DNA of 64,000 bases. It comes from a virus. The stretch lies in UHGV virus genome UHGV-1430452. One strand, written 5' to 3'. The notes under the pieces were generated by a model. It worked only from the letters and a program-made list of their open reading frames with translations, made no database searches and had not been told where the DNA came from. Positions 1-64,000 of this stretch are shown one piece after another. Every line of letters starts with the position of its first letter. The first letter of the stretch is position 1. The translations under genes were made by a program, and so were the position numbers.

Positions 1-35
1 ATAATGATTATCACTGCTATTAAAATATCAATCAT
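1..35 (-). CDS. 5' end of a CDS running off the left edge (MIDILIAVIII..., hydrophobic)
   Basis: ATG at 35 with AAGGAG 5 nt upstream on the minus strand. The reading frame continues past position 1. Confidence 0.4.
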   Translation of the reverse strand, partial: MIDILIAVIII

Positions 36-46
36 ACTTACTCCTT

Positions 47-499
47 TCATCTATGCTGATCGCAGCACCCATTATCGTAATCGAATTCTTCTCGATCTAA
101 TGCGCAGTAATAGCCAGATATGTTATCGCAAGTCTCTTCATCATAATAGTCTTCAAAATCACAATGAACACACTCCCCGCAGCAATGTTTTTCTCTAATA
201 TCTTCAACATTCGCATACTCATCATCTCCGGTTAAACGTAATAATTCTTTAATCTCATCGTCTGTTAAATCGAGTTCACCAGAGTTAAGTCTACTTCTCA
301 AATATTCTGAAAATACAACATCCGAATTACTTGTATAATCAGAAATGATATCACCTAACTTGTCATAAGCATCCGGTCCTTCTCCATATTCCTCAGCACA
401 TTTCTTACTATTCGGAATATAGTACATACACTGATCTCCGGAAACATCACAATAGTATCTTCCTTCATCCGGATCAAATTTTGCAGCTTTACAAGACAT
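47..499 (-). CDS. Hypothetical Cys-rich acidic protein (150 aa from the SD-supported start)
   Basis: ORF track 47..550. The internal ATG at 499 has GAAAGGAG 6 nt upstream. There are Cys clusters at both ends (CKAA..C..C..C and HCCGECVHC..C..C..CC). Confidence 0.6.
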   Translation of the reverse strand: MSCKAAKFDPDEGRYYCDVSGDQCMYYIPNSKKCAEEYGEGPDAYDKLGDIISDYTSNSDVVFSEYLRSRLNSGELDLTDDEIKELLRLTGDDEYANVEDIREKHCCGECVHCDFEDYYDEETCDNISGYYCALDREEFDYDNGCCDQHR

Positions 500-518
500 A
501 GTTTTCTCCTTTCTACAA

Positions 519-803
519 TTAACAAAATTCAAGTCCATACCAAGTATCATTGATTTTAGTTACTTTTAATTTGTCTTCATAATACTCGTTTTTATAATTA
601 TCAATCAGCTTCTTTTTAGCTTTTGATAAATTTGTAAACCATTCCTTATCATACATATCGTAATCCCATTCCCAACTGTCTGGTTCAGTCGCTGTACCGA
701 AGCTATCAATAATAAAGCTATCCTTGCCTAAGAACCCGACAGTATCGACTAAGATACCATCGTCGTAAATACAATATACTTTTCTACCAAGCTTTGGTTT
801 CAT
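519..803 (-). CDS. Hypothetical protein (94 aa)
   Basis: ORF track; SD-like GGAAAGGGGAAA upstream of the start. Confidence 0.6.
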   Translation of the reverse strand: MKPKLGRKVYCIYDDGILVDTVGFLGKDSFIIDSFGTATEPDSWEWDYDMYDKEWFTNLSKAKKKLIDNYKNEYYEDKLKVTKINDTWYGLEFC

Positions 804-816
804 AGTTTCCCCTTTC

Positions 817-960
817 CTATTTATTGCTCTTTAATTCGTTAGATAACGATAACACGATAAGTCCAGCAAATATCAACCAAGCATCCGGTGAAATATTTGA
901 AGTCTGTGCGTTAGTTCCAAAGACAAAACATAAAATTAATAGTATTAATATAGTAATCAT
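817..960 (-). CDS. Small predicted membrane protein (47 aa, MITILILLILCFVFG...), below the ORF-track cutoff
   Basis: Hand translation of the minus strand. It has two hydrophobic stretches, its stop lies 13 nt before the next gene's start, and its SD is weak. Confidence 0.35.
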   Translation of the reverse strand: MITILILLILCFVFGTNAQTSNISPDAWLIFAGLIVLSLSNELKSNK

Positions 961-983
961 ATATTTATTCGAATCCTTTCCGT

Positions 984-1032
984 AAAAATAAAACAAAAGA
1001 GTCTCAACTAAATATCAATCTAGTTAAGACTC
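984..1032 (-). terminator. Intrinsic terminator after 1047..1262
   Basis: Plus strand GAGTCTCAACTA...TAGTTAAGACTC hairpin with a U-run on the minus strand (plus-strand A-run 984..998). Confidence 0.6.
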
Positions 1033-1046
1033 CTTTGTGTGATAAA

Positions 1047-1262
1047 TCATCTTTTTTTAGTAATCGGAATATTCAAATTCATACCACTCTCTTTCAAATC
1101 CTTACGGACATTATCGAATTCCTCTTTCCACTTATCAGTCCAGTCTCCGGCCTTTGTCTTTTCAGGTCTTGTGAACCTGATTTTAGACAGATCGCATCCC
1201 TTTTCTTTAAGTCCGTTTGCTACTTCGATAATTTCCTTAATAATTTTTCCATCAGTATTCAT
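1047..1262 (-). CDS. Hypothetical protein (71 aa)
   Basis: ORF track; AAAGGAGGAAT SD; preceded by box copy 1 and followed by a terminator. Confidence 0.65.
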   Translation of the reverse strand: MNTDGKIIKEIIEVANGLKEKGCDLSKIRFTRPEKTKAGDWTDKWKEEFDNVRKDLKESGMNLNIPITKKR

Positions 1263-1297
1263 TTCAATTCCTCCTTTAATAAAAAAATGTTTTATTT

Positions 1298-1322
1298 CAT
1301 TAAAGTAGATGTTTTTTACGCG
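1298..1322 (-). promoter_or_regulatory. Early-box copy 1
   Basis: Plus strand CATTAAAGTAGATGTTTTTTACGCG; 36 nt upstream of the start at 1262. Confidence 0.5.
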
Positions 1323-1580
1323 TTATTTCCTAATAAACTGTCCACATGATCCGCAATAATGATCATACTCAGCTGTAGGTATTGGTGCCTCGCATGTCGG
1401 ACATAATTTAAGAGATCCCTGGTCTGGATCGTCCGCCACTCGATATTTTAATTCACTAACTACTTCTGTAAAAAGATCGGCGTTAGGTCCACCGTTTTTA
1501 ATTTCCAAATCTCTAAGTTCTCTCATTCTATTTACAATATTGATTACTCTCTGATTTCTTTCTTCTAAATATTTTTTCAT
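1323..1580 (-). CDS. Hypothetical protein with C-terminal 4-Cys zinc-ribbon-like motif (85 aa)
   Basis: ORF track; CPTC...(12 aa)...CGSC near the C-terminus; charged helical N-terminus. Confidence 0.6.
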   Translation of the reverse strand: MKKYLEERNQRVINIVNRMRELRDLEIKNGGPNADLFTEVVSELKYRVADDPDQGSLKLCPTCEAPIPTAEYDHYCGSCGQFIRK

Positions 1581-1581
1581 C

Positions 1582-2196
1582 TTATTTCTCCTTTCTTACT
1601 ACCCTAGCTCTCTCAAAAATATAATTGTTAATATTATCAGGACCGTTACCATAGCGTTGTACATATGGCACTCCTAAAACATTTCTACCATTTACAAATC
1701 TATGTTCTCCGATCCCGATAACTTCGTGTTTCTCATATCGTCCACTACTATTCATAATGAACACAATATCACCGACTTTAATCTCATTTACTGGAGTTTC
1801 TACAGCATCTAGGAATTCTCCGAGCTGTTCTTTTAATGGTTGACGAATATCAATCTCTTTAAGGAATTCGTCTAGATCATAACCTTCATGATAGTCTTCA
1901 CCACCAACATGTCTAACAATATCCCAGTCTTTTACGACATAAATACCATTATCCAACCAGTAATCCTCGACTTCACTTTCCCTTACATCAGTCTCAATTC
2001 CGATAGATAAGTTTCCACCAAAGAAATTACCTACGACCTGACAGAATCTAGCCATACCGTAGGAATCATCAAATCCTCTATGCTCTTTTAACTCACAGTA
2101 TTTAAGAAATGCAGTAACGCTATCAATACCTCCATTCCAATGCAAATATACTCCGATGTCTTTTCCTTCTGGTTTTACGATAGCTCTGTTACCCAT
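1582..2196 (-). CDS. Hypothetical protein (204 aa)
   Basis: ORF track; TAGGAGCTGAC SD context; no family recognised. Confidence 0.65.
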   Translation of the reverse strand: MGNRAIVKPEGKDIGVYLHWNGGIDSVTAFLKYCELKEHRGFDDSYGMARFCQVVGNFFGGNLSIGIETDVRESEVEDYWLDNGIYVVKDWDIVRHVGGEDYHEGYDLDEFLKEIDIRQPLKEQLGEFLDAVETPVNEIKVGDIVFIMNSSGRYEKHEVIGIGEHRFVNGRNVLGVPYVQRYGNGPDNINNYIFERARVVRKEK

Positions 2197-2219
2197 GTTA
2201 AGTCAGCTCCTAAGTTGAT

Positions 2220-2420
2220 TTATTTTAAAATGCCTTTATGTCTACATAACTCTAGCAACATTTCATTCTCTTCTTGTAAAGCCTCTAATTTATCGGCAGC
2301 ATTCTTACAGTAAATATGAATCGCATTAGACATTTTATCCGTTTCATCCAACGGAACTTTCGTTAATGGAAACATATTTACAAGCCAACGTAGAGACTTA
2401 GCTTCTGGTACTTCTTTCAT
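2220..2420 (-). CDS. Hypothetical protein (66 aa)
   Basis: ORF track; GAAAGGAGAAACGA SD. Confidence 0.55.
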   Translation of the reverse strand: MKEVPEAKSLRWLVNMFPLTKVPLDETDKMSNAIHIYCKNAADKLEALQEENEMLLELCRHKGILK

Positions 2421-2451
2421 TCGTTTCTCCTTTCAAATATCAGCTCCTAAT

Positions 2452-2601
2452 TTAGTCTATCTTTACTATTTGTTCTATGCCGCCATCCCTAAGCTCACGA
2501 TTTACAACTTGTGCTCCGTAAATTTCAAAATAGTCTGATTCTACAATTTGCAAATCCTTTGGCAATTGTTCTAAAATATCGATAAGTTCACCTACTGTCA
2601 T
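2452..2601 (-). CDS. Small hypothetical protein (49 aa, MTVGELIDILEQLPKDLQIV...), below the ORF-track cutoff
   Basis: Hand translation; GAAAGGAGAAAC SD 4 nt upstream of the ATG at 2601. It fills an otherwise empty gap in a tightly packed operon. Confidence 0.5.
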   Translation of the reverse strand: MTVGELIDILEQLPKDLQIVESDYFEIYGAQVVNRELRDGGIEQIVKID

Positions 2602-2626
2602 TTAGTTTCTCCTTTCAAATATCAAC

Positions 2627-2977
2627 TCACAAATCCTCATAGCTATGAGCAATCAATGCGTAAATACTTTTATCTAAAACAAACGCATTATCGCCATCAT
2701 TTCCGAAACCGATTACTCTATGATTCTTCAAGTTGTCACCGTGGAATTTCGCATCAATACAACTTTCATCTTTGCTAGTCTGCATAACACAAAAAGTGAC
2801 ATAATTATCGTTAGGAAGTTTTATAGATATAGTGTTCATCCAGTCTTTAGATTTATGGTCCAAATGAGACATATCAACTGTATAGTGATTACATTTGTTG
2901 AATGTCGGATAACCTAATTTCTCAGCTTCCTCGATTGAACATTTAGTAAATATCAATTCTTTTTGTGTTGCTTCCAT
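2627..2977 (-). CDS. Hypothetical protein (116 aa)
   Basis: ORF track; TAGGGAGCTGAC SD context. Confidence 0.6.
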   Translation of the reverse strand: MEATQKELIFTKCSIEEAEKLGYPTFNKCNHYTVDMSHLDHKSKDWMNTISIKLPNDNYVTFCVMQTSKDESCIDAKFHGDNLKNHRVIGFGNDGDNAFVLDKSIYALIAHSYEDL

Positions 2978-3019
2978 TGTTGGTCAGCTCCCTAAGTTAG
3001 TTTTAATGCTTAACATTAA

Positions 3020-3061
3020 ATATAAAAAGAAGAAGCCCCAGCTAAATATAGCCAGAGCTTC
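3020..3061 (-). terminator. Intrinsic terminator after 3067..3321
   Basis: Minus strand GAAGCTCTGGCT-atattt-AGCTGGGGCTTC then TTCTTTTTAT. Confidence 0.6.
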
Positions 3062-3066
3062 ATACT

Positions 3067-3321
3067 TTACTTGCAATGAAATCCCATTACTACTTTTTCT
3101 TCAGATTCATTTTCCTTATTTTCTTCCGGTTCAACTTTGATTTTCGCTTTCTCGCATACCTCCTGTGCGATTTCGTTACCTTCTTTAGCAGCAAACTTCA
3201 ATGTACCAAGGCCGATACCTGTAATAACTGCCTGAGCCATTTCCGCTGCAAACTTACCCATAGCAACTCCAAATGACACTGCAAATGCTGCTTTGCGTAA
3301 ATCTTTAAATTGTCCATTCAT
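3067..3321 (-). CDS. Small Gly/Ala-rich hydrophobic-helix protein with charged tail (84 aa)
   Basis: ORF track; AAAGGAGGAAC SD; box copy 2 upstream and a terminator downstream. Confidence 0.6.
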   Translation of the reverse strand: MNGQFKDLRKAAFAVSFGVAMGKFAAEMAQAVITGIGLGTLKFAAKEGNEIAQEVCEKAKIKVEPEENKENESEEKVVMGFHCK

Positions 3322-3357
3322 TTTAAGTTCCTCCTTTAAGAAATATAGACTTCATTC

Positions 3358-3382
3358 CATTAAAGGCGATGTTTATGTCGCG
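3358..3382 (-). promoter_or_regulatory. Early-box copy 2
   Basis: Plus strand CATTAAAGGCGATGTTTATGTCGCG; upstream of 3067..3321. Confidence 0.55.
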
Positions 3383-3384
3383 TA

Positions 3385-3714
3385 TTATCTATTTTTCTTA
3401 CCGTAAGCGGAATAATCCCTACGCTTTGGAGTTACTGGTGCTTCTGGTTTTTCCGGACTTTCTTCCACCACCTCAACAGCATCGACGGGAGTGTCTGGCT
3501 TCTCTTCTTTTTTGACTTCTCCGTATGCGCTGCTAGTCTCGACTTTCTTACCGTTAACTCTTTTCTTCCATTCACAATCAAACTCTTCATCGATGCCAGA
3601 CTTGTAAGAAAACGTGCAAATATACTCCTGTCCTGTTTTTGAATCTGTGTAAATATCACCGATAGCTCCTTCTGTTCTTCTTGTTGGTGCTCCTACTCCT
3701 GTTAATTTAGCCAT
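3385..3714 (-). CDS. Hypothetical protein with Pro/Glu-rich C-terminal half (109 aa)
   Basis: ORF track; SD ATGGAGGATAA. Confidence 0.6.
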   Translation of the reverse strand: MAKLTGVGAPTRRTEGAIGDIYTDSKTGQEYICTFSYKSGIDEEFDCEWKKRVNGKKVETSSAYGEVKKEEKPDTPVDAVEVVEESPEKPEAPVTPKRRDYSAYGKKNR

Positions 3715-3733
3715 TGATATTATCCTCCATAAT

Positions 3734-3952
3734 TTAAACTTTTTCTATTTTGCATTCATCACTGAGTAACCAGTTAAGACTTACTCCAGATAAACAAGGG
3801 TGTGGTGCAAAACCAGGTAATTTGATTAATGAACCCTGCTTACTATCGAAATAATAAATATCGTTACTCTTCTGATTTGTAAATCTGAAGTATTCAGACG
3901 GCCCAATACCGAGCCGCCTTCTGATTAAAAATATAATTAATCTATTTAACAT
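3734..3952 (-). CDS. Hypothetical protein (72 aa)
   Basis: ORF track; SD GAAAGGAGCGA. Confidence 0.5.
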   Translation of the reverse strand: MLNRLIIFLIRRRLGIGPSEYFRFTNQKSNDIYYFDSKQGSLIKLPGFAPHPCLSGVSLNWLLSDECKIEKV

Positions 3953-3967
3953 ATCGCTCCTTTCTGA

Positions 3968-4465
3968 TTACTCTTCCGGATGTTCCTCCGCTGCAAATCT
4001 GGATGAGAATCTGTCAATATCCTGAGTTACACACATTGACTGCAAATATGCTGCACGGAATGGTTTACCGTTAATCTCAGAATCATACGGTCTGATATCA
4101 AGATCGACACTTGCAATATCAATTTCGTCGAGCATGGATACTGTTTCTTCATCAAGTTTGACTCTATTTCTACCAGACTGAAGATATACAATAGGGCCTC
4201 TGTCGTTAAATTTGACTTTAACTGGAAGATAGATAAATGGTTCATCTCCATCTTCTCTTGGCGGTTTGATCTTTACATTCCATCCTGCTCCAAACTTATT
4301 TACATCATTCTGCAAAGCTTCTGCCATTTCTTCGTTAGGGATAATCAAAGCGAAGTTACGGTCTCCTTCTTTGTTGAATTTACCGCCTTCTCCTCTGAAG
4401 TTTCTGAAAATGATTCTTGCGTCATCGATCTGTAATACTCCTCTTGGTGCGAATGTTAATTCCAT
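3968..4465 (-). CDS. Putative ssDNA-binding protein (T7 gp2.5/DUF2815-style OB-fold; tentative)
   Basis: It has an acidic C-terminal tail (AAEEHPEE) and a beta-rich body, and sits next to the replicase. The family assignment is from memory only. Confidence 0.4.
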   Translation of the reverse strand: MELTFAPRGVLQIDDARIIFRNFRGEGGKFNKEGDRNFALIIPNEEMAEALQNDVNKFGAGWNVKIKPPREDGDEPFIYLPVKVKFNDRGPIVYLQSGRNRVKLDEETVSMLDEIDIASVDLDIRPYDSEINGKPFRAAYLQSMCVTQDIDRFSSRFAAEEHPEE

Positions 4466-4573
4466 AATGTTAATCTCCTTTTAAATAAATATAGTTTTTA
4501 ATGGATTTGATTTAATTGCTGCGTTGGACTTTTGTTTAACTTCCTCGCATATGATTGCTCCTTTCTTGTGATA

Positions 4574-4613
4574 GAAAAACAAAAAGAGTCTCAACCATAA
4601 TCGGTCAAGACTC
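4574..4613 (-). terminator. Terminator-like hairpin + U-run located downstream of box copy 3, in the leader of the SSB-like gene
   Basis: Plus strand GAGTCTCAACC-ataatc-GGTCAAGACTC. The minus strand continues TTTTTGTTTTTC. Confidence 0.5.
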
Positions 4614-4623
4614 CTTATCTCTT

Positions 4624-4649
4624 CATTAAAGCCGTTGTATTTTTCGCGA
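4624..4649 (-). promoter_or_regulatory. Early-box copy 3 (followed by a terminator-like hairpin)
   Basis: Plus strand CATTAAAGCCGTTGTATTTTTCGCGA; upstream of the SSB-like gene. Confidence 0.55.
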
Positions 4650-4655
4650 TTCGTA

Positions 4656-4946
4656 CTATCGTAAAGATTTTGGGACAAGGCTTTTGATAATCTTTTTCTG
4701 ATGCTCGTCCAGATCGTGATATAGAGTGAAACCCGTTGCCCCATTATACTCATCGCCAAACTGTTTGTAGTACATAGATTGTTTCCATAACTCCGGATAC
4801 TCTTTTTTGTACTTTGCGAGTTCTTTTGCTTTCTTGTCATACTGTTTATCCGAAATTATATTATTATCTAACTCGTAATAAATATATGAATGAAGTATGA
4901 TATATCTTTGCAAGTAATCTATGTATTCGAGGGTTGTTAGTTCCAT
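4656..4946 (-). CDS. Stand-alone NAD-dependent DNA ligase domain-Ia-like protein (96 aa)
   Basis: LHSYIYYELDNNIISDKQYDKKAKELAKYKKEYPEL...FG follows the LigA N-terminal pattern H-x-Y-x-Y..D.P.IsD.eYD.L..EL..LE..yPEL....G. It overlaps the replicase stop by 10 nt. Confidence 0.5.
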   Translation of the reverse strand: MELTTLEYIDYLQRYIILHSYIYYELDNNIISDKQYDKKAKELAKYKKEYPELWKQSMYYKQFGDEYNGATGFTLYHDLDEHQKKIIKSLVPKSLR

Positions 4947-7900
4947 GGCAGCTCTACATCTTCATCATCGAATGGAATTTCCTCAGGAGATCCTTCCGGT
5001 ATGTTCATGAAGTCTGGTAAATGAGAATCTCTAAAAGGAGGTTCATGCCGATCTGAAGCATCCCAAGGCGGAGTACCAACATATGGATCGTCTGATATGA
5101 ACCACTCAGCGTCTCCGTATTGACCAATAGTTTCAAGAGCATCATCCACAAGCTTTCGATAATATGAACGATCAATATTTTCTTCATTTCCCGGAGACAT
5201 CATTAACTCGGATTCAAGCCAACGGAAACCAGTTGTTCCTGTAGCTGCATAATATTTACCGTTCTGTTCTCGCATCAATAGTCCTCCACCCTTTCCAGGC
5301 TTAACCGGACAAAATTGCCCAACTTTACCTACGAAATGATAGTCATGACCTTCAGCTATTAAATCGTTTAATCTTCGACACTCACTTTCGAAAGTTGTGT
5401 CCGATAACTTACCTTTCCTGTACTTATCTTCAAGTTTGGATAGTTCTTTTTCATACTCGGATACATCTGGAAGTTTTTCGTTCATATCCAAATATAAAGC
5501 AGATTTTACTGAGAATGCTTCGCACATATCTTTCAACTCAATTGGTTCTTTACTGAACAGTGTTTTAAATACATACGGAACTGCAAACTGTTTTCCAGTA
5601 GCTGTCCATTCTCCGGCATTCTTTCCATCTTTAAACCTAGCCACGTACACAGCATCATTTACTAAACAGAATTTTTCAAAGTTAGCCTCTGTTTCAAATG
5701 TATATCCGTATTCTTTACCGAATTTGGTTACGAAATCAATAATATCAGGAGTAGCATCGGGTATCTTTATGGAATCTGTCTTGATATGACAAACAGTAAA
5801 TCCTCGTTTCTGAACTTCTCTTTTCAATAATGTCATGAAGAGAGCTCCTCTTTTGGCAACAATGTTATCCTTATTTCTAGGATCTCTAAATTCATTTACG
5901 AAGCCAGCTGATGTCAAACCATAAATGGAATTGATAACAATCTTAAGTGCCTGCGCTAAATCAGCAGCCTGTTCTTCATTTAAGTATGGTTTCAACGCTC
6001 CACCTAATAATTGTCCAGCTGTTTCAAAGTCTTTATGCTTAATTGCAACACGAGCTTTTACAATATCCTCAAACCGTTTTGTATATTCTGGTCCAAATAG
6101 ACATTCGAATATAATACTGTGAGGATGCTGAGAAGCAATGTCTCCATCCCATACATTACCGTAATGCCCAGGTTCAGAGTAAACCCGACCGCCTTCTCCA
6201 ATGGCTTCGCCTAAATATGTTGATTTACCAAACTCAAAAGTATAGCCTTTAAAGAATGGAAGAATGCTATAACCTTCTGGAAGCTTTTCGCCAGGAACGT
6301 AAGATCGATATAATGGAAGACCCTCAGAATCAAATACTCTGAAATCATAATCATCTCCGAATTTAATTCTATATTCATCATAACGATCTGAGCTAACCGG
6401 TTCCGCCAAGTATCTATAGTTGAATACATTCTGCGGTTTTTTATTATTTCCAAATATAATTCTTTTAGAAAGAGTATTTGTCGTATCATTAACTGTAACG
6501 TTTGTAATATCATGTAAGAGTTTTACAAGATCAACCTGAATCTGTCTAGCAACAAAGTCTGCTTTTCTTGCATTGAATACAGCTTCCGTCGCAATGACAT
6601 CATTATCGCAATACTCAGCAACCTTTGCCCATAATTCTTCTGGAACTGGTTGATCCCAAGGAAGACCAAGCTCTTGATGATGAATACCCAGTTCAATCTC
6701 CCATTTCTTTAAACTCTGTTTCACAGTTGACATATCATATACATCAATGTAACCAAGATTATATGCCTCACCAAACATGCCATTATCACGGCTTCCCTTT
6801 GGAGCATTAATAATTCTTTGAGATAACTTATATATTTCCTCATTTGTGTATCCCATAAGTCTAGCATAAATGATATGTCTGTCGTATTTACGTCCATTAA
6901 AATCAACAAGTTTAAACTTTAGAAGATTTTCTATTTCTGCTGGTGTAGGATTAATTAATCTAACTACTGTTTTTCCTTCTCCAGCAAACTTATAGTTTAC
7001 CAAAAATAAATTTGGGAATACCTCACAATCATAGAATACAAGATCGTCAGTATCACCCTCATTACTTGTCTCTGAAGCCTCTTCACTCTTAAACGCCATC
7101 TGATTAACTAACTTCAAACACTCATCAGCCTGGTTACTACTACTCGCCGCCAAAGCAAATACAGCATTTTTCATATCAGACACATCATATCCAATACCAC
7201 TCTCATAAGCCTCATCCAAAAGTTTCTTAATCATTTGAATACTTGGAGCTGTGTTACCCATAATTTCTTTATTCAGATGTTTCTTAAGAACGGATCTCAA
7301 ATATTTCTCATTCTTAATACCATCAAAGTTAATCACATTTTTCACCTCTTTCAACGGAAGACCTGAGCTAATTGTACGAATAACAAGATTGACACACTTA
7401 GTAAGTTTTCTTCTAAGAGATGTTTTACCGGTAAATACCTTAATCTCGATATCCTCATCAAATATACGACTTAATTCACTCACATCACCGTTATAAATAT
7501 AATGAAGATGAATACCTCCACCACTTTTGCTTAACTCAGCATATGTTGGAGGCCATTTACTAGCTGCTTCAAGATTCTTCTCGAAACATTTATTACCATT
7601 CTCGTCCTTAATATCAAAGTCAATAACTACATGATTTTCAGGGACCTTGACGTAATGAAGTTTTGATGTGTCAAGTTCTGATAGGGTAGTTGAAACTTCA
7701 TCCCATGGCTTCGTCGGAGTTTCTTTTGAAGTAGCATATTGAGCTGGACAATCAGAACATTCTTTATCAAAAATAGACTCCTGTTCTTCAAATATAAGCC
7801 AGCTCTCAGTTTTCTCATCTCCAATAGGTTTCTCTGCTTTAACCTTTTTCTTCCCACCAATAGAGTCTTCGAAAATATCAGTCTTAAAACCGTCGTAATA

Positions 7901-9163
7901 ACTCAGCAGCTTACTTCCATCTTCTTTCTCCACCTTCTCATCAAATTCCAAAAAATAGTTTCTCAACTCGTCTTTGAATTTTGTCTTAGAAAATGGATAC
8001 GGCACTTTTGCTTCCTCACAGTAGTTTTTATACATCTCCCATGCTGCTTTTAGCGTAGTACCATCTTCTTTCTTGAAGACACTGAATGAATCACATACGA
8101 AGTTATAAAAGTCATTAGAAGCCATAAGCATGTCCTTCGGAGCGTAAGTATCGTAATACTCTGGATCTTCTTTAAAGACTTGTAAACAATGATATGCGAT
8201 TGCTCCCAACTCAAAATCAACCTGTTTGGTCAATCTACGATATTCTCGAATCGGTATCTTGTTTCCAGTAGGACGAACGTCAATCAAACGCCTTAGTAAA
8301 CCAGACTTAGCATCAGTGATCTTAACAGGTGTGTTTGTACCCATAAATAAAAAACATTTGAATCTTGTTTCATATTGTCCTTTAAATTTTTCATTCATGG
8401 TCATTATCTCGTGTGAAATCACCGAGTTTAAGCGCGTATTATCTTCGATTTTTGATAAATCACCATCATGTTGTATCGCTACAAGAGGGTTATTCTTAAA
8501 CGGTTCCAGAGCGAAAACATTATTCGGATTACCCAAAGCTTTTGCGTCAAAAGAACAACAATATCCTTCAAATAATTTCTCGATAATATTTATGATAGTT
8601 GATTTACCAGTACCACCAGCTCCGTAAAGCACCAGGAACTTTTGAAGTATTTTTGATTCCCCAGATACAACGGAGCCGATAGCCCATTCTATTTTACGTC
8701 GTTCTTCTTCGGAATATAGAGTACCGATGAGTTTATCCCATGCAGAAATATCGCCAGGTTCGAGAGGATACGGGAGTCTCTTGCTTGCGAAATTCTCTCT
8801 GCTTAATTCTGTGTTTGAAAATATAAGTTCATCATCGAGTACAGCAAAGTTATCACGCATCTGTTTCTGACAATATTTATGGAACTTATCGATTGAGCCA
8901 CTGTCAGCATCCCACATATACTTAATTACAGGAGTACCTTCAAGACGTCCTTCATTTTCAGCGACATATCTATCAAGTTCTCTATCTACAAGACGGGTTA
9001 CATCGTCTTCATCTGTACTCCACATCTTTCGATCTTCATCCCAGATAGCGTAAAAGTCCCTACCTCGAATCATGAGATCTTTAGATTTCAACATTTTGAA
9101 CTTAGGAGAAACATCAACACTGCTTTTATTCGTCTTCGTTGATACTGTCATGAAGTCCAACAT
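4937..9163 (-). CDS. Replicase polyprotein: SF3 (D5/P4-type) helicase + prim-pol primase + 3'-5' exonuclease/family-B DNA polymerase (1408 aa)
   Basis: Walker A GAGGTGKS (nt 8600..8623). Prim-pol motifs VVIDFD (7613..7630) and GGGIHLHY (7499..7522). Exo motifs FYDCEVF, FNGRKYD, YCDNDV. PolB motifs DIASQHPHS, KIVINSIYG (5918..5944) and IKTDS (5771..5782). Confidence 0.85.
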   Translation of the reverse strand: MLDFMTVSTKTNKSSVDVSPKFKMLKSKDLMIRGRDFYAIWDEDRKMWSTDEDDVTRLVDRELDRYVAENEGRLEGTPVIKYMWDADSGSIDKFHKYCQKQMRDNFAVLDDELIFSNTELSRENFASKRLPYPLEPGDISAWDKLIGTLYSEEERRKIEWAIGSVVSGESKILQKFLVLYGAGGTGKSTIINIIEKLFEGYCCSFDAKALGNPNNVFALEPFKNNPLVAIQHDGDLSKIEDNTRLNSVISHEIMTMNEKFKGQYETRFKCFLFMGTNTPVKITDAKSGLLRRLIDVRPTGNKIPIREYRRLTKQVDFELGAIAYHCLQVFKEDPEYYDTYAPKDMLMASNDFYNFVCDSFSVFKKEDGTTLKAAWEMYKNYCEEAKVPYPFSKTKFKDELRNYFLEFDEKVEKEDGSKLLSYYDGFKTDIFEDSIGGKKKVKAEKPIGDEKTESWLIFEEQESIFDKECSDCPAQYATSKETPTKPWDEVSTTLSELDTSKLHYVKVPENHVVIDFDIKDENGNKCFEKNLEAASKWPPTYAELSKSGGGIHLHYIYNGDVSELSRIFDEDIEIKVFTGKTSLRRKLTKCVNLVIRTISSGLPLKEVKNVINFDGIKNEKYLRSVLKKHLNKEIMGNTAPSIQMIKKLLDEAYESGIGYDVSDMKNAVFALAASSSNQADECLKLVNQMAFKSEEASETSNEGDTDDLVFYDCEVFPNLFLVNYKFAGEGKTVVRLINPTPAEIENLLKFKLVDFNGRKYDRHIIYARLMGYTNEEIYKLSQRIINAPKGSRDNGMFGEAYNLGYIDVYDMSTVKQSLKKWEIELGIHHQELGLPWDQPVPEELWAKVAEYCDNDVIATEAVFNARKADFVARQIQVDLVKLLHDITNVTVNDTTNTLSKRIIFGNNKKPQNVFNYRYLAEPVSSDRYDEYRIKFGDDYDFRVFDSEGLPLYRSYVPGEKLPEGYSILPFFKGYTFEFGKSTYLGEAIGEGGRVYSEPGHYGNVWDGDIASQHPHSIIFECLFGPEYTKRFEDIVKARVAIKHKDFETAGQLLGGALKPYLNEEQAADLAQALKIVINSIYGLTSAGFVNEFRDPRNKDNIVAKRGALFMTLLKREVQKRGFTVCHIKTDSIKIPDATPDIIDFVTKFGKEYGYTFETEANFEKFCLVNDAVYVARFKDGKNAGEWTATGKQFAVPYVFKTLFSKEPIELKDMCEAFSVKSALYLDMNEKLPDVSEYEKELSKLEDKYRKGKLSDTTFESECRRLNDLIAEGHDYHFVGKVGQFCPVKPGKGGGLLMREQNGKYYAATGTTGFRWLESELMMSPGNEENIDRSYYRKLVDDALETIGQYGDAEWFISDDPYVGTPPWDASDRHEPPFRDSHLPDFMNIPEGSPEEIPFDDEDVELPWN

Positions 9164-9374
9164 TCATCTTATGGCCTCCTTTCATTTTTTTAATATATGA
9201 TTCTAATGTTTCATAGCACCAGTCATAAAAATTATGGTAAGTAAAAACAAAATCCGAGCCGCTTTTTATGCGAACTCGGACACTATCTTTACCGTTGGGG
9301 AACCAGTCTTCTACATGAATTGCAATTTCCGGAAATTGTTTGCTAAATTGTTTATATACATCTTCGTGCTTCAT
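9126..9374 (-). CDS. Hypothetical protein (82 aa)
   Basis: ORF track; overlaps the replicase start region. Confidence 0.55.
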   Translation of the reverse strand: MKHEDVYKQFSKQFPEIAIHVEDWFPNGKDSVRVRIKSGSDFVFTYHNFYDWCYETLESYIKKMKGGHKMNVGLHDSINEDE

Positions 9375-9383
9375 ATCTTACCT

Positions 9384-9938
9384 CTAAACAAAAGTATCTA
9401 AATACCATAACATTTGAATCCAGATTTCAAATTTACGTAAGTCATGATCGCAATTCTTAACTCTGAATAATCCACCGCGGCCGTCGGGTTCATATTCACG
9501 TTTGAGAAATGTGTTGATCACTTCTCTAACATACTTTTTATCAAACCTGGAATCATACATACCGCCCAAACCGAGATTTACGATCATCTTCCAGAACCAT
9601 TGTCCTGTTCTATCGCCGACACTCGGATCGTCCATAATATCTTCGCAACGAATTGCAAGAGCTATTATCATTTCTAGGATACTACATGGACGAGATAACA
9701 TATCGACGATAACTTCTCGGCTTTCAGGGCTGTATATTTCATAAGCAAACCGACTTCTCAGATTTTCTCCGTCAGTTTCTCTGTTCTCATCTTTTGGGAT
9801 GCTGTATCTGAATTCAATCTCATGTAAATATTCCAAAAGCTTTTTATATGAATTTGCTTTGGCATATCTACCACTGCATACCAGATTATACATCCACTCG
9901 AAATATTCTATCTCAATTTCAGTCCTCGTCACCGCCAA
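9384..9938 (-). CDS. Hypothetical protein (184 aa)
   Basis: ORF track; no family recognised. Confidence 0.6.
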   Translation of the reverse strand: MAVTRTEIEIEYFEWMYNLVCSGRYAKANSYKKLLEYLHEIEFRYSIPKDENRETDGENLRSRFAYEIYSPESREVIVDMLSRPCSILEMIIALAIRCEDIMDDPSVGDRTGQWFWKMIVNLGLGGMYDSRFDKKYVREVINTFLKREYEPDGRGGLFRVKNCDHDLRKFEIWIQMLWYLDTFV

Positions 9939-10512
9939 CTACCTCGCTGTAACTTCCGTAATCTCTAAGGATTTCGTAATATGACTTAAAATTAGGATTT
10001 TTGATATACACAGTATCGTCTTCATACTCTCCGAAATGGGAAGCGAAATCCTCTCCTACCATCTCGTCAATATTACCAATTATTCTGTCACGTTCATCCG
10101 CGAGCACTCCATCACCTTCATAATATGTCAGAGTGATCATCGGATAATCCTGCTCCCATGTCTCTTCTGGAGCAATTACTTCAGGTCCGCCCATGTCATC
10201 TGCTTCCTCCTTTTCTTTCTCTTTCATAGCCTGCTCGTTAATATAACCGAGCTCCTGTACTTTATCTCTGATTTCCTGAACAGTAAGTTTATCCGGATTT
10301 TCAATACCATCTTTTAAACCTTCCGTTAAAGCCTCTCCAACTTTTTTACAAGCTTTGCTCTCAGAATAGCGATCCCTAAGGAATTCATTCTCTTCGGTTT
10401 TGTCAGCAATGATCTGCTCGTACTTGGTTTTAACTAACTTCCATGTTACTACCGAACCGATTGCACCTCCAGCTAAGAATATCATTCCTTTAATTAATAA
10501 ATTCTTGTTCAT
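9919..10512 (-). CDS. N-terminally membrane-anchored acidic protein (197 aa)
   Basis: ORF track; hydrophobic segment IFLAGGAIGSVVTW followed by a Glu/Asp-rich body. Confidence 0.6.
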   Translation of the reverse strand: MNKNLLIKGMIFLAGGAIGSVVTWKLVKTKYEQIIADKTEENEFLRDRYSESKACKKVGEALTEGLKDGIENPDKLTVQEIRDKVQELGYINEQAMKEKEKEEADDMGGPEVIAPEETWEQDYPMITLTYYEGDGVLADERDRIIGNIDEMVGEDFASHFGEYEDDTVYIKNPNFKSYYEILRDYGSYSEVVGGDED

Positions 10513-10524
10513 TTGTTTCTCCTT

Positions 10525-10722
10525 TCACTCAGAGTATATAAGTTCGTACTCACCGCTATCATTTTGTTCCTCGTTTGGATCAGTCTTTACCGATAACACC
10601 GTCACTGCTAGTCCACCGAATAACAGTGAAATACTCATAAGAATCCCTCCTGCGATATGACGTCTTTTCTTTGTATTTAACGAATGGTCTATCATTGATA
10701 GAATTCTTCCGAGCTTCTCCAC
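10525..10722 (-). CDS. Small membrane protein (65 aa, GTG start)
   Basis: ORF track; TM segment IAGGILMSISLLFGGLAVTVL; GGGAGAG SD. Confidence 0.5.
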   Translation of the reverse strand: MEKLGRILSMIDHSLNTKKRRHIAGGILMSISLLFGGLAVTVLSVKTDPNEEQNDSGEYELIYSE

Positions 10723-10741
10723 TTATATCTCTCCCTTTGTT

Positions 10742-10870
10742 TTATTTAGTTGCTGTTGTAGTTTTTAAAATATGCGAATTCCCCTCAATAGGATGAGTAA
10801 GAATCATAAGTCCACTGACAAAACAAATCCCAGCAATAGTGGCAAACGTAATTGATAACTTTTCTTTCAC
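10742..10870 (-). CDS. Small membrane protein (42 aa, GTG start overlapping the upstream stop as GTGA)
   Basis: Hand translation gives (M)KEKLSITFATIAGICFVSGLMILTHP...; the start/stop overlap suggests translational coupling. Confidence 0.4.
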   Translation of the reverse strand: MKEKLSITFATIAGICFVSGLMILTHPIEGNSHILKTTTATK

Positions 10871-11118
10871 GTTAAGTCAGTCCTTTCATTCTTTTCGAAC
10901 GGATTTGGTTGCAACGCTAAAACAAAGTAGTCATCGACGATTTTAGCACCTTTTACTTTGCCGATTTCAATCATTGCTTTAACTGTTGCAGTTCCACAAT
11001 TCCATCTCACAGCTGCTTTTTCTGCTGAGATAAATAACGGCGTAAGATTCTGACTGAATAACTCTTTGTCTTCCAAACCGTTCTCCAAAATATAAATGAT
11101 TAACTCTCTACCGGTCAT
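10867..11118 (-). CDS. Hypothetical protein, possible excisionase/MerR-type HTH (83 aa)
   Basis: ORF track; the segment ISAEKAAVRWNCGTATVKAMIEIGKVKGAKI looks like a winged HTH. This is weak. Confidence 0.35.
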   Translation of the reverse strand: MTGRELIIYILENGLEDKELFSQNLTPLFISAEKAAVRWNCGTATVKAMIEIGKVKGAKIVDDYFVLALQPNPFEKNERTDLT

Positions 11119-11270
11119 AAATCTCTCTCCATTTTTGATATATACTCTTCAGGAAATATGGAATCGATAGACTTCAAGATGTCATTTAGATCATCTTCAT
11201 CCATCGGTTCACTTAGAGTACAGGCTACTGCAATTTTTAAGTTATTGAGTCTTTCTCGTAAATCGGTCAT
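11115..11270 (-). CDS. Small acidic protein (51 aa, MTDLRERLNNLKIAV...), below the ORF-track cutoff
   Basis: Hand translation; AAGGAGAATTGA SD; its stop overlaps the next ATG (ATGA). Confidence 0.5.
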   Translation of the reverse strand: MTDLRERLNNLKIAVACTLSEPMDEDDLNDILKSIDSIFPEEYISKMERDL

Positions 11271-11373
11271 TCAATTCTCCTTATACTTACCCTCAGCCTC
11301 ATGCACGAAGCCAAGGGTAGTCAAACATATCTCTGTAGGGATTCCCAGACCCGAGATTATCGAGTCCTGACAT

Positions 11374-12312
11374 TCAAATCATGTTGAGAATATCCCCATC
11401 CACATTGAAATCAAGAAGAATAGTTCTCTCATAACCGTTCACGAAGTTACGATTTGCCTCGTTGTAAGTGTTATAGATTCCGAAATCTACGAAATTATCA
11501 CCTACTGGATGTTTCTCGTCATAAATCCATCCAACAATCTGACCTGCCTGTGTACGCGGGATTCCGAGCATATCATATACTTCATTCAGGAACAGATGAC
11601 CTTTCGTTTTCAACATGTCATTTGCATAACGCTGCTGATCTTTAAGGAACATTAGATTGAATTCAGGATCTTTAGTCCATCCTGTACATCCATCATCGAA
11701 GAATTTAGCATAATCGCTGTAACTGTCGAGAGTTGCTACATTTGCTGTTTTCTTAACAGTAGTTTCTGTACCATCTTCATTTACAACAGTCTCTTCGATT
11801 TCTTTTGCTTTGATGTTGTACTTCAGTTCTTTATCAAGCTCTTCACCAAATCTCTCAATAACACGACCACGATATTCCTTGAAGCCTTTGTCAATAGTTG
11901 CATAAGCGGCTGCAAGTGCTAAGTTACGTTTACGAAGAATATGATGACCACTAAGAATAGCAGCGATAGAAACTGTTCCAAGGATTACTGCTGGAGCATA
12001 AAGTTTTGCTACCTTTACGGCTGTTTGAGTATACATGATAGTTAAATCTTTCTTACCATCTTCTTCTGTGTACTCTTTACCTTCTGGAACCATATCTGGA
12101 TTTTCCATAAATTCATGAATTTTCTCGATTTTTTCTTTTGGCTCAGCGAGCACCTCATCGAGTTTAGTAGTTGCTTTACATGCCATTACAGCAGAGCCAA
12201 CTACACCAACAATACCTGCGCCAACCAAGATTTCAGGGCTATGCTTTTTAAATTTAAAACCTACACGATGGAGGCTTCTAGTTACTGTGTTCATAATTTC
12301 TAATTTTGCCAT
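11374..12312 (-). CDS. Two-TM membrane protein, paralogue 1 of 3 (DUF6353-like; name from memory)
   Basis: It shares SPEIL.G.GI.G...SAV.A.KAT.K, a second TM, A..Y......Y..kV.e..GE and ..L...Y..LG......G...GW with 14387..15214 and 16675..17442. Confidence 0.6.
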   Translation of the reverse strand: MAKLEIMNTVTRSLHRVGFKFKKHSPEILVGAGIVGVVGSAVMACKATTKLDEVLAEPKEKIEKIHEFMENPDMVPEGKEYTEEDGKKDLTIMYTQTAVKVAKLYAPAVILGTVSIAAILSGHHILRKRNLALAAAYATIDKGFKEYRGRVIERFGEELDKELKYNIKAKEIEETVVNEDGTETTVKKTANVATLDSYSDYAKFFDDGCTGWTKDPEFNLMFLKDQQRYANDMLKTKGHLFLNEVYDMLGIPRTQAGQIVGWIYDEKHPVGDNFVDFGIYNTYNEANRNFVNGYERTILLDFNVDGDILNMI

Positions 12313-12314
12313 GA

Positions 12315-12761
12315 TTATTTACTCTCCTTTTCTAATTCTTTACAAAATTCCATTAAACTTTTACCGCGAATAAGAATATCGTTTGGTGTTAAAACAATAT
12401 CAGGTTCCTTGCTCTTATTCGGATTCTCAACATATTCAATAAGCCTATTGAGATACCACTGAGCTTTCTTTAAGTCCTCAATGCCGTTTTTCTTTTTCCA
12501 GCGACATAAATACTTCATTGCATTACCTGTACAAAATGCTTCTAATCCGTTAAGACCATCACAAAAGGCCTCGATAACGTCGATAGTTTCGAGACCTGAT
12601 TTTGACTGATAATGATCCGGATGATTCACCATATCGTTTTTGGCAACCCATTGTGTCGGAATACAAAAAGGATCATCGCTCGTTATACAGTGTTTACAAG
12701 CTTCCGATCCCATTGTACGACCACAATTGTCACAATCATATTTGCTTTTTGTTATACTCAT
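12315..12761 (-). CDS. DUF3310-family protein with extra N-terminal Cys cluster
   Basis: HPDHYQ..LETIDVIEAF...AMKYLCRWKKKNGIEDLKKAQWYLNRL matches the DUF3310 signature. There is an N-terminal CDNCG...CKHC cluster. Confidence 0.65.
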   Translation of the reverse strand: MSITKSKYDCDNCGRTMGSEACKHCITSDDPFCIPTQWVAKNDMVNHPDHYQSKSGLETIDVIEAFCDGLNGLEAFCTGNAMKYLCRWKKKNGIEDLKKAQWYLNRLIEYVENPNKSKEPDIVLTPNDILIRGKSLMEFCKELEKESK

Positions 12762-12771
12762 AGTTTTCCTT

Positions 12772-13080
12772 TCAAATATAATCTTTTACCTTCTTGCCAG
12801 TGTTATAAATCTCTCGTTCGATTCCTAGACCAAAAGGTAATCTAACACTCTCTAATTCAGACAGCATTACATAACCCCATTCCCATTCAAAAAGATGACA
12901 ATAACCGTATAATAACCAGTCACCGTCATCTTGTTTTTCACCTTCTGTAATTAACCAGGTACCTGTTCCAGTTGGATTAAAATACTTAACTACTACATCA
13001 GCTTCTTCCATCTTTCCTTCCTGAGAACCAATCGGATAATTTTCAAAAGTTTTCTCCAATTCATCGGTCATTAGTAGCAT
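12772..13080 (-). CDS. DUF2958-family protein
   Basis: YPIGSQEG..VVVKYFNPTGTGTWLITEGE...LYGYCHLFEWEWGYVMLSELE matches the DUF2958 signature. Confidence 0.6.
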   Translation of the reverse strand: MLLMTDELEKTFENYPIGSQEGKMEEADVVVKYFNPTGTGTWLITEGEKQDDGDWLLYGYCHLFEWEWGYVMLSELESVRLPFGLGIEREIYNTGKKVKDYI

Positions 13081-13112
13081 CGTAACGACACATCCTTATT
13101 GTGTATTTTTAT

Positions 13113-13721
13113 TTAGTCAATTGGCATAGCTTTTGGCAACTTAAGAACATATCCATCTTTAATTCTCACAGTCTCGGCAGTACGAATGTTTGTCCATCCG
13201 TATTTGTTACTTGTATACGGTGCTGGAAGAGCAGCCATATCATACATATCAGCTACAGTAACAAAGCCATATGTGTCTATAAGATCTACCATCTGTTCTC
13301 TTACAGCCTCACATTCACCGCGAGAATCAAACACAAGATCATCATAATCAAACCGGCCTTTTGCACGTAGACCACCATCACGTCGATCGTCTTTCTTATC
13401 GTCATAATAACTTCGGTAAGATATCTTGTTCCCAGTCTTACGCTTATTACTTCCAGAACCGCCGTAAAGAATCATGTCGGCACCATCAGTAACAATATCC
13501 AAGATTGCTTTCTTAATTGCTGGAATCAAAACATCCAAGACAATATATGATTTAACATTAGCTGCATCTTCGGAAATGAACATGCTTGCTAATTTACGTC
13601 CTTCGTTTTTCTTCGTTTTCACTTTACCATTAACAACTTTCTGCACCCTCTTTTCTTTCGTAGGCGCTTCAGTTGCTTTTTCTTCTTTGCTCTTATGAGA
13701 ATTCGGTTGATATTCTCTCAT
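13113..13721 (-). CDS. Hypothetical basic protein (202 aa)
   Basis: ORF track; Lys-rich N-terminus; no family assigned. Confidence 0.6.
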   Translation of the reverse strand: MREYQPNSHKSKEEKATEAPTKEKRVQKVVNGKVKTKKNEGRKLASMFISEDAANVKSYIVLDVLIPAIKKAILDIVTDGADMILYGGSGSNKRKTGNKISYRSYYDDKKDDRRDGGLRAKGRFDYDDLVFDSRGECEAVREQMVDLIDTYGFVTVADMYDMAALPAPYTSNKYGWTNIRTAETVRIKDGYVLKLPKAMPID

Positions 13722-13735
13722 TTTCTTATCACCTC

Positions 13736-13939
13736 TTAATTAACCATTTTGATTTCACCAGGCAATGTTATCCTCACACCTGGCAATAAATTTAATTGTT
13801 TCTTAGCCTGATAAGTTAAGTTACTCCTGGCTTTTTGTTTTGATGAAGCACTTGTTTCACCCTTCCAACGATCGATCATGCATTTATCAAACGACATTAC
13901 AGGACCTTCGTATGTGTATTTGTCATACTCTTCGTTCAT
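13736..13939 (-). CDS. Hypothetical protein (67 aa)
   Basis: ORF track; TAGGAGGTAAC SD. Confidence 0.55.
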   Translation of the reverse strand: MNEEYDKYTYEGPVMSFDKCMIDRWKGETSASSKQKARSNLTYQAKKQLNLLPGVRITLPGEIKMVN

Positions 13940-13950
13940 TGTTACCTCCT

Positions 13951-13992
13951 AGAAACAAAAAGAGAAGAGTCCCATAATTGAGACCCGTCTCT
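13951..13992 (-). terminator. Intrinsic terminator after 14012..14317
   Basis: Minus strand AGAGACGGGTC...GACTCTTCTCT then TTTTGTTTCT. Confidence 0.55.
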
Positions 13993-14011
13993 TTTTCGAA
14001 TACTTTAAATG

Positions 14012-14317
14012 TTATTTCTCGGCTGCTTCCTCGTCGATTTCTTCCTCGATAACGGATTCATCTTCAGGTTCATCAACCTCTTCAACCTCGACCCATTTCA
14101 GTCTTTTCTTGGCTTTCTTCTTTTTAGGCTGCTCGTCTTTCTTTTTGGATTTGATTTTCTTGTAAGCTGCTGCTCCTAATGCAACTGCTCCAGCAATCAA
14201 TCCTACTGTCAGACCGATAGCCTTTCCAGATCCACCTTCTTCTACTGAATAGTCTTCCGGCTCCAGGTCAATAACCTCAACCTCGTTATCCATTACTTCG
14301 TCTTTGATTTCGCTCAT
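14012..14317 (-). CDS. Single-TM protein with acidic ends and a poly-Lys segment (101 aa from the SD-supported start)
   Basis: ORF track 14012..14359. The ATG at 14317 has AAAGGAGGATC upstream. The ATG at 14359 is the ATG inside box copy 4. Confidence 0.55.
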   Translation of the reverse strand: MSEIKDEVMDNEVEVIDLEPEDYSVEEGGSGKAIGLTVGLIAGAVALGAAAYKKIKSKKKDEQPKKKKAKKRLKWVEVEEVDEPEDESVIEEEIDEEAAEK

Positions 14318-14356
14318 AGCAAGATCCTCCTTTAAAATAATTTTAAGTATTTTCTT

Positions 14357-14381
14357 CATAAAGCACTGTGTATTTTTCGCG
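14357..14381 (-). promoter_or_regulatory. Early-box copy 4
   Basis: Plus strand CATAAAGCACTGTGTATTTTTCGCG; upstream of 14012..14317. Confidence 0.5.
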
Positions 14382-14386
14382 TATGA

Positions 14387-15214
14387 TTAATAGTAGCTAT
14401 CGAAACCATATTCCGGAGGCATCAGATGATCAATAACAATACACGGTTCATTATCTTCCGTAATTTGAGCACTATATCTCACATCGATTTTGCCTTTATC
14501 GATTCTCCAACCGATGCTATTACCAACTTCGGTATGCTTAAGACCAATTTCGTCATAGAAATCATTCAGAGAAATATACATCTCGTTACCGTTGATCATT
14601 CTCTCATTAAGAGTAAGAACAGCATTTTTAATCTTGTCGATATCCGATCTGAAATATCTGTCGGAATGACTGTCATAACACAACGTGTTACCTTTACCTG
14701 TCATGATAATCTGAGTGTCTGCAACCGGATGTTCTTCAACTTGCTTCTTAGCGACTTTATCTCTGATGTTATTTTCCTTCTTCTCTCCGATAGTCTCTAC
14801 CACTTTCTCTCTGTAGTCAGACAGTGCTGTTGTAGATAACTGATATGCTGTTGCCAATGCTGCGTTACGTCTTACATGTACGGAATTAGCACCGATAAGA
14901 CAAGCGACTGACGCAATGCCAGTGATAGCTGCTGGAATATAAGGTTTCCAAGCTGCTTTTACTGTTTCGACAGGTGTGAGATTTAAAGCGTTTCTTTCGT
15001 CTTCTTCTGTGAAAATACCGCCTTCATGAGCTTCTTTCTCTTTAAACTTCTTCTCTTCCTCGATTAACTCCATAGCTTTTGGTGTTGCTTTTACTGCAAG
15101 CACAACAGTAGATATCATACCTGCGATACCAATGCCAGTAAGAATTTCCGGACTGCGTTTTTTCATTACATATTTTGCAGTGTTTAAAAATTTTGTTACA
15201 TTTGGTTTGTTCAT
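14387..15214 (-). CDS. Two-TM membrane protein, paralogue 2 of 3 (DUF6353-like)
   Basis: Alignable by eye along its length with 11374..12312 and 16675..17442. Confidence 0.6.
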   Translation of the reverse strand: MNKPNVTKFLNTAKYVMKKRSPEILTGIGIAGMISTVVLAVKATPKAMELIEEEKKFKEKEAHEGGIFTEEDERNALNLTPVETVKAAWKPYIPAAITGIASVACLIGANSVHVRRNAALATAYQLSTTALSDYREKVVETIGEKKENNIRDKVAKKQVEEHPVADTQIIMTGKGNTLCYDSHSDRYFRSDIDKIKNAVLTLNERMINGNEMYISLNDFYDEIGLKHTEVGNSIGWRIDKGKIDVRYSAQITEDNEPCIVIDHLMPPEYGFDSYY

Positions 15215-15242
15215 TTTTTATCTCCTTTCATGAACAGTTAAA

Positions 15243-15262
15243 TTGTTTTTACCAAAAATCCC
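15243..15262. repeat. 20-mer TTGTTTTTACCAAAAATCCC, copy A (just 3' of the tRNA on the minus strand)
   Basis: Identical to 63964..63983. Both continue into a short hairpin (TCCC-gagt-GGGA here). Confidence 0.7.
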
Positions 15263-15303
15263 ACTCGGGAAAATTTTGATCTTGAAAAAATAGAAATCGA
15301 AAA

Positions 15304-15375
15304 GAAACAGTGTAGGACTCGAACCCACAACCTACAGATATAAGTCTGTTGCTCTACCAATTGAGCTAACTGTTT
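15304..15375 (-). tRNA. tRNA, probably Ile(UAU), with a 6-nt anticodon loop (72 nt)
   Basis: Hand fold: acceptor AAACAGT/ACTGTTT, D arm GCTC-AATTGGTA-GAGC, anticodon stem ACAGA/TCTGT with loop CTTATA, variable loop AGGTT, T arm GTGGG-TTCGAGT-CCTAC, discriminator C. Confidence 0.7.
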
Positions 15376-15380
15376 CTTCT

Positions 15381-15407
15381 CATAATAGCGCTTGTAAATT
15401 TCGCGAA
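15381..15407 (-). promoter_or_regulatory. Early-box copy 5 (drives the tRNA)
   Basis: Plus strand CATAATAGCGCTTGTAAATTTCGCGAA. The TATTAT ends 6 nt before the mature tRNA 5' end at 15375. Confidence 0.6.
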
Positions 15408-15420
15408 TATAGATCTTCAG

Positions 15421-15452
15421 AAACAAAAAAGAAGAACCCCGAAGGATTCTCC
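15421..15452 (-). terminator. Intrinsic terminator (UUCG tetraloop) after 15452..15622
   Basis: Minus strand GGAGAATCC-TTCG-GGGTTCTTC then TTTTTTGTTT. Confidence 0.65.
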
Positions 15453-15622
15453 TAGACTTTCTTCTGAAGCTCAGAAACTGCTTTCTTCAACTCTTCAAAC
15501 TCCTTTTCTTTTTTCTGATCTGATAATGCACCTGCTATAGCCATAATACCTGTTACTACAACACCTGCATATTTTCCGACAGACTTCAGAAGCGGATTAT
15601 TGATAATACCTTTGAATTTCAT
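15452..15622 (-). CDS. Mini-protein (56 aa, MKFKGIINNPLLKSVGKYAGVVVTGIMAIAGAL + Lys/Glu tail), below the ORF-track cutoff
   Basis: Hand translation; GGAGACGAGAAAA SD; box copy 6 upstream and a UUCG-loop terminator downstream. Confidence 0.55.
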   Translation of the reverse strand: MKFKGIINNPLLKSVGKYAGVVVTGIMAIAGALSDQKKEKEFEELKKAVSELQKKV

Positions 15623-15646
15623 TTTTCTCGTCTCCTTTCTTCATTC

Positions 15647-15672
15647 CATTAAAGGAAATGTTTTTGTCGCGA
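15647..15672 (-). promoter_or_regulatory. Early-box copy 6
   Basis: Plus strand CATTAAAGGAAATGTTTTTGTCGCGA; upstream of 15452..15622. Confidence 0.55.
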
Positions 15673-15709
15673 TACCGGTTTCGCTATATCAAAATATCAT
15701 CGTTTATCG

Positions 15710-16165
15710 TCACCCGTGTATGGGTAAATCCATTTTGATTTTGTCAGGATTCATAATGAGGATACTATCGCAGTCCCAGCCATACAGATCCCAATATAAC
15801 TGATGATCAGCTGATAAATTTAACTCGATGGCATCATAGCCAAGTTCAATGCATTTCTCGAAATCTATCAGTGTACTTATTGATTTCCATACCGGGTCAG
15901 CAATTGTTGGAAGTTCCTTTAATTTTTCTACGGAATCTATAACGAATATATTGGCTTCCGGAAGAGTGAATATGAAACTATTTTCTTCAATACATTCACG
16001 AAAATTTTCTCTTTCACACCAGTCTTTCCAACCTAATTTGGCATCTATCGGACTAGCCCAAAGACCTCCTCTAGGTTTAACCCAGCATTGCTCATTTTGA
16101 ATAGGTTTAAATAAGTTTGGATTAAAAGTTGCATGTCCGTAATGAATATAAATCTTGTCTTGCAT
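15710..16165 (-). CDS. Hypothetical protein (151 aa; a GTG at 16198 is an alternative start)
   Basis: ORF track 15710..16198. The ATG at 16165 has GAAAGGA 7 nt upstream. Confidence 0.6.
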   Translation of the reverse strand: MQDKIYIHYGHATFNPNLFKPIQNEQCWVKPRGGLWASPIDAKLGWKDWCERENFRECIEENSFIFTLPEANIFVIDSVEKLKELPTIADPVWKSISTLIDFEKCIELGYDAIELNLSADHQLYWDLYGWDCDSILIMNPDKIKMDLPIHG

Positions 16166-16203
16166 ATTACTATCCTTTCGTTCAAAAACATATGTCACTT
16201 AGT

Positions 16204-16238
16204 AACAAAAAGAAAAGAGGCCCCTATTTCAGGACCTC
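16204..16238 (-). terminator. Intrinsic terminator overlapping the stop of 16224..16427
   Basis: Minus strand GAGGTCC-tgaaata-GGGGCCTC then TTTTCTTTTTGTT. Confidence 0.6.
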
Positions 16239-16427
16239 AAATTTCTCTTTTTTATTTTTCTTGATTTTATTCTCAACGGATTCTTTCCATTGATTCGCTT
16301 TAGTTGCCACTGCCTGTCTGACTTCTGGAATAGCAAGTGCCGAACCGACAACCGTTACTGCCGGCACAACAATCTGTCCAATCCAAAGTCTTACTTCTCT
16401 CATAGCATCAATATTTTTGCGTTTCAT
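16224..16427 (-). CDS. Mini-protein with hydrophobic helix + Lys-rich tail (67 aa)
   Basis: ORF track; AAAGGAGGATAAAAC SD; box copy 7 upstream and a terminator downstream. Confidence 0.6.
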   Translation of the reverse strand: MKRKNIDAMREVRLWIGQIVVPAVTVVGSALAIPEVRQAVATKANQWKESVENKIKKNKKEKFEVLK

Positions 16428-16459
16428 AGTTTTATCCTCCTTTAAAAATATAATCTTTT

Positions 16460-16485
16460 CATTAAAGGCGTTGTTTATTTAGCGA
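16460..16485 (-). promoter_or_regulatory. Early-box copy 7 (AGCGA variant)
   Basis: Plus strand CATTAAAGGCGTTGTTTATTTAGCGA. It overlaps the stop of 16479..16661. Confidence 0.5.
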
Positions 16486-16661
16486 GTGTAATGGATATGC
16501 TCATTGTTTAATTCGTCGAGATGTTTAATAAAATCTAAATATCTTTTATTTCGTCTATTCTCCACAAAGTTTATAACTAACCAAGCAATCCCTACGATAG
16601 GCAAGCCAACGAATACTAATAGAAATAGTAAGCATGTAATCATAGAAACAAGCGTATTCAT
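16479..16661 (-). CDS. Small membrane protein (60 aa from the SD-supported start)
   Basis: ORF track 16479..16694. The ATG at 16661 has GAAAGGAG upstream. TM segment LLFLLVFVGLPIVGIAWLVI. Confidence 0.55.
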   Translation of the reverse strand: MNTLVSMITCLLFLLVFVGLPIVGIAWLVINFVENRRNKRYLDFIKHLDELNNEHIHYTR

Positions 16662-16674
16662 AAATCTTCTCCTT

Positions 16675-17442
16675 TCAATACTCTTCGTAATCAATGAACG
16701 GCTCTGTGAAATCTACAATATAACATTCAATACCGTCGTCCATTTCTACTTTTGTATGGTGGAAATATAGCCAACCATCCCAGTACATTTCATACATCTG
16801 AGCTGCGGACCAACCCATAAATTCACCGTAATCCTGTCGATCAATCTCTAGTAAATCGTAATAATCGTTTAAAGATGCACCACCGGATTGAGATAGCATT
16901 TTATTAATCTCATACTCTGCTCTCAATTGAGTTTCTTTCGTCACACGGTAATAACGTTTGGAATATTCATCGTAGAATAGTGTTTTGCCATCCTCGTATT
17001 CGTCGTCATATTCTTCTTTGTCTTCTTCCTCGTAATGGTCTTTTGCTACAGCAGCACGAATGAGTTTGTCTCCGTCTTCACCATATAACTTTTTAACTTT
17101 GTTTTTGTACTCTTTGTGAGTTTGGTCTAGTAAGGCATAAGCAGATGCGATGGCTGCTTGGGAATGTTTGTTTAATAGATTCGCGCCAAATATGCAAGCT
17201 AGGGTTCCTGTTCCAATCAATAAGGAAGGAATATATGTTGGTCCTGCTACTCGAATAGTCTCCCATTTTGTTAATTCATCTCCTTTCTCTTCTTCAGCTA
17301 GTTCAATAAGTTCCATTGCTTTCGGAGTAGCTTTAACCGCCATTACAGCTGTACCTACCACTCCGGCAGCTCCTAATACTGTTAATATAGTAGAGCTGTT
17401 TTTCTTTACGAATCTTTTCGAAACTGTTAGTAAGTCATTCAT
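16675..17442 (-). CDS. Two-TM membrane protein, paralogue 3 of 3 (DUF6353-like)
   Basis: ORF track 16675..17451; ATG at 17442 preferred over the GTG. It shares VKATPKAMELIE with paralogue 2. Confidence 0.6.
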   Translation of the reverse strand: MNDLLTVSKRFVKKNSSTILTVLGAAGVVGTAVMAVKATPKAMELIELAEEEKGDELTKWETIRVAGPTYIPSLLIGTGTLACIFGANLLNKHSQAAIASAYALLDQTHKEYKNKVKKLYGEDGDKLIRAAVAKDHYEEEDKEEYDDEYEDGKTLFYDEYSKRYYRVTKETQLRAEYEINKMLSQSGGASLNDYYDLLEIDRQDYGEFMGWSAAQMYEMYWDGWLYFHHTKVEMDDGIECYIVDFTEPFIDYEEY

Positions 17443-17472
17443 TTCCAGCACGCTCCTTGGCGATAAATTTGG

Positions 17473-17528
17473 TAAAAATAAAAAGAGAAAGAAAAGAGTC
17501 AGCTTGTTGTGTAAACCAAGTCTAACTC
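17473..17528 (-). terminator. Terminator-like hairpin + long U-rich run located downstream of box copy 8, in the leader of paralogue 3
   Basis: Minus strand GAGTTAGACTTG-gtttacacaa-CAAGCTGACTC then TTTTCTTTCTCTTTTTATTTTT. Confidence 0.45.
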
Positions 17529-17563
17529 AATTCTTTTTGTCATTATCCGAAATAACAATATCC

Positions 17564-17590
17564 CATAACAGGTGATGTAATTTTCGCGAA
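17564..17590 (-). promoter_or_regulatory. Early-box copy 8 (followed by a terminator-like hairpin)
   Basis: Plus strand CATAACAGGTGATGTAATTTTCGCGAA. Confidence 0.55.
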
Positions 17591-17593
17591 TCC

Positions 17594-17815
17594 CTACTGC
17601 TCAAAAAATAAAACTACATCTACCGGATCTTTGAAGTGCTGCTCCTCCACTACTTCTTTAAATTCTTCAAATGATTCCGGTTCGTATTCTTGTAAATATA
17701 AAATCTGTTCAAGCAATCTTCCGTAAAATCCTTGAGAATTAGATAGCATTTTTACCACACCAATGACTTGTTCAACATCATAACCGTCTGCTTTCTTTTC
17801 CATAGCGTTTGCCAT
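17594..17815 (-). CDS. Hypothetical acidic protein (73 aa from the SD-supported start)
   Basis: ORF track 17594..17824. The ATG at 17815 sits in the recurrent GGAG..TTCAAAATG context. It is preceded by a ~170-nt GC-rich leader. Confidence 0.6.
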   Translation of the reverse strand: MANAMEKKADGYDVEQVIGVVKMLSNSQGFYGRLLEQILYLQEYEPESFEEFKEVVEEQHFKDPVDVVLFFEQ

Positions 17816-17993
17816 TTTGAACACTCCTTTAATTGGTTTTTGATAAAAATAAAAAGAGAATACAATGACTTCAGGGTCGGCCCAACGAAAACCGTTGCCC
17901 GGTGGGTAGCATGTTTTATTACGTTATTACGTGCCGCTACGCCTTCGTGTCTCACCACTGGATTTCCACCAGTATCTATCCATTGCTTTCTCT
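17816..17993 (-). ncRNA. Candidate structured 5' leader / cis-regulatory RNA (class unknown)
   Basis: This ~170-nt gap between box copy 9 and the start at 17815 is visibly GC-richer than its surroundings. Several helices can be drawn: CUGG/CCAG, GUAGC/GCUAC with GUGG/CCAC, ACGU/ACGU and CAACG/CGUUG. Confidence 0.35.
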
Positions 17994-18020
17994 CATAATA
18001 GGTGATGTAATTTTCGCGAA
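17994..18020 (-). promoter_or_regulatory. Early-box copy 9 (consensus copy; followed by the GC-rich leader)
   Basis: Plus strand CATAATAGGTGATGTAATTTTCGCGAA. Confidence 0.6.
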
Positions 18021-18047
18021 TAGAAAAAGAAAATGCCTAGTTTTTAA

Positions 18048-18311
18048 CTAGACAAATTCTTTAATAATTATTGTTCCACCAACTACATCGATTTTTATTT
18101 TATTCATCGCTTTCAACATACTAGCCACTTTTTGCACTGGTAACTTACTTGTGAAACCATAGAACACCAAGTCGCCCATGGTATATACATGCCCTACTGA
18201 ATACTTAACTTCAATATCGGCTGTATATTTGCCAAGGCAATCCATTGCTCCTAAATTTTTCACAACTTCGTTTTTATTCGCGCATAAAGTAATTTCATAT
18301 TTAGTAAACAT
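18048..18311 (-). CDS. Hypothetical protein (87 aa)
   Basis: ORF track; TAAGGAGGAAT SD; box copy 10 upstream. Confidence 0.6.
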   Translation of the reverse strand: MFTKYEITLCANKNEVVKNLGAMDCLGKYTADIEVKYSVGHVYTMGDLVFYGFTSKLPVQKVASMLKAMNKIKIDVVGGTIIIKEFV

Positions 18312-18346
18312 ATAAATTCCTCCTTATTCGATTTCATTGTTTTTCT

Positions 18347-18373
18347 CATAATAGGTGATGTAATTTTCGCGAA
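18347..18373 (-). promoter_or_regulatory. Early-box copy 10 (identical to copy 9)
   Basis: Plus strand CATAATAGGTGATGTAATTTTCGCGAA. Confidence 0.6.
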
Positions 18374-18410
18374 AACAAAAGAGAAAGGGCCCATGTTACT
18401 GAGCCACTTT
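18371..18410 (-). terminator. Intrinsic terminator after 18396..18536
   Basis: Minus strand GAAAGTGGC...GCCCTTTC then TCTTTTGTTTTC. Confidence 0.5.
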
Positions 18411-18536
18411 CGCTTTCTTATGATTTTTAACTGCTTTCTTAGAAACCTCTACTGCTTTATTCACTGCATCACTTGCCAAACTACCGACTACCAATCCGCC
18501 AGCAATCTCAATAATGTGTCTAACTAAAACATTCAT
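18396..18536 (-). CDS. Mini-protein (46 aa, MNVLVRHIIEIAGGLVVGSLASDAVNKAVEVSKKAVKNHKKAKVAQ), below the ORF-track cutoff
   Basis: Hand translation; AGGAGGAATC SD; box copy 11 upstream and a terminator overlapping the stop. Confidence 0.55.
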   Translation of the reverse strand: MNVLVRHIIEIAGGLVVGSLASDAVNKAVEVSKKAVKNHKKAKVAQ

Positions 18537-18572
18537 TTTAGATTCCTCCTGTTAAGCAATTTATTATCTTTC

Positions 18573-18599
18573 CATAATAGGACTTGTAATTTTCGCGAA
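18573..18599 (-). promoter_or_regulatory. Early-box copy 11
   Basis: Plus strand CATAATAGGACTTGTAATTTTCGCGAA. Confidence 0.6.
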
Positions 18600-18630
18600 T
18601 TAAAAGAAAAGACACCGTGTTTCAGGTGCC
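18600..18630 (-). terminator. Intrinsic terminator after 18630..18857
   Basis: Minus strand GGCACC-tgaaacac-GGTGTC then TTTTCTTTTAATT. Confidence 0.55.
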
Positions 18631-18857
18631 TAATCCTCTGAATCAACCATTTGTTCAATTTTCAGTAATACTTTCTGATCAATTTCTCCATCCGCATTGA
18701 TATGAAATCGTATTTTACCATCCTTCATCTCAGCTTCTATCTCACTAATACGGATGTCTGGTTTGACTCCAATATTTTTGTATATAGCTCTAGATATAAG
18801 TTTGGCTACCATACCTCTCATAAATCTAGTAGATAATTTAATTTTCATTTCGTCCAT
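18630..18857 (-). CDS. Hypothetical protein (75 aa)
   Basis: ORF track; GGAGGAGGTAATT SD; box copy 12 upstream and a terminator downstream. Confidence 0.6.
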   Translation of the reverse strand: MDEMKIKLSTRFMRGMVAKLISRAIYKNIGVKPDIRISEIEAEMKDGKIRFHINADGEIDQKVLLKIEQMVDSED

Positions 18858-18884
18858 AATTACCTCCTCCTTCTAGGTTGTTTC

Positions 18885-18912
18885 CTATAATAGGGGAAGT
18901 TTAAGTCGCGAA
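18885..18912 (-). promoter_or_regulatory. Early-box copy 12
   Basis: Plus strand CTATAATAGGGGAAGTTTAAGTCGCGAA. Confidence 0.55.
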
Positions 18913-18944
18913 AACAAAAGAAAGAGCAGTGGGTGACACCGCTC
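18911..18944 (-). terminator. Intrinsic terminator after 18944..19051
   Basis: Minus strand GAGCGGTG-tcacc-CACTGCTC then TTTCTTTTGTTTT. Confidence 0.6.
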
Positions 18945-19051
18945 TAACTGTTTCTCAAAAATCGAATGAGAATCCATACAAGCCATAATCCTCCGGTTGC
19001 AAATACTAATACAAAGTCGATAAGCAATCCGAATAATCCACGCTTTTTCAT
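18944..19051 (-). CDS. Mini membrane protein (35 aa, MKKRGLFGLLIDFVLVFATGGLWLVWILIRFLRNS)
   Basis: Hand translation; AAAGGAGAAGATAATC SD. I prefer it over the overlapping 61-aa ORF-track frame (18885..19070), whose ATG lies inside the SD. Confidence 0.5.
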   Translation of the reverse strand: MKKRGLFGLLIDFVLVFATGGLWLVWILIRFLRNS

Positions 19052-19078
19052 GATTATCTTCTCCTTTCATTTTCTTTT

Positions 19079-19103
19079 CACAATAGGAGAAGTTTTTATC
19101 GCG
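19079..19103 (-). promoter_or_regulatory. Early-box copy 13
   Basis: Plus strand CACAATAGGAGAAGTTTTTATCGCG. Confidence 0.5.
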
Positions 19104-19123
19104 TGCATTATCAGTTCCTTCAA

Positions 19124-19156
19124 ATACAAAATAAAAGAGACCAATCGGCCTCTCTT
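19124..19156 (-). terminator. Intrinsic terminator after 19155..19304
   Basis: Minus strand AGAGAGGCC-gatt-GGTCTCT then TTTATTTTGTATTT. Confidence 0.55.
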
Positions 19157-19304
19157 ACATGTTTCGTTTAGAAAGTTCTTCTGCTACCTTCTTTGCAATC
19201 TTTTCATCCAATAACTTATCTGTACTTTGTTTCCCTGCGAATGTTAATCCCGCACTAACAATAGCTGTTATAAGCTTTGCAATTCTAATTACTTTTGGTG
19301 ACAT
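19155..19304 (-). CDS. Mini-protein (49 aa, MSPKVIRIAKLITAIVSAGLTFAGK + Lys/Glu tail), below the ORF-track cutoff
   Basis: Hand translation; GAAAGGAGGTATATTT SD; box copy 14 upstream and a terminator downstream. Confidence 0.55.
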   Translation of the reverse strand: MSPKVIRIAKLITAIVSAGLTFAGKQSTDKLLDEKIAKKVAEELSKRNM

Positions 19305-19319
19305 AAATATACCTCCTTT

Positions 19320-19347
19320 CTATAATAGAAGAGGTTTAAATCGCGCG
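19320..19347 (-). promoter_or_regulatory. Early-box copy 14
   Basis: Plus strand CTATAATAGAAGAGGTTTAAATCGCGCG. It overlaps the stop of 19336..19695. Confidence 0.5.
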
Positions 19348-19695
19348 TCTATCGAAGCAAGTTTCCCATCGTTCTCGCTTAACTGGCTTCATTTTCATAG
19401 TCCACATCATTTGTCGGACCGTTACGGTGGGATATAAACCGTTCTCAGGTTCTCCCGATCTATCCTCGAAGAACTCCAGGAATCTTTCATGTAAATATAA
19501 AGTGTCTGTCAGCCACGGATCAATCTCGCCCCACCAGGTATTTTTCGTCGCTGGATCATATCGCTGCTGAATAACAGCTAGTCCTTTTCGTCCCATTTTG
19601 AATAAAGTACATTTACTGTAAACTGGATGATCACATTCATAAGTTTCTCCGTACATCGATACATAAACTTTTGGCTTTTCGTAGTGATAACGCAT
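19336..19695 (-). CDS. Hypothetical protein (119 aa)
   Basis: ORF track; AAAGGATAATAGTAAT SD-like region; box copy 15 upstream. Confidence 0.6.
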   Translation of the reverse strand: MRYHYEKPKVYVSMYGETYECDHPVYSKCTLFKMGRKGLAVIQQRYDPATKNTWWGEIDPWLTDTLYLHERFLEFFEDRSGEPENGLYPTVTVRQMMWTMKMKPVKRERWETCFDRRAI

Positions 19696-19723
19696 ATTAC
19701 TATTATCCTTTCTTTAACTTTAG

Positions 19724-19751
19724 TTATATAACTTTTGTTTAAACTCTCGCG
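19724..19751 (-). promoter_or_regulatory. Early-box copy 15 (divergent)
   Basis: Plus strand TTATATAACTTTTGTTTAAACTCTCGCG; between the tRNA-like element and 19336..19695. Confidence 0.4.
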
Positions 19752-19791
19752 TTAGGAAATATAAAAGAAGAAAAAAAAAGAAAAGACTATG

Positions 19792-19868
19792 GGAATAGCG
19801 CGGGATTCGAACCCACGACGTTGAGTTTCCTCTTATTCTTCCATTAGAACTAACCGTCTTAACTATTC
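19792..19868 (-). tRNA. tRNA-like element with canonical acceptor + T arm but a non-canonical body (77 nt; isotype undetermined, possibly a pseudo-tRNA)
   Basis: Acceptor GAATAGT/GCTATTC; T arm GTGGG-TTCGAAT-CCCGC. The 45-nt interior cannot be folded into D + anticodon arms. It pairs instead as GACGGTTAGTT/AACTCAACGTC around a purine-rich 20-nt loop. Confidence 0.5.
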
Positions 19869-19917
19869 CAGAGACTTCTTCCGATATATTGCTATACGGG
19901 AATTGTTCTCTTCTTTT

Positions 19918-19945
19918 CTATAATAGGAAATGTTTATTTAGCGAA
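19918..19945 (-). promoter_or_regulatory. Early-box copy 16 (upstream of the tRNA-like element, ~45-nt leader)
   Basis: Plus strand CTATAATAGGAAATGTTTATTTAGCGAA. Confidence 0.5.
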
Positions 19946-19977
19946 AGAAAATAGCCCAGGCGTTTAACCCGAGCTAA
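19944..19977 (-). terminator. Intrinsic terminator after 19989..20357
   Basis: Minus strand TAGCTCGGG-ttaaacg-CCTGGGCTA then TTTTCTTTC. Confidence 0.6.
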
Positions 19978-19988
19978 TTCTCTTAAAC

Positions 19989-20357
19989 TTATTCGTTACC
20001 ATTGAGTTTCTCAATAGCTTCAACCTTCCTGCTGTCAAACATCGTAGAATTTACAATACTCATCACAGCTTTGTAATATGTTTTCGGCTGATCCTTCTTG
20101 AGCAACTCTATCGCCTGAACTTTACGACTATCAAACATGCTGCTGTTCATTATCGAAGCTACCGCACTGTCATAATCTGCTGTGCTAAATATATCCGCTA
20201 ATAAATCAACTTCATATGTGTCCTGTTTTCGTTTCTTTTCACGCAATACAACTGCCACAATTGGAATCGCAATACCAATCCCATTTGCTACATATTCTGT
20301 GATTTTCCATAAACTCTCTTTTGTTTTCTCGCTAGTTAAAACTTCTTTGATTTTCAT
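19989..20357 (-). CDS. N-terminally anchored protein with an internal duplication (122 aa)
   Basis: ORF track; repeat SIMNSSMFDSRKVQAIELL / SIVNSTMFDSRKVEAIEKL; box copy 17 upstream. Confidence 0.6.
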   Translation of the reverse strand: MKIKEVLTSEKTKESLWKITEYVANGIGIAIPIVAVVLREKKRKQDTYEVDLLADIFSTADYDSAVASIMNSSMFDSRKVQAIELLKKDQPKTYYKAVMSIVNSTMFDSRKVEAIEKLNGNE

Positions 20358-20384
20358 ATCAATAACCTCCTATAAGTTTATTCT

Positions 20385-20411
20385 CATAACAGGCGTTGTA
20401 ATAATAGCGAA
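20385..20411 (-). promoter_or_regulatory. Early-box copy 17
   Basis: Plus strand CATAACAGGCGTTGTAATAATAGCGAA. Confidence 0.5.
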
Positions 20412-20447
20412 AAAGAAGAGCCTAAGTCATTTCGACTCAAGCCCTTC
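20409..20447 (-). terminator. Intrinsic terminator after 20458..20841
   Basis: Minus strand GAAGGGCTTGAGTC-gaaat-GACTTAGGCTCTTC then TTTTTCGC. Confidence 0.65.
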
Positions 20448-20457
20448 CATTTTGAAA

Positions 20458-20841
20458 TTACTTTTTTGGGAGTAACTTCTGAATGAATCCTCGACCCATT
20501 ATTGTTGTGATGGTTCCAGTCTCTTCGAATTTGATAGACTTGATTGTGCCCCAGATAGTAACCGCTGTCGGTATAACAATACCCGCTCCTGTTAAGCAAT
20601 TCTTAACAACTCGATCTTTTCGTTCATCTTTAAGCTGCTCTGCTCTTAATTCAGCATCAACATTTTGCTGATCCTTTTTAAGTTCTTGTTCAGCCTTAAT
20701 TTTCTCAAGTTCGATTGCTCGATCACATAACTTTGTCAGGCCGTCTACCGTATTTTTGTACTTATCTGTACCTACTTCAAGTTTTCCTAACTCTTCGAAT
20801 TCGTCCTGAATCTCATCTTTTAATAATGTTTCAATACTCAT
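20458..20841 (-). CDS. Coiled-coil protein with C-terminal TM segment (127 aa from the SD-supported start)
   Basis: ORF track 20458..20871. The ATG at 20841 follows AAGGAGGAGTTCAAA. The ATG at 20871 is the ATG of box copy 18. Confidence 0.6.
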   Translation of the reverse strand: MSIETLLKDEIQDEFEELGKLEVGTDKYKNTVDGLTKLCDRAIELEKIKAEQELKKDQQNVDAELRAEQLKDERKDRVVKNCLTGAGIVIPTAVTIWGTIKSIKFEETGTITTIMGRGFIQKLLPKK

Positions 20842-20868
20842 TTTGAACTCCTCCTTATATTCGTATTT

Positions 20869-20894
20869 CATAATAGGGAATGTTATTTTTGCGA
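20869..20894 (-). promoter_or_regulatory. Early-box copy 18
   Basis: Plus strand CATAATAGGGAATGTTATTTTTGCGA. It overlaps the stop of 20883..21092. Confidence 0.5.
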
Positions 20895-21092
20895 CAGATC
20901 TACTCTAAGCATTACGTGTTTATCTTTTCGTAGCTTATATGCCTTACCACTATCTATTTCTAAAAATAAATACGGTGCTGAGTCTGGATCTGAGCTGTCT
21001 ACTTTCAGTGTGCCGATTGGCTTTTTTACTAAGAGTGTCGTTGCCACAACTGCACCTATCAGCATACCTACTAATAAAAATAAAAGTTCCAC
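20883..21092 (-). CDS. Small N-terminally anchored protein (69 aa, GTG start)
   Basis: ORF track 20883..21158. The GTG at 21092 has AGGAGGA 6 nt upstream. The GTG at 21158 has no SD. Confidence 0.5.
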   Translation of the reverse strand: MELLFLLVGMLIGAVVATTLLVKKPIGTLKVDSSDPDSAPYLFLEIDSGKAYKLRKDKHVMLRVDLSQK

Positions 21093-21113
21093 TACGCTAC
21101 TTCCTCCTTTCTT

Positions 21114-21136
21114 CAATAGAATTGTTTTATCGAAAA
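21114..21136 (-). promoter_or_regulatory. Early-box copy 19 (degenerate, TCGA instead of TCGCGA)
   Basis: Plus strand CAATAGAATTGTTTTATCGAAAA. Confidence 0.3.
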
Positions 21137-21235
21137 CTCCCTCCCGGGAAATTTTCACTTTAGAATTTTAATATTGTTTCCTGTCACCTATGTACGGAAT
21201 ATCTATTCTAGATTAGAGTTTGTTTTAATCTAGGT

Positions 21236-21262
21236 TAAAGAAAAAAGAGAGCCTAAGCCCTC
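21236..21262 (-). terminator. Intrinsic terminator overlapping the stop of 21253..21489
   Basis: Minus strand GAGGGC-ttag-GCTCTC then TTTTTTCTTT. Confidence 0.5.
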
Positions 21263-21489
21263 TTATCTGTCATAAAACTTGGTAACTGAAGTTCTGGTTT
21301 ATAAGTCATTAACTCTGCTTCATATAGCCTCATGATAATAGCTATCTCATCTTCATGAATACTTTTTATCAACTTAAAGACTTTATCATAATCAACATCT
21401 GATTTATTCTTCATTTGACAAATATAATCCACGAGTCTGGTATACTTATCATCCGCAGTTCCTATCATTGCCGCAAATTTAACTTCCAT
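21253..21489 (-). CDS. Hypothetical protein (78 aa)
   Basis: ORF track; TAAGGAGGATAAATT SD; box copy 20 upstream and a terminator downstream. Confidence 0.6.
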   Translation of the reverse strand: MEVKFAAMIGTADDKYTRLVDYICQMKNKSDVDYDKVFKLIKSIHEDEIAIIMRLYEAELMTYKPELQLPSFMTDKRA

Positions 21490-21523
21490 AATTTATCCTC
21501 CTTAAATTTAAAGTTTTATGTTT

Positions 21524-21551
21524 CTATAAAGTAGTATGTATTTTTGGCGAA
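21524..21551 (-). promoter_or_regulatory. Early-box copy 20 (GGCGAA variant)
   Basis: Plus strand CTATAAAGTAGTATGTATTTTTGGCGAA. Confidence 0.45.
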
Positions 21552-21585
21552 AAAGAAAAGAAGAGACCGATTAGGCCTCCTCTTT
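21549..21585 (-). terminator. Intrinsic terminator after 21571..21771
   Basis: Minus strand AGAGGAGGCC-taatc-GGTCTCTTCT then TTTCTTTTTC. Confidence 0.6.
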
Positions 21586-21771
21586 AAATAACTCAGGGTA
21601 TTTCTCCATCAGTTCTTTTCTGTCTCGTTCAATGTCTTTTTCTATATGCTCGATTTCTGCTTCCAATTTACCTGTGCTTTTACCTAAACGGTAACCCAGA
21701 TAAGATCCTACAGCATAAACCAATCCGGCATATAAACCAAAACCTAAACCAGCTTTTAAATTAGCTTTCAT
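21571..21771 (-). CDS. Mini-protein, Gly-rich hydrophobic helix + charged coiled tail (66 aa; YtxH-like appearance)
   Basis: ORF track; TAGGAGTGATC SD; box copy 21 upstream and a terminator downstream. Confidence 0.6.
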   Translation of the reverse strand: MKANLKAGLGFGLYAGLVYAVGSYLGYRLGKSTGKLEAEIEHIEKDIERDRKELMEKYPELFKEEA

Positions 21772-21797
21772 GATAGATCACTCCTATAATTTATTCT

Positions 21798-21823
21798 CAT
21801 AATAGGCGTTGTTTTAGTCGCGA
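21798..21823 (-). promoter_or_regulatory. Early-box copy 21
   Basis: Plus strand CATAATAGGCGTTGTTTTAGTCGCGA. The TCGCGA lies in the last codons of 21814..22002. Confidence 0.55.
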
Positions 21824-22002
21824 TCATCAAACGGTACTTCTATGTTTTCAATCTCGTCAGAAATAATCTCCCCGTCACCGATAAGTAGTTCTCTTTTGTT
21901 TATTTGATTAACGCTAGTTCGATATATACCCTCAGCTACTGCTAGTCCGATAAATGTACTTACTCCCCAAAGAATTCCTTTGATTAATTTATTAGTATCC
22001 AT
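21814..22002 (-). CDS. Small membrane-anchored acidic protein (62 aa from the SD-supported start)
   Basis: ORF track 21814..22062. The ATG at 22002 follows GAGAGGAAAATTCAAA. The longer frame would run through the upstream terminator hairpin. Confidence 0.55.
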   Translation of the reverse strand: MDTNKLIKGILWGVSTFIGLAVAEGIYRTSVNQINKRELLIGDGEIISDEIENIEVPFDDRD

Positions 22003-22037
22003 TTTGAATTTTCCTCTCATGATATATTCTCTATTGG

Positions 22038-22070
22038 AAATCAAAAGGAAGAGTATCTGCATAGATACCC
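22038..22070 (-). terminator. Intrinsic terminator after 22083..22298
   Basis: Minus strand GGGTATCT-atgc-AGATACTC then TTCCTTTTGATTT. Confidence 0.55.
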
Positions 22071-22082
22071 GCCTTTTTGTTT

Positions 22083-22298
22083 TTAATTATTGCTTGTGGT
22101 CCAACCCATGTTGTTCTGTGTGAATGAGTTGTTAATGCCGTTGATAGTTCTTACTCTATCCTCGTACAATGAATTGTCGCTAATGATGCTAACTCCGAAT
22201 TTCCATTTGAAGTCTGGAATTTCGTTAGCTGCTTTCATAGCTTCATCCCATTTCTCAAGGAAGACTTCTATCGCATATCCTCTCTCTACACTATCCAT
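22083..22298 (-). CDS. Hypothetical protein (71 aa)
   Basis: ORF track; AAAGGAGGGTAACGAC SD; box copy 22 upstream. Confidence 0.6.
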   Translation of the reverse strand: MDSVERGYAIEVFLEKWDEAMKAANEIPDFKWKFGVSIISDNSLYEDRVRTINGINNSFTQNNMGWTTSNN

Positions 22299-22325
22299 GT
22301 CGTTACCCTCCTTTATAATAATTTT

Positions 22326-22353
22326 CTATAAAGGAGCGTGTAATTTTCGCGAA
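22326..22353 (-). promoter_or_regulatory. Early-box copy 22
   Basis: Plus strand CTATAAAGGAGCGTGTAATTTTCGCGAA; the first copy downstream of the regulator gene. Confidence 0.55.
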
Positions 22354-22401
22354 TATCTAATCCCGTGCATTAATCAACTTCAGATTCTCACTTCGTTCTA
22401 A

Positions 22402-22821
22402 TCAATCCCTAGCATTCGATAGCAGCCAAAAGAACCTTCTGTACCTGTCGTAATACATGTCTCTACCGCACGGAATATCTAACTTTGACCGCAGGTAAGT
22501 ATACGATAAACCCTCTGTAACCGCTTTTAAAATGTAATCGTACAAATAACGGTCTGCATCCAAAGCTATCCTCTCGATTAGATCGATTTTCTCTTTATAA
22601 TAAGCTCTCAAGATTGCTCTCTTACCTGTTGGATCACCAGGCATATTGCTCGTTGGGATTTTCTCGATCATGGATAACGGTACAGAATGATCGTTAAAAG
22701 CAGCATAAGCACTCTTCCATATCGGATACTGTAAACAAAAATGTTTTAGTTCGTAATATCGATGTTTGCTAATCCAGTATTTGTTGTTCTCAGACAGCTC
22801 TGGACGTATTCTTGTTGCCAT
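22402..22821 (-). CDS. Putative phage transcription regulator (sigma region-4 / RinA-ArpU-like; tentative)
   Basis: 139 aa. It is the second gene (after the hand-called 56-aa ORF 22790..22960) downstream of cro in the early leftward operon. The C-terminal LSYTYLRSKLDIPCGRDMYYDRYRRFFWLL resembles HTH tails of small phage activators. No search was run. Confidence 0.35.
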   Translation of the reverse strand: MATRIRPELSENNKYWISKHRYYELKHFCLQYPIWKSAYAAFNDHSVPLSMIEKIPTSNMPGDPTGKRAILRAYYKEKIDLIERIALDADRYLYDYILKAVTEGLSYTYLRSKLDIPCGRDMYYDRYRRFFWLLSNARD

Positions 22822-22960
22822 TTTGATTTTTCTCCTTCAATTTATTCTTCCTGCATTTATCTGCTTTCTTCATAAATTTAACAGTGGCTTTTTCCAACTT
22901 CTCTCTATCAACTTCTCCATAAACATTAACGATAGCATTCTTATAACGGTATGTTTCCAT
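22790..22960 (-). CDS. Small basic protein (56 aa, METYRYKNAIVNVYGEVDREKLEKA...), below the ORF-track cutoff
   Basis: Hand translation. It starts 3 nt after the cro stop and overlaps the next gene by 32 nt. The SD is weak (GGAG 11 nt upstream). Confidence 0.35.
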   Translation of the reverse strand: METYRYKNAIVNVYGEVDREKLEKATVKFMKKADKCRKNKLKEKNQNGNKNTSRAV

Positions 22961-22962
22961 CA

Positions 22963-23172
22963 CTATTTACTCCGTGATAAGAATATGTCCAATGCTTCTA
23001 GGTTAGTTAATCCAAGAACCTCTTTTAACTTAGCCGCTTCATTTACCGTAAATGCATCAAATCCATTTAGCTTACGATAAAAAGAAGATCTGTTGATGTC
23101 GATCAGATCAGCGGTCTTAGCCACGTTCAATCCCTTTTCGACTATCTTGCCTTTTAATTTATTCGCATTCAT
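22963..23172 (-). CDS. Cro-like HTH regulator (69 aa from the SD-supported start)
   Basis: ORF track 22963..23181; GAGGTGA SD 8 nt before the ATG at 23172. LKGKIVEKGLNVAKTADLIDINRSSFYRKLNG is an HTH. It is divergent from the repressor. Confidence 0.7.
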   Translation of the reverse strand: MNANKLKGKIVEKGLNVAKTADLIDINRSSFYRKLNGFDAFTVNEAAKLKEVLGLTNLEALDIFLSRSK

Positions 23173-23214
23173 GCACATCACCTCTCGCTGTATTTGTCGC
23201 TTATCTGCAACAAC

Positions 23215-23247
23215 ACGAGAATATCACCAGCTTACTTTTTCTGTCAA
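23215..23247 (-). promoter_or_regulatory. Candidate leftward (cro/early) sigma-A-type promoter
   Basis: On the minus strand, TTGACA (plus 23242..23247) is followed after 16-18 nt by TGATATTCT. The exact -10 register is ambiguous. Confidence 0.45.
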
Positions 23248-23276
23248 TAACTTTTTCGCATAAAACGAAAACGATT

Positions 23277-23288
23277 TATTCTAGAATA
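23277..23288. promoter_or_regulatory. Perfect 12-bp palindrome TATTCTAGAATA between the divergent promoters (candidate operator)
   Basis: Read directly. AGAATA half-sites also occur at about 23218 and 23342. Confidence 0.4.
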
Positions 23289-23296
23289 CAATTTAT

Positions 23297-23325
23297 TTGC
23301 ATATATGCGATTTTGTGTGTATCAT
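23297..23325 (+). promoter_or_regulatory. Candidate rightward (repressor) promoter; the -35 overlaps the palindrome GCATATATGC (23299..23308)
   Basis: TTGCAT (23297..23302), a 17-nt spacer ending TGTG, then TATCAT (23320..23325). Confidence 0.5.
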
Positions 23326-23397
23326 ATGGATTGATAAGAGAAGAATAAGAAAGAGTCCTAAGACTCATCTTCGCGATAGTATAAAGGAGTTAACCGA

Positions 23398-23994
23398 ATG
23401 ACAATAGGACAAAAAATAAAAGAATTACGCAATCAACTTAATATGTCGGTGGATGATCTTGCTGTGAAACTGGGTAAGAACCGTGCGACTATCTACCGCT
23501 ATGAACGAGGAGATATCGAGAACCTCCCTCTCGATGTACTAGAACCATTAGCAAATGCTCTTGAGACCACACCTGGTTATTTAATGGGATGGGAAGAAAC
23601 TACGAAAAAGAAAGAGCCTTCAATTATCGATGAAGTTACCATGGGTGACGTTTTTAAAGCGTTACGTCTAGGAAGTAATTTATCGATAGAGGAATTTTCG
23701 CATGAGATTGGATTATCTGCCCAAGACATAAGCAATTATGAAGCAGGAAAGACTCCTATACCTGTAAATATAATTAATCTTGTTGCTGATTTCTTTGGCA
23801 TATCAATAGCGGAAATAGTTAAGGCACACAAAAACAGCGAAAATAGAACGCCTTCTGGTTTCGAAATGAAAAAGGAACGATTTGAACGTTTTAAAGTTTG
23901 GAATAAAGAGTTTGGACGAATACATTTTACTGATGAAGAAATCAATAAAATAATGGAATATACAAGGTTCTTACTTAGCCAAAGAAGACAGTAA
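23398..23994 (+). CDS. CI-like repressor with two XRE-type HTH domains and no S24 peptidase domain
   Basis: IGQKIKELRNQLNMSVDDLAVKLGKNRATIYRYERG and FKALRLGSNLSIEEFSHEIGLSAQDISNYEAG are both HTH_XRE-like. The C-terminus is short and lacks Ser/Lys protease motifs. Confidence 0.75.
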   Translation: MTIGQKIKELRNQLNMSVDDLAVKLGKNRATIYRYERGDIENLPLDVLEPLANALETTPGYLMGWEETTKKKEPSIIDEVTMGDVFKALRLGSNLSIEEFSHEIGLSAQDISNYEAGKTPIPVNIINLVADFFGISIAEIVKAHKNSENRTPSGFEMKKERFERFKVWNKEFGRIHFTDEEINKIMEYTRFLLSQRRQ

Positions 23995-24079
23995 GTCTAC
24001 ATAGGTTTACTCTATTTAAAGGAGGTGATGCCTGAATTCAGTTCATCGTAGAATTTACATCAAAGGAAAGGTGGAACCA

Positions 24080-25657
24080 ATGACAACGTTTGATATGAAC
24101 AACGCTGTAGACAATGCGTTCGGTATGGACGTATATGCTATCTATCTTCGGAAAAGTCGAGCCGATGTAGAAGCAGAAAAACTTGGAGAAGGAGAAACAC
24201 TAGCAAGGCATAGAAAGATACTAACAGAACTTGCTGCTAGAAAAGGATTGTATATCGGTAAGATTTACGAGGAAATTGTATCTGGTGAAACAATCGAAGC
24301 TAGACCTGAAATACAAAAACTGATAGAAGATTGTTATAAAGGGAAATATAGAGGAATCCTAATAGTAGAAGTTACTCGTCTATCTCGTGGTAATCAAGGA
24401 GACGCTCAAAAAATACTCGACTGTCTCAAATATTCGAATAGAAACAATGGTGTATTAGTTATCACTCCTACTAAGACTTATGACGTTGCACACAGCCAAG
24501 AAGACGAAGAATATATGGAGTTTGAATTGTTTATGTCTCGTCGAGAATATAAGATGATTCAAAAGCGTATGGATCGTGGCCGTAAACAAGCAGTCGTAGA
24601 AGGAAACTTCATGGGTAGTTACCGTCCCTATGGATATGACATCTTAAAAACCAAGACCGGACGAACACTTATACCGAATGAAGATGAAGCTCCTATCGTG
24701 AAAATGATTTACGAATGGACAGTTAACGATAATTTATCTCCTTTCAAGATAGCTGAGCGTTTAACTAATATGGGTGTTCCTACTTATTATGGTGAGAAGG
24801 ATTGGTCTAAAGAAACAGTTAAAACCATTTTGACGAATCAGACATACATGGGTAAAGTTCGTTGGAATGATCGAATGACTGTTAAGACTATGGTCGACGG
24901 AGAACTTAAAGCTACACGACCTCGTTCAAATCATTCCGATCACTTCATGCTATATGATGGAAAACATATGAAACACGCACTCGTCGACGAAGAAACATTC
25001 AAAGCAGCCTCCTCTCGCTTTCATAACGATAGGACAAGATCAAATCTAAAACTTGTTAATCCTCTTGCAGGACTTCTATTTTGTAAGAAATGTGGTAAAT
25101 CTATGGGTTATCAATCATATAGACATAAGAAAAACGGACCAATGGATCGATACAATCATAGACAGTCTGCTAATGGATGCAAGGTTAAGTCAGCAGTTGC
25201 TGAGGATGTTATAAAAGCTGTTATACATGCTTTGAAACTTTATATAGAAGATTTCGAATTTAAGTTAGACAACACTCCAGATGTTGACGAAAATTCAATC
25301 AATACGCAGCTCGAAGCTTTACAAAAAGAAATACGAAAATCCGAACGAAAACTTGCTAAGCTATTCGATTCTTGGGAAGATGAGAAGATAACAGATAATG
25401 AATTTGTTCAAAGGAAAGCCGTCCATAATCAGAAGATAGAAAATATAAAGAGGCAAATGGAAGAACTCGAATATTCGATACCAGAAAGAGAAGAATATGA
25501 GGATAAAATAATATTGCTGTCTGAAGCACTTGTCGCTATCACAGACGAATCGCTTGACGCAGATATTAAGAACGAGTATCTTAAAAGAATCATTGATAGA
25601 ATAGAGTTTAGTAGAGAGAATAACTCAGAGTTTATACTAGATATAGACTTATGCTAA
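24080..25657 (+). CDS. int: Large serine recombinase (integrase)
   Basis: YAIYLRKSRAD (catalytic Ser), VTRLSRG, a recombinase domain, the zinc ribbon CKKCGK...C and a C-terminal coiled coil. ATG at 24080 after AAAGGAAAGGTGG (the ORF-track GTG is at 24071). Confidence 0.85.
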   Translation: MTTFDMNNAVDNAFGMDVYAIYLRKSRADVEAEKLGEGETLARHRKILTELAARKGLYIGKIYEEIVSGETIEARPEIQKLIEDCYKGKYRGILIVEVTRLSRGNQGDAQKILDCLKYSNRNNGVLVITPTKTYDVAHSQEDEEYMEFELFMSRREYKMIQKRMDRGRKQAVVEGNFMGSYRPYGYDILKTKTGRTLIPNEDEAPIVKMIYEWTVNDNLSPFKIAERLTNMGVPTYYGEKDWSKETVKTILTNQTYMGKVRWNDRMTVKTMVDGELKATRPRSNHSDHFMLYDGKHMKHALVDEETFKAASSRFHNDRTRSNLKLVNPLAGLLFCKKCGKSMGYQSYRHKKNGPMDRYNHRQSANGCKVKSAVAEDVIKAVIHALKLYIEDFEFKLDNTPDVDENSINTQLEALQKEIRKSERKLAKLFDSWEDEKITDNEFVQRKAVHNQKIENIKRQMEELEYSIPEREEYEDKIILLSEALVAITDESLDADIKNEYLKRIIDRIEFSRENNSEFILDIDLC

Positions 25658-25680
25658 ATGGTGGCTTTGCTGCCTGTAAG

Positions 25681-25711
25681 ACCTGCACTAAAATGGTGTA
25701 GGTAACTTTTT
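25681..25711 (+). terminator. Intrinsic terminator after the integrase
   Basis: ACCTGCAC-taaaatg-GTGTAGGT followed by AACTTTTT. Confidence 0.55.
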
Positions 25712-25718
25712 CCCCGAC

Positions 25719-25766
25719 ATATATATCATGGTTGTGTTTCTTTTATATCGCCACCATGATATATAT
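25719..25766. repeat. 14-bp perfect inverted repeat ATATATATCATGGT / ACCATGATATATAT with a 20-bp spacer (attP or operator candidate)
   Basis: Read directly. ATATATC-like words recur five times between 25719 and 25812. The palindrome TTGATATATCAA lies at 25789..25800. Confidence 0.5.
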
Positions 25767-25813
25767 CACAGGGAAACTATTCTAAACGTTGATATATCAA
25801 GGAGGAGATATAC

Positions 25814-26065
25814 ATGAGAATAGTATGGAAAGACAGTGCGCCTAAAACAAAACCTTGGTTGACGTTCAAATATAGAGAACATATCGTTAGCCAATATGGA
25901 GATGGATGGATTACCGATATACCTGGTGATAACAATATCTATTTTCCGAGAGAGTGTGCTTATAATGCAATCGATAAGTCTCTAGGTGGAAAGACACGAA
26001 AAGCTAATCCTCAAAGACATAAATTAGGAATAAAAGTTATTGGTAGAAAGGACGATGTATCATGA
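25814..26065 (+). CDS. Hypothetical protein, tandem paralogue A (83 aa, MRIVWKDS...)
   Basis: ORF track; GGAGGAGATATAC SD. It shares MRIVWKDS, GW...I.GDNN.Y, A.NAID and G(I/K)..IG.K.D with the next gene. Confidence 0.65.
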   Translation: MRIVWKDSAPKTKPWLTFKYREHIVSQYGDGWITDIPGDNNIYFPRECAYNAIDKSLGGKTRKANPQRHKLGIKVIGRKDDVS

Positions 26066-26313
26066 GAATCGTATGGAAAGATAGTCATAAGCCAAAAGAA
26101 TATGAACCTATGAAATATCGAAATATTTACATCTTCGGTACTCCTGAAGGATGGGAAGTAAATATAAAAGGAGATAATAATCTATACAAGACTCATTACT
26201 GTGCTATGAATGCGATTGATGATTACTTTGGAGATTTTGGAGAACGTGGTACAGAAAAACGTAAACGATATGGAATACAAATAATAGGTAAGAAAAATGA
26301 TGAGACTGCATGA
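26062..26313 (+). CDS. Hypothetical protein, tandem paralogue B (83 aa, MRIVWKDS...)
   Basis: ORF track; its start overlaps the previous stop (ATGA). Confidence 0.65.
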   Translation: MRIVWKDSHKPKEYEPMKYRNIYIFGTPEGWEVNIKGDNNLYKTHYCAMNAIDDYFGDFGERGTEKRKRYGIQIIGKKNDETA

Positions 26314-26322
26314 ATCTCAAAA

Positions 26323-26356
26323 GCCACTTCCTTTTCTGGAGGTGGCATATTTTTAT
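26323..26356. terminator. Bidirectional intrinsic terminator between convergent genes
   Basis: GCCACTTCC-ttttct-GGAGGTGGC with a T-run on the plus side (ATATTTTTAT) and TTTTGAG on the minus side. Confidence 0.6.
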
Positions 26357-26361
26357 CTAGG

Positions 26362-26904
26362 TTAGACATTTCTATTTTCGTATGACGTAAATTTTACATT
26401 TGTGTACTCGTTAACCAAAAAGCTACATGCTTCATTAACTGTTTTAACGACGGATTCCCCTTCTATATAACTCTGATAATTCCTTCTTTGATTTTCAAAT
26501 TTAAGATCAGGTTCAACCATGGTATCTACACTTAACCATATTAGTTCCGTAGTATAGTCTTCGGTAAAATATCCTTTTATAAAAACCTCTTTCTTTCCAA
26601 CCGTTCCGATTAGTTTTATAAACGACATATCATGCTTCGTCAGATTAAACGCATATCTTATTCCTTTTACATATTGCCCGCCAAGTTTCCTCGACTTAAT
26701 TGTTTCATAGTAATTATCTTTATTGTTGTTCTTTTTATGCCACTCATCCGATATACAAATCCACATTAAAAGTTCGCTTAAAGTTGCAACCATGGATATG
26801 CTATTTTGTTTGTCGCTTGTGCTTAAATATTCATGAAATCTTTTATGAGATTCTCTTAATCCATGGTTTATATACATTAGCCTAAATTCTTCGACACTAT
26901 TCAT
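26362..26904 (-). CDS. Hypothetical stand-alone protein in the int-proximal moron position (180-183 aa)
   Basis: ORF track 26362..26913. The ATG at 26904 is better spaced from AAAGGAGGA. It is bracketed by terminators. No family recognised. Confidence 0.6.
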   Translation of the reverse strand: MNSVEEFRLMYINHGLRESHKRFHEYLSTSDKQNSISMVATLSELLMWICISDEWHKKNNNKDNYYETIKSRKLGGQYVKGIRYAFNLTKHDMSFIKLIGTVGKKEVFIKGYFTEDYTTELIWLSVDTMVEPDLKFENQRRNYQSYIEGESVVKTVNEACSFLVNEYTNVKFTSYENRNV

Positions 26905-26969
26905 TATCTGCATTCCTCCTTTTATCGTAATATTCGACCATATAGGAGAAATTTCCTTTTAACCATATG

Positions 26970-27002
26970 AAGAAAAATAAAAGGGGCTGTTTTATTCGCC
27001 CC
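26970..27002 (-). terminator. Intrinsic terminator ending the late (lysis) operon
   Basis: Minus strand: GGGGC-gaataaaaca-GCCCC followed by TTTTATTTTT. Confidence 0.7.
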
Positions 27003-27009
27003 AATTATT

Positions 27010-27318
27010 TTACATCTTGTGTGAAATCTCCTCGCAATGCTTTTCCAATGATTTGATTCGTTCTTCGTGACCCTGATTTTGAATTTTCAGCTCGTCTATT
27101 TCAGATCCATGATTCGTAACCCGAGTCTTCAAGTTATTAATCATCTCGGTCAAGAAGTTTATAGTCGCGTTGAGTTTGATTATGTTTTCGTTTAGCTTTT
27201 CGATAGGCTCATTTTTAGAATGTTCTTCCTGAGTAATATCCTTCCTCAGTTTCATATAGAAAGCGAACACTGAGCCTATGACTGTTAAGACAATGATTAT
27301 AACTTGATTCTCTGCCAT
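27010..27318 (-). CDS. XhlA-like membrane/coiled-coil lysis accessory protein
   Basis: It has an N-terminal TM (VIIIVLTVIGSVFAFYM) and a heptad coiled coil, and sits directly downstream of the holin. Confidence 0.5.
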   Translation of the reverse strand: MAENQVIIIVLTVIGSVFAFYMKLRKDITQEEHSKNEPIEKLNENIIKLNATINFLTEMINNLKTRVTNHGSEIDELKIQNQGHEERIKSLEKHCEEISHKM

Positions 27319-27320
27319 AG

Positions 27321-27614
27321 TTATTTTTCCTTCGCTGTATTATTATCGTCTTTCTTACCTTCTACAAATCTACTAAATCCCTGATGTAGACCTGTAGATG
27401 CCAGACCCATAACTGCACCATATACGATGGAATCGACAGAGATGCCGCTTACTGCCGTATTCAATGCTGCGCCGACAACAGCCAGGATGACTGGAATATC
27501 GTCGTTAGGGATACGTTTTAAAAAAGTCGCATGTTTGATGATATATCCAACCACCAGACAAGCGACCATTACTACAAGTACGAAATGTTCAGTTAAAATT
27601 TTTGCGAAATCCAT
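27321..27614 (-). CDS. Holin (97 aa; hydrophobic segments plus a charged C-terminus)
   Basis: Hydrophobic segments HFVLVVMVACLVVGYII, IPVILAVVGAALNTAV and IVYGAVMGLASTGL, then KKDDNNTAKEK. It lies at the end of the tail-fibre cluster. Confidence 0.7.
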   Translation of the reverse strand: MDFAKILTEHFVLVVMVACLVVGYIIKHATFLKRIPNDDIPVILAVVGAALNTAVSGISVDSIVYGAVMGLASTGLHQGFSRFVEGKKDDNNTAKEK

Positions 27615-27638
27615 TTTGAATTACCTTCCTTTCTTTTA

Positions 27639-28274
27639 CTAATTAACTTTTTCCCATCCAGCAGGATATGCCTCAGGGGAGTACACGTTGTTATCGATAA
27701 GTGAAACGTACTTCTCGTTATTGAATGTTATCTTATCTCCCTTTTTATATGCCGTCTCAGCGTTGATCGGCTGTTTAAATTCTGGATACTCAACGTTAGG
27801 ATCTGAGATTTCAACATACAAGGACGGAGAAACATCCGGCTTCCATTCTTCAGTAGATGTGAACGGATCTGACGCGACAACCTTATAGAATTTATCCTGA
27901 TAGATAAAGCGATCTCCTTTGCTATATGTAACTCCCACAACATATTCCGGATACATATATCTCATAATATAAGCATCTTTGTCAGAAGCTTGTTTAAGTG
28001 TAAGATCGAACTGCAACTCTTCAAGTTTCTTAGTTCCTTCTTCGATAGCTGCTTCTTTTTCTTTTTCTTTCAGGATATTATTGTAATGCTCTTCGTCATA
28101 AACTAGATGGTATTTCTTATCCTCTTCGTTAAGTTTCAAAGCATAACAATGTAATTTGGAAAGATCCACAACAGTATCATCGAGAATCGCACAAATATAA
28201 TTATTGCGTAATTGACGAAGAGAAATGTTAGTTATCTCTCCATTGACGTTTTCCGCTTCAACATAAACATTCAT
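27639..28274 (-). CDS. Hypothetical protein with two CBM5/12-like carbohydrate-binding motifs
   Basis: YSKGDRFIYQDKFYKV....W.P and YKKGDKITFNNEKYVS...P..YPAGWEKV resemble Y..GD.V.Y.G..Y......P....W. Confidence 0.4.
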   Translation of the reverse strand: MNVYVEAENVNGEITNISLRQLRNNYICAILDDTVVDLSKLHCYALKLNEEDKKYHLVYDEEHYNNILKEKEKEAAIEEGTKKLEELQFDLTLKQASDKDAYIMRYMYPEYVVGVTYSKGDRFIYQDKFYKVVASDPFTSTEEWKPDVSPSLYVEISDPNVEYPEFKQPINAETAYKKGDKITFNNEKYVSLIDNNVYSPEAYPAGWEKVN

Positions 28275-28290
28275 TGCTCATCACCTCCCC

Positions 28291-28626
28291 TTAAACATCA
28301 ACAGCCCCCGTATAGGAAGGCTGAGTTTTTAACCAATCGTATGCATTTTGAATTAGATCGCCTATAAGTAGTTTCTGAGCCTCATCCCATTCAATGCTAA
28401 GATAATCCATGTTGGTGTATGGAAAAGATGGCTCTCCTATGATTCTACCAGCCATATAATCCTTATCGTATTGACGACCTTCTTTATCAATGTACGATTC
28501 TACAATAATAGTAGCTCGCTGATTAATTTCTACGTTAATGGCGGCAATATGATGATAGCTTACTACTACACCATTAGCGGTTTTAATGTTTACTTCTATA
28601 GCCAAAATATCACTCCTAAACTCCAA
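28291..28626 (-). CDS. Putative tail-fibre assembly/chaperone-like protein, paralogue of 31069..31350
   Basis: Both small genes sit directly after a fibre gene. They share ..YH.I..I......I.V.SYID......AY.(W/Y)LKT.P.(Y/F).GA.D(V/I) at the C-terminus. Confidence 0.45.
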   Translation of the reverse strand: MEFRSDILAIEVNIKTANGVVVSYHHIAAINVEINQRATIIVESYIDKEGRQYDKDYMAGRIIGEPSFPYTNMDYLSIEWDEAQKLLIGDLIQNAYDWLKTQPSYTGAVDV

Positions 28627-31048
28627 TTACTTGTCTAAGAACAAACCTGTTATTGGTATAAGCAACTCCATTGTTTCCCTGTCCGGTATAGTTATTTTCA
28701 ACCCCACCGGTGAGTTTGCCATCAGATATGTTCAATACTTTAACACTCGCATATCCGCAAACTTCAGACATAAGCGTGAAACACCACGGTTTTCCTGAGT
28801 ATGTAGAAACAGCGCTTTTAGGCACGAAGAAGCTATGTAATCTTGTATTAGTAGCAGACCCATTATAATAGTCAGAGAATATCAATACGATTCCATGAGG
28901 TTGATTTGATACAGGGCTACTAAAAGTTATGGTATGAGTATTACTCGGCCATAAACTTCCGGTCCATAGTGTATTATTTGTAAACCTTTCGGTAACTGAA
29001 CCTCTTACAAAGCCATTATCAGCAGTAAACGTCATAGCAGTTCTGATACTGTGAGGGGAATATGAATCTGTTGGGGTCATGAGAAAATAATTTTCGCTAC
29101 TCCCATCAACTTTTCTAGCAAACATTTTTACTGTAGGACTGACTCCTCCTCTATCCCCTTTAACGCTAACATAAGAAGCCACACCATCGTGTGACTCAAA
29201 ATTTGCTAACATATCAGCAATATCTGCTCTTAATACCACGCGATACTCTCCATCATAGCGGCTAGTGTAAATTGTTTCAGTAGTTGAGGCAGCATTAGCT
29301 TCGTATGTAATGATTGGATCATCATCATCTTCGAAATAAACGAGAACATCGTCTGTAAATGCTTCATCGTTTTCGATGACTAAAGTACCTTTTACAGTAG
29401 ATATCTTACCTCTACCGTTATTCATGGATATTACTGTATTATCTGAATTTTTCCCGAGATCTATTAACGATTCACCAAAAGTAGCCAACTCAGTAATTCC
29501 GTTTCTCATTTCGATGTCTGTACTACTAATAAGAATATTTCTGCCAAGAGTTGATGTTCTCTTATCAGCAACCATAAGTCCATTAGCATCGAAACCGAGG
29601 AAGTTTGTAGCGGTTTTAGCAGCTTCTACAGCCTGACCATAAGGATCAATCCAGCTACTCCATGTTGAAGTTGAAGTTCCAACACGCCAATATTCTTTTC
29701 CAGTACCTTCGACTTTGGCTGTCTGTCTCGGATATCCTCCGCTAGTATCTTTGTACGGCATATCAGTTCGTAAATGACAGTAAGTCCCTACTCCAGACAA
29801 TCCTATAGTAGAACAATACTTGAATTCGGCAACTGATGTACTAGGATAATTATTTATGTAATATAGCGGCGGGTAATTCGAATTTTTGGTATCTTTTACG
29901 TCAAGTCCGTCGCCTTTTGGTCCTTGTGGTCCAGTAGGTCCTTGTGGTCCTGTTGCGCCTGTACTACCAGTTTCTCCTCGTGGTCCAGTAGGTCCTTGTG
30001 GTCCAGTGGCTCCTGTGGCTCCGGTGTTACCAGTAATACATACACCATTAGATGATGGAGTATATGATGTAGTGTTGTCTGTGTACGTTACCAGTGTTCT
30101 TCTCCAAATATACTTTCCATCAGCCCACGTAGGTTGACTCGTACTCCATGATCCACCTGTTAATGTTGTCGGGGAATTGGATGAATAGAACTGTTCTTGT
30201 GTACTTTTTATGGTAGAACCCAGTGTTACGCTCAATCCATTAGCAGTCTGTTCTAGAGTAGAGACCTCGCCTTCCAAATCTGTTACTTTCGAACTTAAAC
30301 CACTGGCAGTCTGTTCTACCGTACTAACCCTGTTTCCAAGAGAAGTAGTTTCCTGTACATTTGCTTCTATTCTGTCAGCATTTTGATCGATACTGGATTT
30401 AGCGTTTGTTAGATCTGTAGTGAGCTTCGATACATCCGAAGTTAAGCCATCAGCAGTCTGTTCAAGCGTGCTTGTCCTGACACCTAATTCATTTGTGGCG
30501 TTCACATTTGCTGTAATACGTTCTCTTTCTATGTTCAGATCAGCTTCGTACTCCGTTCTGAGGTCATTCACGGCTTCCCATGAACTATCACAAACTGGGC
30601 TTGTGTATGCATTTGACGTTGGGTTCTTATACGTAATGAGATATCTCGTCCATAAATACATACCAGTAGACCAGGTAGGCATGGAAGTTACCCATGACCC
30701 GCCTGTCTGTGTTGTTTTGGAAGTGCTTAAATAATATTGCTGAGTGATGCTATCAATGCCAGTACCAGTAGGACCCTGAGATCCTGTTGCCCCGTCGGTT
30801 CCATTCTTAGGTATGTAAGATACTGAATATGTTGTAGATGTATCACCCTCTGTATATGTAATGACGGTTCTGCTCCACAAATACTGTCCAGGTGATACAG
30901 AGGGGATTGTCGTACTCCATGTACCGTTTGGAGGATTTGTGCCTGACGTACCAGCCTGATAAGTTATGACTGTGGATGTAATTCCCTTGCCGTCTATTCC
31001 GTCTATAATGTCCGAGATAGTAACCTCGGCTTTAGCTATCACAGCCAA
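28616..31048 (-). CDS. Tail fibre protein with three W..(S/T)..P...YLW.R modules, coiled-coil segments and a collagen-like G-X-Y tract
   Basis: GTWSTTIPSVSPGQYLWSR, GSWVTSMPTWSTGMYLWTR and GSWSTSQPTWADGKYIWRR; G-X-Y run GNTGATGATGPQGPTGPRGETGSTGATGPQGPTGPQGPKGDG. Confidence 0.75.
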   Translation of the reverse strand: MAVIAKAEVTISDIIDGIDGKGITSTVITYQAGTSGTNPPNGTWSTTIPSVSPGQYLWSRTVITYTEGDTSTTYSVSYIPKNGTDGATGSQGPTGTGIDSITQQYYLSTSKTTQTGGSWVTSMPTWSTGMYLWTRYLITYKNPTSNAYTSPVCDSSWEAVNDLRTEYEADLNIERERITANVNATNELGVRTSTLEQTADGLTSDVSKLTTDLTNAKSSIDQNADRIEANVQETTSLGNRVSTVEQTASGLSSKVTDLEGEVSTLEQTANGLSVTLGSTIKSTQEQFYSSNSPTTLTGGSWSTSQPTWADGKYIWRRTLVTYTDNTTSYTPSSNGVCITGNTGATGATGPQGPTGPRGETGSTGATGPQGPTGPQGPKGDGLDVKDTKNSNYPPLYYINNYPSTSVAEFKYCSTIGLSGVGTYCHLRTDMPYKDTSGGYPRQTAKVEGTGKEYWRVGTSTSTWSSWIDPYGQAVEAAKTATNFLGFDANGLMVADKRTSTLGRNILISSTDIEMRNGITELATFGESLIDLGKNSDNTVISMNNGRGKISTVKGTLVIENDEAFTDDVLVYFEDDDDPIITYEANAASTTETIYTSRYDGEYRVVLRADIADMLANFESHDGVASYVSVKGDRGGVSPTVKMFARKVDGSSENYFLMTPTDSYSPHSIRTAMTFTADNGFVRGSVTERFTNNTLWTGSLWPSNTHTITFSSPVSNQPHGIVLIFSDYYNGSATNTRLHSFFVPKSAVSTYSGKPWCFTLMSEVCGYASVKVLNISDGKLTGGVENNYTGQGNNGVAYTNNRFVLRQVIGV
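29903..30036 (-). repeat. Collagen-like G-X-Y coding tract inside the 810-aa fibre
   Basis: The plus strand shows repeated ggtcc/tggtcc periodicity. Translation gives about 14 G-X-Y triplets. Confidence 0.8.
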
Positions 31049-31068
31049 ATAACATCACTGTCCTTTCT

Positions 31069-31350
31069 CTAAATATCTGTAGCTCCCTCGAATTCAGGAA
31101 GTGTTTTAAGATACTCATATGCAAGTTCAATTGTCATATTAGGACTATAATCTGTCTCATAAGTCTTGCTCTTTTTATAAGCAACAGAATCGAATGTGTC
31201 TTTTTCGTCATTCCTTGCATGTTCATCAATGTATGAGAGAACCGCTATGGAATTCTGCCGATTGATTGTCGACTGAATAAATAAGATTCTATGATAGTTT
31301 GTAGTAACGCCGTCCAGTTGTTTAATAGCTTTACATAATGCCATAATCAT
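31069..31350 (-). CDS. Putative tail-fibre assembly/chaperone-like protein, paralogue of 28291..28626
   Basis: See 28291..28626. It sits directly after fibre gene 31359..33143. Confidence 0.45.
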   Translation of the reverse strand: MIMALCKAIKQLDGVTTNYHRILFIQSTINRQNSIAVLSYIDEHARNDEKDTFDSVAYKKSKTYETDYSPNMTIELAYEYLKTLPEFEGATDI

Positions 31351-31358
31351 CAGTCTCC

Positions 31359-33143
31359 TTAACTAAAAGTAATCTTTCCGTCCCAATATATACCAATAGC
31401 ATCATTGTTTGTTACATTTGTTGTGTTAGTAAAAACTACTTTAATATAAACACCAACTCCATATGTAGCGTACGTATCATATGAATCGGGTTTCACATAA
31501 ACAGAAGCAGCCGATCCGTGTGTATACTTAGTGTTCTGCCTTAATACAAAACCGTCCAAACTGGTAGCCGTTGCAGTTGGTGATCCTATTATTGGTTTTG
31601 ACATAGGAACCCAGAATGAAATATCTCTGCCGGAATTAGTCACATAACCAGCAGTTCGTAATGTTATCGAAATGGTATCTCCACGCGAATAATATGGTTT
31701 GTATGTACCTGGACTAGCCAAGTCACTAATACCAAATGTTATGTTATGACCATAAATATTCGTGTTGCCCGTTCTAGCATCCCAGTTTCCATACCCGACA
31801 ATAGTATTACCATATTGGTTCTGAGCCTGGAATGCTTCGTGATAAGTCCCATCGGTAGCATTTTTAGCTATAATGGAATTCGGAGAATCCAGAACCACAT
31901 CTTGCCTAAAATAAGCTTTATAATTAACATCAAAAGCGTCATTTAACTCAGCTGGTTTACCAATTGATACACCTTTTCCTCCAGCTTTAAAGTCGATAGG
32001 AAATCTAGCACCACCAAGAGTTTTCTTAACCGATGTAGTACCATTCTTACTATCAGTTACTTTAATTGTGAATTCATAAGATTTATCAACGTTTAACGCA
32101 TTATCTCCTACTACTACAGAAGCGCTTCCACTATTACCAGATGCAGAGATGGTTTTCGTGTTGGTCAACCATGACACAGTTACTGATGTTACCGGGTTTG
32201 ATCCGGTTAACTGACTACAAGACCAATTAAATGTAATCTTACAATAAGTTCCGGTTTCCTGTGTCGTACCGCTTGAATTACAACGAGTAACTTTCACGCT
32301 TGATATAGTTGGAGGCTTATACGCAAGTTCCCATACAGCGTAAAGAGTAATAGCAGCATTTGAAGTATAGTTAGCTCCTGCCGCATAAGCTACAGCACCT
32401 GTCGCAGACTTAGCCCAACCTTTAAAGTTATAGTTCGTCCTGGTAGGTTTAGTAGTTGATAATTTAAGAGTTACACCGTACGTTTTCGTTTGCTGTGCAG
32501 GTGCTCCACTTCCTCCGTTAGCATTATAAGTAACTTTGTAAGTGATAGCCTGCCATACCGCATAAAGAGTAACACTCGCATTTGCTGTATAACTTGCCCC
32601 AGCAGCATAAGCCACACCCCCAGTAGAAGATGTGGCCCAACCTTTAAATGTATATCCTGTTCTCGTAGGTTTTGTAGACGATAATGTAATGTTTGTTCCA
32701 TGCCATTTTGTCTGTTGAGATGGAGCACCTGAACCTCCGTTTGCGTTATAACTAATCTTATAGGAAGTTTTAGCCGCAACCGAGATCGATCCACTGGCAG
32801 TCTTAGTTCCAGCGTAGGTTCCGCTCCATGTGAAATTCATTTCAAAGGAGAACCACAAAGCGATAGATCTTGCTGATGTTCCCTTTGTAATAGTTACGGT
32901 TCCACTTGTAATTGTCTGAGAACTTTTACCACCTATGGAGAATGTTCCAGATTTAACAACTTTACCATCTATTTTGACACTGTAATTTTTCGCAACGCTA
33001 GAGTTAACAGTATATCCATGAGTTACCCATTTGAGTGTCCAAGAAAGTGTGGCAGTGGTTGCAGTACTACTTGACTGAGTTACTACAAGTTGAACCTGCG
33101 GACAGGATGAACTACCAAATTGTGCCGTTGTTAAAGTTGCCAT
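31359..33143 (-). CDS. Tail fibre / receptor-binding protein with two Listeria-Bacteroides (Flg_new/InlB-B-type) repeats
   Basis: Y(K)ISYNANGGSGAP.QQTK..G....LS.TKPTR.GY.FKGWA.S.TG.VAYAAGA.YT.NA..TLYAVW occurs twice. Confidence 0.7.
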   Translation of the reverse strand: MATLTTAQFGSSSCPQVQLVVTQSSSTATTATLSWTLKWVTHGYTVNSSVAKNYSVKIDGKVVKSGTFSIGGKSSQTITSGTVTITKGTSARSIALWFSFEMNFTWSGTYAGTKTASGSISVAAKTSYKISYNANGGSGAPSQQTKWHGTNITLSSTKPTRTGYTFKGWATSSTGGVAYAAGASYTANASVTLYAVWQAITYKVTYNANGGSGAPAQQTKTYGVTLKLSTTKPTRTNYNFKGWAKSATGAVAYAAGANYTSNAAITLYAVWELAYKPPTISSVKVTRCNSSGTTQETGTYCKITFNWSCSQLTGSNPVTSVTVSWLTNTKTISASGNSGSASVVVGDNALNVDKSYEFTIKVTDSKNGTTSVKKTLGGARFPIDFKAGGKGVSIGKPAELNDAFDVNYKAYFRQDVVLDSPNSIIAKNATDGTYHEAFQAQNQYGNTIVGYGNWDARTGNTNIYGHNITFGISDLASPGTYKPYYSRGDTISITLRTAGYVTNSGRDISFWVPMSKPIIGSPTATATSLDGFVLRQNTKYTHGSAASVYVKPDSYDTYATYGVGVYIKVVFTNTTNVTNNDAIGIYWDGKITFS

Positions 33144-34516
33144 TATGAATCACTTCCTTTCCAAATGAGACCCATGTTACCGTTACTGCGCTCTGCAAAT
33201 GCAAATCCGCCAAATGCTAATTCATCCTCAACTTCTGCTTTTCCGATTTTTAACGATTGGTTAGTTACATATGCCGGGACGGTTGTACCATCCATGAATT
33301 TTATAGCTGTATTGGTGATTAGAACTTTAAACGAACTCTCATTTCCAAGCTCAATGCACGGTTCGTCTCCATCAGTTGTGATTCGAATATAATTCGTTAA
33401 CTCTTCCAAACCTGTCACAGCATTTTCCAATGCAGTGATATCTCCACCTTGAGCGTCAATATCATTCTCCAAAGACTTTATTCCATCAATAGCATTCTGT
33501 AATTGAGTTAAAGTCTCACCCATAGAAAATATCCATCCACTTGATGTTTGCTCCATTAACGAAGCTCCGCTACCGTCAACAACCATGGTAGATATTGAAT
33601 CAGCTATCTGTGAAATCCTAGATTCTGCTTGTTCGATACGTTCAGTCAATCTATCGGCTGCATCTTGAGCAGCATTTTCCGCTGCTTCTAAGCCATTAGA
33701 TGACGCTAAATCTTCCGGAGCCGGTGTCCAGTCGGTTGCTTTGTTTCCGAGTTCGAATTTAACATTTCGAATTTTGCAACCTACCTGTGTTGGACAATAT
33801 ATCTCTATTTTGTTACTACTAATCAAGTCAGTTCCTTCTTCTCCTTTATCAGCAACGGTAATGTCCAATTCTTGATGTACCCAAGTAGTTCCAACAGCCT
33901 GGATTGAATTGTTTATAGTCATTACATATCTGGGTGTTCCGTTCGTATTATATACATTGCAAGTTGTACTTCCGTTTGGACTAACGATATCAAAACTCAT
34001 TTTGACTTTTTCCCCAACGAAGTTACTCATAGGAACTGTCAGATTATAAAATTGTGAAAAAGAACCTGTATCTTGATATGTTGCTAAGACATATTCATTA
34101 TTTTCATCAAATGGTAAACCACTACGACCATCACCATCATAATCAACGTCTCTTGTTCCGAAATAGTTTCTTCCTCCTATTTCAAGTCCGTCAATCTTAT
34201 TATTAGTGCTATTCGCAGTGTTCTGTGCATTAACCGCTTTGTTGTATGCCTGCTTCGCCGCTTCATACGAGCTCGATTTCGAAACTGACGAATATCTAAA
34301 ATTCCCATTTGTAAATACAGTACAATCCACGAAATATAAAGTATTAGTAGATCCAGCACTGTATGAAGGTTCCGTCAATGACCAATTACCGCCTGGCGGA
34401 TTACTTGTGGGTTTGGCCGGGATGTTGGTAGTAGACGATTGTAACAGATAATATCGAGTTACAGATTCTATATCAACGATATGGGATATTGTTATCTCGG
34501 CCTTCCCCCTAATCAT
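33143..34516 (-). CDS. Tail fibre/baseplate-associated protein with central coiled coil
   Basis: The N-terminal KAEITISHIVD motif is shared with the two neighbouring fibre genes. It has one PPGGNWSLTEP module and a heptad-rich C-terminal third. Confidence 0.55.
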   Translation of the reverse strand: MIRGKAEITISHIVDIESVTRYYLLQSSTTNIPAKPTSNPPGGNWSLTEPSYSAGSTNTLYFVDCTVFTNGNFRYSSVSKSSSYEAAKQAYNKAVNAQNTANSTNNKIDGLEIGGRNYFGTRDVDYDGDGRSGLPFDENNEYVLATYQDTGSFSQFYNLTVPMSNFVGEKVKMSFDIVSPNGSTTCNVYNTNGTPRYVMTINNSIQAVGTTWVHQELDITVADKGEEGTDLISSNKIEIYCPTQVGCKIRNVKFELGNKATDWTPAPEDLASSNGLEAAENAAQDAADRLTERIEQAESRISQIADSISTMVVDGSGASLMEQTSSGWIFSMGETLTQLQNAIDGIKSLENDIDAQGGDITALENAVTGLEELTNYIRITTDGDEPCIELGNESSFKVLITNTAIKFMDGTTVPAYVTNQSLKIGKAEVEDELAFGGFAFAERSNGNMGLIWKGSDS

Positions 34517-34526
34517 ATTAAGCTCC

Positions 34527-35651
34527 TTACTGCTCTAACTGAGCGGTATAAACTACAGAATTAGTAACCTCAGCCGCTGATACGCTCAATGTCTTACTGG
34601 TTTTAATTGCTGTAGTTGATCCCTGTTTATACCATTTAATACTTCCAAGAGATCCGCATACTCCGGCGTCCGTGATTGACTGTTCAATAGCGCCTTTAAA
34701 TACATGAGCTGTTAATACAGTAGAGCCGGAATTGTTCTTAAATATAGTTCCGTTTGAGGAAGTAATGGTAATTGTAATAGCATCAGCTCCAGCATTACCC
34801 TGAGCACCTGTTGCTCCATGAGTTCCGATGATTGCTGGAGTAGAAGAAGCTGTCTGACCATTTGTATATGTAGTCTTCTGATATGACCAAATATATTTGT
34901 TTGTTGTTGTAGTTGCTGTCGGTGTAGTTGACCATCCACTTGTAGATGTAGTCACTCCACTTGATGCGGATGTTGTAAGGTAGAAAGTTTCAACCTTCGA
35001 TATGCCATTACCTGTAGCACCTGTCTGACCTGTAGCTCCTGTTGCCCCATGAGTACCAATAATGACAGGTGTGGTTGTGGTCGGAGAACCTGTAGTATAC
35101 GAAATTTTCTGATAACTCCACAAATATTTGTTAGTTGTTGTAGTGGACTGCATTGATGTTGTCCATCCGGTAGTAGAAGTAGTAACACCAGAAGGAGATG
35201 ATGAAGCCAGGTAGTAGGTTTCAACTCCCGTAATACCTTTTCCCGGAGATCCAGTAGCTCCTGTCTGTCCAGTTGCTCCTGTCTGCCCCTTCATCGCTAC
35301 CGCAAACGAGAACTTCTTATTTACGGTGATTCCATCCACTACTACAGGTATTGTAGCCTCACAAGCTTCTGTAATTGCAGCTGTTGTTGTGAATGTTATT
35401 TTCACGGCTGATGTTCCACTGTTTGCCACAGATGCACTAATTCCTTCTGGACAAGTTATATTAGCTGCTGTAACACTAACCGATGAACACTGATTTGTTC
35501 CGCAGAATGCAACAGCTTCTGTAGTACAAGTCAGACCAGTAGCTGTACCGCTAGTACCTCCAACAAAAGTGTAAGCTTCACTAGTTAACATGACTGAATA
35601 CGCGTCTGTAACGTCTATAATCGTAATCTGATCAGCTGATCTAATTGCCAT
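34527..35651 (-). CDS. Tail fibre-like protein with short G-X-Y runs and two W..S...T..KY(L/I)WSYQK modules
   Basis: GQTGATGQTGATGSPG and GATGATGQTGATG; a duplicated ~70-aa module; N-terminal SADQITIIDV motif. Confidence 0.6.
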   Translation of the reverse strand: MAIRSADQITIIDVTDAYSVMLTSEAYTFVGGTSGTATGLTCTTEAVAFCGTNQCSSVSVTAANITCPEGISASVANSGTSAVKITFTTTAAITEACEATIPVVVDGITVNKKFSFAVAMKGQTGATGQTGATGSPGKGITGVETYYLASSSPSGVTTSTTGWTTSMQSTTTTNKYLWSYQKISYTTGSPTTTTPVIIGTHGATGATGQTGATGNGISKVETFYLTTSASSGVTTSTSGWSTTPTATTTTNKYIWSYQKTTYTNGQTASSTPAIIGTHGATGAQGNAGADAITITITSSNGTIFKNNSGSTVLTAHVFKGAIEQSITDAGVCGSLGSIKWYKQGSTTAIKTSKTLSVSAAEVTNSVVYTAQLEQ

Positions 35652-35669
35652 TTTGATTTTCCTCCCTTA

Positions 35670-37244
35670 TTAAACAATTAATTGACATAGAAATGTGATT
35701 TTTGTATCGACGTCTTCAGGACTTAGTGTGAAGGTAAAACCATCGTTGCCAAGTCGCTCATCGTCGGCTGATATAACTCCAAATGAATCGTCATTAAGTC
35801 GTTGCCAGCTCCATTCAAGGTATGCACCAGGACCAACTGCCTCTTTAAGGGTTTTCATATCTGTAATTCTTCTGCTTCCACGATAAATAACCGCCGATAA
35901 TACGGTGGCTACTTGATCGTTCTTAAATACAGTTCCTCTCGATGATTCAATCCTCAAAAGAGTTGTTACTTCATCCTCAATCTGGGTCATATGATTTTTG
36001 ATGCTATCAATCTCTTCTTGAAGACTTGGACCGCTGCTACCACCAGCAGACATTGATATGCTGTTTGCTGATATTTCGAGCTTATAAGTACCGTCTTCTG
36101 TTTTATAATATTTCAAGAAATTGCTAGAGTCTCCGAAAGCTATTTGCCCCTCATTATCGAGATAAATACCACGAGTATTGTTATCTACAGTCTCTTTAAC
36201 TCCAGAATATATGGAATTGTTTGTTATATTAAGTCCACCAATAGTTGCGCCAAAAGCAACCAAATCGCTAACTGATATCTTCTCTGCTGTTACTGATTTC
36301 GCTCTAATGACTTGTCCATTAAGGCTGTTATAATCAGTTTGTTCGGCTTCTGTGGTAACTCCATCTGTATTAAGTTTGTAATATAGACCGTCTTCACCTT
36401 TCACCACTAACTTATCAGCAACAATAGTATTGGCTTCAATCATGTCACCACGGATAGTAACACCGACCAACTCTCCTGTGAGCGTTTGATCTCCTACAAC
36501 CAAATCTTTAATAAGACCACTTTCAGTAAATAAGTTTGTAATAGCAGCTTTTCCGATATTGGAAAAATCGATATTGGCATATTTACCGTCAAGGTTGGCA
36601 ATTGTAGCGTTGATGGCAGTTAAATCCTCTGTGGTAAGATTCTTGAAGTTACCAAAGTCAGATTCTAAATTATGAATATTAGCGTCGACAGCTTCCAGAC
36701 TTCCTATTGTCGCGTATTTAATATCAGCTATATCGGCATCGAGTTTCTTAGCGTTTAAGTTTTCTATTTCCGCAGAATTAGCGGTTAGTTTCCCTTCAAT
36801 TGTTGCATCATTGGCTTTTAATGTTTCAATATCGGCTTTGCTAGCAGTCAATGTATCTTTAATAGTCACATTATCACTGACTAAGTCATCGATACGACCC
36901 ATCTGAGCATCGAATTCTTTAGTACTTACTTTGTCAGCAATTACTATTTCGAATTCTGATATTTGATCACCAATTTCCGTAACAACTTTATTACTAGCCG
37001 ACGGGGATGACGTGCTACCAGTGACAGTCGCAGAATGGTCTTTAATTGTCACAATAACTCGGTCACCGTTTTCTACTACTGTAGTAGATTTCATAGGTGT
37101 TAATAGATCAGACCCATCAAGCTTTACAAATTTCTCACCATTGTAATCGACTATTGTTCCAAAAGAGGTGCTTTCGGAAGGTTCCTTTTTGGTATCTTTA
37201 GTCGCTTTTACGAATTGTGATATCAAATCGCTAGAGAGTCCCAT
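35670..37244 (-). CDS. Minor structural / tail-tip fibre protein (gp58-like N-terminus; tentative)
   Basis: 524 aa, following Tal-like and Dit-like genes. It has repeated coiled segments (DATIEGKLTANSAEIENL...). Confidence 0.5.
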   Translation of the reverse strand: MGLSSDLISQFVKATKDTKKEPSESTSFGTIVDYNGEKFVKLDGSDLLTPMKSTTVVENGDRVIVTIKDHSATVTGSTSSPSASNKVVTEIGDQISEFEIVIADKVSTKEFDAQMGRIDDLVSDNVTIKDTLTASKADIETLKANDATIEGKLTANSAEIENLNAKKLDADIADIKYATIGSLEAVDANIHNLESDFGNFKNLTTEDLTAINATIANLDGKYANIDFSNIGKAAITNLFTESGLIKDLVVGDQTLTGELVGVTIRGDMIEANTIVADKLVVKGEDGLYYKLNTDGVTTEAEQTDYNSLNGQVIRAKSVTAEKISVSDLVAFGATIGGLNITNNSIYSGVKETVDNNTRGIYLDNEGQIAFGDSSNFLKYYKTEDGTYKLEISANSISMSAGGSSGPSLQEEIDSIKNHMTQIEDEVTTLLRIESSRGTVFKNDQVATVLSAVIYRGSRRITDMKTLKEAVGPGAYLEWSWQRLNDDSFGVISADDERLGNDGFTFTLSPEDVDTKITFLCQLIV

Positions 37245-37250
37245 TAAATA

Positions 37251-38309
37251 TCACCCCCATAATTTAGTTGTAAATACAGCTTTCTCTGTAACTGGACATC
37301 CAGGCTCACATTTGATAGATTGACTAACAACTTTGGCTTTTATGTTACTTATTCCAGCTCGTTTATAGTTAAGACGTACACAATCATTTAACCGTACAGG
37401 ACAATACGCGTGAGTATATGTCACCGTATATTCAAGGCAGGACACTTCACGGAGTAATTGCTCTGCATATTTTTGAATCTGTGATTCGGTCGGTATACCT
37501 GACAAGCTAGGATTAGTCACTCGATGTAAAATCTCTCGACCGCGATTGATAGTAGAAGTTGGACTATTTTCGTCGTCATTAACTGCCCTACCGTAATAAA
37601 TATCGTTAGCGTCAGAGTATACTACCTCAACAACATTCGGTATTCCGTACAGATCATGATTTACTGTTATCTCAGGATACAAGATAGAACTATTATTATC
37701 ATCATAGGTATGAACAGGTTGCAAAGAGGCCGTATCCTGATCGGGAGCGAAAAGAATACGACCTAATTCGTCTAAACTAAGTTTATATTTTGCATTTGAT
37801 ATCAAATCCGAAGTAAATGTTATCCAAGTATCATCCGTGTTTGCTACAAAATCGTTATATAATTCAGTCTCATTGTCTGCTTTTATAACTGGTGCTCTTA
37901 CGTTGTCACGACATATCTGATAGGCCATTTTCATGATGTTCTCGCCTTTTAATATGGAATATCCAAGAGGTGGTGGATTCTCCTTTAACTCAATCAGTGG
38001 TGTGTAAGCGTCAAGAGTGTTGTCTTGTTTCTTACCGTCGAATGATGAGGATGGGGTTTGAACTAAGTAAGTGCCTAGAGGATGTTTCTCAGTTAATCCA
38101 TTTTGAATCGTAATGAGATAAACCCTCACATAGCACTCACCGATAGTTTCCGTAATATCTAATGTAGCTGATCCAAGTGTTTCAGCCCCTGAGTCTCTGG
38201 AAATAGAACACGATTTCACGGTATCTATTCGTTTCATATCTTTCCATGTGCCTGGATCGACTATATAGTATTCAAATGTCTGTTCCATCGACTTAGTCCA
38301 ATCTGGCAT
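37251..38309 (-). CDS. Tail-associated (Tal/baseplate-hub-like) protein
   Basis: ORF track 37251..38327; ATG at 38309 after GAAGGAGGTATCTGAT. The call rests on its position after the Dit-like gene. Confidence 0.5.
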   Translation of the reverse strand: MPDWTKSMEQTFEYYIVDPGTWKDMKRIDTVKSCSISRDSGAETLGSATLDITETIGECYVRVYLITIQNGLTEKHPLGTYLVQTPSSSFDGKKQDNTLDAYTPLIELKENPPPLGYSILKGENIMKMAYQICRDNVRAPVIKADNETELYNDFVANTDDTWITFTSDLISNAKYKLSLDELGRILFAPDQDTASLQPVHTYDDNNSSILYPEITVNHDLYGIPNVVEVVYSDANDIYYGRAVNDDENSPTSTINRGREILHRVTNPSLSGIPTESQIQKYAEQLLREVSCLEYTVTYTHAYCPVRLNDCVRLNYKRAGISNIKAKVVSQSIKCEPGCPVTEKAVFTTKLWG

Positions 38310-38310
38310 A

Positions 38311-40890
38311 TCAGATACCTCCTTCAACTCTTGTTATGTCTAGAGTAACCGGAATAGTGACATCGGAATGTTTCTGATTAAAAGATACAGTGATGTTTGC
38401 CCAATAGCCGCTTCCGGACGGTTCCCTAACATACACATCACCCATCCATACGGATAAACGCCGTAATGCATAAAGAGTCTCTTTGTCTTCCTTAGGAATA
38501 ACCATATTCCAAGTTGCAGAAGCGCCAACATGAGTGCCATAATAACTAACCGGATACTTTCTTCCGATATAATTTACGAGTGTACTATCCGGTTTGTTAT
38601 TGTCTGATACATCAATGTTGTAAGGGATTTTCAGCATCGAACCTACCCATGGAGGAGTTTCGAGTTCTTCGTCTTCAGTTGTGTTAAAATTGGTCCATTC
38701 ATCGTCCCACTGAATTATTACGGAATTGCCTCCTACTGGATACCCAGGTGGATCATAGTAACTAACAGAACCTGTACTTTTCGATGTGGCGACAATTCTA
38801 TATCGCGCGTAATCTAAAGCTGGGTGTGGATCAGTTACGTATGATTCATCTAAAGGAGATAGACCGGTAGCTAGCTCGGTAAATGTTCCATCAAACTCTT
38901 TCCTATAAACCGATAGCTCAACATCGGCCACAGCTTCCGACATTTCGTTCAAACAATATGGACTTATGTATGCTGTGTATGTTTCTTCGTCAATTCCTAT
39001 TTCTGCATCCGGTTCATATGTGAATTCAGTCCATGATACATCGAATTCTAATTCCGCTTCTGACGTAAGACCGGAATCCATAGAAGCAGTGCATTTAACT
39101 GTATAGCTGATGGCATTTTCGAGATCTATACTATGTGCAGAGATCTCCAATAACAACTGCTCTTTAGTGTCAAAGTACTGAGAATATAATGCTTCTCCTG
39201 CGTTTATTATTTTCTCATTGCCTATTTCATCAACTGTTGTGTAAACTTCATTCGATGTTATTTCAACATGATATCCAATTGGCATCTGAGTGTTAGGACC
39301 AGTTTCACACTTAAGATAAATAGGAAACGAATTTACTGTAGTGATAATATTATTTTGATTATCAGTCAAATTCATGGACAATGTGGCCGGAGCATAAACG
39401 TTAACTGTTCTCTGTATCGACCAATCGCCATACTGTTTAGTTACACCAGCAGTTCTAACTCGCCACTTTATAACAGTGCCTTCTTTGTATTGGGTAGTAT
39501 CCACAGAATAGAAACTGGTTCTATCTTTATCTTCTTCGACATTGGTATTTTCTATAGTGTGGGTTATTTTTTCTTCATCATAATATATCTCTAATTCAGC
39601 AAACGTCTGACTAGAGCCGTCTTCCGCATTATGAACCCAATATAGAAGTAACTCTTCCCCAGTAATCGCGGTAGTTGTTGAAGACCATGTTGTAGGAGCT
39701 GATGGACTTTTACCAATAACTATGGATTTAATCGATGTCCATGACGATTCTCCATTATCGTTTACAGCTCGTACTCTAAAGAAATATTCCTGTCCTGATT
39801 CCATCCCGGTTATCTGAGCATATTGGTAAGCAGTAGATGTCACGCTTTTAACCTCTCCAGGATTTTGATCGAAATACGATTGTTTTGTTGTATATTCGAT
39901 AGTAAAGCTTGTAGCATTCTCTACTTTTTCCCATTTAAGCTGCACAGACGTGTCCGACGTAGCCTTGATGAAAATTATTTCTTTAGGAGCTGCTGGTACT
40001 GTTCCTGCTGAATTCGAGTAATCAGACCATTCGCCATAGATTTTATCGCTTCCGTATAGGTTCACTGCTCTACAACGAACTCTGTAGTCTGAACCTGGAT
40101 TAATAGTAAAAGACGCCACAGCTCTACAGGTCTGAACCTTTACTGTCGACGTCTTAAACCGAGTTGCCCCACTATAAACTTCAAAAGCGATCTGGTCAGT
40201 TCTAGGATCATCAATGTTATCGATAGTTGCTGTTAATGTGTACTTATCGATTTTTACACTTGGTGCATTAGGCTTAGCAGGAGGATTACCTGCAAAATTC
40301 AAGTATGCACTAGCTTTAGTGGCAGTCCAATAAGCAACGTCTTTACCATTCACCTTATGCTTTTTAGCGACAGGTTTAACATATACCATGACACTTATCG
40401 CATTTGACGGGACGGTGTATGTAGATTGGTGTACTTTTTCTTGTGAATTACTTCCTACAAAAAATATTCCATCACCAGTGCTATAACGCCATTCAACTTG
40501 ATAATAATCTACATAAGAGGTAGCTCTTGGTGCTGCGAAAAAAGATACTGACCTGGTTCCATCACCGAAGTCAGTACCACTTCCATCTTTTATCAGATAT
40601 CCGACATTTATAGCGGACTGAATATTATGAGTACCACTTTTATTCCTGCCTAGAACAGCTCTTGCTCCTTTAATCTGAGTAATTTTCCATGTCTCATTAA
40701 AAACCCAGGAGGAAATGCTAACACCGTTATACCATGTAGCACCACTTTGAATTGTTACCCATTCGCCTACTCGATAGTTTCCAATTTGTTCTGCATATAT
40801 TTTTGCCGGTTCTTTAAAGTCCCATGTAGCGTAATATGTACTATCTGTACCAGACTGAAGCGCTAATTTAAGATTGGTAACTGACGCCAT
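38311..40890 (-). CDS. Distal-tail (Dit-like) protein extended by fibronectin type III domains
   Basis: It sits immediately after the tape measure. FN3 signature PAAPKEIIFIKATSDTSVQLKWEKVENATSFTIEY...YFFRVRAVNDNGESSW. The C-terminal region resembles siphovirus tail-component proteins. Confidence 0.6.
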   Translation of the reverse strand: MASVTNLKLALQSGTDSTYYATWDFKEPAKIYAEQIGNYRVGEWVTIQSGATWYNGVSISSWVFNETWKITQIKGARAVLGRNKSGTHNIQSAINVGYLIKDGSGTDFGDGTRSVSFFAAPRATSYVDYYQVEWRYSTGDGIFFVGSNSQEKVHQSTYTVPSNAISVMVYVKPVAKKHKVNGKDVAYWTATKASAYLNFAGNPPAKPNAPSVKIDKYTLTATIDNIDDPRTDQIAFEVYSGATRFKTSTVKVQTCRAVASFTINPGSDYRVRCRAVNLYGSDKIYGEWSDYSNSAGTVPAAPKEIIFIKATSDTSVQLKWEKVENATSFTIEYTTKQSYFDQNPGEVKSVTSTAYQYAQITGMESGQEYFFRVRAVNDNGESSWTSIKSIVIGKSPSAPTTWSSTTTAITGEELLLYWVHNAEDGSSQTFAELEIYYDEEKITHTIENTNVEEDKDRTSFYSVDTTQYKEGTVIKWRVRTAGVTKQYGDWSIQRTVNVYAPATLSMNLTDNQNNIITTVNSFPIYLKCETGPNTQMPIGYHVEITSNEVYTTVDEIGNEKIINAGEALYSQYFDTKEQLLLEISAHSIDLENAISYTVKCTASMDSGLTSEAELEFDVSWTEFTYEPDAEIGIDEETYTAYISPYCLNEMSEAVADVELSVYRKEFDGTFTELATGLSPLDESYVTDPHPALDYARYRIVATSKSTGSVSYYDPPGYPVGGNSVIIQWDDEWTNFNTTEDEELETPPWVGSMLKIPYNIDVSDNNKPDSTLVNYIGRKYPVSYYGTHVGASATWNMVIPKEDKETLYALRRLSVWMGDVYVREPSGSGYWANITVSFNQKHSDVTIPVTLDITRVEGGI

Positions 40891-40894
40891 TAGC

Positions 40895-43800
40895 TTATAT
40901 CCTCCTTTCTATCACGGCTGCTCTTACAATTTCTTTAACAGCTTCTGTAATATTGCTTCCATCATCATAAGTAAGACCGTTAATGTTATATGAAACACCA
41001 CCAACATTACCTAAGTCTTTACGAAGTCTGTTTATTGCTGAAACAACATCATCCATAGATCCATTTTGAATTCTTTCACCCATCATAGAATTTATGGTGT
41101 TTAGTCTTGACATTACTCCCAATGTAGGAGTTCCATTCAACATGCCGTTAATTGCACTAGCTCCAGATTTAATATCAGACAAATCAAGGACTGGTCTTAT
41201 TGTCGGCTGAGTGTTGATATCTCCGTCAAGAAGACTCGAAATTCTCGACATTGCTGTTTGAGTACTGTTAACAGCGTTATCGGACATTCTAGAAATAGAT
41301 TGTTTCACTAATCCTCCGAACATACCGATACCCTTAGCAAATCCAATAGGAACATATGAACCTATTTTCATGAACACCCTTGAAGGTGAATGAATAGCAA
41401 GATTAGCCCTAGCTGCTGCCGATGCTGCCGCTGCCATTGAAGCTGCTGCATTTGCCGCCGACCAAATGTTCGCTTGAATACCTGCTACAAATCCGCTAGC
41501 TACATAAGATCCAGAACTATAAAAGCTTGAATAATATCCTCTAGTAGAAGATACTGCTGAAGACAATATCGACGTTGTTGTGTTCACAACACTTGAAGCT
41601 CTACTTCGCATACCGTTTACGAATTGTGTCATTAAAGCAACGCCATTAGTTCCAAATACGGATCTTTTACTGCTAATAGCTTTAAGCATCGAGTTGATAA
41701 TATTGGTAGCTGTTGATGTTACCAATGCTTGTTTTGATTTCAAACCATTAGAGAAAGATGTAATTAAGTTCGATCCAATGTTCGACATCTTAGACGTTGA
41801 ACCACTAAATGATTTAGTAATACTATTCATAGAAGTTTGACCCAAAGTAGATACAGCAGTTTTAAACGATGCTACGCCGCTTGTGTTAAGTCCGGCCAAA
41901 CTACTAATAAAATTCTTAATCTTAGTAGCCGCTGTTATAGAGCTAGATATTGATCCGACATTTATACCTGCAACAGAATCAGAGTAACTTTTTAAAGTAC
42001 TTCCGATAGTTCCTATCTTAAAGTTTGAAACTCCACTAGAATCCAAACTTGATAGTCCCTGAATAAAAGTCTTTAATCTATTTGCCGCAGTAACAGAAGA
42101 TGTAACTTTACCAGAGTCCACATTTTCAACCGACTTAGAGTAGCTCTTCAAAGTAGTTCCAATAGATCCTATTTTGAAGTTACTAACACCACTACTATCC
42201 AATCCCGTAAGACTTGATACAAAATTTCTAAGTCTATTTGCTGATGATATGGATGATGAGACTATACCCGGGTCCATATCTTTAACGGAGTTTCCGTAGT
42301 CCTGCATAGCCTTACCTATGGAATTAATCTTGAAGTTTTCAATACCGCTTGTATCAAGACCCACCAGACTAGCTATTAAACTCTTAAGTCTTAAAGCTAC
42401 TGAGACTGCTGTGTTTACTTTAGCGATATCGATATCGGCTACAGATTCTCCGAACTTACCTATAGCCTGTCCAATATTAACCAAATGACCGTCTCCGGCT
42501 CCAACACCTGCAAAGCTACTAACACCACTTGCATCGAGATCGGCTAAAGCGGTAATCAGGTTTTTAATCCTATAAGCGGCTGTTATGGCGGTGTTTATAC
42601 CATCAGAGTTTATGTTTGCAGCGTCTGTTGAGAATGTAGTCATGGCCGAGCTGAATTTTTCGACGTATTTTGAGAATTCCTCAAGATTCATCTTACCGTC
42701 AAACCAGCCTTCTTCTGGAAGGGCTTCTTGAAGAGCTATAATAGCGCTACCTGCATTCGTTACGGATGTTACGACTGCTTCCGATATACCGTCCTCTCCC
42801 ATTCCGGTTTTAAGTTTGCCCATAGCTGTAGCAAATTGACCTATGTTTTCGCCAAAAGTTCCTAAGTCATCTTTTCCGGTAAACCAGTCGATTACTCCTC
42901 CCATATTCTCAAGAGAAGATTGTAATCCAGCAAGTTTAGTAGCCGCATTTATAATAGAAGTAATTGAATCATCATCTATTTTTGTATCTCCTAAATCGGC
43001 AAAAGCAGTTTTCATCGATCCCATAAAGCTAGCGACACTAGACCCAAAAGTCCCTAAGTCGTCCCTTCCAGTGAACCAGTCAACCACTCCTCCTATATTT
43101 TCAAGCGATGACTGCAAGCCTGATAATTTAGTAGCTGCGTCGATGATTATGCCGATTGCTTCGGTATTTATTTTGACTCCGTCTAAGCTTGAAAATGCTT
43201 TTGTCATAGATCCTATAAATAGACCTATATTTACACCAAATGTGCCGAGGTCGTCTCTACCTTTAAACCAGCTTATTACTCCACCTATTGGTTCGAGTGC
43301 TGACTGCAATCCTGCTAATTTAGTTGATCCATCGATAATGGTAGTCAAAGCTTCAGAATTAAATTCAACACCATCAAGACTCTGAAAAGCAGTTTTCATA
43401 GAGAATATAAATTGAGCTACGTTTGTTCCAAAAGTTCCAAGATCATCTCTACCTTTAAACCAACTTATTACTCCGCCTATAGGTTCCAATGACGATTGTA
43501 AATTAGCTAGAATAGTAGTAGCACTTATTATTGCGGTTAATCCTTCTGTGTTTAAAGTAATTCCTTCTAGATCAGAGAACGCAACTTTCATGGAAGATAT
43601 GAATTCTCCTACACTTTCTCCAAATGTGCCGAGGTCGTCTCTACCTTTAAACCAGCTTATTACTCCGCCTATTGGTTCAAGGCTAGATTGAAGTTTACTC
43701 AGTTCAGCAGCTCCAGTAATGATCGATGTTAAAGCTTCCGTATTGAAGGATACTCCGTCAAGACCTAGAAAAGCATTCTTCATTGAGAATATAAATTGAC

Positions 43801-46800
43801 CGACGTTAGTTCCGAAAGTCGCGAGGTCATCCCTGCCAGAGAACCAATCCATAACACCGCCTATAGGCTCCAATGACGATTGTAATTCGCTAAGTTTCGT
43901 TGCTACATTTATCACAGCGCCCATTGCCGCCTCGTCTATTGTGATTCCAGCAGAAGCTTGCGATATCGCTTTCATAGCATTGAAGAACGCAACACCATCG
44001 GTCTCAAACTTCTCCATAGAAGTACCACCGAGAGTGAATATGTCAGCGATAGAAGTACCAACTGTTGTAAATCCTATCTCTGCCATAGCACTCATTAAAT
44101 CGGACACGCCATCGAAAGATCCTGATTTAATACCACTAGCATTTTCGCTTGCTATAGCTAGTTTGTCCATGAAATCAGCAATATTTTGACCTATTTCCGG
44201 TAAACTTCCGGTAATACCTTCTCCGATTCCTCCTATGAATGCTCCGATTCCTTTGCCGATTGCGTTTCCTATTTTTCCTAATAATCCACCGCCAGCTTCA
44301 ACAAGGGACGAAAAACCTGGAATTTTAGATAACCCACCGATTGCTGCCAGAAGTACTGCTATCTCAGCTATTACAGCACCAACGGCTAATACTCCGGTCA
44401 TTGCTGGGCCGGCTAAAGCTCCAGCTCCGGCGAATACTTTCATCAATATTCCGATTACTCCGAATGCACCTATGCCTTTTAGCATAGTATCCATATCTAA
44501 ATTGCCTATCGAATCGACGATACCTTTGACAACTTGTCCGACAAAATTCATTATTGCCGATATTAATTCTGGAGTATGCTCGGCAAGACTATTAATAACT
44601 CCGATTATAAAACCGAGAAGTGAATCGACAATCTGTGGTGCATACTGTTCTAATGCGTCTAAAACGCCTAAGAGCAGTTTCAGAAAACTTTCAGCCAATT
44701 GAGGTGCATATTCTCCTATAACTTTTGCGATTTCGACGATACCTCGACCTATTACTTCAGCAATTTGTGGAATCAATCCTAAAATACCGGTGATTATAAC
44801 TGTTATTGATGCGACAAGCGCTGTGGCACCAGCAGTTCCAGCAGTAGCAAGAGCTGTGAATCCAGCTGATAGAGCAAGTATACCAACGCCAATTCCAGCT
44901 ATAGCTACAGCAAATATAGCCATCGCAGCGGATAAACCAAGTATTGCCGGAGTGAGTGGACTCAGAAGAGCTCCAGCTACTCCTATTACTACAAAGGCTC
45001 CAGCAAGAGTTACGAGACCTTTTACTATGCTCTCCCAACTCATAGATCCTAATGATTTCAATACAGGTGTTAAAATTGCTAATCCAGCAGCTGCAACAAC
45101 TAATGCGGCAGACCCCTTAAGAGATCCACTCATGGCTTTTAATCCAATAGATAGCTCGACCAAAGCTATTCCAAGTACAACGAGTCCTTTTCCTATACTC
45201 TCCCAGCTCATCGATCCTAATGATTTTAAGACTGGAGTTAATATAGCAAGTGCTGACGCCATCAAAAGCATTTGACCGCCGAACTTAGCGATAGATCCAC
45301 TACCCTTGCTCATAATTTTAGAAGCTAACACCAGCATTGTAACAATACCTAATATTCCAGCTCCACCTTTAGCTAATTCGTTCCAACTCATAGAACCCAA
45401 ACTCTTACCAACAGCAGCCAAAATGCCAACCGCAGCTGACATGATAAGCATCTGTCCAGCAAATTTGGTTATAGACTTACTTTCAGTATTCATGAGTTTG
45501 GCAGCACCAACTAATATAGCGACTATTCCTAATATTCCGGCCCCACCTTTGGCTAATTCTTCCCAACTCATTGAACTGAGAATTTTAGCGACTCCAGATA
45601 ACGCTGCTATTGCTGCTGATAATATAAGCATCTGTCCAGCAAATTTGGTTATAGACTTACTTTCGGTATTCATAAGTTTAGCAGCCGCGACGAGTATAGC
45701 TACCATTCCACCAATACCAACGAGGCCTTTTGCTACACCGTTCCAATCAAGTCCAGCTATAATTTTCATAGCGCCTGCTAATATAAGAATAGCTGCTCCG
45801 AGTCCAATCATCTGAACAGTTCTAGCTATACCTGACAAACTTGATACTATACCAGATAAAGGTTTGACACTTTTGCTGTTTATTTTTTCAAGCACTGCTA
45901 ATGCAGATATCAACTCTACAAACAAACCGCCTATTGCGCCTAAAGAACTTCCGAGTTTATCCTCGTCTATTCCAGATATGACAAAAAGAGCCGCTGCCAG
46001 TATTCCAATAGCACCCGCTATTTTTAGCAATGTTCCGGCTTTAAGATTCTGTTGCCATGATTCCAAACTTCCCTTAACGCCATCAAGTATTTTTTTAACG
46101 TTATCTAAGAAACTTATTTTTTCGAATGGATCAGATAATCCTTTAATAAAGTTTCTTATGGCTAGTAATATTCCAGCAAACAATCCGCTGTTTAATACTT
46201 CGAAAATATCGCCTTTACCAAAGGCATCGGCTATCATATTACCTATATCGGAAAAAGCTTCTCCGATGGCCGCGCCAACCGACTTTATAGTGTTCCATAG
46301 ACCGGAAAAGAAGCCAAGAAAACCTTGAAGTGTAGGAGAAATCTTAAAACTCTCAATAAGTGAGCGTCCAAACTCTGCTATTTTTGAAATCCCGTTGCTA
46401 AGAAATCCAACAATTTTATCAACTGCGTCGCCAAACAGATTTCCTTCTACTATGGAGTCTCTCACATTCGAGATAAAATCTCCAAAAGAACTCGTTGCAT
46501 CCAGTATTCCTCCACCAAGTCCGGTGAAGTTTCCAATAATATCTAGAGCGCCTTTTCCAACAGCTTTAAAAGCCTCTATAACAATATCGATAGCGGAAAA
46601 GATTCCTTTAAATGTAGATTTTATTTTAGATGCAGCGCCTTCACTTACTTTTAAAGTATCAGTGAAAGCTTTGAATCTATCAATCATACTTACTACTTGG
46701 TCGACTGTAGTAGGTGGAAATATCTCTCTAAAAGCTTCTTTTATCGGTTTTATTATATCTCCAAGGAATTTGAATATATTTTTCAAACCCTCTATAATTT

Positions 46801-48442
46801 TTTCTCTACCGCCAAGCTCGGTTATTCCATCGATAAGACCATCTATGTTGTCTTTTAATTTATTCGTAGATTCGTTTGCTTCATTTAGCGCTTTTAATGT
46901 AGCGTCATCAACGATACCTGTTATTTCTAAATCGTTAGCTTCCTGAAAAGCTTTAATAGCTGACTCTGTGGCACTTCCGAAAATTCCATCAGCACCAGAA
47001 TCGCCAATATCATAGTTAAGGCTTTGTAATGCTTTTTGTACTTTTGTTACGTCGTCTCCTGTATTACCTTTCGATAAACCGGCTTCGACTCCACTTAAAT
47101 CTACAAGTTCGCCTTTTAATCCGCTAACAGCTTCTTTTAAAATATCAGAAGATATGGCACCAGATTGAAAAGCTTTTTCTAGAGAACCATATTTTTTTAT
47201 GATCTCGTCCATATTAACGCCATGGTCCTCAGCAATCGATCTAACTTTTTCCTCAAAAGTATCGGTTTCTACACCAGCTTCATTTATTTTTTTTACAAGC
47301 TTATCCCAGTTAGAAGACATCGCGCCTTCCAATAATTCGTTACGAGATTTCGCTGATGATTCAACCATCTTTCCAATGGTATCTGAAATTCCAGTGAACA
47401 ATTCTTTGGAGTCTTCAAAATCACCGACAAGTATTCTCCAAGTTTGACCCCATCCAGATTGGAGAGATTCTTTTACCGTATCTATCAGCTGTGTGAATGT
47501 TTTTACTTTTGTAGCAGCGTCTTCAGCGTCCTTCGCTAAAGCCATAATATCGTTTGCTTGAGATTCGCTATAACCTTGGGCAATAAGATCGGCCTTACTA
47601 TATGCGCCAGACAATTGGTTAAGAGTTTCAGTTAATACCTCGGTCGTTAACCATTCACCTTTTGTTAGGCTTTCTCTAAAGCTGCCATATGTATCAATAG
47701 CTTGTTTAGCGCCTGTTCCCAAAAGTTCAGACGTTCTAACAAGTGCGTCCTGAAATACCTTACCACCCATACCGGCATTAACAACTGAGTTCCAGTCCAT
47801 AAGACTAACTTTACCTGCCGCCAATGCCTGAGAAAGCTGATACATCGCAGTAGATGCCTGTTGAGAAGTTGATCCAGAAACTGCGGCCAAGTTCGCAATA
47901 CCTTTAATAGCATTAACTGAGGTATCAAGTTTTACACCAGCTGCTGTAAACGTACCGATATTACGAGTCATTTCCGTAAAATTGTAAATCGTCTTATCGG
48001 CATATGTATTTAGCTCATCTAAAGCCTTATTTACAATATCAACATTAGTGCCTTCCTGCCTTGTATTGGATAGAATTGTCTGAATAGCACCAATCTGAGT
48101 TTCGTATTCTTGGAAACCGCTTTTAACCGGATCTATAGTTAATGCTGATATCATACGTTTACCAGTGTTAACAGCCTGGTTAGTGATGTTTGCTAAAGCA
48201 GTTACACCAGCGACCTGTAGTGCTGAAAATTTAGCCTGAACTGTCTCTATACCACTGCTCATTCCTGCAAAGCTAACACCTTTAGCAGCCTTACCGACAT
48301 TCTCCAACCCTTTGGAGGCACCAGATAGATTTAACTTTTGTTTGAGCTTATCGAGAGTTGACATACTGGTTGCGACTCCGCTCTCAAACTGCTTATTGTC
48401 GAACCGCATCTCCAAGACTCTGTTGTCAATAGTCGTACTCAT
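40895..48442 (-). CDS. Tape measure protein (2515 aa) with multi-TM core and three internal repeat families
   Basis: The call rests on size, position, the N-terminal TMP-like region, long Ala/Gly/Ile-rich hydrophobic stretches and the repeats annotated separately below. Confidence 0.85.
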   Translation of the reverse strand: MSTTIDNRVLEMRFDNKQFESGVATSMSTLDKLKQKLNLSGASKGLENVGKAAKGVSFAGMSSGIETVQAKFSALQVAGVTALANITNQAVNTGKRMISALTIDPVKSGFQEYETQIGAIQTILSNTRQEGTNVDIVNKALDELNTYADKTIYNFTEMTRNIGTFTAAGVKLDTSVNAIKGIANLAAVSGSTSQQASTAMYQLSQALAAGKVSLMDWNSVVNAGMGGKVFQDALVRTSELLGTGAKQAIDTYGSFRESLTKGEWLTTEVLTETLNQLSGAYSKADLIAQGYSESQANDIMALAKDAEDAATKVKTFTQLIDTVKESLQSGWGQTWRILVGDFEDSKELFTGISDTIGKMVESSAKSRNELLEGAMSSNWDKLVKKINEAGVETDTFEEKVRSIAEDHGVNMDEIIKKYGSLEKAFQSGAISSDILKEAVSGLKGELVDLSGVEAGLSKGNTGDDVTKVQKALQSLNYDIGDSGADGIFGSATESAIKAFQEANDLEITGIVDDATLKALNEANESTNKLKDNIDGLIDGITELGGREKIIEGLKNIFKFLGDIIKPIKEAFREIFPPTTVDQVVSMIDRFKAFTDTLKVSEGAASKIKSTFKGIFSAIDIVIEAFKAVGKGALDIIGNFTGLGGGILDATSSFGDFISNVRDSIVEGNLFGDAVDKIVGFLSNGISKIAEFGRSLIESFKISPTLQGFLGFFSGLWNTIKSVGAAIGEAFSDIGNMIADAFGKGDIFEVLNSGLFAGILLAIRNFIKGLSDPFEKISFLDNVKKILDGVKGSLESWQQNLKAGTLLKIAGAIGILAAALFVISGIDEDKLGSSLGAIGGLFVELISALAVLEKINSKSVKPLSGIVSSLSGIARTVQMIGLGAAILILAGAMKIIAGLDWNGVAKGLVGIGGMVAILVAAAKLMNTESKSITKFAGQMLILSAAIAALSGVAKILSSMSWEELAKGGAGILGIVAILVGAAKLMNTESKSITKFAGQMLIMSAAVGILAAVGKSLGSMSWNELAKGGAGILGIVTMLVLASKIMSKGSGSIAKFGGQMLLMASALAILTPVLKSLGSMSWESIGKGLVVLGIALVELSIGLKAMSGSLKGSAALVVAAAGLAILTPVLKSLGSMSWESIVKGLVTLAGAFVVIGVAGALLSPLTPAILGLSAAMAIFAVAIAGIGVGILALSAGFTALATAGTAGATALVASITVIITGILGLIPQIAEVIGRGIVEIAKVIGEYAPQLAESFLKLLLGVLDALEQYAPQIVDSLLGFIIGVINSLAEHTPELISAIMNFVGQVVKGIVDSIGNLDMDTMLKGIGAFGVIGILMKVFAGAGALAGPAMTGVLAVGAVIAEIAVLLAAIGGLSKIPGFSSLVEAGGGLLGKIGNAIGKGIGAFIGGIGEGITGSLPEIGQNIADFMDKLAIASENASGIKSGSFDGVSDLMSAMAEIGFTTVGTSIADIFTLGGTSMEKFETDGVAFFNAMKAISQASAGITIDEAAMGAVINVATKLSELQSSLEPIGGVMDWFSGRDDLATFGTNVGQFIFSMKNAFLGLDGVSFNTEALTSIITGAAELSKLQSSLEPIGGVISWFKGRDDLGTFGESVGEFISSMKVAFSDLEGITLNTEGLTAIISATTILANLQSSLEPIGGVISWFKGRDDLGTFGTNVAQFIFSMKTAFQSLDGVEFNSEALTTIIDGSTKLAGLQSALEPIGGVISWFKGRDDLGTFGVNIGLFIGSMTKAFSSLDGVKINTEAIGIIIDAATKLSGLQSSLENIGGVVDWFTGRDDLGTFGSSVASFMGSMKTAFADLGDTKIDDDSITSIINAATKLAGLQSSLENMGGVIDWFTGKDDLGTFGENIGQFATAMGKLKTGMGEDGISEAVVTSVTNAGSAIIALQEALPEEGWFDGKMNLEEFSKYVEKFSSAMTTFSTDAANINSDGINTAITAAYRIKNLITALADLDASGVSSFAGVGAGDGHLVNIGQAIGKFGESVADIDIAKVNTAVSVALRLKSLIASLVGLDTSGIENFKINSIGKAMQDYGNSVKDMDPGIVSSSISSANRLRNFVSSLTGLDSSGVSNFKIGSIGTTLKSYSKSVENVDSGKVTSSVTAANRLKTFIQGLSSLDSSGVSNFKIGTIGSTLKSYSDSVAGINVGSISSSITAATKIKNFISSLAGLNTSGVASFKTAVSTLGQTSMNSITKSFSGSTSKMSNIGSNLITSFSNGLKSKQALVTSTATNIINSMLKAISSKRSVFGTNGVALMTQFVNGMRSRASSVVNTTTSILSSAVSSTRGYYSSFYSSGSYVASGFVAGIQANIWSAANAAASMAAAASAAARANLAIHSPSRVFMKIGSYVPIGFAKGIGMFGGLVKQSISRMSDNAVNSTQTAMSRISSLLDGDINTQPTIRPVLDLSDIKSGASAINGMLNGTPTLGVMSRLNTINSMMGERIQNGSMDDVVSAINRLRKDLGNVGGVSYNINGLTYDDGSNITEAVKEIVRAAVIERRI
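41850..42560 (-). repeat. TMP repeat family 2: ~49-aa units (...L.GLD(S/T)SGVSNFKIG(S/T)IG..LKSYS.SV...), 4-5 copies
   Basis: Seen in the translation and as recurring DNA blocks. Boundaries are approximate. Confidence 0.7.
42650..43900 (-). repeat. TMP repeat family 1: ~63-aa units centred on LQSSLEPIGGVISWFKGRDDLGTFG, 6 copies + 1 degenerate
   Basis: Near-identical DNA blocks, e.g. gtgccgaggtcgtctctacctttaaaccagcttattactcc at about 43241 and 43621. Boundaries are approximate. Confidence 0.8.
44990..45800 (-). repeat. TMP repeat family 3: hydrophobic ~55-60-aa units each containing SMSWE(E/S)(L/I).KG, about 5 copies
   Basis: The translation shows SMSWEELAKG, SMSWNELAKG, SMSWESIGKG and SMSWESIVKG plus LDWNGVAKG. 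Boundaries are approximate. Confidence 0.7.
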
Positions 48443-48816
48443 ATCTTAGTAACCTCCCTCCAGGCCTCTTCTGCCATTTTGTCAAAAATAGGCTGAATCG
48501 CAGGATTGATATAATCTCTCCCTTGAACCCAGCCTCCAGTACCAGTCCCATGACCATATTGCAAAATAATAGCGATTGGTACACCTTTATTAATGTTAGA
48601 GTTTGTAAAAGTAATCTTTGCTGATCCGGATGTATTCTCAATTTCGTATCCCCACGATTTAGCAGTCAATCCAGATTCTACAGGAGTAGCAGACATAAGA
48701 GCAGCCACCCCTTCCCGACCATATTTGTCGAGTACGCTGAGCTTTGCATTCCCTTTAAGTTTCTCAAAATATCGAGTAACTTTAGAGAAGTCTCCCTTAT
48801 GTCTGAAACTAATCAT
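48439..48816 (-). CDS. HK97 gp10-family tail-component protein
   Basis: MISFRHKGDFSKV...LDKYGREGVAAL...TPV.SG.TA.SW.YE......A.I...N....G.PIAI.LQYGHGT matches the gp10 pattern. Its stop overlaps the TMP start. Confidence 0.6.
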   Translation of the reverse strand: MISFRHKGDFSKVTRYFEKLKGNAKLSVLDKYGREGVAALMSATPVESGLTAKSWGYEIENTSGSAKITFTNSNINKGVPIAIILQYGHGTGTGGWVQGRDYINPAIQPIFDKMAEEAWREVTKI

Positions 48817-48831
48817 TTTGATCTTTCTCCT

Positions 48832-50550
48832 TTACAGTAGCTCGTTAACTCGATCCTGAATTTTCTGAATCATGTTGTGATCGTATCCAGCTTTTGCGAG
48901 GGCATTAATTCGTGCATCTCCATTACCGTATTTTCCGGCAATGACATCACGGGCTACATTATCAATCACTATCTGATTTACTTTCTTCTGCACAGTGTCT
49001 GGATTATAACCAGCTTTCTTGAGAGCAGACACACGAGCATCACCATTACCCCATTTTCCAGCTAAAACCTCTTTAGCTACTTCATCGATAGATTTAGTAG
49101 GTTTTGCAGGAGCTTTAAGTAGTTCATTCACTTTCTTCTGTACAGTGTCTGGATTATAACCAGCTTTCTTGAGAGCAGACACACGAGCATCACCATTACC
49201 CCATTTTCCAGCTAAAACCTCTTTAGCTACTTCATCGATAGATTTAGTAGGTTTTGCAGGAGCTTTAAGTAGTTCATTCACTTTCTTCTGTACAGTGTCT
49301 GGATTATAACCAGCTTTCTTGAGAGCAGACACACGAGCATCACCATTACCCCATTTACCGGCGATTACTTCTTTAGCAATTTCATCGATAGATTTGGTCG
49401 GTTTTGGCGTAGATGTAGGTTTAGATGTTGGTGCTGGTGTGGAAGAACTTTTCGCATATTTTGGTCTAGCAAAACCACGAATCATACCCCAGCCAACCGG
49501 AATGGTACGTCTTGCTACTGCTTCTCCTCTGTTACCTTCAATCGCTGTGATTTGTCCGTTTGAAACAGATTCCACATACCCGATATGATCAGAATATCCG
49601 TCGTTTGGCTGAGTCTTATCATCCCAGTTATAAACAATTACATCACCAGGTTTCGGAGTAATGGTGCCGTCCTCGACCCAAATGCCTTTCTGCTTAAAAA
49701 TCTTAATATGTTCCTCACAACCAACTTCTGTACCGATGAGATCGACTGCTCCGGATTTGATAGCTGCTGCTGATACTGTACAATCACACCATTCATCATT
49801 AGGTTTAATAGCGTATCCGCGAGCCAAAGGTTTGTGAGAATTATAGATGTTAAGAATCTCAATATATTTACCGTTAGCTTCAGAATAACCGAGCCAACTT
49901 CTCATAACATTAAGAACGTCCTGTGCTGTTACACCCAATTCCGTATCCTCCTGTTTTCCGTAAAAATAGTTCATGTCGACTTTACCTTTAATACCGCCTA
50001 CAGTTCCGGAACTCGTATACTGATGAACCAAACAACCGTAATCTGCTTTTCCGTTATAATCAGCGAGCCAGAATTTGTACTGTTTAATCAGATCATGATT
50101 ATACCAATTTCGATAGTAGTCGATATTTGCGTAGATTCCAGCTTTGTATCCCTGAGATTCTACGTACTCACAAAAGATTCTTGTAAAGTTATTACATTCA
50201 TTTTTACCAAGTCTCACACCTTTTGCAGCTGCTTTCTTGACTGTGTCATATTCGAAATCTGCGAAGATGATTGTGTTTTTATCAAGACCAGCTTTTCTAA
50301 CAACATCAACACAGAATTTTGCTTCGTCAAGTGCGCCCTGTTCGTTTAAGGCATAAATAAAATGGTAAGTTCCTATAATCGGAATCTTGTTGTTTTTACA
50401 CCCATTGACATACTCATAGAATTTTGAATCTACTGTCTTCCTGTAAGAAGATCTAAGAATCGCGAACTCTATTCCGGAGGACTTGACTTTAGAAAAATCT
50501 ACATCTCCCTGCCAATAGCTGATATCAATTCCTTTCTTCACAATCATCAT
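48832..50550 (-). CDS. Peptidoglycan hydrolase: GH25 muramidase + NlpC/P60-or-CHAP-like cysteine peptidase + 4 CW_7 (Cpl-7) cell-wall-binding repeats
   Basis: The N-terminal GIDISYWQGDVDFSKVKSSGIEFAILRSSY is GH25-like. The centre has WCDCTVSAAAIKSG...DHIGYVESV...IEGN. The C-terminus has 4x SIDE(I/V)AKEV(I/L)AGKWGNGDARVSALKKAGYNPDTVQKKVN. Confidence 0.85.
   Translation of the reverse strand: MMIVKKGIDISYWQGDVDFSKVKSSGIEFAILRSSYRKTVDSKFYEYVNGCKNNKIPIIGTYHFIYALNEQGALDEAKFCVDVVRKAGLDKNTIIFADFEYDTVKKAAAKGVRLGKNECNNFTRIFCEYVESQGYKAGIYANIDYYRNWYNHDLIKQYKFWLADYNGKADYGCLVHQYTSSGTVGGIKGKVDMNYFYGKQEDTELGVTAQDVLNVMRSWLGYSEANGKYIEILNIYNSHKPLARGYAIKPNDEWCDCTVSAAAIKSGAVDLIGTEVGCEEHIKIFKQKGIWVEDGTITPKPGDVIVYNWDDKTQPNDGYSDHIGYVESVSNGQITAIEGNRGEAVARRTIPVGWGMIRGFARPKYAKSSSTPAPTSKPTSTPKPTKSIDEIAKEVIAGKWGNGDARVSALKKAGYNPDTVQKKVNELLKAPAKPTKSIDEVAKEVLAGKWGNGDARVSALKKAGYNPDTVQKKVNELLKAPAKPTKSIDEVAKEVLAGKWGNGDARVSALKKAGYNPDTVQKKVNQIVIDNVARDVIAGKYGNGDARINALAKAGYDHNMIQKIQDRVNELL
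48975..49410 (-). repeat. Tandem 150-bp near-identical coding repeats (CW_7 units plus linkers)
   Basis: The blocks at 49111..49260 and 49261..~49350 are identical by eye. The unit beginning at about 48975 is nearly identical. A fourth, divergent unit lies at 48835..48970. Confidence 0.85.
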
Positions 50551-51107
50551 CCTTTCGAATTGAATTTCTTTCTTCGAGCTGCATTCATTTCAGCATAACG
50601 ACTCATTAATTCTCGCTTACTTGTCTGTTTAGGTGGCTCATTGTGAGCACTACATACCCTTATCAAAGTAATAAGTCTATTAAGATGCCATTTTTCACAC
50701 TCAAATGGAATATTGTTTGCAATCATCCAATAATATATAAGCTCTGACGTTATGATCTCTCGATTTTTCTTTCCAGATCTTCTGTCATTGATAGTAGTTG
50801 CTGTCATTGGAGCATAAATATAGTCAGTTATTTGCTTTAAGTTATCTTCACTTAACCGACCATACACACTTGGATCAACATTCTTATTGAGTGTCATACA
50901 CCTTATGTAATCTATTGTTTCTTCAATGGTTTTCTCTTTATTTGTATAAAAAGGTTTACACCATTTTGATTCCCATTTTGAAAGAGAGATGAGTGAATGT
51001 TCTAATTGTAGTGTCTGCTCTTTCTGAGCTGGCACGGGTATAAACACTTGATTTCCTTCATCCCATAATTCGTCAGCTTCTCTAGCAGGTACTATAATCT
51101 GAATCAT
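50547..51107 (-). CDS. Hypothetical tail-module protein (186 aa; chaperone-position gene)
   Basis: ORF track. It has its own GGAGGG SD. It is in the -1 frame relative to 51137..51550, but a TGA two codons upstream of its ATG blocks a fusion. Confidence 0.55.
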   Translation of the reverse strand: MIQIIVPAREADELWDEGNQVFIPVPAQKEQTLQLEHSLISLSKWESKWCKPFYTNKEKTIEETIDYIRCMTLNKNVDPSVYGRLSEDNLKQITDYIYAPMTATTINDRRSGKKNREIITSELIYYWMIANNIPFECEKWHLNRLITLIRVCSAHNEPPKQTSKRELMSRYAEMNAARRKKFNSKG

Positions 51108-51136
51108 TACTCATCCCTCCATTGTGTTCGAATTTA

Positions 51137-51550
51137 TTAAGCTCCTGGAAGCAGATTCTTTGAATTAGCTTCCTGTGCAACATCAGCCGGAACGATGCCG
51201 TTAATAAATGCCGCTGCTGCTTCTGCGTCTGTAGCAAGTTCCATGAAGAGTGTGGAATAAGCTTCTGTCTGTGAAAACTTTCTTGACAGTGGTCTTCCGT
51301 CCTCATCAAGTTTCATGAAACCTTTACCATCCGGAGCCTTTTCTCCATATGCTTTAAGAATAAGATCTTTAAAGATAGCTACGATTGTCGGAGTATCCTG
51401 TGCTGCCACGACTTTCTCAATCATCTCAGCGAATCCACCAACTGTAGATAATTCCATCTCCATAATTTCTGCTTTAGAAAGGTTGAAGTAATATGTATCT
51501 TCTCTTTCTACTCCGTTGTAATCTGTGTATTTAATAGCTTTTTTTAACAT
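51137..51550 (-). CDS. Putative tail assembly chaperone (gpG-position, acidic 137 aa)
   Basis: It sits directly after the major tail protein gene. Size and charge are typical. No sequence family was assigned. Confidence 0.45.
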   Translation of the reverse strand: MLKKAIKYTDYNGVEREDTYYFNLSKAEIMEMELSTVGGFAEMIEKVVAAQDTPTIVAIFKDLILKAYGEKAPDGKGFMKLDEDGRPLSRKFSQTEAYSTLFMELATDAEAAAAFINGIVPADVAQEANSKNLLPGA

Positions 51551-51586
51551 GTTGTTCTCCTTTCAATTTTTCAACGTTTAATAATT

Positions 51587-51621
51587 AAAAAAAAAGACCC
51601 CACCTATTGCTAAGCGGGGCC
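51587..51621 (-). terminator. Strong intrinsic terminator after the major tail protein gene
   Basis: Minus strand: GGCCCCGC-ttagcaata-GGTGGGGTC followed by T9. Confidence 0.7.
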
Positions 51622-51646
51622 TATCGTTATTCCATTACTTAGTTAC

Positions 51647-52312
51647 TTACGCACCTGTCGTAGTTTTCATCATAGTAGCAACCTCATCCGGGAGTGGAAG
51701 TCTTGCTTCTGTATCCTCGTCACCGTAAAGAACTGCCTCCAGTGCTGCCAGTTTAGTTGGATCAGCTGTGGTAGAGTCGATTATGAGATGAGATGTAGGT
51801 TTGAAATTAGCTACAGATACCGGAGTAGTACTACACTCCCAGGACATAGTAGCCGCTTCCGGACTATCATTTACAGTCGCACGAGATACTTCGGAAGGAG
51901 CTGCAAGAGCACCGTATACCAGATGCAGTTTGTAACCATGTGATTCGCCCTCTGTATCATTACCAATAAGGCTTCGATAAGATAAACCGAAATTTTTACG
52001 TTTCTGCTGTCCAATCTTAACGCCGGTTGCAATTTCTCCTTCACCGTTACATTCTGCGAATTCATCGGGATACATATAAGCTTCGATTGTGAAACCAAAT
52101 TCCTCAGCGGACATAAGTGTCACATACTTAATGTTATCTGCATAGAGCGGTGTCGGTTCTGCTCCAGATGGTGATTCTGTTACAGCTGTAAGACCATTCC
52201 ATGCTGCTCCTTTCGGATAGTTTCCATCAGTTCCCATTGGATAAATTACGCCATGATCGACGCCAGTTTCAAACAAACGTTCGCCTGTTGCGTCCCATAC
52301 AAGTTTAGCCAT
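51647..52312 (-). CDS. Major tail (tube) protein
   Basis: 221 aa, lying between the connector genes and the chaperone/TMP region. It is followed by a strong terminator, consistent with a highly expressed structural gene. Confidence 0.65.
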   Translation of the reverse strand: MAKLVWDATGERLFETGVDHGVIYPMGTDGNYPKGAAWNGLTAVTESPSGAEPTPLYADNIKYVTLMSAEEFGFTIEAYMYPDEFAECNGEGEIATGVKIGQQKRKNFGLSYRSLIGNDTEGESHGYKLHLVYGALAAPSEVSRATVNDSPEAATMSWECSTTPVSVANFKPTSHLIIDSTTADPTKLAALEAVLYGDEDTEARLPLPDEVATMMKTTTGA

Positions 52313-52326
52313 ATTTGATTTCCTCC

Positions 52327-52647
52327 TTAATAATATAGCGTTAATACATCGTGATTGAGATTATCGGCTTTATACAGCCTATCGTAAGAGCAGTATGGAA
52401 GTTCCATAAGCTTCTGTATAACAGGATTATCCGGTAATTTACTAATCACGGTAATGTCATATTTCCTACGTGTTAAATATGTTGAGTTGTTAGCTTTCAT
52501 GGTTTCGATATCACTTAATGAATACACAATAGCTGGATAACTCATTTGAAGTGACGCTGGGGGTTGATAGAAAACCTGGTTACTACCAAGAAGTTCTTCA
52601 AGTTTCGCTTGTAGTTCTAATCTACTAGCCACGCCACACACCCCCAA
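52327..52647 (-). CDS. Head-tail joining / tail-terminator-position protein (start uncertain: TTG 52647 or GTG 52632)
   Basis: ORF track; position between the adaptor and the major tail protein. Confidence 0.45.
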   Translation of the reverse strand: MGVCGVASRLELQAKLEELLGSNQVFYQPPASLQMSYPAIVYSLSDIETMKANNSTYLTRRKYDITVISKLPDNPVIQKLMELPYCSYDRLYKADNLNHDVLTLYY

Positions 52648-52942
52648 TCGATAATATCAGTCTAGGATACTGAACTTCGACGTCTGTCACTTTCCATTTC
52701 TCATTTGAGAATTCAATCCAAGTCATGGCAGATACATGATCTCTGGCGTAGGGATCGGCCACTATACTAATCTGGTTTGAGATATTAATATCATCGTTAA
52801 CGTTTCCAGAATTCTGCCGTTTCCACCGATTGCTCATGATATCACCAAAATACTGACGTTCGACGATTTCATCTTCTATCCAGACACCAGGCTCAACCTC
52901 GCCAGTATAAGTAAATCCGATCTTCCCACACCATTTATTCAT
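52625..52942 (-). CDS. Head-tail adaptor / head-closure-like protein
   Basis: 105 aa immediately after the capsid gene. The pattern ...ISIVADPY......YIEF....W.V..VE...PR..LSIGG is typical of small head-closure proteins (from memory). Confidence 0.45.
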   Translation of the reverse strand: MNKWCGKIGFTYTGEVEPGVWIEDEIVERQYFGDIMSNRWKRQNSGNVNDDINISNQISIVADPYARDHVSAMTWIEFSNEKWKVTDVEVQYPRLILSIGGVWRG

Positions 52943-52966
52943 GTTCTATCACTCCATTTTGAATTG

Positions 52967-54904
52967 TTAGGCAGTTTCTTTCACGAATTCAAGAGCTACT
53001 GCGGAATACGGTTTAACAAGTGTACCGGAGCAACGTGTCTCCATAAGATACTTCTGCTTGTTGTAATCGATATCGAAATCATCGAAGAAGTTGATTTCTC
53101 CACCCTTATCTGTACCTACGTTGTAATCTTTAAGATTTACATAGATACCAGCAAGCTCATATGTCTTATTTTCATCGTCTGTTCTTGTAAGACCTTCCAT
53201 TACCGGAACCGGAACGATTTCTCTTACGCGAAGAGATGCTGCAAGTTTCTGTACGCTATCATAGATAACACGTCCGTTTGTATCTTCAATGAGCAAGCAA
53301 TCTGTAAGCATATCCTCAGACATGAACATATCAGGGTTGCCAGATCCTTTATAATTCTTTCTGGATTTGATGCAAGCTTTGATGAATGCCTTAGCTTTCT
53401 CTTCAGCAGTAGCGGAATCGCTTACATTGATAGCTGCTTTAACTGTGAAAAGATCTTCCATCTTCCAGATAGGTCTGATGCAGTCCTCATTGATTTTATC
53501 GTTAGCCTCTTCAACCGGATCTCTTCCATCACCGATAAGGAATGCGCGAGCAAGTTCCTCATCAAGCATCATACGAACTTCTCTCTTCAGCCATGGAAGA
53601 ATATCGAAATCTGTAATATCAAGCATGTCATCGCGATCTAATGCCTGTTTCTTGTATACAGTTGTTGGATTTGTTACACGTTTGAGAAGCTTAAATACTT
53701 CTTCAATTTTAAGTTTGCCTTTCTGGTATCCCTTTGCTCTAGCCTGTGCTGCTGTGATGTCAGCAAAGATAGTTTTGATACGGGAGAACGGTGTGTGATG
53801 TACTCCGCCAAGTACTTTTGATACCCAATCGTCATTACGTTTGATAAATTCCGGTTCATTGTTAAGATTCTTTGCATCCGGGAATAAGATGTCAATGTCT
53901 GTGATACCATGAGCAAGCACTGCCTCTTTAAGAGAACCTGAGCGTTTCGCATCTTCGAAAATCGCAGTCATCTCGGAGTGTGTAAGCACATCATCTGCCA
54001 TAGGGGTTTCATTGTCGAATACGTTGTGTTTCATATTTTTGTTTCCTCCTTCATTTTCATCATCTTCTTCGGTTTCAACACCAGCATCTTCTAATGCCTG
54101 TCCGATCATAGCGTACACAACAGTTTTCTGTTTCTCAGAAAGAGTGTTGAATACATCAGCTACAGTTTCTTCTTTGTTTTCTCCCTTTGTTTCTTCCTCG
54201 GCATGTTTTACTTCTTCCTCAGAATGGGTTACTTCTTCTTTGTCTGGTTTATCATCGTTTTCTTCTTTGATACCAGCATCTTCTAATGCCTGTCCGATCA
54301 TAGCGTACACAACAGTTTTCTGTTTTTCAGAAAGAGTGTTGAATACATCAGCTACAGTTTCGTCCTTATTTTCTTCGGCATTATGTTTTTTGGTTTCTTC
54401 TGCCATTTTTTCTTCTCCTTTCTCAGAAGTATCTGCGTGGAACAATGACTCCACATTTTCGATATATTCGCCTGAGCTGATATATCCCTCTTCATAAGAA
54501 TCTTCGCCATGCATCATGACAGACTCTATTACTGCGCCTGGATTAGCACCAGCTAAAACCAAACTAAGCTCACGAATGACTCCGTGAACTACATTACTTC
54601 CCTGCTGTTTAAGTCTGTTGGCATATATGGAAAATCTATTCACATCACCATGCTGAACCAGCAATTTAGCATTCTGCCCTGATTCCGTATCGTTAAATGT
54701 GCAATATGCATACACACCTTCGTCCCTGTTTTCCAGCAAGGCATGACCGAGCACTTCATCTACGCTATTATGCTGATGATTCCAAACTAACGGTACAGTT
54801 TCACCATCGCACTCTTTGAATGCATCTTTCATGATGACTCTACCGTCCGCACACAGCATGTCAGCTTTAGTAGCCCAGCCAGAACAATCATATGACTTAG
54901 CCAT
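52967..54904 (-). CDS. Prohead serine protease (HK97/S78-type) - linker - major capsid protein fusion (645 aa)
   Basis: The N-terminus has VPLVWNHQHNSVDEVLGH...VIRELSLVLAGANPGA (S78-like). The middle is an acidic duplicated linker. The C-terminal ~330 aa is HK97-fold MCP-like, ending ...GTLVKPYSAVALEF. Confidence 0.75.
   Translation of the reverse strand: MAKSYDCSGWATKADMLCADGRVIMKDAFKECDGETVPLVWNHQHNSVDEVLGHALLENRDEGVYAYCTFNDTESGQNAKLLVQHGDVNRFSIYANRLKQQGSNVVHGVIRELSLVLAGANPGAVIESVMMHGEDSYEEGYISSGEYIENVESLFHADTSEKGEEKMAEETKKHNAEENKDETVADVFNTLSEKQKTVVYAMIGQALEDAGIKEENDDKPDKEEVTHSEEEVKHAEEETKGENKEETVADVFNTLSEKQKTVVYAMIGQALEDAGVETEEDDENEGGNKNMKHNVFDNETPMADDVLTHSEMTAIFEDAKRSGSLKEAVLAHGITDIDILFPDAKNLNNEPEFIKRNDDWVSKVLGGVHHTPFSRIKTIFADITAAQARAKGYQKGKLKIEEVFKLLKRVTNPTTVYKKQALDRDDMLDITDFDILPWLKREVRMMLDEELARAFLIGDGRDPVEEANDKINEDCIRPIWKMEDLFTVKAAINVSDSATAEEKAKAFIKACIKSRKNYKGSGNPDMFMSEDMLTDCLLIEDTNGRVIYDSVQKLAASLRVREIVPVPVMEGLTRTDDENKTYELAGIYVNLKDYNVGTDKGGEINFFDDFDIDYNKQKYLMETRCSGTLVKPYSAVALEFVKETA
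54080..54169 (-). repeat. Direct repeat copy 1 (90 bp) inside the protease-capsid linker
   Basis: One mismatch by eye against 54272..54361, offset 192 bp. It encodes ETVADVFNTLSEKQKTVVYAMIGQALEDAG. Confidence 0.85.
54272..54361 (-). repeat. Direct repeat copy 2 (90 bp) inside the protease-capsid linker
   Basis: See copy 1. Confidence 0.85.
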
Positions 54905-54943
54905 TTTGATTTTCTGCCTCCTTTTTAATTAACTTAAACTGCA

Positions 54944-55210
54944 TTAAACCGAAGCAGTGAAAGTAACAGCTGTTGAACTTCCATCACTAGCGATAAGACC
55001 AGTAGACTTAAGGCATACCGGTTTGTAATATGTATCTGTCATGTAAACAGTTACTCCTTTAAGGAATAACTCCTGGAGATCTTCCTTCATGACTTTCTCC
55101 GCTTTTGCTTCCTTATCGTAGAACAGAACTTTTGAAGAATTTGCATATAAAACAACTGTTTTTACAAACTTTTCATCATATGCTGCATTAACTGTTTCTC
55201 TTTTAGCCAT
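54944..55210 (-). CDS. Hypothetical head-module protein (88 aa from the SD-supported start)
   Basis: ORF track 54944..55279. The ATG at 55210 follows AATGGAGGAAAATAATT. Confidence 0.55.
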   Translation of the reverse strand: MAKRETVNAAYDEKFVKTVVLYANSSKVLFYDKEAKAEKVMKEDLQELFLKGVTVYMTDTYYKPVCLKSTGLIASDGSSTAVTFTASV

Positions 55211-55253
55211 AATTATTTTCCTCCATTTGTTAATAATGTGTATTGTTTCACAA

Positions 55254-56525
55254 TCATAGGTCCGAAATTGGTGTGTCACCTAATGAGGGTTCTTCCTCTG
55301 GTGGAATATCTTCTTCACTTATATCCGGAGTTGGATTCAATCCAGTTCCTGTTTGATTGATGTTGCTATTTACTAACTGGTCAGCTTTTGGATCATCTGA
55401 TGGTTTCATACCAATAATCTGTCGAACCTCATTAGCTGTAAGTATTTCATTCTGCGTAAACACTCCAGCGATTTCAGCCAGTTTACTAAGAGGAACGAGT
55501 CTAAACGAATCTCTGAAGAATTTGATAGTCTGATTCTGAGATCGTGCTGTCTTTGTTAAAAACTTGCGTTTCATCTCATCGACGATTGCTGCGACAATTG
55601 GCTCAATAGTCCTTGAATAGTAGTTCAGCATTTCTTCTTCGCTCGCTGATCCATCGAGTATCGCCTGTGTGATTCCAAGCTGGCTGTATAGTTGAGCAGT
55701 TAGATATTCCACTTGTTTCATCAGGTTATTGTCGAGAGGTCTGTTTAACTGCACTATCTTTTCAGTTCCATCAACATAGCCAATACCGTAAGTGGAACCG
55801 CTTAGCTGTTGCTCCAGGTCCGCACGTCTTTCATTAGCTAGTTTTCGCCGAGCTTCAGATTTAATAGAATATGGTAGCTGAATAATCATGTCCAATTTTC
55901 CACTACTGATACGTTCGTCCATTCTATCGAGAAGGGCAAGTTTTCGCGTAAGACGCTGCATGGTAGAATTATGCTCATTGATAACCGCATATAAAGGATT
56001 CTCAACTATAGCTACCATTTTCTTTTCAAGCTTAATGTCTTCTCGTTCTCCTGTTCGTTCATTGTAAACTCTAACTTTCACATGGTTTGGATACCATTCA
56101 AGAATTTTACCAGTTCGCATGGAAAGTATTTTATATGATTCAGTTTGAGATGGATCTATATCTGTATCAACAGGAACTATTGCTACACAGCCCTCGTCAA
56201 GCATAGACATAACGATATCTTGTGTGAATGCTCTACCAGTCTGATCGATATTCGCTTCAAGATTCAGACATTTATTAAGAGTCGAATCAATCTTTTCTAT
56301 AAATCTACCGTTACTGTCTATACGACAGTGATTAATATTTATAGAAGAGACATCCAAAGCTATTCGATTAAAAATAGCAGTAACAACAGATCGCTCATTA
56401 CCCCTAGTGAATCTCGGCCTATCCGGTCTATTTGAATATCCTGGACCAATGTTACGAGAGTCATATGTCGGATCTCGGTTCATGAAAGCATTCCACGAAT
56501 GCCGAAGTCTATCTATAAAATCCAT
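55254..56525 (-). CDS. Portal protein (putative)
   Basis: 423 aa, lying between the terminase and the protease-capsid gene. The call rests on position and size. No family was confirmed. Confidence 0.6.
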   Translation of the reverse strand: MDFIDRLRHSWNAFMNRDPTYDSRNIGPGYSNRPDRPRFTRGNERSVVTAIFNRIALDVSSININHCRIDSNGRFIEKIDSTLNKCLNLEANIDQTGRAFTQDIVMSMLDEGCVAIVPVDTDIDPSQTESYKILSMRTGKILEWYPNHVKVRVYNERTGEREDIKLEKKMVAIVENPLYAVINEHNSTMQRLTRKLALLDRMDERISSGKLDMIIQLPYSIKSEARRKLANERRADLEQQLSGSTYGIGYVDGTEKIVQLNRPLDNNLMKQVEYLTAQLYSQLGITQAILDGSASEEEMLNYYSRTIEPIVAAIVDEMKRKFLTKTARSQNQTIKFFRDSFRLVPLSKLAEIAGVFTQNEILTANEVRQIIGMKPSDDPKADQLVNSNINQTGTGLNPTPDISEEDIPPEEEPSLGDTPISDL

Positions 56526-56539
56526 TTTGATTTTACCTC

Positions 56540-57136
56540 CTATGGTGTTGATGGATTAAGACTTTCAGCGATTTTAGCGTCTATGTATGAATGTATTTCA
56601 GCTATATCCGCTTCCGTCCAATAATCAGTACCTCTGACAGGTGTCTTCCCATCAGTACCAGGATCTCCTTTTGGTCCAGCATCACCAGTATCACCTTTTG
56701 GTCCCTGAACACCCTGTTCACCTTGAGGTCCGGTTAATCCTGTATCTCCCTTTGGACCCTGAATACCTTGTTCACCTTGAGGTCCAGTAGCTCCGGTATC
56801 ACCTTTTGGTCCCTGGATACCCTGTTCACCTTTCGGGCCTGTAGCTCCGGTATCACCTTTCGGACCTTTAAGACTAGCTAACCATTCAGTCTCGCTTCCT
56901 TCGAAACCAGTAGAAAGCGCTACTTGATAAGCAGAATCACCTGGATCTCCTTTTTCACCAGGAGGGCCAGGAGTGGTTGAACCAGTTCCTCCGTTAGTAA
57001 TGAGCTCGCATAATTCCCAAAGCAATTCTTCAGCTCTAGACTGAGGTCTCGGCAATCCTTCAGTACCTTTCTGTAAGATAGTATTTTTCATATATTCTTC
57101 AAATCTACTATCCGGTATGTATGTTTCATCGATCAT
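56540..57136 (-). CDS. Collagen-like repeat protein (198 aa)
   Basis: About 110 aa of G-X-Y (GPKGDTGATGPQGEQGIQ repeated with 54-bp DNA periodicity), flanked by short non-collagen ends. Confidence 0.8.
   Translation of the reverse strand: MIDETYIPDSRFEEYMKNTILQKGTEGLPRPQSRAEELLWELCELITNGGTGSTTPGPPGEKGDPGDSAYQVALSTGFEGSETEWLASLKGPKGDTGATGPKGEQGIQGPKGDTGATGPQGEQGIQGPKGDTGLTGPQGEQGVQGPKGDTGDAGPKGDPGTDGKTPVRGTDYWTEADIAEIHSYIDAKIAESLNPSTP
56641..56971 (-). repeat. G-X-Y collagen-like coding repeat, 54-bp periodicity
   Basis: Repeated ggtccctg(a/g)ataccctgttcacc... blocks on the plus strand. Confidence 0.8.
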
Positions 57137-57154
57137 TTTGTCACCTCTAAGTGC

Positions 57155-57400
57155 TTAGAGTTCAATTCCTTCAATGGCTGCTCTTACCTCAAGACATCTG
57201 AGATACTCGCCCATGTAACGTTTCTGCTCCTGAAGTTTTGCTATCGGGCAAGTTGGTTTGAAGTCGAGAACTCCTGCTTCATGTTTTACAAGCATCTGAT
57301 GTAATTTGTCATATCGAATCTTTGTCTGATAATACTCAGCTTTAAAACGATCTTTATAATCGGAACTATTCATAAGTTCAATCGTGTCTTTTAACTCCAT
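57155..57400 (-). CDS. Hypothetical protein (81 aa)
   Basis: ORF track; GGAGGTAAATTCAAA SD context. Confidence 0.6.
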   Translation of the reverse strand: MELKDTIELMNSSDYKDRFKAEYYQTKIRYDKLHQMLVKHEAGVLDFKPTCPIAKLQEQKRYMGEYLRCLEVRAAIEGIEL

Positions 57401-57420
57401 TTTGAATTTACCTCCTTATC

Positions 57421-57477
57421 TTATTTACGGCCGCCTTTCTTACCGCCTTTTCCTTTACGTCCACCTTTACATGCCAT
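57421..57477 (-). CDS. Micro-ORF, 18 aa, MACKGGRKGKGGKKGGRK (Gly/Lys/Arg only after MAC)
   Basis: Hand translation; AGAGGTGA SD 6 nt upstream. It exactly fills the gap between terL and the next gene. Confidence 0.4.
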   Translation of the reverse strand: MACKGGRKGKGGKKGGRK

Positions 57478-57489
57478 AGTTTTTCACCT

Positions 57490-59223
57490 CTATTCAAAAG
57501 CATCCTTGTTCAGTTTATAAGCAACGAACGCATCCATAAGTGCTGCAACGCAGTCAATCTTATGCTCTCGTTTGCGTTTATAAAGTTTTCTGTTACCGTT
57601 GGTGTCTTCAAGGGTGATACAGTTTCCCATAGCAAACGACATGATCTCTTCATCGAATCGAAGCATTCTCTCTTCAGAAAGGTTCTTTAATTCTCCAAGA
57701 GGAATAGATTCTGTCTTTGCTCCCTGAATTACTTTCTCAATACCAAACGGACCATTCTCGGTTTCCCATCTATTAACAAATTCCTTTGCTCCATACGGGT
57801 CAAAGCCGAAACACCGAACATCGTAATCACTATCGATAATATGTTTATCCAGATCGTCGTAAACTTGCATCATATCGAGGATCGCACCGTCGAGAACTAT
57901 CAAACTACCTTCATTCATAAACTGATCGTATTTCGTCCGCATAGCTGCTGGTAATTTCATCAGAGTTAATGAAGAAATATAGTTTCTAGTCTTAATACCG
58001 AACGTTCCATCCTGTAAAGGGAACATAAATGAGAATGAGCAAAAGTCGTCTCCCTGCGATAAGTCTGCTCCCATAGCACAAGGTAATCCCCAGTAATCTC
58101 TACGTCTATGAGGTATTGTCTCTTCATAAGTAAAGTAATAGGTATAACCTTCCAACGGGATTCCAAATCTTTTCGCAAGAATATCGTTCTTTGCTGCTGG
58201 GTTCTGTTCGGCTCTTTCCACGTCAAGCTGATATGCTTCAGGGCTAACGGTCTTTCCAATATTCGGATTAGCCTTAAGCCACATTTCTGGATTTCCTACT
58301 TCCTCAATATCATCGAGCTTATACCACCAGATTGATACGTGAGGATTAGTGTACTCGTCTCGAAGAATCTTAGATAATTCCATTTTGATTGTGTCGCCGC
58401 TACCATTTCGTACAGTACCTTCTGAACTGGTTGCCACAATAAGATAATCATCATTTTTTGAGGCACCCTGTTCAACAGCACCAACGACGTCTTCTCGTAC
58501 ATCTCCTGATAGCCATTCATCTATAGTGGAGATCTTATCTCTTCGTGACTGCAATTTATCGATGGACATTGGTAGAACTTCGATTATTGAATTTGTAAGG
58601 AAGTTCTCTACACCCTTTTTCGTACTAGCTAACTTCTGTCGATTCGCCCTTGAGCCTGTAGTATTCTGTAAAGAGCCCTCTGTTAAGAATTTAAACAAAG
58701 GACCTCTAGCTCTTGCTATAGCTGTACGAATAGGAGCTAATGTTGCTTCTGATTGTCTCATTGTCGGCGCGGTTACTAATTGCTGAGTAGTACTCGTGTC
58801 GACATTTAAAAAATAAGCCTGAATACATGCCGCATACATCGATTTAGCAGCACCTCTGGCTACGATCAAATACTGTTTGTTAACCAGTCGTTTCTTAATT
58901 CTCTTGGTAACATATCGTCCTTCGTCGTAGTCATAGACTGATCGTTCAACGAAGTAATACCAACCGAAAATCTGTTCCGCCCAAAGTTTAAACGAATCAA
59001 GTAAATGTAGATCTTCGCCATCAGTTAATGTGAGTTCGTTCTCACAATAATTAATAAAACCCTGGATCGCTTGGTCGTCATACCAAATTCCAGGGTTAGC
59101 TATAAGATCATCTATTCGATTCATCTCCATCGAGATTTCTTTACATATTGGGATTTCTCCTCGCATGACCGCCTCTCTAAAGCGGCCGTAATATTTCGGA
59201 ACAGCCGTGTTTGAAAGACTCAT
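57490..59223 (-). CDS. terL: Terminase large subunit
   Basis: 577 aa. ATPase-like LIVARGAAKSMY (Walker A-like) and YLIVATSSEG. The C-terminal nuclease-like region has GADLSQGDDFCSF and KIDCVAALMDA. Confidence 0.85.
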   Translation of the reverse strand: MSLSNTAVPKYYGRFREAVMRGEIPICKEISMEMNRIDDLIANPGIWYDDQAIQGFINYCENELTLTDGEDLHLLDSFKLWAEQIFGWYYFVERSVYDYDEGRYVTKRIKKRLVNKQYLIVARGAAKSMYAACIQAYFLNVDTSTTQQLVTAPTMRQSEATLAPIRTAIARARGPLFKFLTEGSLQNTTGSRANRQKLASTKKGVENFLTNSIIEVLPMSIDKLQSRRDKISTIDEWLSGDVREDVVGAVEQGASKNDDYLIVATSSEGTVRNGSGDTIKMELSKILRDEYTNPHVSIWWYKLDDIEEVGNPEMWLKANPNIGKTVSPEAYQLDVERAEQNPAAKNDILAKRFGIPLEGYTYYFTYEETIPHRRRDYWGLPCAMGADLSQGDDFCSFSFMFPLQDGTFGIKTRNYISSLTLMKLPAAMRTKYDQFMNEGSLIVLDGAILDMMQVYDDLDKHIIDSDYDVRCFGFDPYGAKEFVNRWETENGPFGIEKVIQGAKTESIPLGELKNLSEERMLRFDEEIMSFAMGNCITLEDTNGNRKLYKRKREHKIDCVAALMDAFVAYKLNKDAFE

Positions 59224-59266
59224 GATGTTTTTCTCCTGTTTTATTTTGTGTTCTATTTAGCACACT

Positions 59267-59839
59267 TTAACGACCATAACGAGCATTGTTCAATATTCTT
59301 GACACATAGGTTCGTCCAGTCTTTTTGTATGCTTCTTGAGATTCGAGCAACATAGCATCTGCCTTATCAGATAATCTTGAAGCATCTTCGAACATTTTAT
59401 TATACTCCTTAGCATCTGCTGTTTTGTTCTGTGCAGAAGCTATAAATCTTGAAACTGCGTTTTTACCAAGTTTCTTGCGCTGCTCTTTAACCTGATTCCA
59501 CTTTGCATCAGCAACATCACTAGCTTTTGATGCTGCATCAACCTTTTTAGAATAATCTTTTACTGCTGATTTTTTGGCATCTACTTTCGCTTTCTTTATG
59601 TCGGCTTTTGCTTCTCTTAAAGAAGCCTTAGCTGCATCTCTTTGGATCTTATTACCTTTTCGAATAGCTCCAATACCGTTCAACTGACCAGAATTCCTAG
59701 CTGCTTTACGAGCTTCTAATCCATCAGCTCTGGCTTTCTTAGAGGCTTGTCTAAAGGTCGGCTGATCGCTTCTCCTTCTAACTCCCCACTTCATGCCTTT
59801 TACACCGTAGTGCATTAATTTGTCATCATAGTATCCCAT
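59267..59839 (-). CDS. Paralogue 4 of the HYGVKGMKWG(V/I)RR N-terminal-motif family (190 aa, Lys/Ala-rich)
   Basis: N-terminus MGYYDDKLMHYGVKGMKWGVRRRSDQ. Confidence 0.65.
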   Translation of the reverse strand: MGYYDDKLMHYGVKGMKWGVRRRSDQPTFRQASKKARADGLEARKAARNSGQLNGIGAIRKGNKIQRDAAKASLREAKADIKKAKVDAKKSAVKDYSKKVDAASKASDVADAKWNQVKEQRKKLGKNAVSRFIASAQNKTADAKEYNKMFEDASRLSDKADAMLLESQEAYKKTGRTYVSRILNNARYGR

Positions 59840-59868
59840 TTTGAATTTTCACCTCTTATCTCAAATAG

Positions 59869-61005
59869 TTATGTGTTCCCGGACAGCATCCCAATGATTT
59901 CTCTATCCGATAGTTTCGTGTTCGGATGTTGTTTACGATAATTATTTATCGCTTTTGTGTTAAAAGCATATGATACTCCTACTGGAACAGTTGCTCCCAA
60001 AGCATACGTAGCTCCCTTTTTTGAGCCAGTTATTATTTTGTTGACGTAGTCTTCAGCTTTCTGTATTTTCTTAGCTTGATCAAGATTCTTTGAAATCTCA
60101 TCAACCGTTAATTCTCTAAAATTAGTTACAGAAATCTTTCCTTTCGCATCAAATACTATGAGAGGATTTTTTGTCTTGTAGTCATTAAACTTCATATCGT
60201 TAATGTCTTGAATAGCATTATATCCTTTTGATTTCATAGCACTATAAAATGTTTTGGATGAATATGAATCATGATTCCCAGCTAATTTAGAATTGAAATT
60301 TTCATACAGTTTTGATAACTCACTATCTGTATACGTTCCGAATTTAGCAAATCTTATAGGCTTTTCATTCGAACTTATAGAGCTTGGTAGATTATGTACA
60401 TACTCTGCGAACTTTTTATCATTCTTATAAAGATCTTTGAATACTTTCTTCGCATTATTCTTAGAAGCAACTTTGACATCATCTTTAACTAATAAAGACA
60501 TCACATATGCTTTTCCAGTCTGTTGATATCGTTCTCTACCAAGTTTACCTGCATATTTTATGTTATCGGTTTTCTTGTATGAAGCGAAGAAATTATCGTA
60601 TAACTTTCCTCCGGTATCTTTCATCTCTACTCGTTGCAACAACTTTCCAGACTTTATAGTTTTATCACAGTAATCTTTAATGTACTTATTTGTTGCATAT
60701 GCAGCTATCGAAGCAACTGTGATACCGGCTGTTATGGCTATGATTTTCTCAGTTTTGATACGTCTATCAGCCGCCATCTTAGCCTGTTTAGGACTCATCC
60801 CTTTGCTAATATACTTAGATTCAATCCTCGATCTGTGACTCGATCTATTTGTGCTCTTATCGGATTCGTTTTGGTATTTATTCTTTCCAGCATTAGTGAG
60901 AGAACCGTCTTTATTTTGGTAACGTCTTATTCCCCATTTCATGCCTTTTACACCGTAATGGTAGAGTTCATCTGTAGAAGTTATTCTTGAAATTGCATAC
61001 TCCAT
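59869..61005 (-). CDS. Paralogue 3 of the same family (378 aa, one TM segment)
   Basis: DELYHYGVKGMKWGIRRYQNKDGSLTNAGKNKYQ. The C-terminal YSAMKSKGYNAIQDINDMKFNDYKTKNPLIVFD aligns with paralogue 2. Confidence 0.65.
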   Translation of the reverse strand: MEYAISRITSTDELYHYGVKGMKWGIRRYQNKDGSLTNAGKNKYQNESDKSTNRSSHRSRIESKYISKGMSPKQAKMAADRRIKTEKIIAITAGITVASIAAYATNKYIKDYCDKTIKSGKLLQRVEMKDTGGKLYDNFFASYKKTDNIKYAGKLGRERYQQTGKAYVMSLLVKDDVKVASKNNAKKVFKDLYKNDKKFAEYVHNLPSSISSNEKPIRFAKFGTYTDSELSKLYENFNSKLAGNHDSYSSKTFYSAMKSKGYNAIQDINDMKFNDYKTKNPLIVFDAKGKISVTNFRELTVDEISKNLDQAKKIQKAEDYVNKIITGSKKGATYALGATVPVGVSYAFNTKAINNYRKQHPNTKLSDREIIGMLSGNT

Positions 61006-61022
61006 TTTGACTCACCTACCTC

Positions 61023-62081
61023 TTAACTCAAATACTTATCAAGTTTACGGTTCACATAAGAATCGCACTCCGACACACTCTTCGTTCCGAGCTTAGATAC
61101 GAAACCAACTGTATTAGCTCCGATTTCCTTAACGATTCTTTCTGAATTGTATTTTCGATACAGCTTGTCTACAATTTTAGGATTCGCTTCGGTTACAGAC
61201 TGAAGTTTCACCGAATCTGTATCAAACACAATCATAGGTCTTTTCGCATGATAACTTGAATACTCCTTATCGTTATAGTCAAGTAAAGCATTATAACCTT
61301 TCTTCTTTAACTCTGAGTAGAAACGATTTTGTGCAGCTATCTCTTGTTGATTATGGTTTACAAGGGATAGATTCAGAGCCTTATAGATAGCCACCTTTTC
61401 AGAATTTCTAAGTTTACTTGGATCTTTCTCCAAAGCATTTTGAGCTTGTTTAAATAGAACCTGTTGAGTAGGTCGCCGCATCTTCTCTTTAGAGTCAGCT
61501 ATCGAAGCCTCTACATTCTTCTTAAACTCTGGCTCTTTCAATAAGTTTGCGGTTATGTAGCCAGCGTTCTCATCTGACGGAACTTTCAACTTCTTCACAG
61601 TTTCCAGTTTCAACTGATAAACCTTCATATTATTGCTTTTATCTCTTAGAGATTTTGCAACGTTGAAATCTTCCTCACTGCCGGTTGCCTCAGCCTGTTT
61701 CTCAGCACGTCTTGCATCCGAAGCAGCTCTACTCGTAAGATTCTTACCAAATAATCCGAGATACTTATCCATGTCTTTCTTTTTATATGTAGCGTAGAAT
61801 GCGAAATTCTCGAATTCTTTTGAAGTCTGGATTCGAGCGAATGTAGTACCTTTTCTTAAATATGTATCAACGTACTGCTTACCTGTGACTTGAGTTTTGA
61901 CAGTGTTTTTTAATTCAGAAACTTTCATACTCATTAACGTAGTCTTTTTCTGTGTGATATGAGTATCTGAAGAATTCTGATATCGTTTCTTACCAGATGG
62001 TGTCAATGTTCCGTCAGCATACTGATATCTCCTAACACCCCACTTTTGACCTTTAACGCCGTGATGATAAAGTTCTTCCAT
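61023..62081 (-). CDS. Paralogue 2 of the same family (352 aa)
   Basis: MEELYHHGVKGQKWGVRRYQYADGTLTPSGKKRYQ. The C-terminus has YSELKKKGYNALLDYNDKEYSSYHAKRPMIVFD. Confidence 0.65.
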   Translation of the reverse strand: MEELYHHGVKGQKWGVRRYQYADGTLTPSGKKRYQNSSDTHITQKKTTLMSMKVSELKNTVKTQVTGKQYVDTYLRKGTTFARIQTSKEFENFAFYATYKKKDMDKYLGLFGKNLTSRAASDARRAEKQAEATGSEEDFNVAKSLRDKSNNMKVYQLKLETVKKLKVPSDENAGYITANLLKEPEFKKNVEASIADSKEKMRRPTQQVLFKQAQNALEKDPSKLRNSEKVAIYKALNLSLVNHNQQEIAAQNRFYSELKKKGYNALLDYNDKEYSSYHAKRPMIVFDTDSVKLQSVTEANPKIVDKLYRKYNSERIVKEIGANTVGFVSKLGTKSVSECDSYVNRKLDKYLS

Positions 62082-62084
62082 AAC

Positions 62085-62630
62085 TTACTTACCACTTAGC
62101 GCTTTGATGGCTAAAGCAATGCTTAATGCCGACCCGGTTACTGCTAAAACATCACCGGTGGTTTCTAGCATTCTACTAGCATACTCGCGTCCTTTCGTGG
62201 TTTTTTGAGGAGCAAACATATCATTATATTGTTTCTCCAAAAGAGCTCTATTAATCTGATCACGCATTTCTTTATCGGTCATGTTGCTTAAGTCCATCTT
62301 TTGTTTCGGATTATTTCTGATAGACTTATCGGTCATGGTCTTTATATTACGGCTCAGTCCAGCAGTAGCATCGGTCAAAGATTTGGTTCTTTCCAAGTCT
62401 TCTTTAACATATCGTCTAGCATCTGCTATGTTGTCAGTTCGACCGTTCTTTTTAGACTGCTTATAATAAGTACCAGTAGACTCATCATACTTATTAAATT
62501 CTTTTTCTCTAGAGTCTCTTTCATATCTCTTCTGACCTTTTTCAGTAAGAGTACCATCCTTGTTCTGGTATCTTCTTACTCCCCATTTCATGCCTTTAAT
62601 TCCATGATGATAGAGTTCATTATTGTCCAT
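62085..62630 (-). CDS. Paralogue 1 of the same family (181 aa, C-terminal hydrophobic segment)
   Basis: MDNNELYHHGIKGMKWGVRRYQNKDGTLTEKGQKRYE. Confidence 0.65.
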   Translation of the reverse strand: MDNNELYHHGIKGMKWGVRRYQNKDGTLTEKGQKRYERDSREKEFNKYDESTGTYYKQSKKNGRTDNIADARRYVKEDLERTKSLTDATAGLSRNIKTMTDKSIRNNPKQKMDLSNMTDKEMRDQINRALLEKQYNDMFAPQKTTKGREYASRMLETTGDVLAVTGSALSIALAIKALSGK

Positions 62631-62985
62631 TTTGAATTACCTCCTTTCCAGTTTGTTCTGCCTCCACATTAAGTCTCCATTCAAGCTCGTTGATCATCTG
62701 TTTCATGGCTTCCATTACAGCAGAGCTAAGAGGAGGATCGAAAATAAGTCTAACCTTTAGATACATATAGGTTTTTACAGCCTCGAAGTTTTTGTTATCG
62801 GTCGGAAGAAATTCATCCCATGTAGTAAACTTATCCGTGATATGAAATCCATTACTAGGACCAACTCCCAACTGACTAAGTATCATGAATACAGAATTGA
62901 TATGCATGATGATATCAGAATCAAAGTGCTCATAATCTTCTGTTATACCGAGCATCTTTTTAACTGATGTAAGTATACTTTCCAA
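62620..62985 (-). CDS. gp6-like head-tail connector / DNA-packaging family protein (tentative)
   Basis: The N-terminal ILTSVKKMLGITEDYEHFDSDIIMHINSVF resembles the l..vK..LgI...d..fD..l motif of Phage_connect_1-type proteins. Confidence 0.4.
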   Translation of the reverse strand: MESILTSVKKMLGITEDYEHFDSDIIMHINSVFMILSQLGVGPSNGFHITDKFTTWDEFLPTDNKNFEAVKTYMYLKVRLIFDPPLSSAVMEAMKQMINELEWRLNVEAEQTGKEVIQNGQ

Positions 62986-63002
62986 TATTCACACCTCCTT
63001 CG

Positions 63003-63416
63003 CTATCGTTTCCAGGGACAAGTGTCATTTGGTTTTCGTTCTATTGGTTCTGTTATAAGTAAGCTCTCGTCTCCGTAGTGAATAGCGTTGTGGGTATTGA
63101 GTGTTGTAGAAATTACATTCTCTGGATCGAATACTTTCGGATCTCGTAGAAGAACGTCTTCTACTGAAATTGGATTTATATGATGCACGAGGATCTTACC
63201 CACTATCTCATAACCTTCACAGGCCAAATCACAGCCATTATCTCGAATAATTATTTCGTTACGAAAGCGCTTCCATTCTGTCGTACGATAAAGCATCTGA
63301 TTTAAATATCGATCATAGCCGAATGTCTCAACACCAACTTGTCCGCCGAGTTGTAAGTATCTAAAACGATCTAGAAAAGTTGGAAGCTTAATCAATTCGG
63401 AATATGTTCTATTCAT
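63003..63416 (-). CDS. HNH endonuclease
   Basis: CDLACEG...HHINPIS....NVISTTLNTHNAIH is an HNH motif. ORF track 63003..63446. The ATG at 63416 overlaps the upstream stop (ATGAATAG). Confidence 0.75.
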   Translation of the reverse strand: MNRTYSELIKLPTFLDRFRYLQLGGQVGVETFGYDRYLNQMLYRTTEWKRFRNEIIIRDNGCDLACEGYEIVGKILVHHINPISVEDVLLRDPKVFDPENVISTTLNTHNAIHYGDESLLITEPIERKPNDTCPWKR

Positions 63417-63753
63417 CTTCATACTCCTCCGGATCTCCCTGACCATTGTAATTTCTGAAAGCCTTCATAGCGTTCTCAACGAGAACCTTGTATTCTTTCT
63501 CATCCTCTATAGCATTGGTTTTAGCTTCTAACAGTTTATTCTCTTTTTTAAGTTTCTCTTTCTCTAACTCTGCTTTTGTAGTACCAAGTTTCAGAAAATG
63601 TGTGATGACCTGAGAAGAAGCAGTGCCTTCTATTAACTGCCTTTCAGCTAGGTCCACTGCCAATGAAATCATCTGGTTTTCTCTAGCTTCTGGAGATAAA
63701 GCAGGTCTCATCTTCTTACTTTCTTTCGATGAGCTTTTGCTTAGTTTAGGCAT
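63409..63753 (-). CDS. Putative terminase small subunit / packaging accessory protein
   Basis: 114 aa, the first gene of the packaging block, next to an HNH. The ...ENQMISLAVDLAERQLIEGTASSQVITHFLKLGT... segment is HTH-like. The assignment is by position and memory only. Confidence 0.35.
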   Translation of the reverse strand: MPKLSKSSSKESKKMRPALSPEARENQMISLAVDLAERQLIEGTASSQVITHFLKLGTTKAELEKEKLKKENKLLEAKTNAIEDEKEYKVLVENAMKAFRNYNGQGDPEEYEDE

Positions 63754-63963
63754 ACTTTCTGCCTCCTCTCGTTTAATTATTAGTTACTTTTGTGTTACTT
63801 TTAATTTGGTTTCATGTGGTATTTAAGAAGACTCATAAGGACAATGAAAAGAAACTATTAATATTGAAAGGAGAAACCTTAAACCTACACTGATCAACCT
63901 AGAACCTTCGGAGGTGTCCATATGAGCCTTGTTAAATACCGCATAAAACTAAACATACCACTT

Positions 63964-63983
63964 TTGTTTTTACCAAAAATCCC
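63964..63983. repeat. 20-mer TTGTTTTTACCAAAAATCCC, copy B (at the right edge of the window)
   Basis: Identical to 15243..15262. The flank is similar (GCCGGAGAACTTCTGA versus ACTCGGGAAAATTTTGA). Confidence 0.7.
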
Positions 63984-64000
63984 GCCGGAGAACTTCTGAA

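Follow-up and report, generated by a model that had tools for sequence, protein, structure and literature searches.

A promoter-equipped tRNA-like gene with a free anticodon-position loop in a phage genome: a candidate non-decoding tRNA mimic

A gene on the minus strand of the virus genome UHGV-1430452 (the window, i.e., the whole analysed stretch of 64,000 nt) has the arms of a tRNA and only six nucleotides at the anticodon position, which raises the question of whether it is a tRNA that decodes in an unusual way, a tRNA that is broken, or an RNA that uses the tRNA shape for something else. The original prediction had proposed an isoleucine tRNA reading AUA, and had allowed for a pseudo-tRNA, altered decoding or a sequence error.

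ARAGORN reported the locus as 'tRNA-??? anticodon (ta)' at 15303-15376 (-), i.e., with a 2-nt anticodon and no isotype, and Infernal with the Rfam model RF00005 gave 62 bits (E = 2.3e-12; gathering score 29) with one loop position deleted. The minimum free energy (MFE) fold from ViennaRNA was a cloverleaf with a 6-nt loop (-26.2 kcal/mol, z = -3.9), the family covariance model R1 scored the window gene at 97.1 bits, and a 7-nt-loop alternative was returned by neither ARAGORN, Infernal/Rfam nor ViennaRNA. The predicted 72-nt gene with a genuine 6-nt loop was thus confirmed, together with its 7-bp acceptor, D stem, paired anticodon stem, 5-nt variable loop and T arm (Table 1). The gene reads AAACAGU-UA-GCUC-AAUUGGUA-GAGC-A-ACAGA-CUUAUA-UCUGU in its 5' part, followed by AGGUU-GUGGG-UUCGAGU-CCUAC-ACUGUUU-C. 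It has the 7/4/5/5-bp stems of a canonical elongator tRNA and the bases of the tertiary interactions (U8, A14, G18 G19, the UUCRA T loop and G53-C61), and lacks the canonical loop of 7 nt with U33, a 3-nt anticodon, a purine at position 37 and an assignable isotype; the end bases of CUUAUA make a C-A pair. CCA was not encoded, the discriminator C being followed by UUUU. Distant blastn searches with the gene gave generic tRNA similarity only (Trp, Ile, Lys and Met, ~78-85%), so that the isotype of origin cannot be fixed; its body was Lys/Thr-like in the D arm, anticodon stem and T arm by comparison with the genes in L017 and L015.

Table 1. Coordinates of the tRNA-like gene, its parts and its neighbourhood in the window
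Feature	Position	Strand	Evidence
tRNA-like gene, 72 nt	15304..15375	minus	ARAGORN, Rfam, MFE fold, family covariance model, covariation of four stems
Acceptor stem, 7 bp	15375-15369 with 15311-15305	minus	
D arm, GCUC/GAGC stem	15366-15351	minus	
Anticodon-position stem, 5 bp ACAGA/UCUGU, fully paired	15349-15345 with 15338-15334	minus	
Anticodon-position loop CUUAUA, 6 nt	15339..15344	minus	Sequence; family loop table
Variable loop, 5 nt	15333-15329	minus	
T arm GUGGG-UUCGAGU-CCUAC, one G-U pair	15328-15312	minus	
Discriminator C	15304	minus	
Promoter-like box CGCGAAATTTACAAGCGCTATTATGAG	15379..15405	minus	Repeat count; box before every family member elsewhere
Leader GAGAAG	15376..15381	minus	MFE fold; leader/trailer complementarity with covariation
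U-rich trailer UUUU, directly after the discriminator, pairs with the leader	15300..15303	minus	
Terminator-like hairpin with T-run, ends the preceding small gene (15452-15622), located just before the box	15430..15453	minus	Terminator scan
DUF6353 (PF19880 / phrog_2152) gene	14387..15214	minus	Pfam 4.3e-89, PHROG 1.7e-91

An odd loop might also come from an assembly indel or from a dead tRNA copy drifting neutrally. Two further metagenome assemblies (L025, OHES01000485.1, and L035, OHFN01000869.1) contain the window gene unchanged, and the loop CUUAUA recurred in a diverged phage (L003/L029/L039), where the gene has two substitutions and the protein encoded next to it shows only 62% identity. 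With the same 6-nt loop in at least three independent assemblies and in a diverged phage, the sequence error was refuted. Decay was seen in single relatives: an acceptor A-A mismatch together with a 4-nt loop in L037, a G-A mismatch in L020, and an interruption by an IS3-type transposase in L036. L037 is a prophage-like genomic copy carried by the Lachnospiraceae isolate C84_6_DL94_Fmh (MGBC000187), with the gene inside its early region. Against neutral drift in the family stand strong compensatory covariation and the conservation of a dedicated promoter and of a leader/trailer pairing, and neither a lack of structural selection nor irreproducibility between assemblies was found, which makes an artefact or a decaying pseudogene scarcely credible. 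The pseudo-tRNA of the original prediction nevertheless came closest to the truth, though with covarying stems and a conserved promoter the gene is no decaying pseudogene.

Relatives were retrieved by scanning IMG/VR and collections of metagenomes and genomes with DNA patterns. The exact pattern including the T arm had no match in IMG/VR, looser patterns retrieved members sharing the box, the acceptor and the discriminator, and the covariance model R1 covered about 27 members in 70 sources. They sit in gut Lachnospiraceae-type phages and prophages, and all of them have the promoter-like box, an acceptor whose 5' strand is almost invariant, the elbow nucleotides of a tRNA in their D and T arms, the discriminator C and a U-rich trailer without CCA. 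Variants without a D arm in L005-L009 were spotted by eye or regular expression only and are captured poorly by tRNA models, a permissive Rfam scan of L005-L009 giving no tRNA. The window itself has a second, more degenerate tRNA-like element at 19792-19869, in a box-like module before a non-DUF6353 gene. With the locus as query, megablast matched none of 50,697 phage records, and the closest GenBank phage, MT835495.1 (TerL 84.6% identical in amino acids), has a normal tRNA-Met only and no member of the family. A search of the literature on 6-nt loops, phage tRNA-like leaders and DUF6353 found no description of such a family.

In the family alignment 94.6% of the paired cells were complementary, compared to 74.9 +/- 1.0% in shuffles (0/500 reached the observed value) and 27-43% in slid controls. 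Double changes were present in 19 of the 21 pairs and covariation in all five pairs of the anticodon-position stem, as counted from an alignment fitted to the covariance model and also by hand. The cloverleaf stems, including the one at the anticodon position, and the elbow nucleotides are kept by selection. The loop enclosed by that stem is free both in sequence and in length: sizes of 2, 3, 4, 5, 6, 7, 8, 10, 21, 34 and 38 nt were present across the family, with a mode at 6. The relatives carried CUUAGG, CUUAAG, AUUACU, UGUGUA, GGAAAC, UAUU, UAU, UUAUU, CAUUUAAAAA or hairpins of 21-38 nt on the same body with the same discriminator C and often an identical ACAGA/UCUGU stem, while a canonical loop, CUCAUAA, was present only in the control tRNA-Met of MT835495. 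In the 6-nt loops of relatives the end bases were usually Watson-Crick partners (C-G, A-U, U-A), so that the stem grows to 6 bp and the loop shrinks to a UUAN tetraloop. In the core clade C/A-U-U-A was kept in four of the five distinct 6-nt loops, which may reflect some constraint on the loop or simply shared ancestry.

These loops decide on the proposed AUA reader. Read as C32 U33 U34 A35 U36 A37, the window loop would make a tRNA-Ile(UAU), and UAG, UAA and UAC in relatives would read CUA, UUA and GUA, consistent with the C/A-U-U-A-N pattern of four 6-nt loops, in which all four bases occur at N. The phage does use ATA, as predicted (32% of its Ile codons), and ATA, GTA and TTA are common in the window (22.7, 21.8 and 20.9 per 1000); phage tRNAs with non-standard loop sizes also exist (PMC5009743). 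However, one body with discriminator C and A1-U72 cannot satisfy IleRS, LeuRS and ValRS in turn, loops of 2-5 nt present no anticodon, and close relatives carry loops of 8, 10 and 21-38 nt as well. Bacterial LeuRS, moreover, needs a long variable arm. Since most of the 6-nt loops have Watson-Crick end bases that leave a tetraloop, the gene lacks position 37 or 38 and no isotype is assigned by ARAGORN, the decoder reading is unsupported and we consider it very improbable. As the loop can have almost any length, the gene is most likely a structural mimic made early and not an AUA decoder.

Altered decoding, i.e., doublet decoding or a -1 shift through the shortened loop, would fit the 2-nt anticodon in the ARAGORN reading, and Bruce, Atkins and Gesteland reportedly obtained weak doublet decoding in vitro with engineered 6-nt loops in 1986. 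Doublet decoding by a tRNA is documented (PMC12202706), while natural odd-loop tRNAs, those of phages included, are not known to mediate frameshifting (PMC5009743). A maintained loop size matched by shift sites was not found: loop size varies even among close relatives, the window is densely filled with standard-frame, standard-code genes (ORFs of at least 100 aa cover 53.5 of 64 kb), no nearby gene needs a shift and no split gene adjoins the element. A frameshifting role is therefore barely plausible. Recoding of a stop codon was likewise ruled out by the dense standard-code coding in the window.

The box that had been noticed directly before the gene proved to be a repeated element: five same-strand copies with at most three mismatches were present in the window against none expected in shuffles, with a sixth, more diverged copy at about 20383-20409. 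Each copy in the window is preceded by a terminator-like hairpin and followed by a ribosome-binding site (RBS) and a gene, and the box also precedes every member of the tRNA-like family in other phages. It includes the palindrome TTCGCGAA and a -10-like TATTAT, and its 3' end sits 3 nt upstream of tRNA position 1. Taking TATTAT as the -10 element, transcription is predicted to start at or next to position 1 (TATTAT-GAGAAG-A1); the spacing fits the original proposal of a start at the mature 5' end, which stands as a prediction from sequence. The box was not called in a scan for sigma-70 promoters; it has a good -10 in TATTAT and lacks a -35 at 16-18 nt. A promoter for a T7-like single-subunit polymerase was considered, given the long conserved box followed by GAGA; a gene for such a polymerase was not found within the window.

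The short leader, whose GAG is part of the box, is complementary to the trailer. AGAAG at -5 to -1 pairs with C73 and U74-U77, making the acceptor helix 5 bp longer; the MFE fold, computed on a construct beginning at -4, displayed four of these five pairs. Every family member has CUUUU or CUCUU after its acceptor, and the leader/trailer complementarity was present in all of them and absent from the control tRNA-Met. It also covaried (GAG/CUU, GAAG/CUUU, GAGAG/CUCUU, GGAAG/CUUCU, and A-1:U73 in L118). G-1 stands opposite C73 in nearly all members, the A-1:U73 of L118 being the single covarying exception, and G-1 is found in every box as well, including those with no tRNA-like gene behind. The extension of the helix begins about where transcription is predicted to start.

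The gene downstream belongs to DUF6353, and its product is predicted to have two membrane helices at the N-terminus. The 89 nt that separate the tRNA-like gene from the start of this gene include its RBS and contain neither a terminator nor a box. About 20 distinct members are similarly placed 28-90 nt upstream of a DUF6353 start, again without an intervening terminator or box; in this usual arrangement the DUF6353 gene lacks a promoter of its own. Exceptions were stand-alone cassettes in L041, L048 and L049, where the box, the tRNA-like gene and the U-run are followed by a new box, and the second window element and the L118 member, which have non-DUF6353 genes downstream. Pfam and PHROG assign no function to DUF6353, of which at least 8000 unnamed homologues exist, and a literature search found no paper on it. 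The AlphaFold model (pLDDT 61.5) was confident only in the C-terminal ~100 residues, and Foldseek against the PDB gave nothing below E = 1. A serine recombinase gene lies at 24071-25657; an attP or integration-site tRNA fragment was ruled out by the full length of the tRNA-like gene, its own promoter and its position about 9 kb from that recombinase. Another box-driven RNA, of ~150 nt, is closed by a helix with a purine 5' and a U-rich 3' strand; in L004/L022 the next box follows it directly.

A further candidate is an attenuator or antitermination element, in which the fold and the U-rich tract would act on RNA polymerase and gate read-through into DUF6353, either by partial termination or by a put/EAR-like modification of the polymerase. 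The T arm followed by CUGUUUCUUU was flagged as terminator-like in the terminator scan, C plus a U-run ends every member, a DUF6353 paralogue in the window (box at 17562-17588) has a classical hairpin and U-run terminator between box and RBS, and the ~150-nt RNA has the same type of closing helix. The closing helix of the tRNA-like gene is, however, AU-rich and multibranched, its U-run does not adjoin a GC-rich hairpin, and gating leaves the conservation of U8, A14, G18 G19, the UUCRA T loop and the 7/4/5/5 cloverleaf unexplained. Inspection by eye of the loop for complementarity to the downstream leader or RBS gave nothing convincing. We regard such an element as improbable, although the closing helix with its U-run may be a weak terminator.

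The explanation that we prefer, at roughly balanced confidence, is a conserved tRNA-derived, non-decoding small RNA or leader, a tRNA mimic that is probably handled by RNase P and RNase Z in the manner of a t-element. The cassette, with the order box promoter, purine leader of 3-6 nt, tRNA-like fold and C plus U-run, would belong to the early-gene region of a group of temperate siphophages of gut Lachnospiraceae. Transcription would fire from the box and the nascent RNA would fold into an L-shaped tRNA mimic, to be recognised by host enzymes that measure tRNAs from the elbow, namely RNase P, RNase Z (at the U-rich trailer, which lacks CCA) and perhaps the CCA-adding enzyme. Cleavage would release a stable RNA of 72-80 nt and, in most phages, would also define where the DUF6353 mRNA begins; the anticodon arm would be a mere spacer helix, tolerating deletions and inserted hairpins. 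The prediction of processing by RNase P and Z draws on shape only. In tRNA precursors a covarying pairing of leader and trailer is uncommon; it could modulate the cleavage or hinder either enzyme, and the unprocessed, end-paired primary transcript may instead be the functional form. A simple hairpin would suffice for a pure processing or stabilising role; one DUF6353 paralogue does have a leader of hairpin and terminator in its place. The elaborate tRNA features together with the stand-alone cassettes hint at a further function in trans.

In trans, the RNA could serve as a decoy or sponge that occupies a host factor binding tRNAs (such as a nuclease or sensor of a defence directed at tRNAs, or an enzyme of processing or modification), or as a dedicated non-ribosomal acceptor working with DUF6353 and possibly chargeable with histidine through G-1:C73. 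Such a function would fit the stand-alone cassettes, the selection on a full elbow and acceptor set although the loop is free, the very tight linkage to DUF6353 (about 20 of 27 members) and the G-1:C73 pair with its covariation in L118; phage tRNAs have been proposed to counter tRNA-targeting defences (PMC10264068). However, G-1 is explained by the promoter, since it is present in every box, and -1:73 only opens a series of 3-5 extra pairs. The anticodon loop, on which anticodon nucleases depend, is the variable part, the poor DUF6353 model without a fold match allows no tRNA-related activity to be claimed, and the second window element and L118 precede other genes. We therefore hold action in trans to be unlikely, if worth keeping in mind. 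Slightly less likely still is a whole class of early non-decoding mimics acting in trans, as decoys or as private acceptors with DUF6353 membrane proteins, in which the anticodon arm would be a freely evolving or cargo-bearing module and the elbow and acceptor would be preserved.

Phage tRNA genes have nearly always been read as helpers of codon usage or, lately, as replacements for tRNAs destroyed by defence systems. If these genes are non-decoding mimics, the decoding part is dispensable in a well-conserved, promoter-equipped family of phage 'tRNAs' that keeps the features recognised by processing enzymes, and annotation pipelines naming such genes tRNA-Ile, tRNA-Phe(AAA), tRNA-Thr or 'undetermined', labels of the kind that ARAGORN gave to the relatives, probably mislabel a distinct class of RNA. 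It would be a bacterial-virus counterpart to organellar t-elements and mascRNA-type mimics, and would open to test the notion that host RNase P/Z serves phages as a built-in RNA cutter. For DUF6353, which has thousands of members in gut viromes, it would be the first lead to a function. Action in trans, if true, would mean a phage tRNA-mimicry system beyond an RNA processing signal.

Compared to known systems, the gene resembles the canonical tRNAs of T4, T5 and mycobacteriophages in its cloverleaf with tertiary nucleotides and in the concentration of changes in the anticodon loop, for which substitutions in phage tRNAs have been proposed to evade host anticodon nucleases (PMC10264068). In contrast to those tRNAs, which have a 7-nt loop with a readable anticodon and decode, the present family has loops of 2-38 nt and no isotype, and the window gene is a single gene next to its promoter with a link to one protein family. 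Loops of non-standard size occur naturally in tRNAs of yeast and sponge mitochondria and of 'a phage that has many relatives' (PMC5009743). Like engineered and suppressor tRNAs with 6-, 8- or 9-nt loops, these tRNAs share with the window gene a non-7-nt loop in an otherwise normal tRNA. The phage cases are said to be Cluster M mycobacteriophages with expanded loops and large tRNA arrays, while most loops of the present family are shorter than the standard, differ between close relatives and in many cases close to tetraloops. A likeness to tRNA-His lies in G-1 opposite C73 and in a GUG inside the 6-nt loop of L032; but G-1 is a base of the box, the pairing runs on to -3 and as far as -5:77, GUG is absent from the window gene and the other members, and the body is unlike tRNA-His.

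The mascRNA of MALAT1 and the tRNA-like/pre-miRNA units of murine gammaherpesvirus-68 are not used in translation; they are excised by RNase P and Z and parted by these tRNA-end-processing enzymes from a partner RNA. They are likewise tRNA-shaped, with a degenerate anticodon loop, and co-transcribed with another functional RNA; the domain of life, the polymerase and the partner RNA differ, and there is no sequence relationship. The t-elements of plant mitochondria (Forner et al. 2007, PMC1920247) depart from the canonical cloverleaf and conserve the T arm as GGTTCRANYCC; they lie upstream of mRNA 5' ends and are cleaved by RNase Z/P, which creates the mRNA 5' end and releases a small stable RNA. 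The window gene shares with them the perfect T arm (here GGTTCGAGTCC) and the acceptor stem combined with a non-canonical anticodon loop. As in some 20 members of the family, it would adjoin the DUF6353 mRNA whose 5' end it is proposed to define, while three members are stand-alone. It differs in belonging to a Firmicutes phage, in having its own promoter 3-6 nt upstream and in the stand-alone copies of some relatives, and it is a far better preserved tRNA (62 bits with RF00005) whose acceptor helix is extended by a covarying leader and trailer.

The cloverleaf anatomy given for the 72-nt gene in the original prediction was correct, with ARAGORN, the Rfam tRNA model and minimum-free-energy folding in agreement. 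ARAGORN recovered it (15303-15376, minus strand) as the only tRNA in the 64-kb window and labelled it 'tRNA-???, anticodon (ta)', that is, a 6-nt loop and no named isotype; the Rfam model matched it at full length with 62 bits versus a gathering score of 29 (E = 2.3e-12) and exactly one anticodon-loop position deleted in the alignment, and the minimum-free-energy structure was the identical cloverleaf including the 6-nt loop (z = -3.9). None of the three produced an alternative fold with a 7-nt loop. The element had the structural characters of RF00005 and lacked its defining 7-nt anticodon loop, for which reason it was not filed as a tRNA; no other Rfam family fitted it. A sequence error, initially one explanation for the short loop, was dismissed: the gene was present identically in two further metagenome assemblies, L025 (OHES01000485.1) and L035 (OHFN01000869.1), and the CUUAUA loop recurred in the gene of one diverged phage (L003, L029 and L039 being the same), whose neighbouring protein was only 62% identical and whose gene differed from that of the window by two substitutions, one turning a T-stem G-U into A-U.

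Coordinates of the features in the window and, where named, in related loci; box copies are 27 nt, tTCGCGAAAaTTACAnnnnnTATTATGAG; DUF6353 paralogues (PF19880/phrog_2152) have two predicted N-terminal membrane helices
Feature	Coordinates	Strand	Details
tRNA-like gene	15375 to 15304	-	72 nt, 5' to 3': AAACAGU-UA-GCUC-AAUUGGUA-GAGC-A-ACAGA-CUUAUA-UCUGU-AGGUU-GUGGG-UUCGAGU-CCUAC-ACUGUUU-C
Second, degenerate tRNA-like element	19792-19869	-	R1 36 bits; acceptor GGAAUAG/CUAUUCC
Box-driven non-coding RNA	~17845-17994	-	about 150 nt; between box 17992-18018 and gene 17594-17824
Box copy	15379-15405	-	
Box copy	17562-17588	-	
Box copy	17992-18018	-	
Box copy	18345-18371	-	
Box copy	18571-18597	-	
Box copy	~20383-20409	-	degenerate
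DUF6353 paralogue	11374-12312	-	
DUF6353 paralogue	14387-15214	-	
DUF6353 paralogue	16675-17451	-	
Serine recombinase	24071-25657	+	within plus-strand island, beside 198-aa ORF
L010 (IMGVR_UViG_3300045988_066433), copy 1	4259-4332		loop UUAAACA
L010, copy 2	5886-5957		loop UUAAAAA
L036 (Lachnospiraceae bacterium MGBC000092)	480-700		21-nt hairpin insert; long-hairpin arm ACUGAGG-AAU-GGCA-GUAAUU-UGCC-CCUCAGU

Relatives in other phages, prophages and metagenome assemblies (L numbers) were retrieved by pattern scans leaving the anticodon arm unconstrained, and further members by a survey of 80 DUF6353 loci in IMG/VR; a covariance model (R1), trained on ten members and run over 70 sources, recovered about 27 family members. 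Common to the relatives from the pattern scans were the promoter-like box, the acceptor AAACAGU, the discriminator C and a U-run trailer. On the model alignment the loop at the anticodon position was 2, 3, 4, 5, 6, 7, 8, 10, 21, 34 or 38 nt long (mode 6), and its rate of evolution was close to that of the variable loop; the end bases of most 6-nt loops were Watson-Crick (C-G, A-U, U-A), so that a tetraloop remained. The variants from the pattern scans included CUUAGG (L016), CUUAAG (L023), AUUACU (L020), UGUGUA (L032), UAUU (L037, inside a Lachnospiraceae genome) and UUUGUAA on a 6-bp stem (L004); the DUF6353 survey contributed UUAAUU (L118), GGAAAC (L107), UUAUU (L053), UAUC (L083), UAU (L108), CAUUUAAAAA (L104) and the D-arm-less forms L006, L007 and L040. 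The sole canonical loop in the comparison, CUCAUAA, came from the genuine tRNA-Met of MT835495, which served as the control. Both copies in L010, each ahead of its own DUF6353 paralogue, were labelled tRNA-Phe(AAA) by ARAGORN, which is probably a mis-annotation of this family. The T arm of L036 was split by an IS3-type transposase gene.

The proposed Ile(UAU) decoding of AUA codons was numerically compatible with codon usage in the phage, ATA making up 32% of its Ile codons. As a decoder the element was nevertheless discarded: one shared body bears loops to be read as Ile, Leu, Leu, Val, Phe(AAA) or Thr, or as nothing, and loops of 2-5 nt are unable to present an anticodon. Bacterial LeuRS requires a long variable arm; such an arm is absent from the shared body. 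A role in frameshifting is unlikely, because no constant loop length is kept and nothing in the genome calls for special decoding; natural odd-loop tRNAs, phage ones included, are not known to cause frameshifting (recoding review, PMC5009743).

The body, in turn, was under selection for structure. Standard pairs occupied 94.6% of the pair cells of the model alignment, a value reached by 0 of 500 partner shuffles (74.9 +/- 1.0% paired), and sliding the partners by 1-3 columns left 27-43% paired. Changes on both sides were found in 19 of the 21 pairs, including all five of the stem at the anticodon position. The alignment had itself been made to fit the structure; the same compensatory changes came out of an independent hand segmentation of ten members. 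G18 and G19 of the D loop and UUCRA of the T loop were kept. The 5' acceptor strand was near-invariant, since it shares bases with the purine-rich stretch transcribed first after every box, and variation of the 3' strand yielded G-U pairs or occasional mismatches. In all members the 3-6-nt leader between TATTAT and position 1 paired and covaried with the discriminator and trailer: GAG with CUU in most, GAAG with CUUU in the window, L003, L104 and L114, GAGAG with CUCUU in L053 and L044, GGAAG with CUUCU in L041 and L049, and A-1 with U73 in L118. Such pairing was absent from the control tRNA-Met, and therefore the selected helix exceeds a tRNA acceptor stem, beginning about at the predicted transcription start. 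This helix together with the U-run leaves room for an attenuator role.

The box upstream, CGCGAAATTTACAAGCGCTATTATGAG, stops 3 nt short of tRNA position 1. Five same-strand copies were found between 15.3 and 18.6 kb versus none expected, with a degenerate sixth near 20.4 kb, each in the order terminator-like hairpin with T-run, box, RBS and gene. The box, conserved in dozens of related gut phages, combines the palindrome TTCGCGAA with a good -10, TATTAT; it has no canonical -35 at standard spacing. If TATTAT is the -10, transcription in the window would start at G-1/A1, in line with the start originally predicted at or next to the mature 5' end. Downstream, the DUF6353 gene began 28-90 nt after the element in about 20 distinct members, with no intervening box or terminator. 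In L041, L048 and L049 the element stood alone: next came a new box with a gene for a small membrane protein, and only then the DUF6353 gene. An unrelated gene followed the element in L118. An additional role in trans, as a decoy or private acceptor, is hinted at by the cassettes that stand alone and by the wealth of tRNA features that are conserved.

The second tRNA-like element of the window has a perfect T arm (GUGGG-UUCGAAU-CCCGC), and GAG-GAAA-CUC replaces its anticodon arm. It was missed by ARAGORN and by Rfam at the gathering threshold, the sole Rfam signal being a weak tRNA-clan match of 19.2 bits; a box-like promoter (~19915-19945) lies about 55 nt before it, a long T-run and then a gene unrelated to DUF6353 (19336-19695) come after it, and it is conserved in L025 and, with three substitutions, in L029. 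The box-driven RNA, conserved but without a match in Rfam, is closed by a helix of 5' GAGAGAAAGCAAUGG with 3' UCAUUGUAUUCUC plus a U-run and has a multibranched consensus fold with compensatory changes in five pairs among three homologues; in L004 and L022 it stands alone with the next box immediately after. It may represent a new structured RNA or a riboswitch-like leader, and since it closes like the tRNA-like element, small structured RNAs with paired ends seem to recur in these early modules. The paralogue at 16675-17451 uses no tRNA-like element: its leader (17452-17561) has, between box and RBS, a 5' hairpin and a strong terminator-like hairpin with a U-run (z = -4.6), which suggests control by attenuation or antitermination.

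The window resembles the genome of a temperate siphophage, has about 37-40% G+C and carries almost every gene on the minus strand. Recognisable genes are those for terminase, portal, a protease-capsid fusion, a 2515-aa tape-measure protein, a serine recombinase and a primase-polymerase, plus the three DUF6353 paralogues. A short plus-strand island at 23398-25657, presumably the lysogeny module, interrupts the minus-strand layout, and GC and AT skew are inverted at 24-26 kb. The closest GenBank record was MT835495.1, an unannotated human-faecal phage contig (TerL 84.6% aa identity) with only a normal tRNA-Met. The host is probably a member of the Lachnospiraceae, because two relatives of the element are located in genomes of this family.

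The element is a genuine RNA gene, conserved and equipped with a promoter, that has a full tRNA shape minus the decoding loop; it is very likely a conserved non-decoding tRNA mimic. The most economical mechanism, which has about an even chance of being right, would be processing: the nascent transcript would adopt the L-shaped fold, and the elbow-measuring host enzymes RNase P and RNase Z would recognise and excise it, RNase Z acting on the U-rich trailer without CCA, possibly with the CCA-adding enzyme involved. This would release a small, stable RNA and, in the majority of the phages, also create the 5' end of DUF6353 mRNA. 'Undetermined' phage tRNAs of this kind need a different reading, and the element is amenable to direct testing. 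It also offers a first handle on DUF6353, a very large uncharacterised family in gut viromes with at least 8000 unnamed metagenome homologues, whose AlphaFold model was confident only in the C-terminal ~100 residues and whose fold search of the PDB found nothing; the literature searches turned up no account of such elements in phages and no paper on DUF6353. In its working the element would come closest to a t-element or to a mimic of the mascRNA type, the t-elements of plant mitochondria following the same logic as the proposed excision (PMC1920247).

Follow-up and report, generated by a model that had tools for sequence, protein, structure and literature searches.

The PeSL promoter/terminator motifs of T4-like phages show the same exchange behaviour as the repeated box that we describe here (PMC2839356, PMC4122927), so promoter/terminator cassettes have precedent in phage early regions, where a prior sequence-only reading had thought the design unusual. 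Late promoters of the phiKZ nvRNAP have the form T-3ATG+1, and those of AR9 read AACA-N6-T-A/G+1 (PMC7598289). The P23-45 nvRNAP recognises a conserved motif that is repeated at early and middle genes, and in SPbeta the late operon is transcribed by YonO from one start site. The 64-kb window analysed here (the whole stretch of DNA) is a gut prophage, an Oengusvirus-like temperate siphophage and kin of Faecalibacterium phage FP_oengus. With a probability that we put at roughly 0.6, its box array is the hyperplastic accessory portion of the phage early region, made up of box/terminator cassettes and a phage-specific promoter read by a phage-encoded factor.

The box and its junctions

A position-weight scan found 20 copies of a 29-bp box (tT-CGCG-AAAA-WW-ACA-N4-C-T-w-TTATG-RRA) between 1295 and 22352, all on the minus strand and 17 of them within 14354..22352 (Table 1). 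Shuffled sequence yields 0–1 copies, and the repeat noticed in the sequence-only reading is thus real. Co-oriented arrays were present in all related loci checked, among them cultured FP_oengus (15 co-oriented boxes versus 0 antisense) and MT835485 (24 versus 0); 77 loci held 530 boxes downstream versus 2 antisense, and antisense copies were almost absent from the 813 unique copies collected over 130+ related loci.

The hairpins with U-runs reported earlier also held up. Between 13000 and 23500 there are 19 hairpin and T-run sites versus 5.0 ± 2.2 in shuffles, an approximately four-fold enrichment, and 18 of the 19 lie on the minus strand; generic sigma-70 pattern matches were not enriched (34 versus 34.7). 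Sequence immediately 5′ of the box is T-rich, and 54% of boxes, versus 16% of random positions, have a hairpin of ≤ −10 kcal/mol within 52 nt upstream. A Shine-Dalgarno sequence and start codon follow 88% of boxes at a median distance of 27 nt, the median first ORF is 70 aa long, and 12 complete box-ORF-terminator units could be delineated. We envisage a composite junction in which an intrinsic-terminator hairpin and T-run, the 29-bp box and a ~27 nt 5′UTR with a strong Shine-Dalgarno sequence lead into the cargo, a 35–150-aa protein or small structured RNA. Such a junction would stop the upstream transcript and launch a new one, which would make each small cargo an insulated expression unit, and since all junctions share the same ~60–70 nt they would offer portable homology for recombination. 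Strict monocistrony, as first proposed, cannot hold throughout: the replication genes (13938 down to 4937) lack a box and sit behind the terminator at 13967–13986, so read-through or antitermination must occur.

Table 1. Boxes, terminators, genes and RNAs of the window
Feature	Position	Strand	Remarks
Serine recombinase	24071..25657		beyond XRE repressor; cro-like gene divergent to both
XRE repressor	23398..23994		divergent to cro-like gene
Canonical sigma-A-type promoter	23218..23247	-	TTGACA-16/18-GATATT/TATTCT; upstream of cro-like gene
cro-like HTH protein, 72 aa	22963..23181	-	weak HTH_8/HTH_7/DUF739 matches
139-aa conserved protein, phrog_11237	22402..22821	-	sigma-region-4-like C-terminal HTH; heads box array
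Box 1	22324..22352	-	31.2 bits
Cassette gene, 71 aa	22083..22298	-	
Terminator	22051..22070	-	
Gene, 62 aa	21814..22002	-	hydrophobic N-terminus; degenerate 3′ half-box upstream only
Box 2	21795..21823	-	37.6 bits
Cassette gene, 66 aa	21571..21771	-	Gly-rich hydrophobic helix then charged helix
Terminator	21557..21585	-	
Box 3	21522..21550	-	24.5 bits
Cassette gene, 78 aa	21253..21489	-	in L040, ORF body alone replaced, start codon to terminator
Terminator	21245..21264	-	
Gene, 70 aa, phrog_15309	20883..21095	-	N-terminal TM helix; degenerate box upstream; 39 loci
Box 4	20866..20894	-	own ATG at 20871 makes false ORF start
Cassette gene, 127 aa, phrog_15866	20458..20841	-	widely conserved, 94 loci
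Terminator	20414..20448	-	16-bp stem
Box 5	20382..20410	-	extra ~300-bp cassette inserted at junction in relative L040
Cassette gene, 122 aa	19989..20357	-	TM helix
Terminator	19952..19976	-	
Box 6	19916..19944	-	ahead of tRNA-like RNA
tRNA-like RNA	19792..19869	-	7-8-bp acceptor stem and GGTTCGAATCC T-arm, non-canonical body; z = -2.9
Gene, 119 aa, phrog_17256	19336..19695	-	degenerate box upstream; most widely conserved cargo, 97 loci
Box 7	19318..19346	-	
Cassette gene, 49 aa	19155..19304	-	hand-called ORF, confirmed
Terminator	19131..19158	-	
Box 8	19076..19104	-	
Cassette gene, 35 aa	18944..19051	-	TM; hand-called ORF, confirmed
Terminator	18923..18945	-	
Box 9	18883..18911	-	
Cassette gene, 75 aa, phrog_18243	18630..18857	-	48 loci
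Terminator	18610..18631	-	
Box 10	18570..18598	-	
Cassette gene, 46 aa	18396..18536	-	hand-called ORF, confirmed; rare
Terminator	18388..18405	-	
Box 11	18344..18372	-	
Cassette gene, 87 aa	18048..18311	-	
Terminator	18034..18054	-	
Box 12	17991..18019	-	ahead of ~135-nt ncRNA
~135-nt structured ncRNA	17857..17990	-	terminal 5′-3′ stem, then U-run
Gene, 73 aa, acidic	17594..17815	-	without own box
Box 13	17561..17589	-	
Short leader or sRNA	17490..17560	-	ends in hairpin and T-run (t5806, reversed coordinates); upstream of DUF6353 gene
DUF6353 paralogue	16675..17442	-	N-terminal TM helix
Gene, 60 aa	16479..16661	-	TM; co-transcribed with DUF6353 gene
Box 14	16457..16485	-	
Cassette gene, 67 aa	16224..16427	-	TM
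Terminator	16217..16238	-	
Gene, 151 aa	15710..16165	-	no box; homologue not found in any related locus examined
Box 15	15644..15672	-	
Cassette gene, 56 aa	15452..15622	-	hand-called ORF, confirmed
Terminator	15430..15453	-	
Box 16	15378..15406	-	ahead of tRNA; tRNA G1 2 nt past box end
tRNA gene	15303..15376	-	6-nt anticodon loop (CUUAUA)
DUF6353 paralogue	14387..15214	-	
Box 17	14354..14382	-	own ATG at 14359 makes false ORF start
Cassette gene, 101 aa	14012..14317	-	central Gly/Ala TM helix then Lys-rich tail
Terminator	13967..13986	-	then ~9 kb of replication genes without box
Box 18	4621..4649	-	directly followed by 15-bp-stem terminator 4583-4616; upstream of ssDNA-binding gene
Box 19	3355..3383	-	upstream of 84-aa gene 3067..3321
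Box 20	1295..1323	-	

Protein cargo and exchange of cassettes

The proposal that nearly all genes have a box of their own was somewhat overstated. From 14.0 to 22.4 kb, 12 of the 21 protein genes lie directly behind a full box, and the DUF6353 gene at 16675–17442 is preceded by a box and a terminated leader; the genes starting at 22002, 21095 and 19695 have a degenerate box only, those starting at 17815, 16165 and 15214 have none, and that starting at 16661 is co-transcribed. As had been recognised, the ORF starts at 14359 and 20871 are artefacts of the box ATG, and the starts preceded by a Shine-Dalgarno sequence are at 14317 and 20841. The picture of membrane or amphipathic products applies to the 13 of 21 (~60%) with a 17-residue segment of Kyte-Doolittle mean ≥1.5, a hydrophobic, TM-like helix, and not to the others; this helix is common to products for which a shared architecture had been suggested, but the small proteins showed no sequence homology to one another with phmmer. 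All four ORFs previously added by hand (35–56 aa) have a strong Shine-Dalgarno sequence and full-length homologues in other phages at 33–90% identity, and nucleotide differences by codon position (for example [15,9,26], [8,4,17], [14,9,29] and [18,9,22]) are highest at position 3, a pattern which indicates that they are genuine genes. Roles at the host envelope, in superinfection or in anti-defence are plausible for the cargo.

Comparison of relatives bore out the suggestion that cassettes are exchangeable. Among the near-identical L036–L039, and between the window and L040, array breakpoints fall either at the 3′ end of a box, +27 to +59 nt from the box start, or in or adjoining the terminator that precedes the following box (−6 to −28). 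Complete box-to-box units are present or absent between close relatives, and cassette order is permuted among phages. On this comparative evidence the small-gene cassettes are inserted, deleted, replaced and reordered between related phages as whole units.

Structured RNAs and the implied transcription start

The cassettes had been described as encoding very small proteins, but four boxes precede non-coding RNA instead: a tRNA, a tRNA-like RNA on which ARAGORN and Rfam make no call, an ncRNA of ~135 nt and a short leader with a terminator. The ~135-nt ncRNA matched no Rfam family; it is 88–97% identical among eight loci, with compensatory pairs. In all 16 box-linked tRNA genes, G1 lies at −3 to +2 nt relative to the box end, and the ncRNA and tRNA-like RNA have terminal stems that begin at box position 28–29; together these would place the start of transcription at or before position 29. 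From these three RNA families we infer a start at ~G26–A29, inside TTATG. The 16 tRNAs are mutually homologous and may therefore reflect one ancestral fusion.

TATTATG had earlier been taken for a −10-like element, and this was rejected: a sigma-70 −10 at positions 20–25 would place the start near position 32, a geometry untenable given the transcript 5′ ends that the three structured RNAs imply. With a start at ~G26–A29, TTATG would instead read T-3 A-2 T-1 G+1, like the phiKZ phage-polymerase promoter, and the conserved blocks would be spaced by one helical turn, near −23 (CGCG), −13 (ACA) and −7..+4. We infer that the box is a phage-specific promoter rather than a sigma-A promoter, and a phage-encoded reader would thus be needed; such a reader would also hold ~20 promoters silent in the lysogen.

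It is improbable that the box serves chiefly to bind a protein or acts at the RNA level instead of as a promoter, whether as a stoperator for a repressor (as with gp71 of mycobacteriophage L5), as the site where the 139-aa protein loads as a Q-type antiterminator, as a point of RNA processing or simply as a recombination hotspot. Numerous one-directional, intergenic copies are stoperator-like, the preceding T-run and the 5′ half of the box form the palindrome TTTTCGCGAAAA, breakpoints are located at boxes, and the replication genes require read-through. However, the cI/cro intergenic region has neither box nor half-box, and L038 keeps the box despite loss of its whole lysogeny module. The invariant 3′ half, the constant spacing from box to Shine-Dalgarno sequence and start codon, and the abutting RNA 5′ ends indicate initiation, and with strong terminators preceding boxes, downstream genes need a new start.

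Candidate readers of the box

Least likely of all is that the host's sigma-A recognises the boxes as ordinary strong early promoters with a TATTAT −10, the cassettes being classical morons/PeSLs read by unmodified host polymerase. TATTAT/TTTAAT does resemble TATAAT, the upstream T-run could be an UP element, the L006 and L012 arrays begin right after the lysis genes, where no regulator is seen, and two host-like MAG contigs carry single boxes upstream of a host gene. Yet the box has no −35 element, the position equivalent to A-11 is A in merely 55% of copies, and the invariant CGCG, ACA and G26 are positions that sigma-70 ignores. Transcripts beginning near position 32 would lack the 5′ ends of the tRNAs and of the ncRNA terminal stems, and ~20 constitutive promoters, some feeding replication genes, would be active in the lysogen. 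Moreover, the phage's own cro promoter is of the canonical TTGACA type; with 10/12 matches it is the best minus-strand match of the region, and we presume that it is the immediate-early promoter.

A more serious, though still unlikely, alternative is that host RNA polymerase reads the box when redirected by the 139-aa protein, a candidate box-specific factor or antiterminator. This protein would serve either as a minimal sigma-like factor or as an activator that takes the place of −35 recognition (like T4 MotA/AsiA or the RinA/ArpU class): the sigma-A promoter would drive cro and the 139-aa factor, the factor would fire the boxes, these would express the accessory, replication and YonO-like polymerase genes, and the phage polymerase would transcribe late genes. 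Such a cascade removes any bootstrapping problem, suits intrinsic terminators and fits both YonO as a late-gene polymerase and box-driven polymerase operons. Among the conserved genes of the sigma-A-driven immediate-early operon, that for the 139-aa protein comes last; in 23 loci the first box begins −6 to +11 nt from the stop codon of this gene, and in nearly all loci the distance is at most about 400 nt. Loci picked by homology to this protein alone had co-oriented arrays downstream in 77/77 cases, but this may simply be synteny inside one lineage, and the L004, L006/L028/L034 and L012 arrays have no homologue within the 8–14 kb examined. Sequence searches of Pfam, NCBIfam and PDB gave no match to the protein; its fold scores are modest and are equalled by those of the Q21 antiterminator. 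A start at 26–29 also leaves no space for a sigma-type −10 element 5–9 nt upstream; positions 15–18 are the least conserved of the box.

We tentatively favour as the reader, at somewhat under even odds, the YonO-like single-chain two-barrel RNA polymerase that the lineage itself encodes. FP_oengus gp55 is the lineage's YonO-like polymerase, and the gene occurs in 32 of 35 loci having the full flank; in L003 and L004 it adjoins arrays and the 139-aa protein is absent nearby. In the closest relative (L212), an ORF of 1053 aa that contains a DFDGD motif lies ~950 nt upstream of the gene homologous to window gene 63003..63446, a position just beyond the right end of the window, so that its presence in this phage is deduced from relatives. 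Against a YonO-like reader of many boxes, SPbeta YonO is a late-operon polymerase with a single start; here, no box and no good sigma-A promoter lies upstream of the late operon. The polymerase operon is itself preceded by a terminator and box, with no good sigma-A promoter, which poses a bootstrapping problem that virion-delivered polymerase, host polymerase read-through or weak host activity of the box may solve. Under the YonO-like reading the 139-aa protein, whose expression the sigma-A promoter at 23247 drives, would be a polymerase specificity factor, or alternatively would let host polymerase first reach the phage polymerase gene. Hairpin and U-run terminators are a classic bacterial-polymerase signal and were counted against phage-polymerase reading, as were the single boxes in the two MAG contigs.

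Genome layout and distribution of the box

The window phage is a temperate siphophage whose minus strand carries every gene from 23181 down to 1 (see table). By sequence match, the leftward early region opens at a canonical TTGACA promoter, and it encodes a cro-like protein, a 57-aa basic protein and a 139-aa protein (phrog_11237), followed downstream by the cassette region, three DUF6353 paralogues, a 1408-aa primase-polymerase-like protein (DUF5906) and an ssDNA-binding protein. A megablast search for known phages close to the 14-23.5 kb segment returned a single 173-bp match from 50,697 phage records. FP_oengus, a cultured Faecalibacterium phage, is a clear relative (TerL 70.6%, primase-polymerase 53% and gp03, the homologue of the 139-aa protein, 40% identity), and it too has three DUF6353 paralogues. 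The muramidase gene of the window sits within the tail module and not among the lysis genes. A near-identical relative in a Logan contig (L038, ERR11027628) has lost the entire lysogeny module (recombinase, repressor and cro) at 9688-10001, such that the 139-aa gene comes straight after the holin gene; this relative may have become virulent by a deletion in nature.

A position-weight scan of the window, seeded from the obvious copies of a 29-bp promoter-like motif (the box), converged on 20 copies spread from 22352 down to 1295, without exception on the minus strand, compared with 0-1 in shuffled sequence. Seventeen of them fall between 14354 and 22352, in an 8-kb stretch of accessory genes. 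A pool of 220 unique copies, drawn from related loci, gave the consensus tT-CGCG-AAAA-WW-ACA-N4-C-T-w-TTATG-RRA, in which positions C2, G3, C4, C13, T22, A24, T25 and G26 are invariant or near-invariant; one half of the box reads TTCGCGAA. A T-rich stretch lies immediately 5' of the pooled copies, and further upstream of it no conservation was found among them.

An exact pattern with 22 specified bases matched 29 IMG/VR stretches and 5 GTDB contigs. Most of these matches form co-oriented multi-copy arrays at 30-47% GC, and a few are single copies, including two in host-like MAG contigs. When loci were picked by homology to the 139-aa protein alone, all 77 had box arrays downstream, with 530 boxes over 299 kb and only 2 antisense. 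In FP_oengus, 15 boxes that share one orientation span 2285-27683 and the late region is free of them; MT835485 has 24 co-oriented boxes and 0 antisense. Over 813 unique boxes the median box-to-box spacing is 410 nt. Across the sequences compared, the box-array architecture is a lineage trait.

Coordinates of features in the window and in related loci
Feature	Coordinates	Strand	Remarks
Structural, lysis and tail genes	64000 down to 26000		Include TerL, protease-capsid fusion, 2515-aa tape-measure protein
Lysogeny module		+	XRE repressor with two HTH domains; large serine recombinase
Repressor-like protein	23398-23994	+	Single 198-aa chain with two HTH_3 domains
TTGACA promoter	23247		Opens leftward early region
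139-aa protein gene	22402-22821	-	phrog_11237; head of array
DUF6353 paralogues	11374-12312, 14387-15214, 16675-17442	-	Three, diverged, each with an N-terminal Gly/Ala-rich TM helix; interleaved among cassettes
572-aa protein	48832-50550	-	GH25 muramidase, CHAP and four CW_7 repeats; directly upstream of tape-measure gene
Replication genes	4937-13938		~9 kb, boxless; directly behind terminator 13967-13986
tRNA	15303-15376	-	RNA behind a box, in place of an ORF
tRNA-like RNA	19792-19869	-	As above; behind box 19944
~135-nt ncRNA	17857-17990	-	As above; behind box 18019
Short terminated leader	17490-17560		As above
Box-terminator unit	4583-4649	-	ORF-less
Box-terminator unit	17490-17589	-	ORF-less
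Box-terminator unit	L036:13068-13200		ORF-less
Hand-called ORF	15452-15622		Differences from L038 per codon position: 14, 9, 29
Hand-called ORF	18396-18536		Differences from L097 per codon position: 18, 9, 22
Hand-called ORF	18944-19051		Differences from L053 per codon position: 8, 4, 17
Hand-called ORF	19155-19304		Differences from L043 per codon position: 15, 9, 26
tRNA homologue, FP_oengus	L128:2935-3006
Polymerase-like protein	L212:1914-5075		1053 aa, DFDGD motif
Single box, MAG contig	L030:6045-6070		156-kb contig
Single box, MAG contig	L032:684-709		313-kb contig

Cassettes and their cargo

The sequence-only reading had proposed that in the accessory region almost every gene has its own box and most have a hairpin plus U-run terminator downstream. 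The terminators were borne out, with 19 hairpin plus T-run sites in 13000-23500 (18 of them on the minus strand) versus 5.0 +/- 2.2 in shuffles; sigma-70-like matches were not enriched in the same interval (34 versus 34.7 expected). The claim of a box for almost every gene held in part: the window contains 12 complete box-ORF-terminator cassettes, but 8 protein genes have no full box of their own. Four boxes are followed by RNAs rather than by an ORF (see table). At most junctions the terminator T-run passes directly into the box. Over the 813 boxes, a strong hairpin (-10 kcal/mol or stronger) lies just upstream of 54%, versus 16% of random positions, and downstream of 88% there is a Shine-Dalgarno sequence with a start codon, the median distance being 27 nt. 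The median size of the first ORF after the box is 70 aa, and in 36% of cases this ORF does not exceed 60 aa. The boxless replication genes lie behind a terminator, and thus any model of this region needs read-through or antitermination.

At three sites a box is followed almost immediately by a strong terminator, which would yield an RNA of ~40-120 nt. Such units would be either sRNA genes or promoter-proximal attenuators before the ssDNA-binding and DUF6353 genes.

For almost all cassette products the 290 fetched loci contain homologues that are diverged but full-length, in numbers ranging from 97 loci per product down to 0. Four small ORFs that had been called by hand proved to be real, as they have diverged full-length homologues from which their nucleotide differences cluster at codon position 3 (see table). 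The suspicion that ORF-track starts at 14359 and 20871 are artefacts was also correct: both are the ATG within a box, and the real starts, at 14317 and 20841, follow AGGAGG. Very small genes that escape ORF callers, or are given a wrong start by them, can be called reliably from a box followed by a Shine-Dalgarno sequence. Of the loose architecture proposed to be shared by the small proteins, the hydrophobic segment was recovered, with a 17-mer of Kyte-Doolittle mean at least 1.5 in 13 of 21 products, but homology was not, whether between one small protein and another or with the N-terminus of DUF6353, as phmmer joined only the three DUF6353 paralogues. Searches of Pfam, PHROGs and NCBIfam for cargo function gave only 'unknown function' families or sub-threshold noise, and in the literature on phages we found no mention of DUF6353, of phrog_11237 or of the sequence of the box. 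Small membrane proteins, a structured ncRNA and tRNA-like genes are obvious candidates for roles in host takeover, superinfection exclusion and anti-defence.

The RNA cargo has features of its own. The tRNA has a 6-nt anticodon loop, and its homologues in FP_oengus and in L052, L099, L061, L092, L109, L071, L079, L090, L063 and L017 are nearly identical in acceptor stem, D arm and T arm and hypervariable in the anticodon arm. Loops of 6 nt ('ta', 'aa', 'ga', 'gt') and 8 nt ('gata', 'gcga') occur alongside Phe(AAA), Leu(UAA), Ile(UAU) and CUA suppressor variants, and one copy carries a 19-nt insertion. Such variation suggests that the loop may be under diversifying selection, for instance as a decoy for, or resistance to, an anticodon nuclease, or for recoding. 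The tRNA-like RNA combines an acceptor stem and a canonical T-arm (GGTTCGAATCC) with a non-tRNA body; it received no ARAGORN or Rfam call and has a fold z-score of -2.9. A similar T-arm sequence (GGGTTCGAATCCCGT) lies downstream of a box in L003 at ~830-880. The ncRNA is 88-97% identical in 8 loci where neighbour genes are 58-70% identical, shows compensatory changes at at least 5 base pairs and matches no Rfam family.

Exchange of cassettes between relatives

We compared close relatives to locate the points at which their arrays diverge. Among L036, L037, L038 and L039, and between the window and L040, breakpoints lie at +27 to +59 from the box start, in or beside the terminator upstream of the next box (-6 to -28), or at the terminator of a unit that no box follows; an insertion at window 16655-16674, away from any box, is the exception. 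Between L036 and L039, homology stops at the last base of a box where one box-to-box unit is absent, and a second segment is replaced from 9 nt past a box to the terminator preceding the next. L037 lacks a 139-bp ORF-less box-RNA-terminator unit that is present in L036. Between the window and L040, the ORF body at 21256-21491 alone is replaced, from start codon to terminator, and L040 has an additional cassette of ~300 bp at junction 20407, with the junction sequence duplicated on its flanks. Cassette order is permuted as well: in L042 and L044 the tRNA and 21489-type cassettes have changed sides with respect to the 19304-type cassette. Breakpoints at boxes and terminators, gain or loss of whole units and permuted order in these sequence alignments support the interpretation that the cassettes are exchangeable as units, as the sequence-only reading had suggested.

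Autonomous units of promoter, gene and terminator are known from other phages. The morons of lambdoid prophages, described by Hendrix and colleagues, are single genes with their own promoter and terminator inserted between phage genes; they are usually isolated, have host sigma-70 promoters and are expressed in the repressed prophage. The present units resemble morons in that an accessory gene comes with its own promoter and terminator and is present in some phages and absent in others, but they form a dense array with one common phage-specific box, and the array is probably silent in the lysogen. The host-takeover module of SPO1 likewise comprises many very small early genes in short operons with their own promoter and terminator; its early promoters, unlike the box, are of the sigma-A type.

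A closer parallel is offered by the PeSLs (promoter-early stem-loops) of T4-like phages, which have been proposed to insulate expression and to mediate modular shuffling, and which, when close together, recombine to give mini-circles that are packaged into virions; their promoters follow the sigma-70 consensus of E. coli, and the stem-loop has no fixed place within the motif (Arbiol et al. 2010, PMC2839356; Comeau et al. 2014, PMC4122927). Like PeSLs, the junctions described here are composite intergenic motifs of terminator and promoter present in tens of copies, concentrated in hyperplastic regions and 5' of small ORFans, and indels or replacements between close relatives break at them. They differ in that the promoter-like part is a 29-bp non-sigma-70 box with the hairpin always upstream, in that the cargo includes tRNA-like and other small RNAs, and in their setting, temperate siphophages of gut Firmicutes. 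The design is the PeSL principle in an abundant gut-phage lineage, with a non-sigma-70 box. PeSL-type shuffling is thus broader than thought, extending beyond T4-like myophages and beyond sigma-70 promoters, and terminator-promoter shuffling looks like a general phage route to an exchangeable accessory-gene pool. The 139-aa marker alone represents ~7,900 protein clusters at 90% identity and is encoded by at least 538 IMG/VR stretches, and the box provides a regulatory grammar for this abundant, unannotated lineage, which has one cultured member, FP_oengus on Faecalibacterium prausnitzii.

The box as a probable promoter and its candidate readers

The RNA genes indicate where transcription would start. 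In 16 of 16 box-linked tRNA genes, G1 lies at -3 to +2 nt from the box end, and the 7-bp acceptor stem, G1 included, is kept by covariation. The terminal stem of the ncRNA, whose outer pairs covary, begins at box position 28-29, as does that of the tRNA-like RNA. Because these are the 5' ends of three independent RNA families, we infer that transcripts begin at or before box position 29, probably at G26. A different reading would make the box a sigma-70 promoter with T20-T25 as its -10 element and a MotA-like -30 element. Such a -10 would place the start near position 32, which is incompatible with a start at 26-29, and the tRNA and ncRNA 5' ends contradict this reading. A start at 26-29 would instead place the -12 to -7 window on box positions 14-22, of which 15-18 are the least conserved of the box. 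A sigma-70-type -35 element is absent, the equivalent of A-11 is A in 55% of copies, and the layout of any sigma promoter (a -10 element 5-9 nt before the start and a -35 element 15-18 bp further up) is not found in the box, in which CGCG, ACA and G26 are invariant. The MotA-dependent middle promoters of T4 have a phage-specific element near -30 in place of the -35 and retain a sigma-70 -10, with the start ~7 nt downstream; the present box leaves no such geometry.

Other identities for the motif were tried and rejected. The pyrimidine-rich N4-C segment could, by eye, form only ~3 bp with the Shine-Dalgarno sequence that follows it, and the consensus sites of CodY, cre and sigma-54 mismatch in spacing or bases. 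The stoperators of cluster A mycobacteriophages, bound by L5 gp71, share their sequence with the operator at the repressor-controlled early promoter. The box resembles them in being asymmetric and numerous, in facing the same way with respect to transcription at every copy and in lying in short intergenic gaps, but it has features of an initiation site, and the full box, its 5' half and its minus-strand 3' half are all absent from 22353-26000. A repressor operator or stoperator is rejected because the cI/cro region has no box copy.

With G26 as +1, the conserved motif spans the inferred start, from ~-25 to +4; its blocks would lie near -23, near -13 and at -7 to +4, one helical turn apart, and include T-3 A-2 T-1 G+1. 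A long conserved motif reaching up to and across the start is typical of phage-polymerase promoters (T7 class II/III, phiKZ nvRNAP, AR9 nvRNAP, and the nvRNAP and vRNAP of P23-45). Late promoters of the phiKZ nvRNAP read T-3ATG+1 and those of the AR9 nvRNAP AACA-N6-T-A/G+1 (PMC7598289); the box shares TATG with G at the inferred +1 with the former and an ACA block upstream of the start with the latter, although at -14 to -12 rather than -11 to -8. In P23-45 the nvRNAP reads one conserved motif that recurs at the early and the middle genes, and transcription of the late genes falls to the host polymerase (bioRxiv 10.1101/2022.12.01.518664). The box is probably a non-sigma-70, phage-polymerase-type promoter.

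A candidate polymerase is found in the relatives. According to a preprint, gp55 of FP_oengus belongs to the YonO/crAss-like two-barrel RNA polymerases and has HTH domains at its termini. No tblastn match to a YonO-like polymerase was obtained in the window or MT835485, and both sequences end before the expected position, which by synteny lies ~350 nt past the window's right end. At this position L212, the closest relative, encodes a protein with the DFDGD motif. A YonO-like polymerase is present in 32 of 35 relatives with full flank, as well as in FP_oengus, and it adjoins the arrays of L003 and L004, neither of which has the 139-aa protein nearby. Against the polymerase as box reader we count that its own operon follows a terminator and a box, where a good sigma-A promoter is absent, and that YonO, the one close analogue to have been characterised, serves late genes from a single start site (PMC5467207). 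A polymerase fused to the tape-measure protein in the style of P23-45 was rejected, as DxDxD is absent from the 2515-aa protein and, apart from an unrelated DVDYD, from the other large window proteins. Upstream of the first late gene, the 63753-64000 gap showed no blastn conservation, box or good sigma-A match.

The 139-aa protein is a candidate for an alternative reader or a partner of the polymerase. It is predicted to be all-helical (pLDDT 85.9; an earlier AlphaFold model, at 59.9, was too poor), and among its neighbours in BFVD are DUF1492, sigma-70 region 4 and 'activator' proteins, all weak at TM-scores of ~0.3-0.5 and E = 0.2-4. It gave no Pfam or NCBIfam match even at E = 10, no PDB sequence match and nothing in Foldseek against the PDB; its likeness to RinA/ArpU/DUF1492 is at the level of fold and not of sequence. 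Its gene lies at the head of the early region after cro, not just upstream of a packaging or late operon, and the first box abuts it.

In a bolder reading, at a probability of roughly 0.4, the box would be the promoter of a YonO-like single-chain two-barrel polymerase, with the 139-aa sigma-4-like protein as its specificity factor or booting antiterminator, and terminator-box junctions would allow gut phages a polymerase-specific 'plug-and-play' trade in sRNAs, in small membrane proteins and in tRNA-like RNAs whose anticodon loops are hypervariable. If true, the box would be the first promoter consensus for polymerases of the YonO-like class and would answer a question standing since 2017 (PMC5467207), which a 29-bp candidate in a cultivable system makes testable. 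Given ~20 of these promoters in a temperate phage, reading of the boxes by the unmodified host polymerase alone is unlikely.

The two MAG contigs with single exact boxes, L030 and L032, are from uncultured Bacilli and show an apparently chromosomal context. The L030 box lies upstream of a 173-aa gene adjoining a pyrimidine-nucleoside phosphorylase gene, the L032 downstream sequence is near-identical, and a separate TGnTACAAT-like promoter lies further downstream. These single boxes may be relics, or may hint at recognition by the host.
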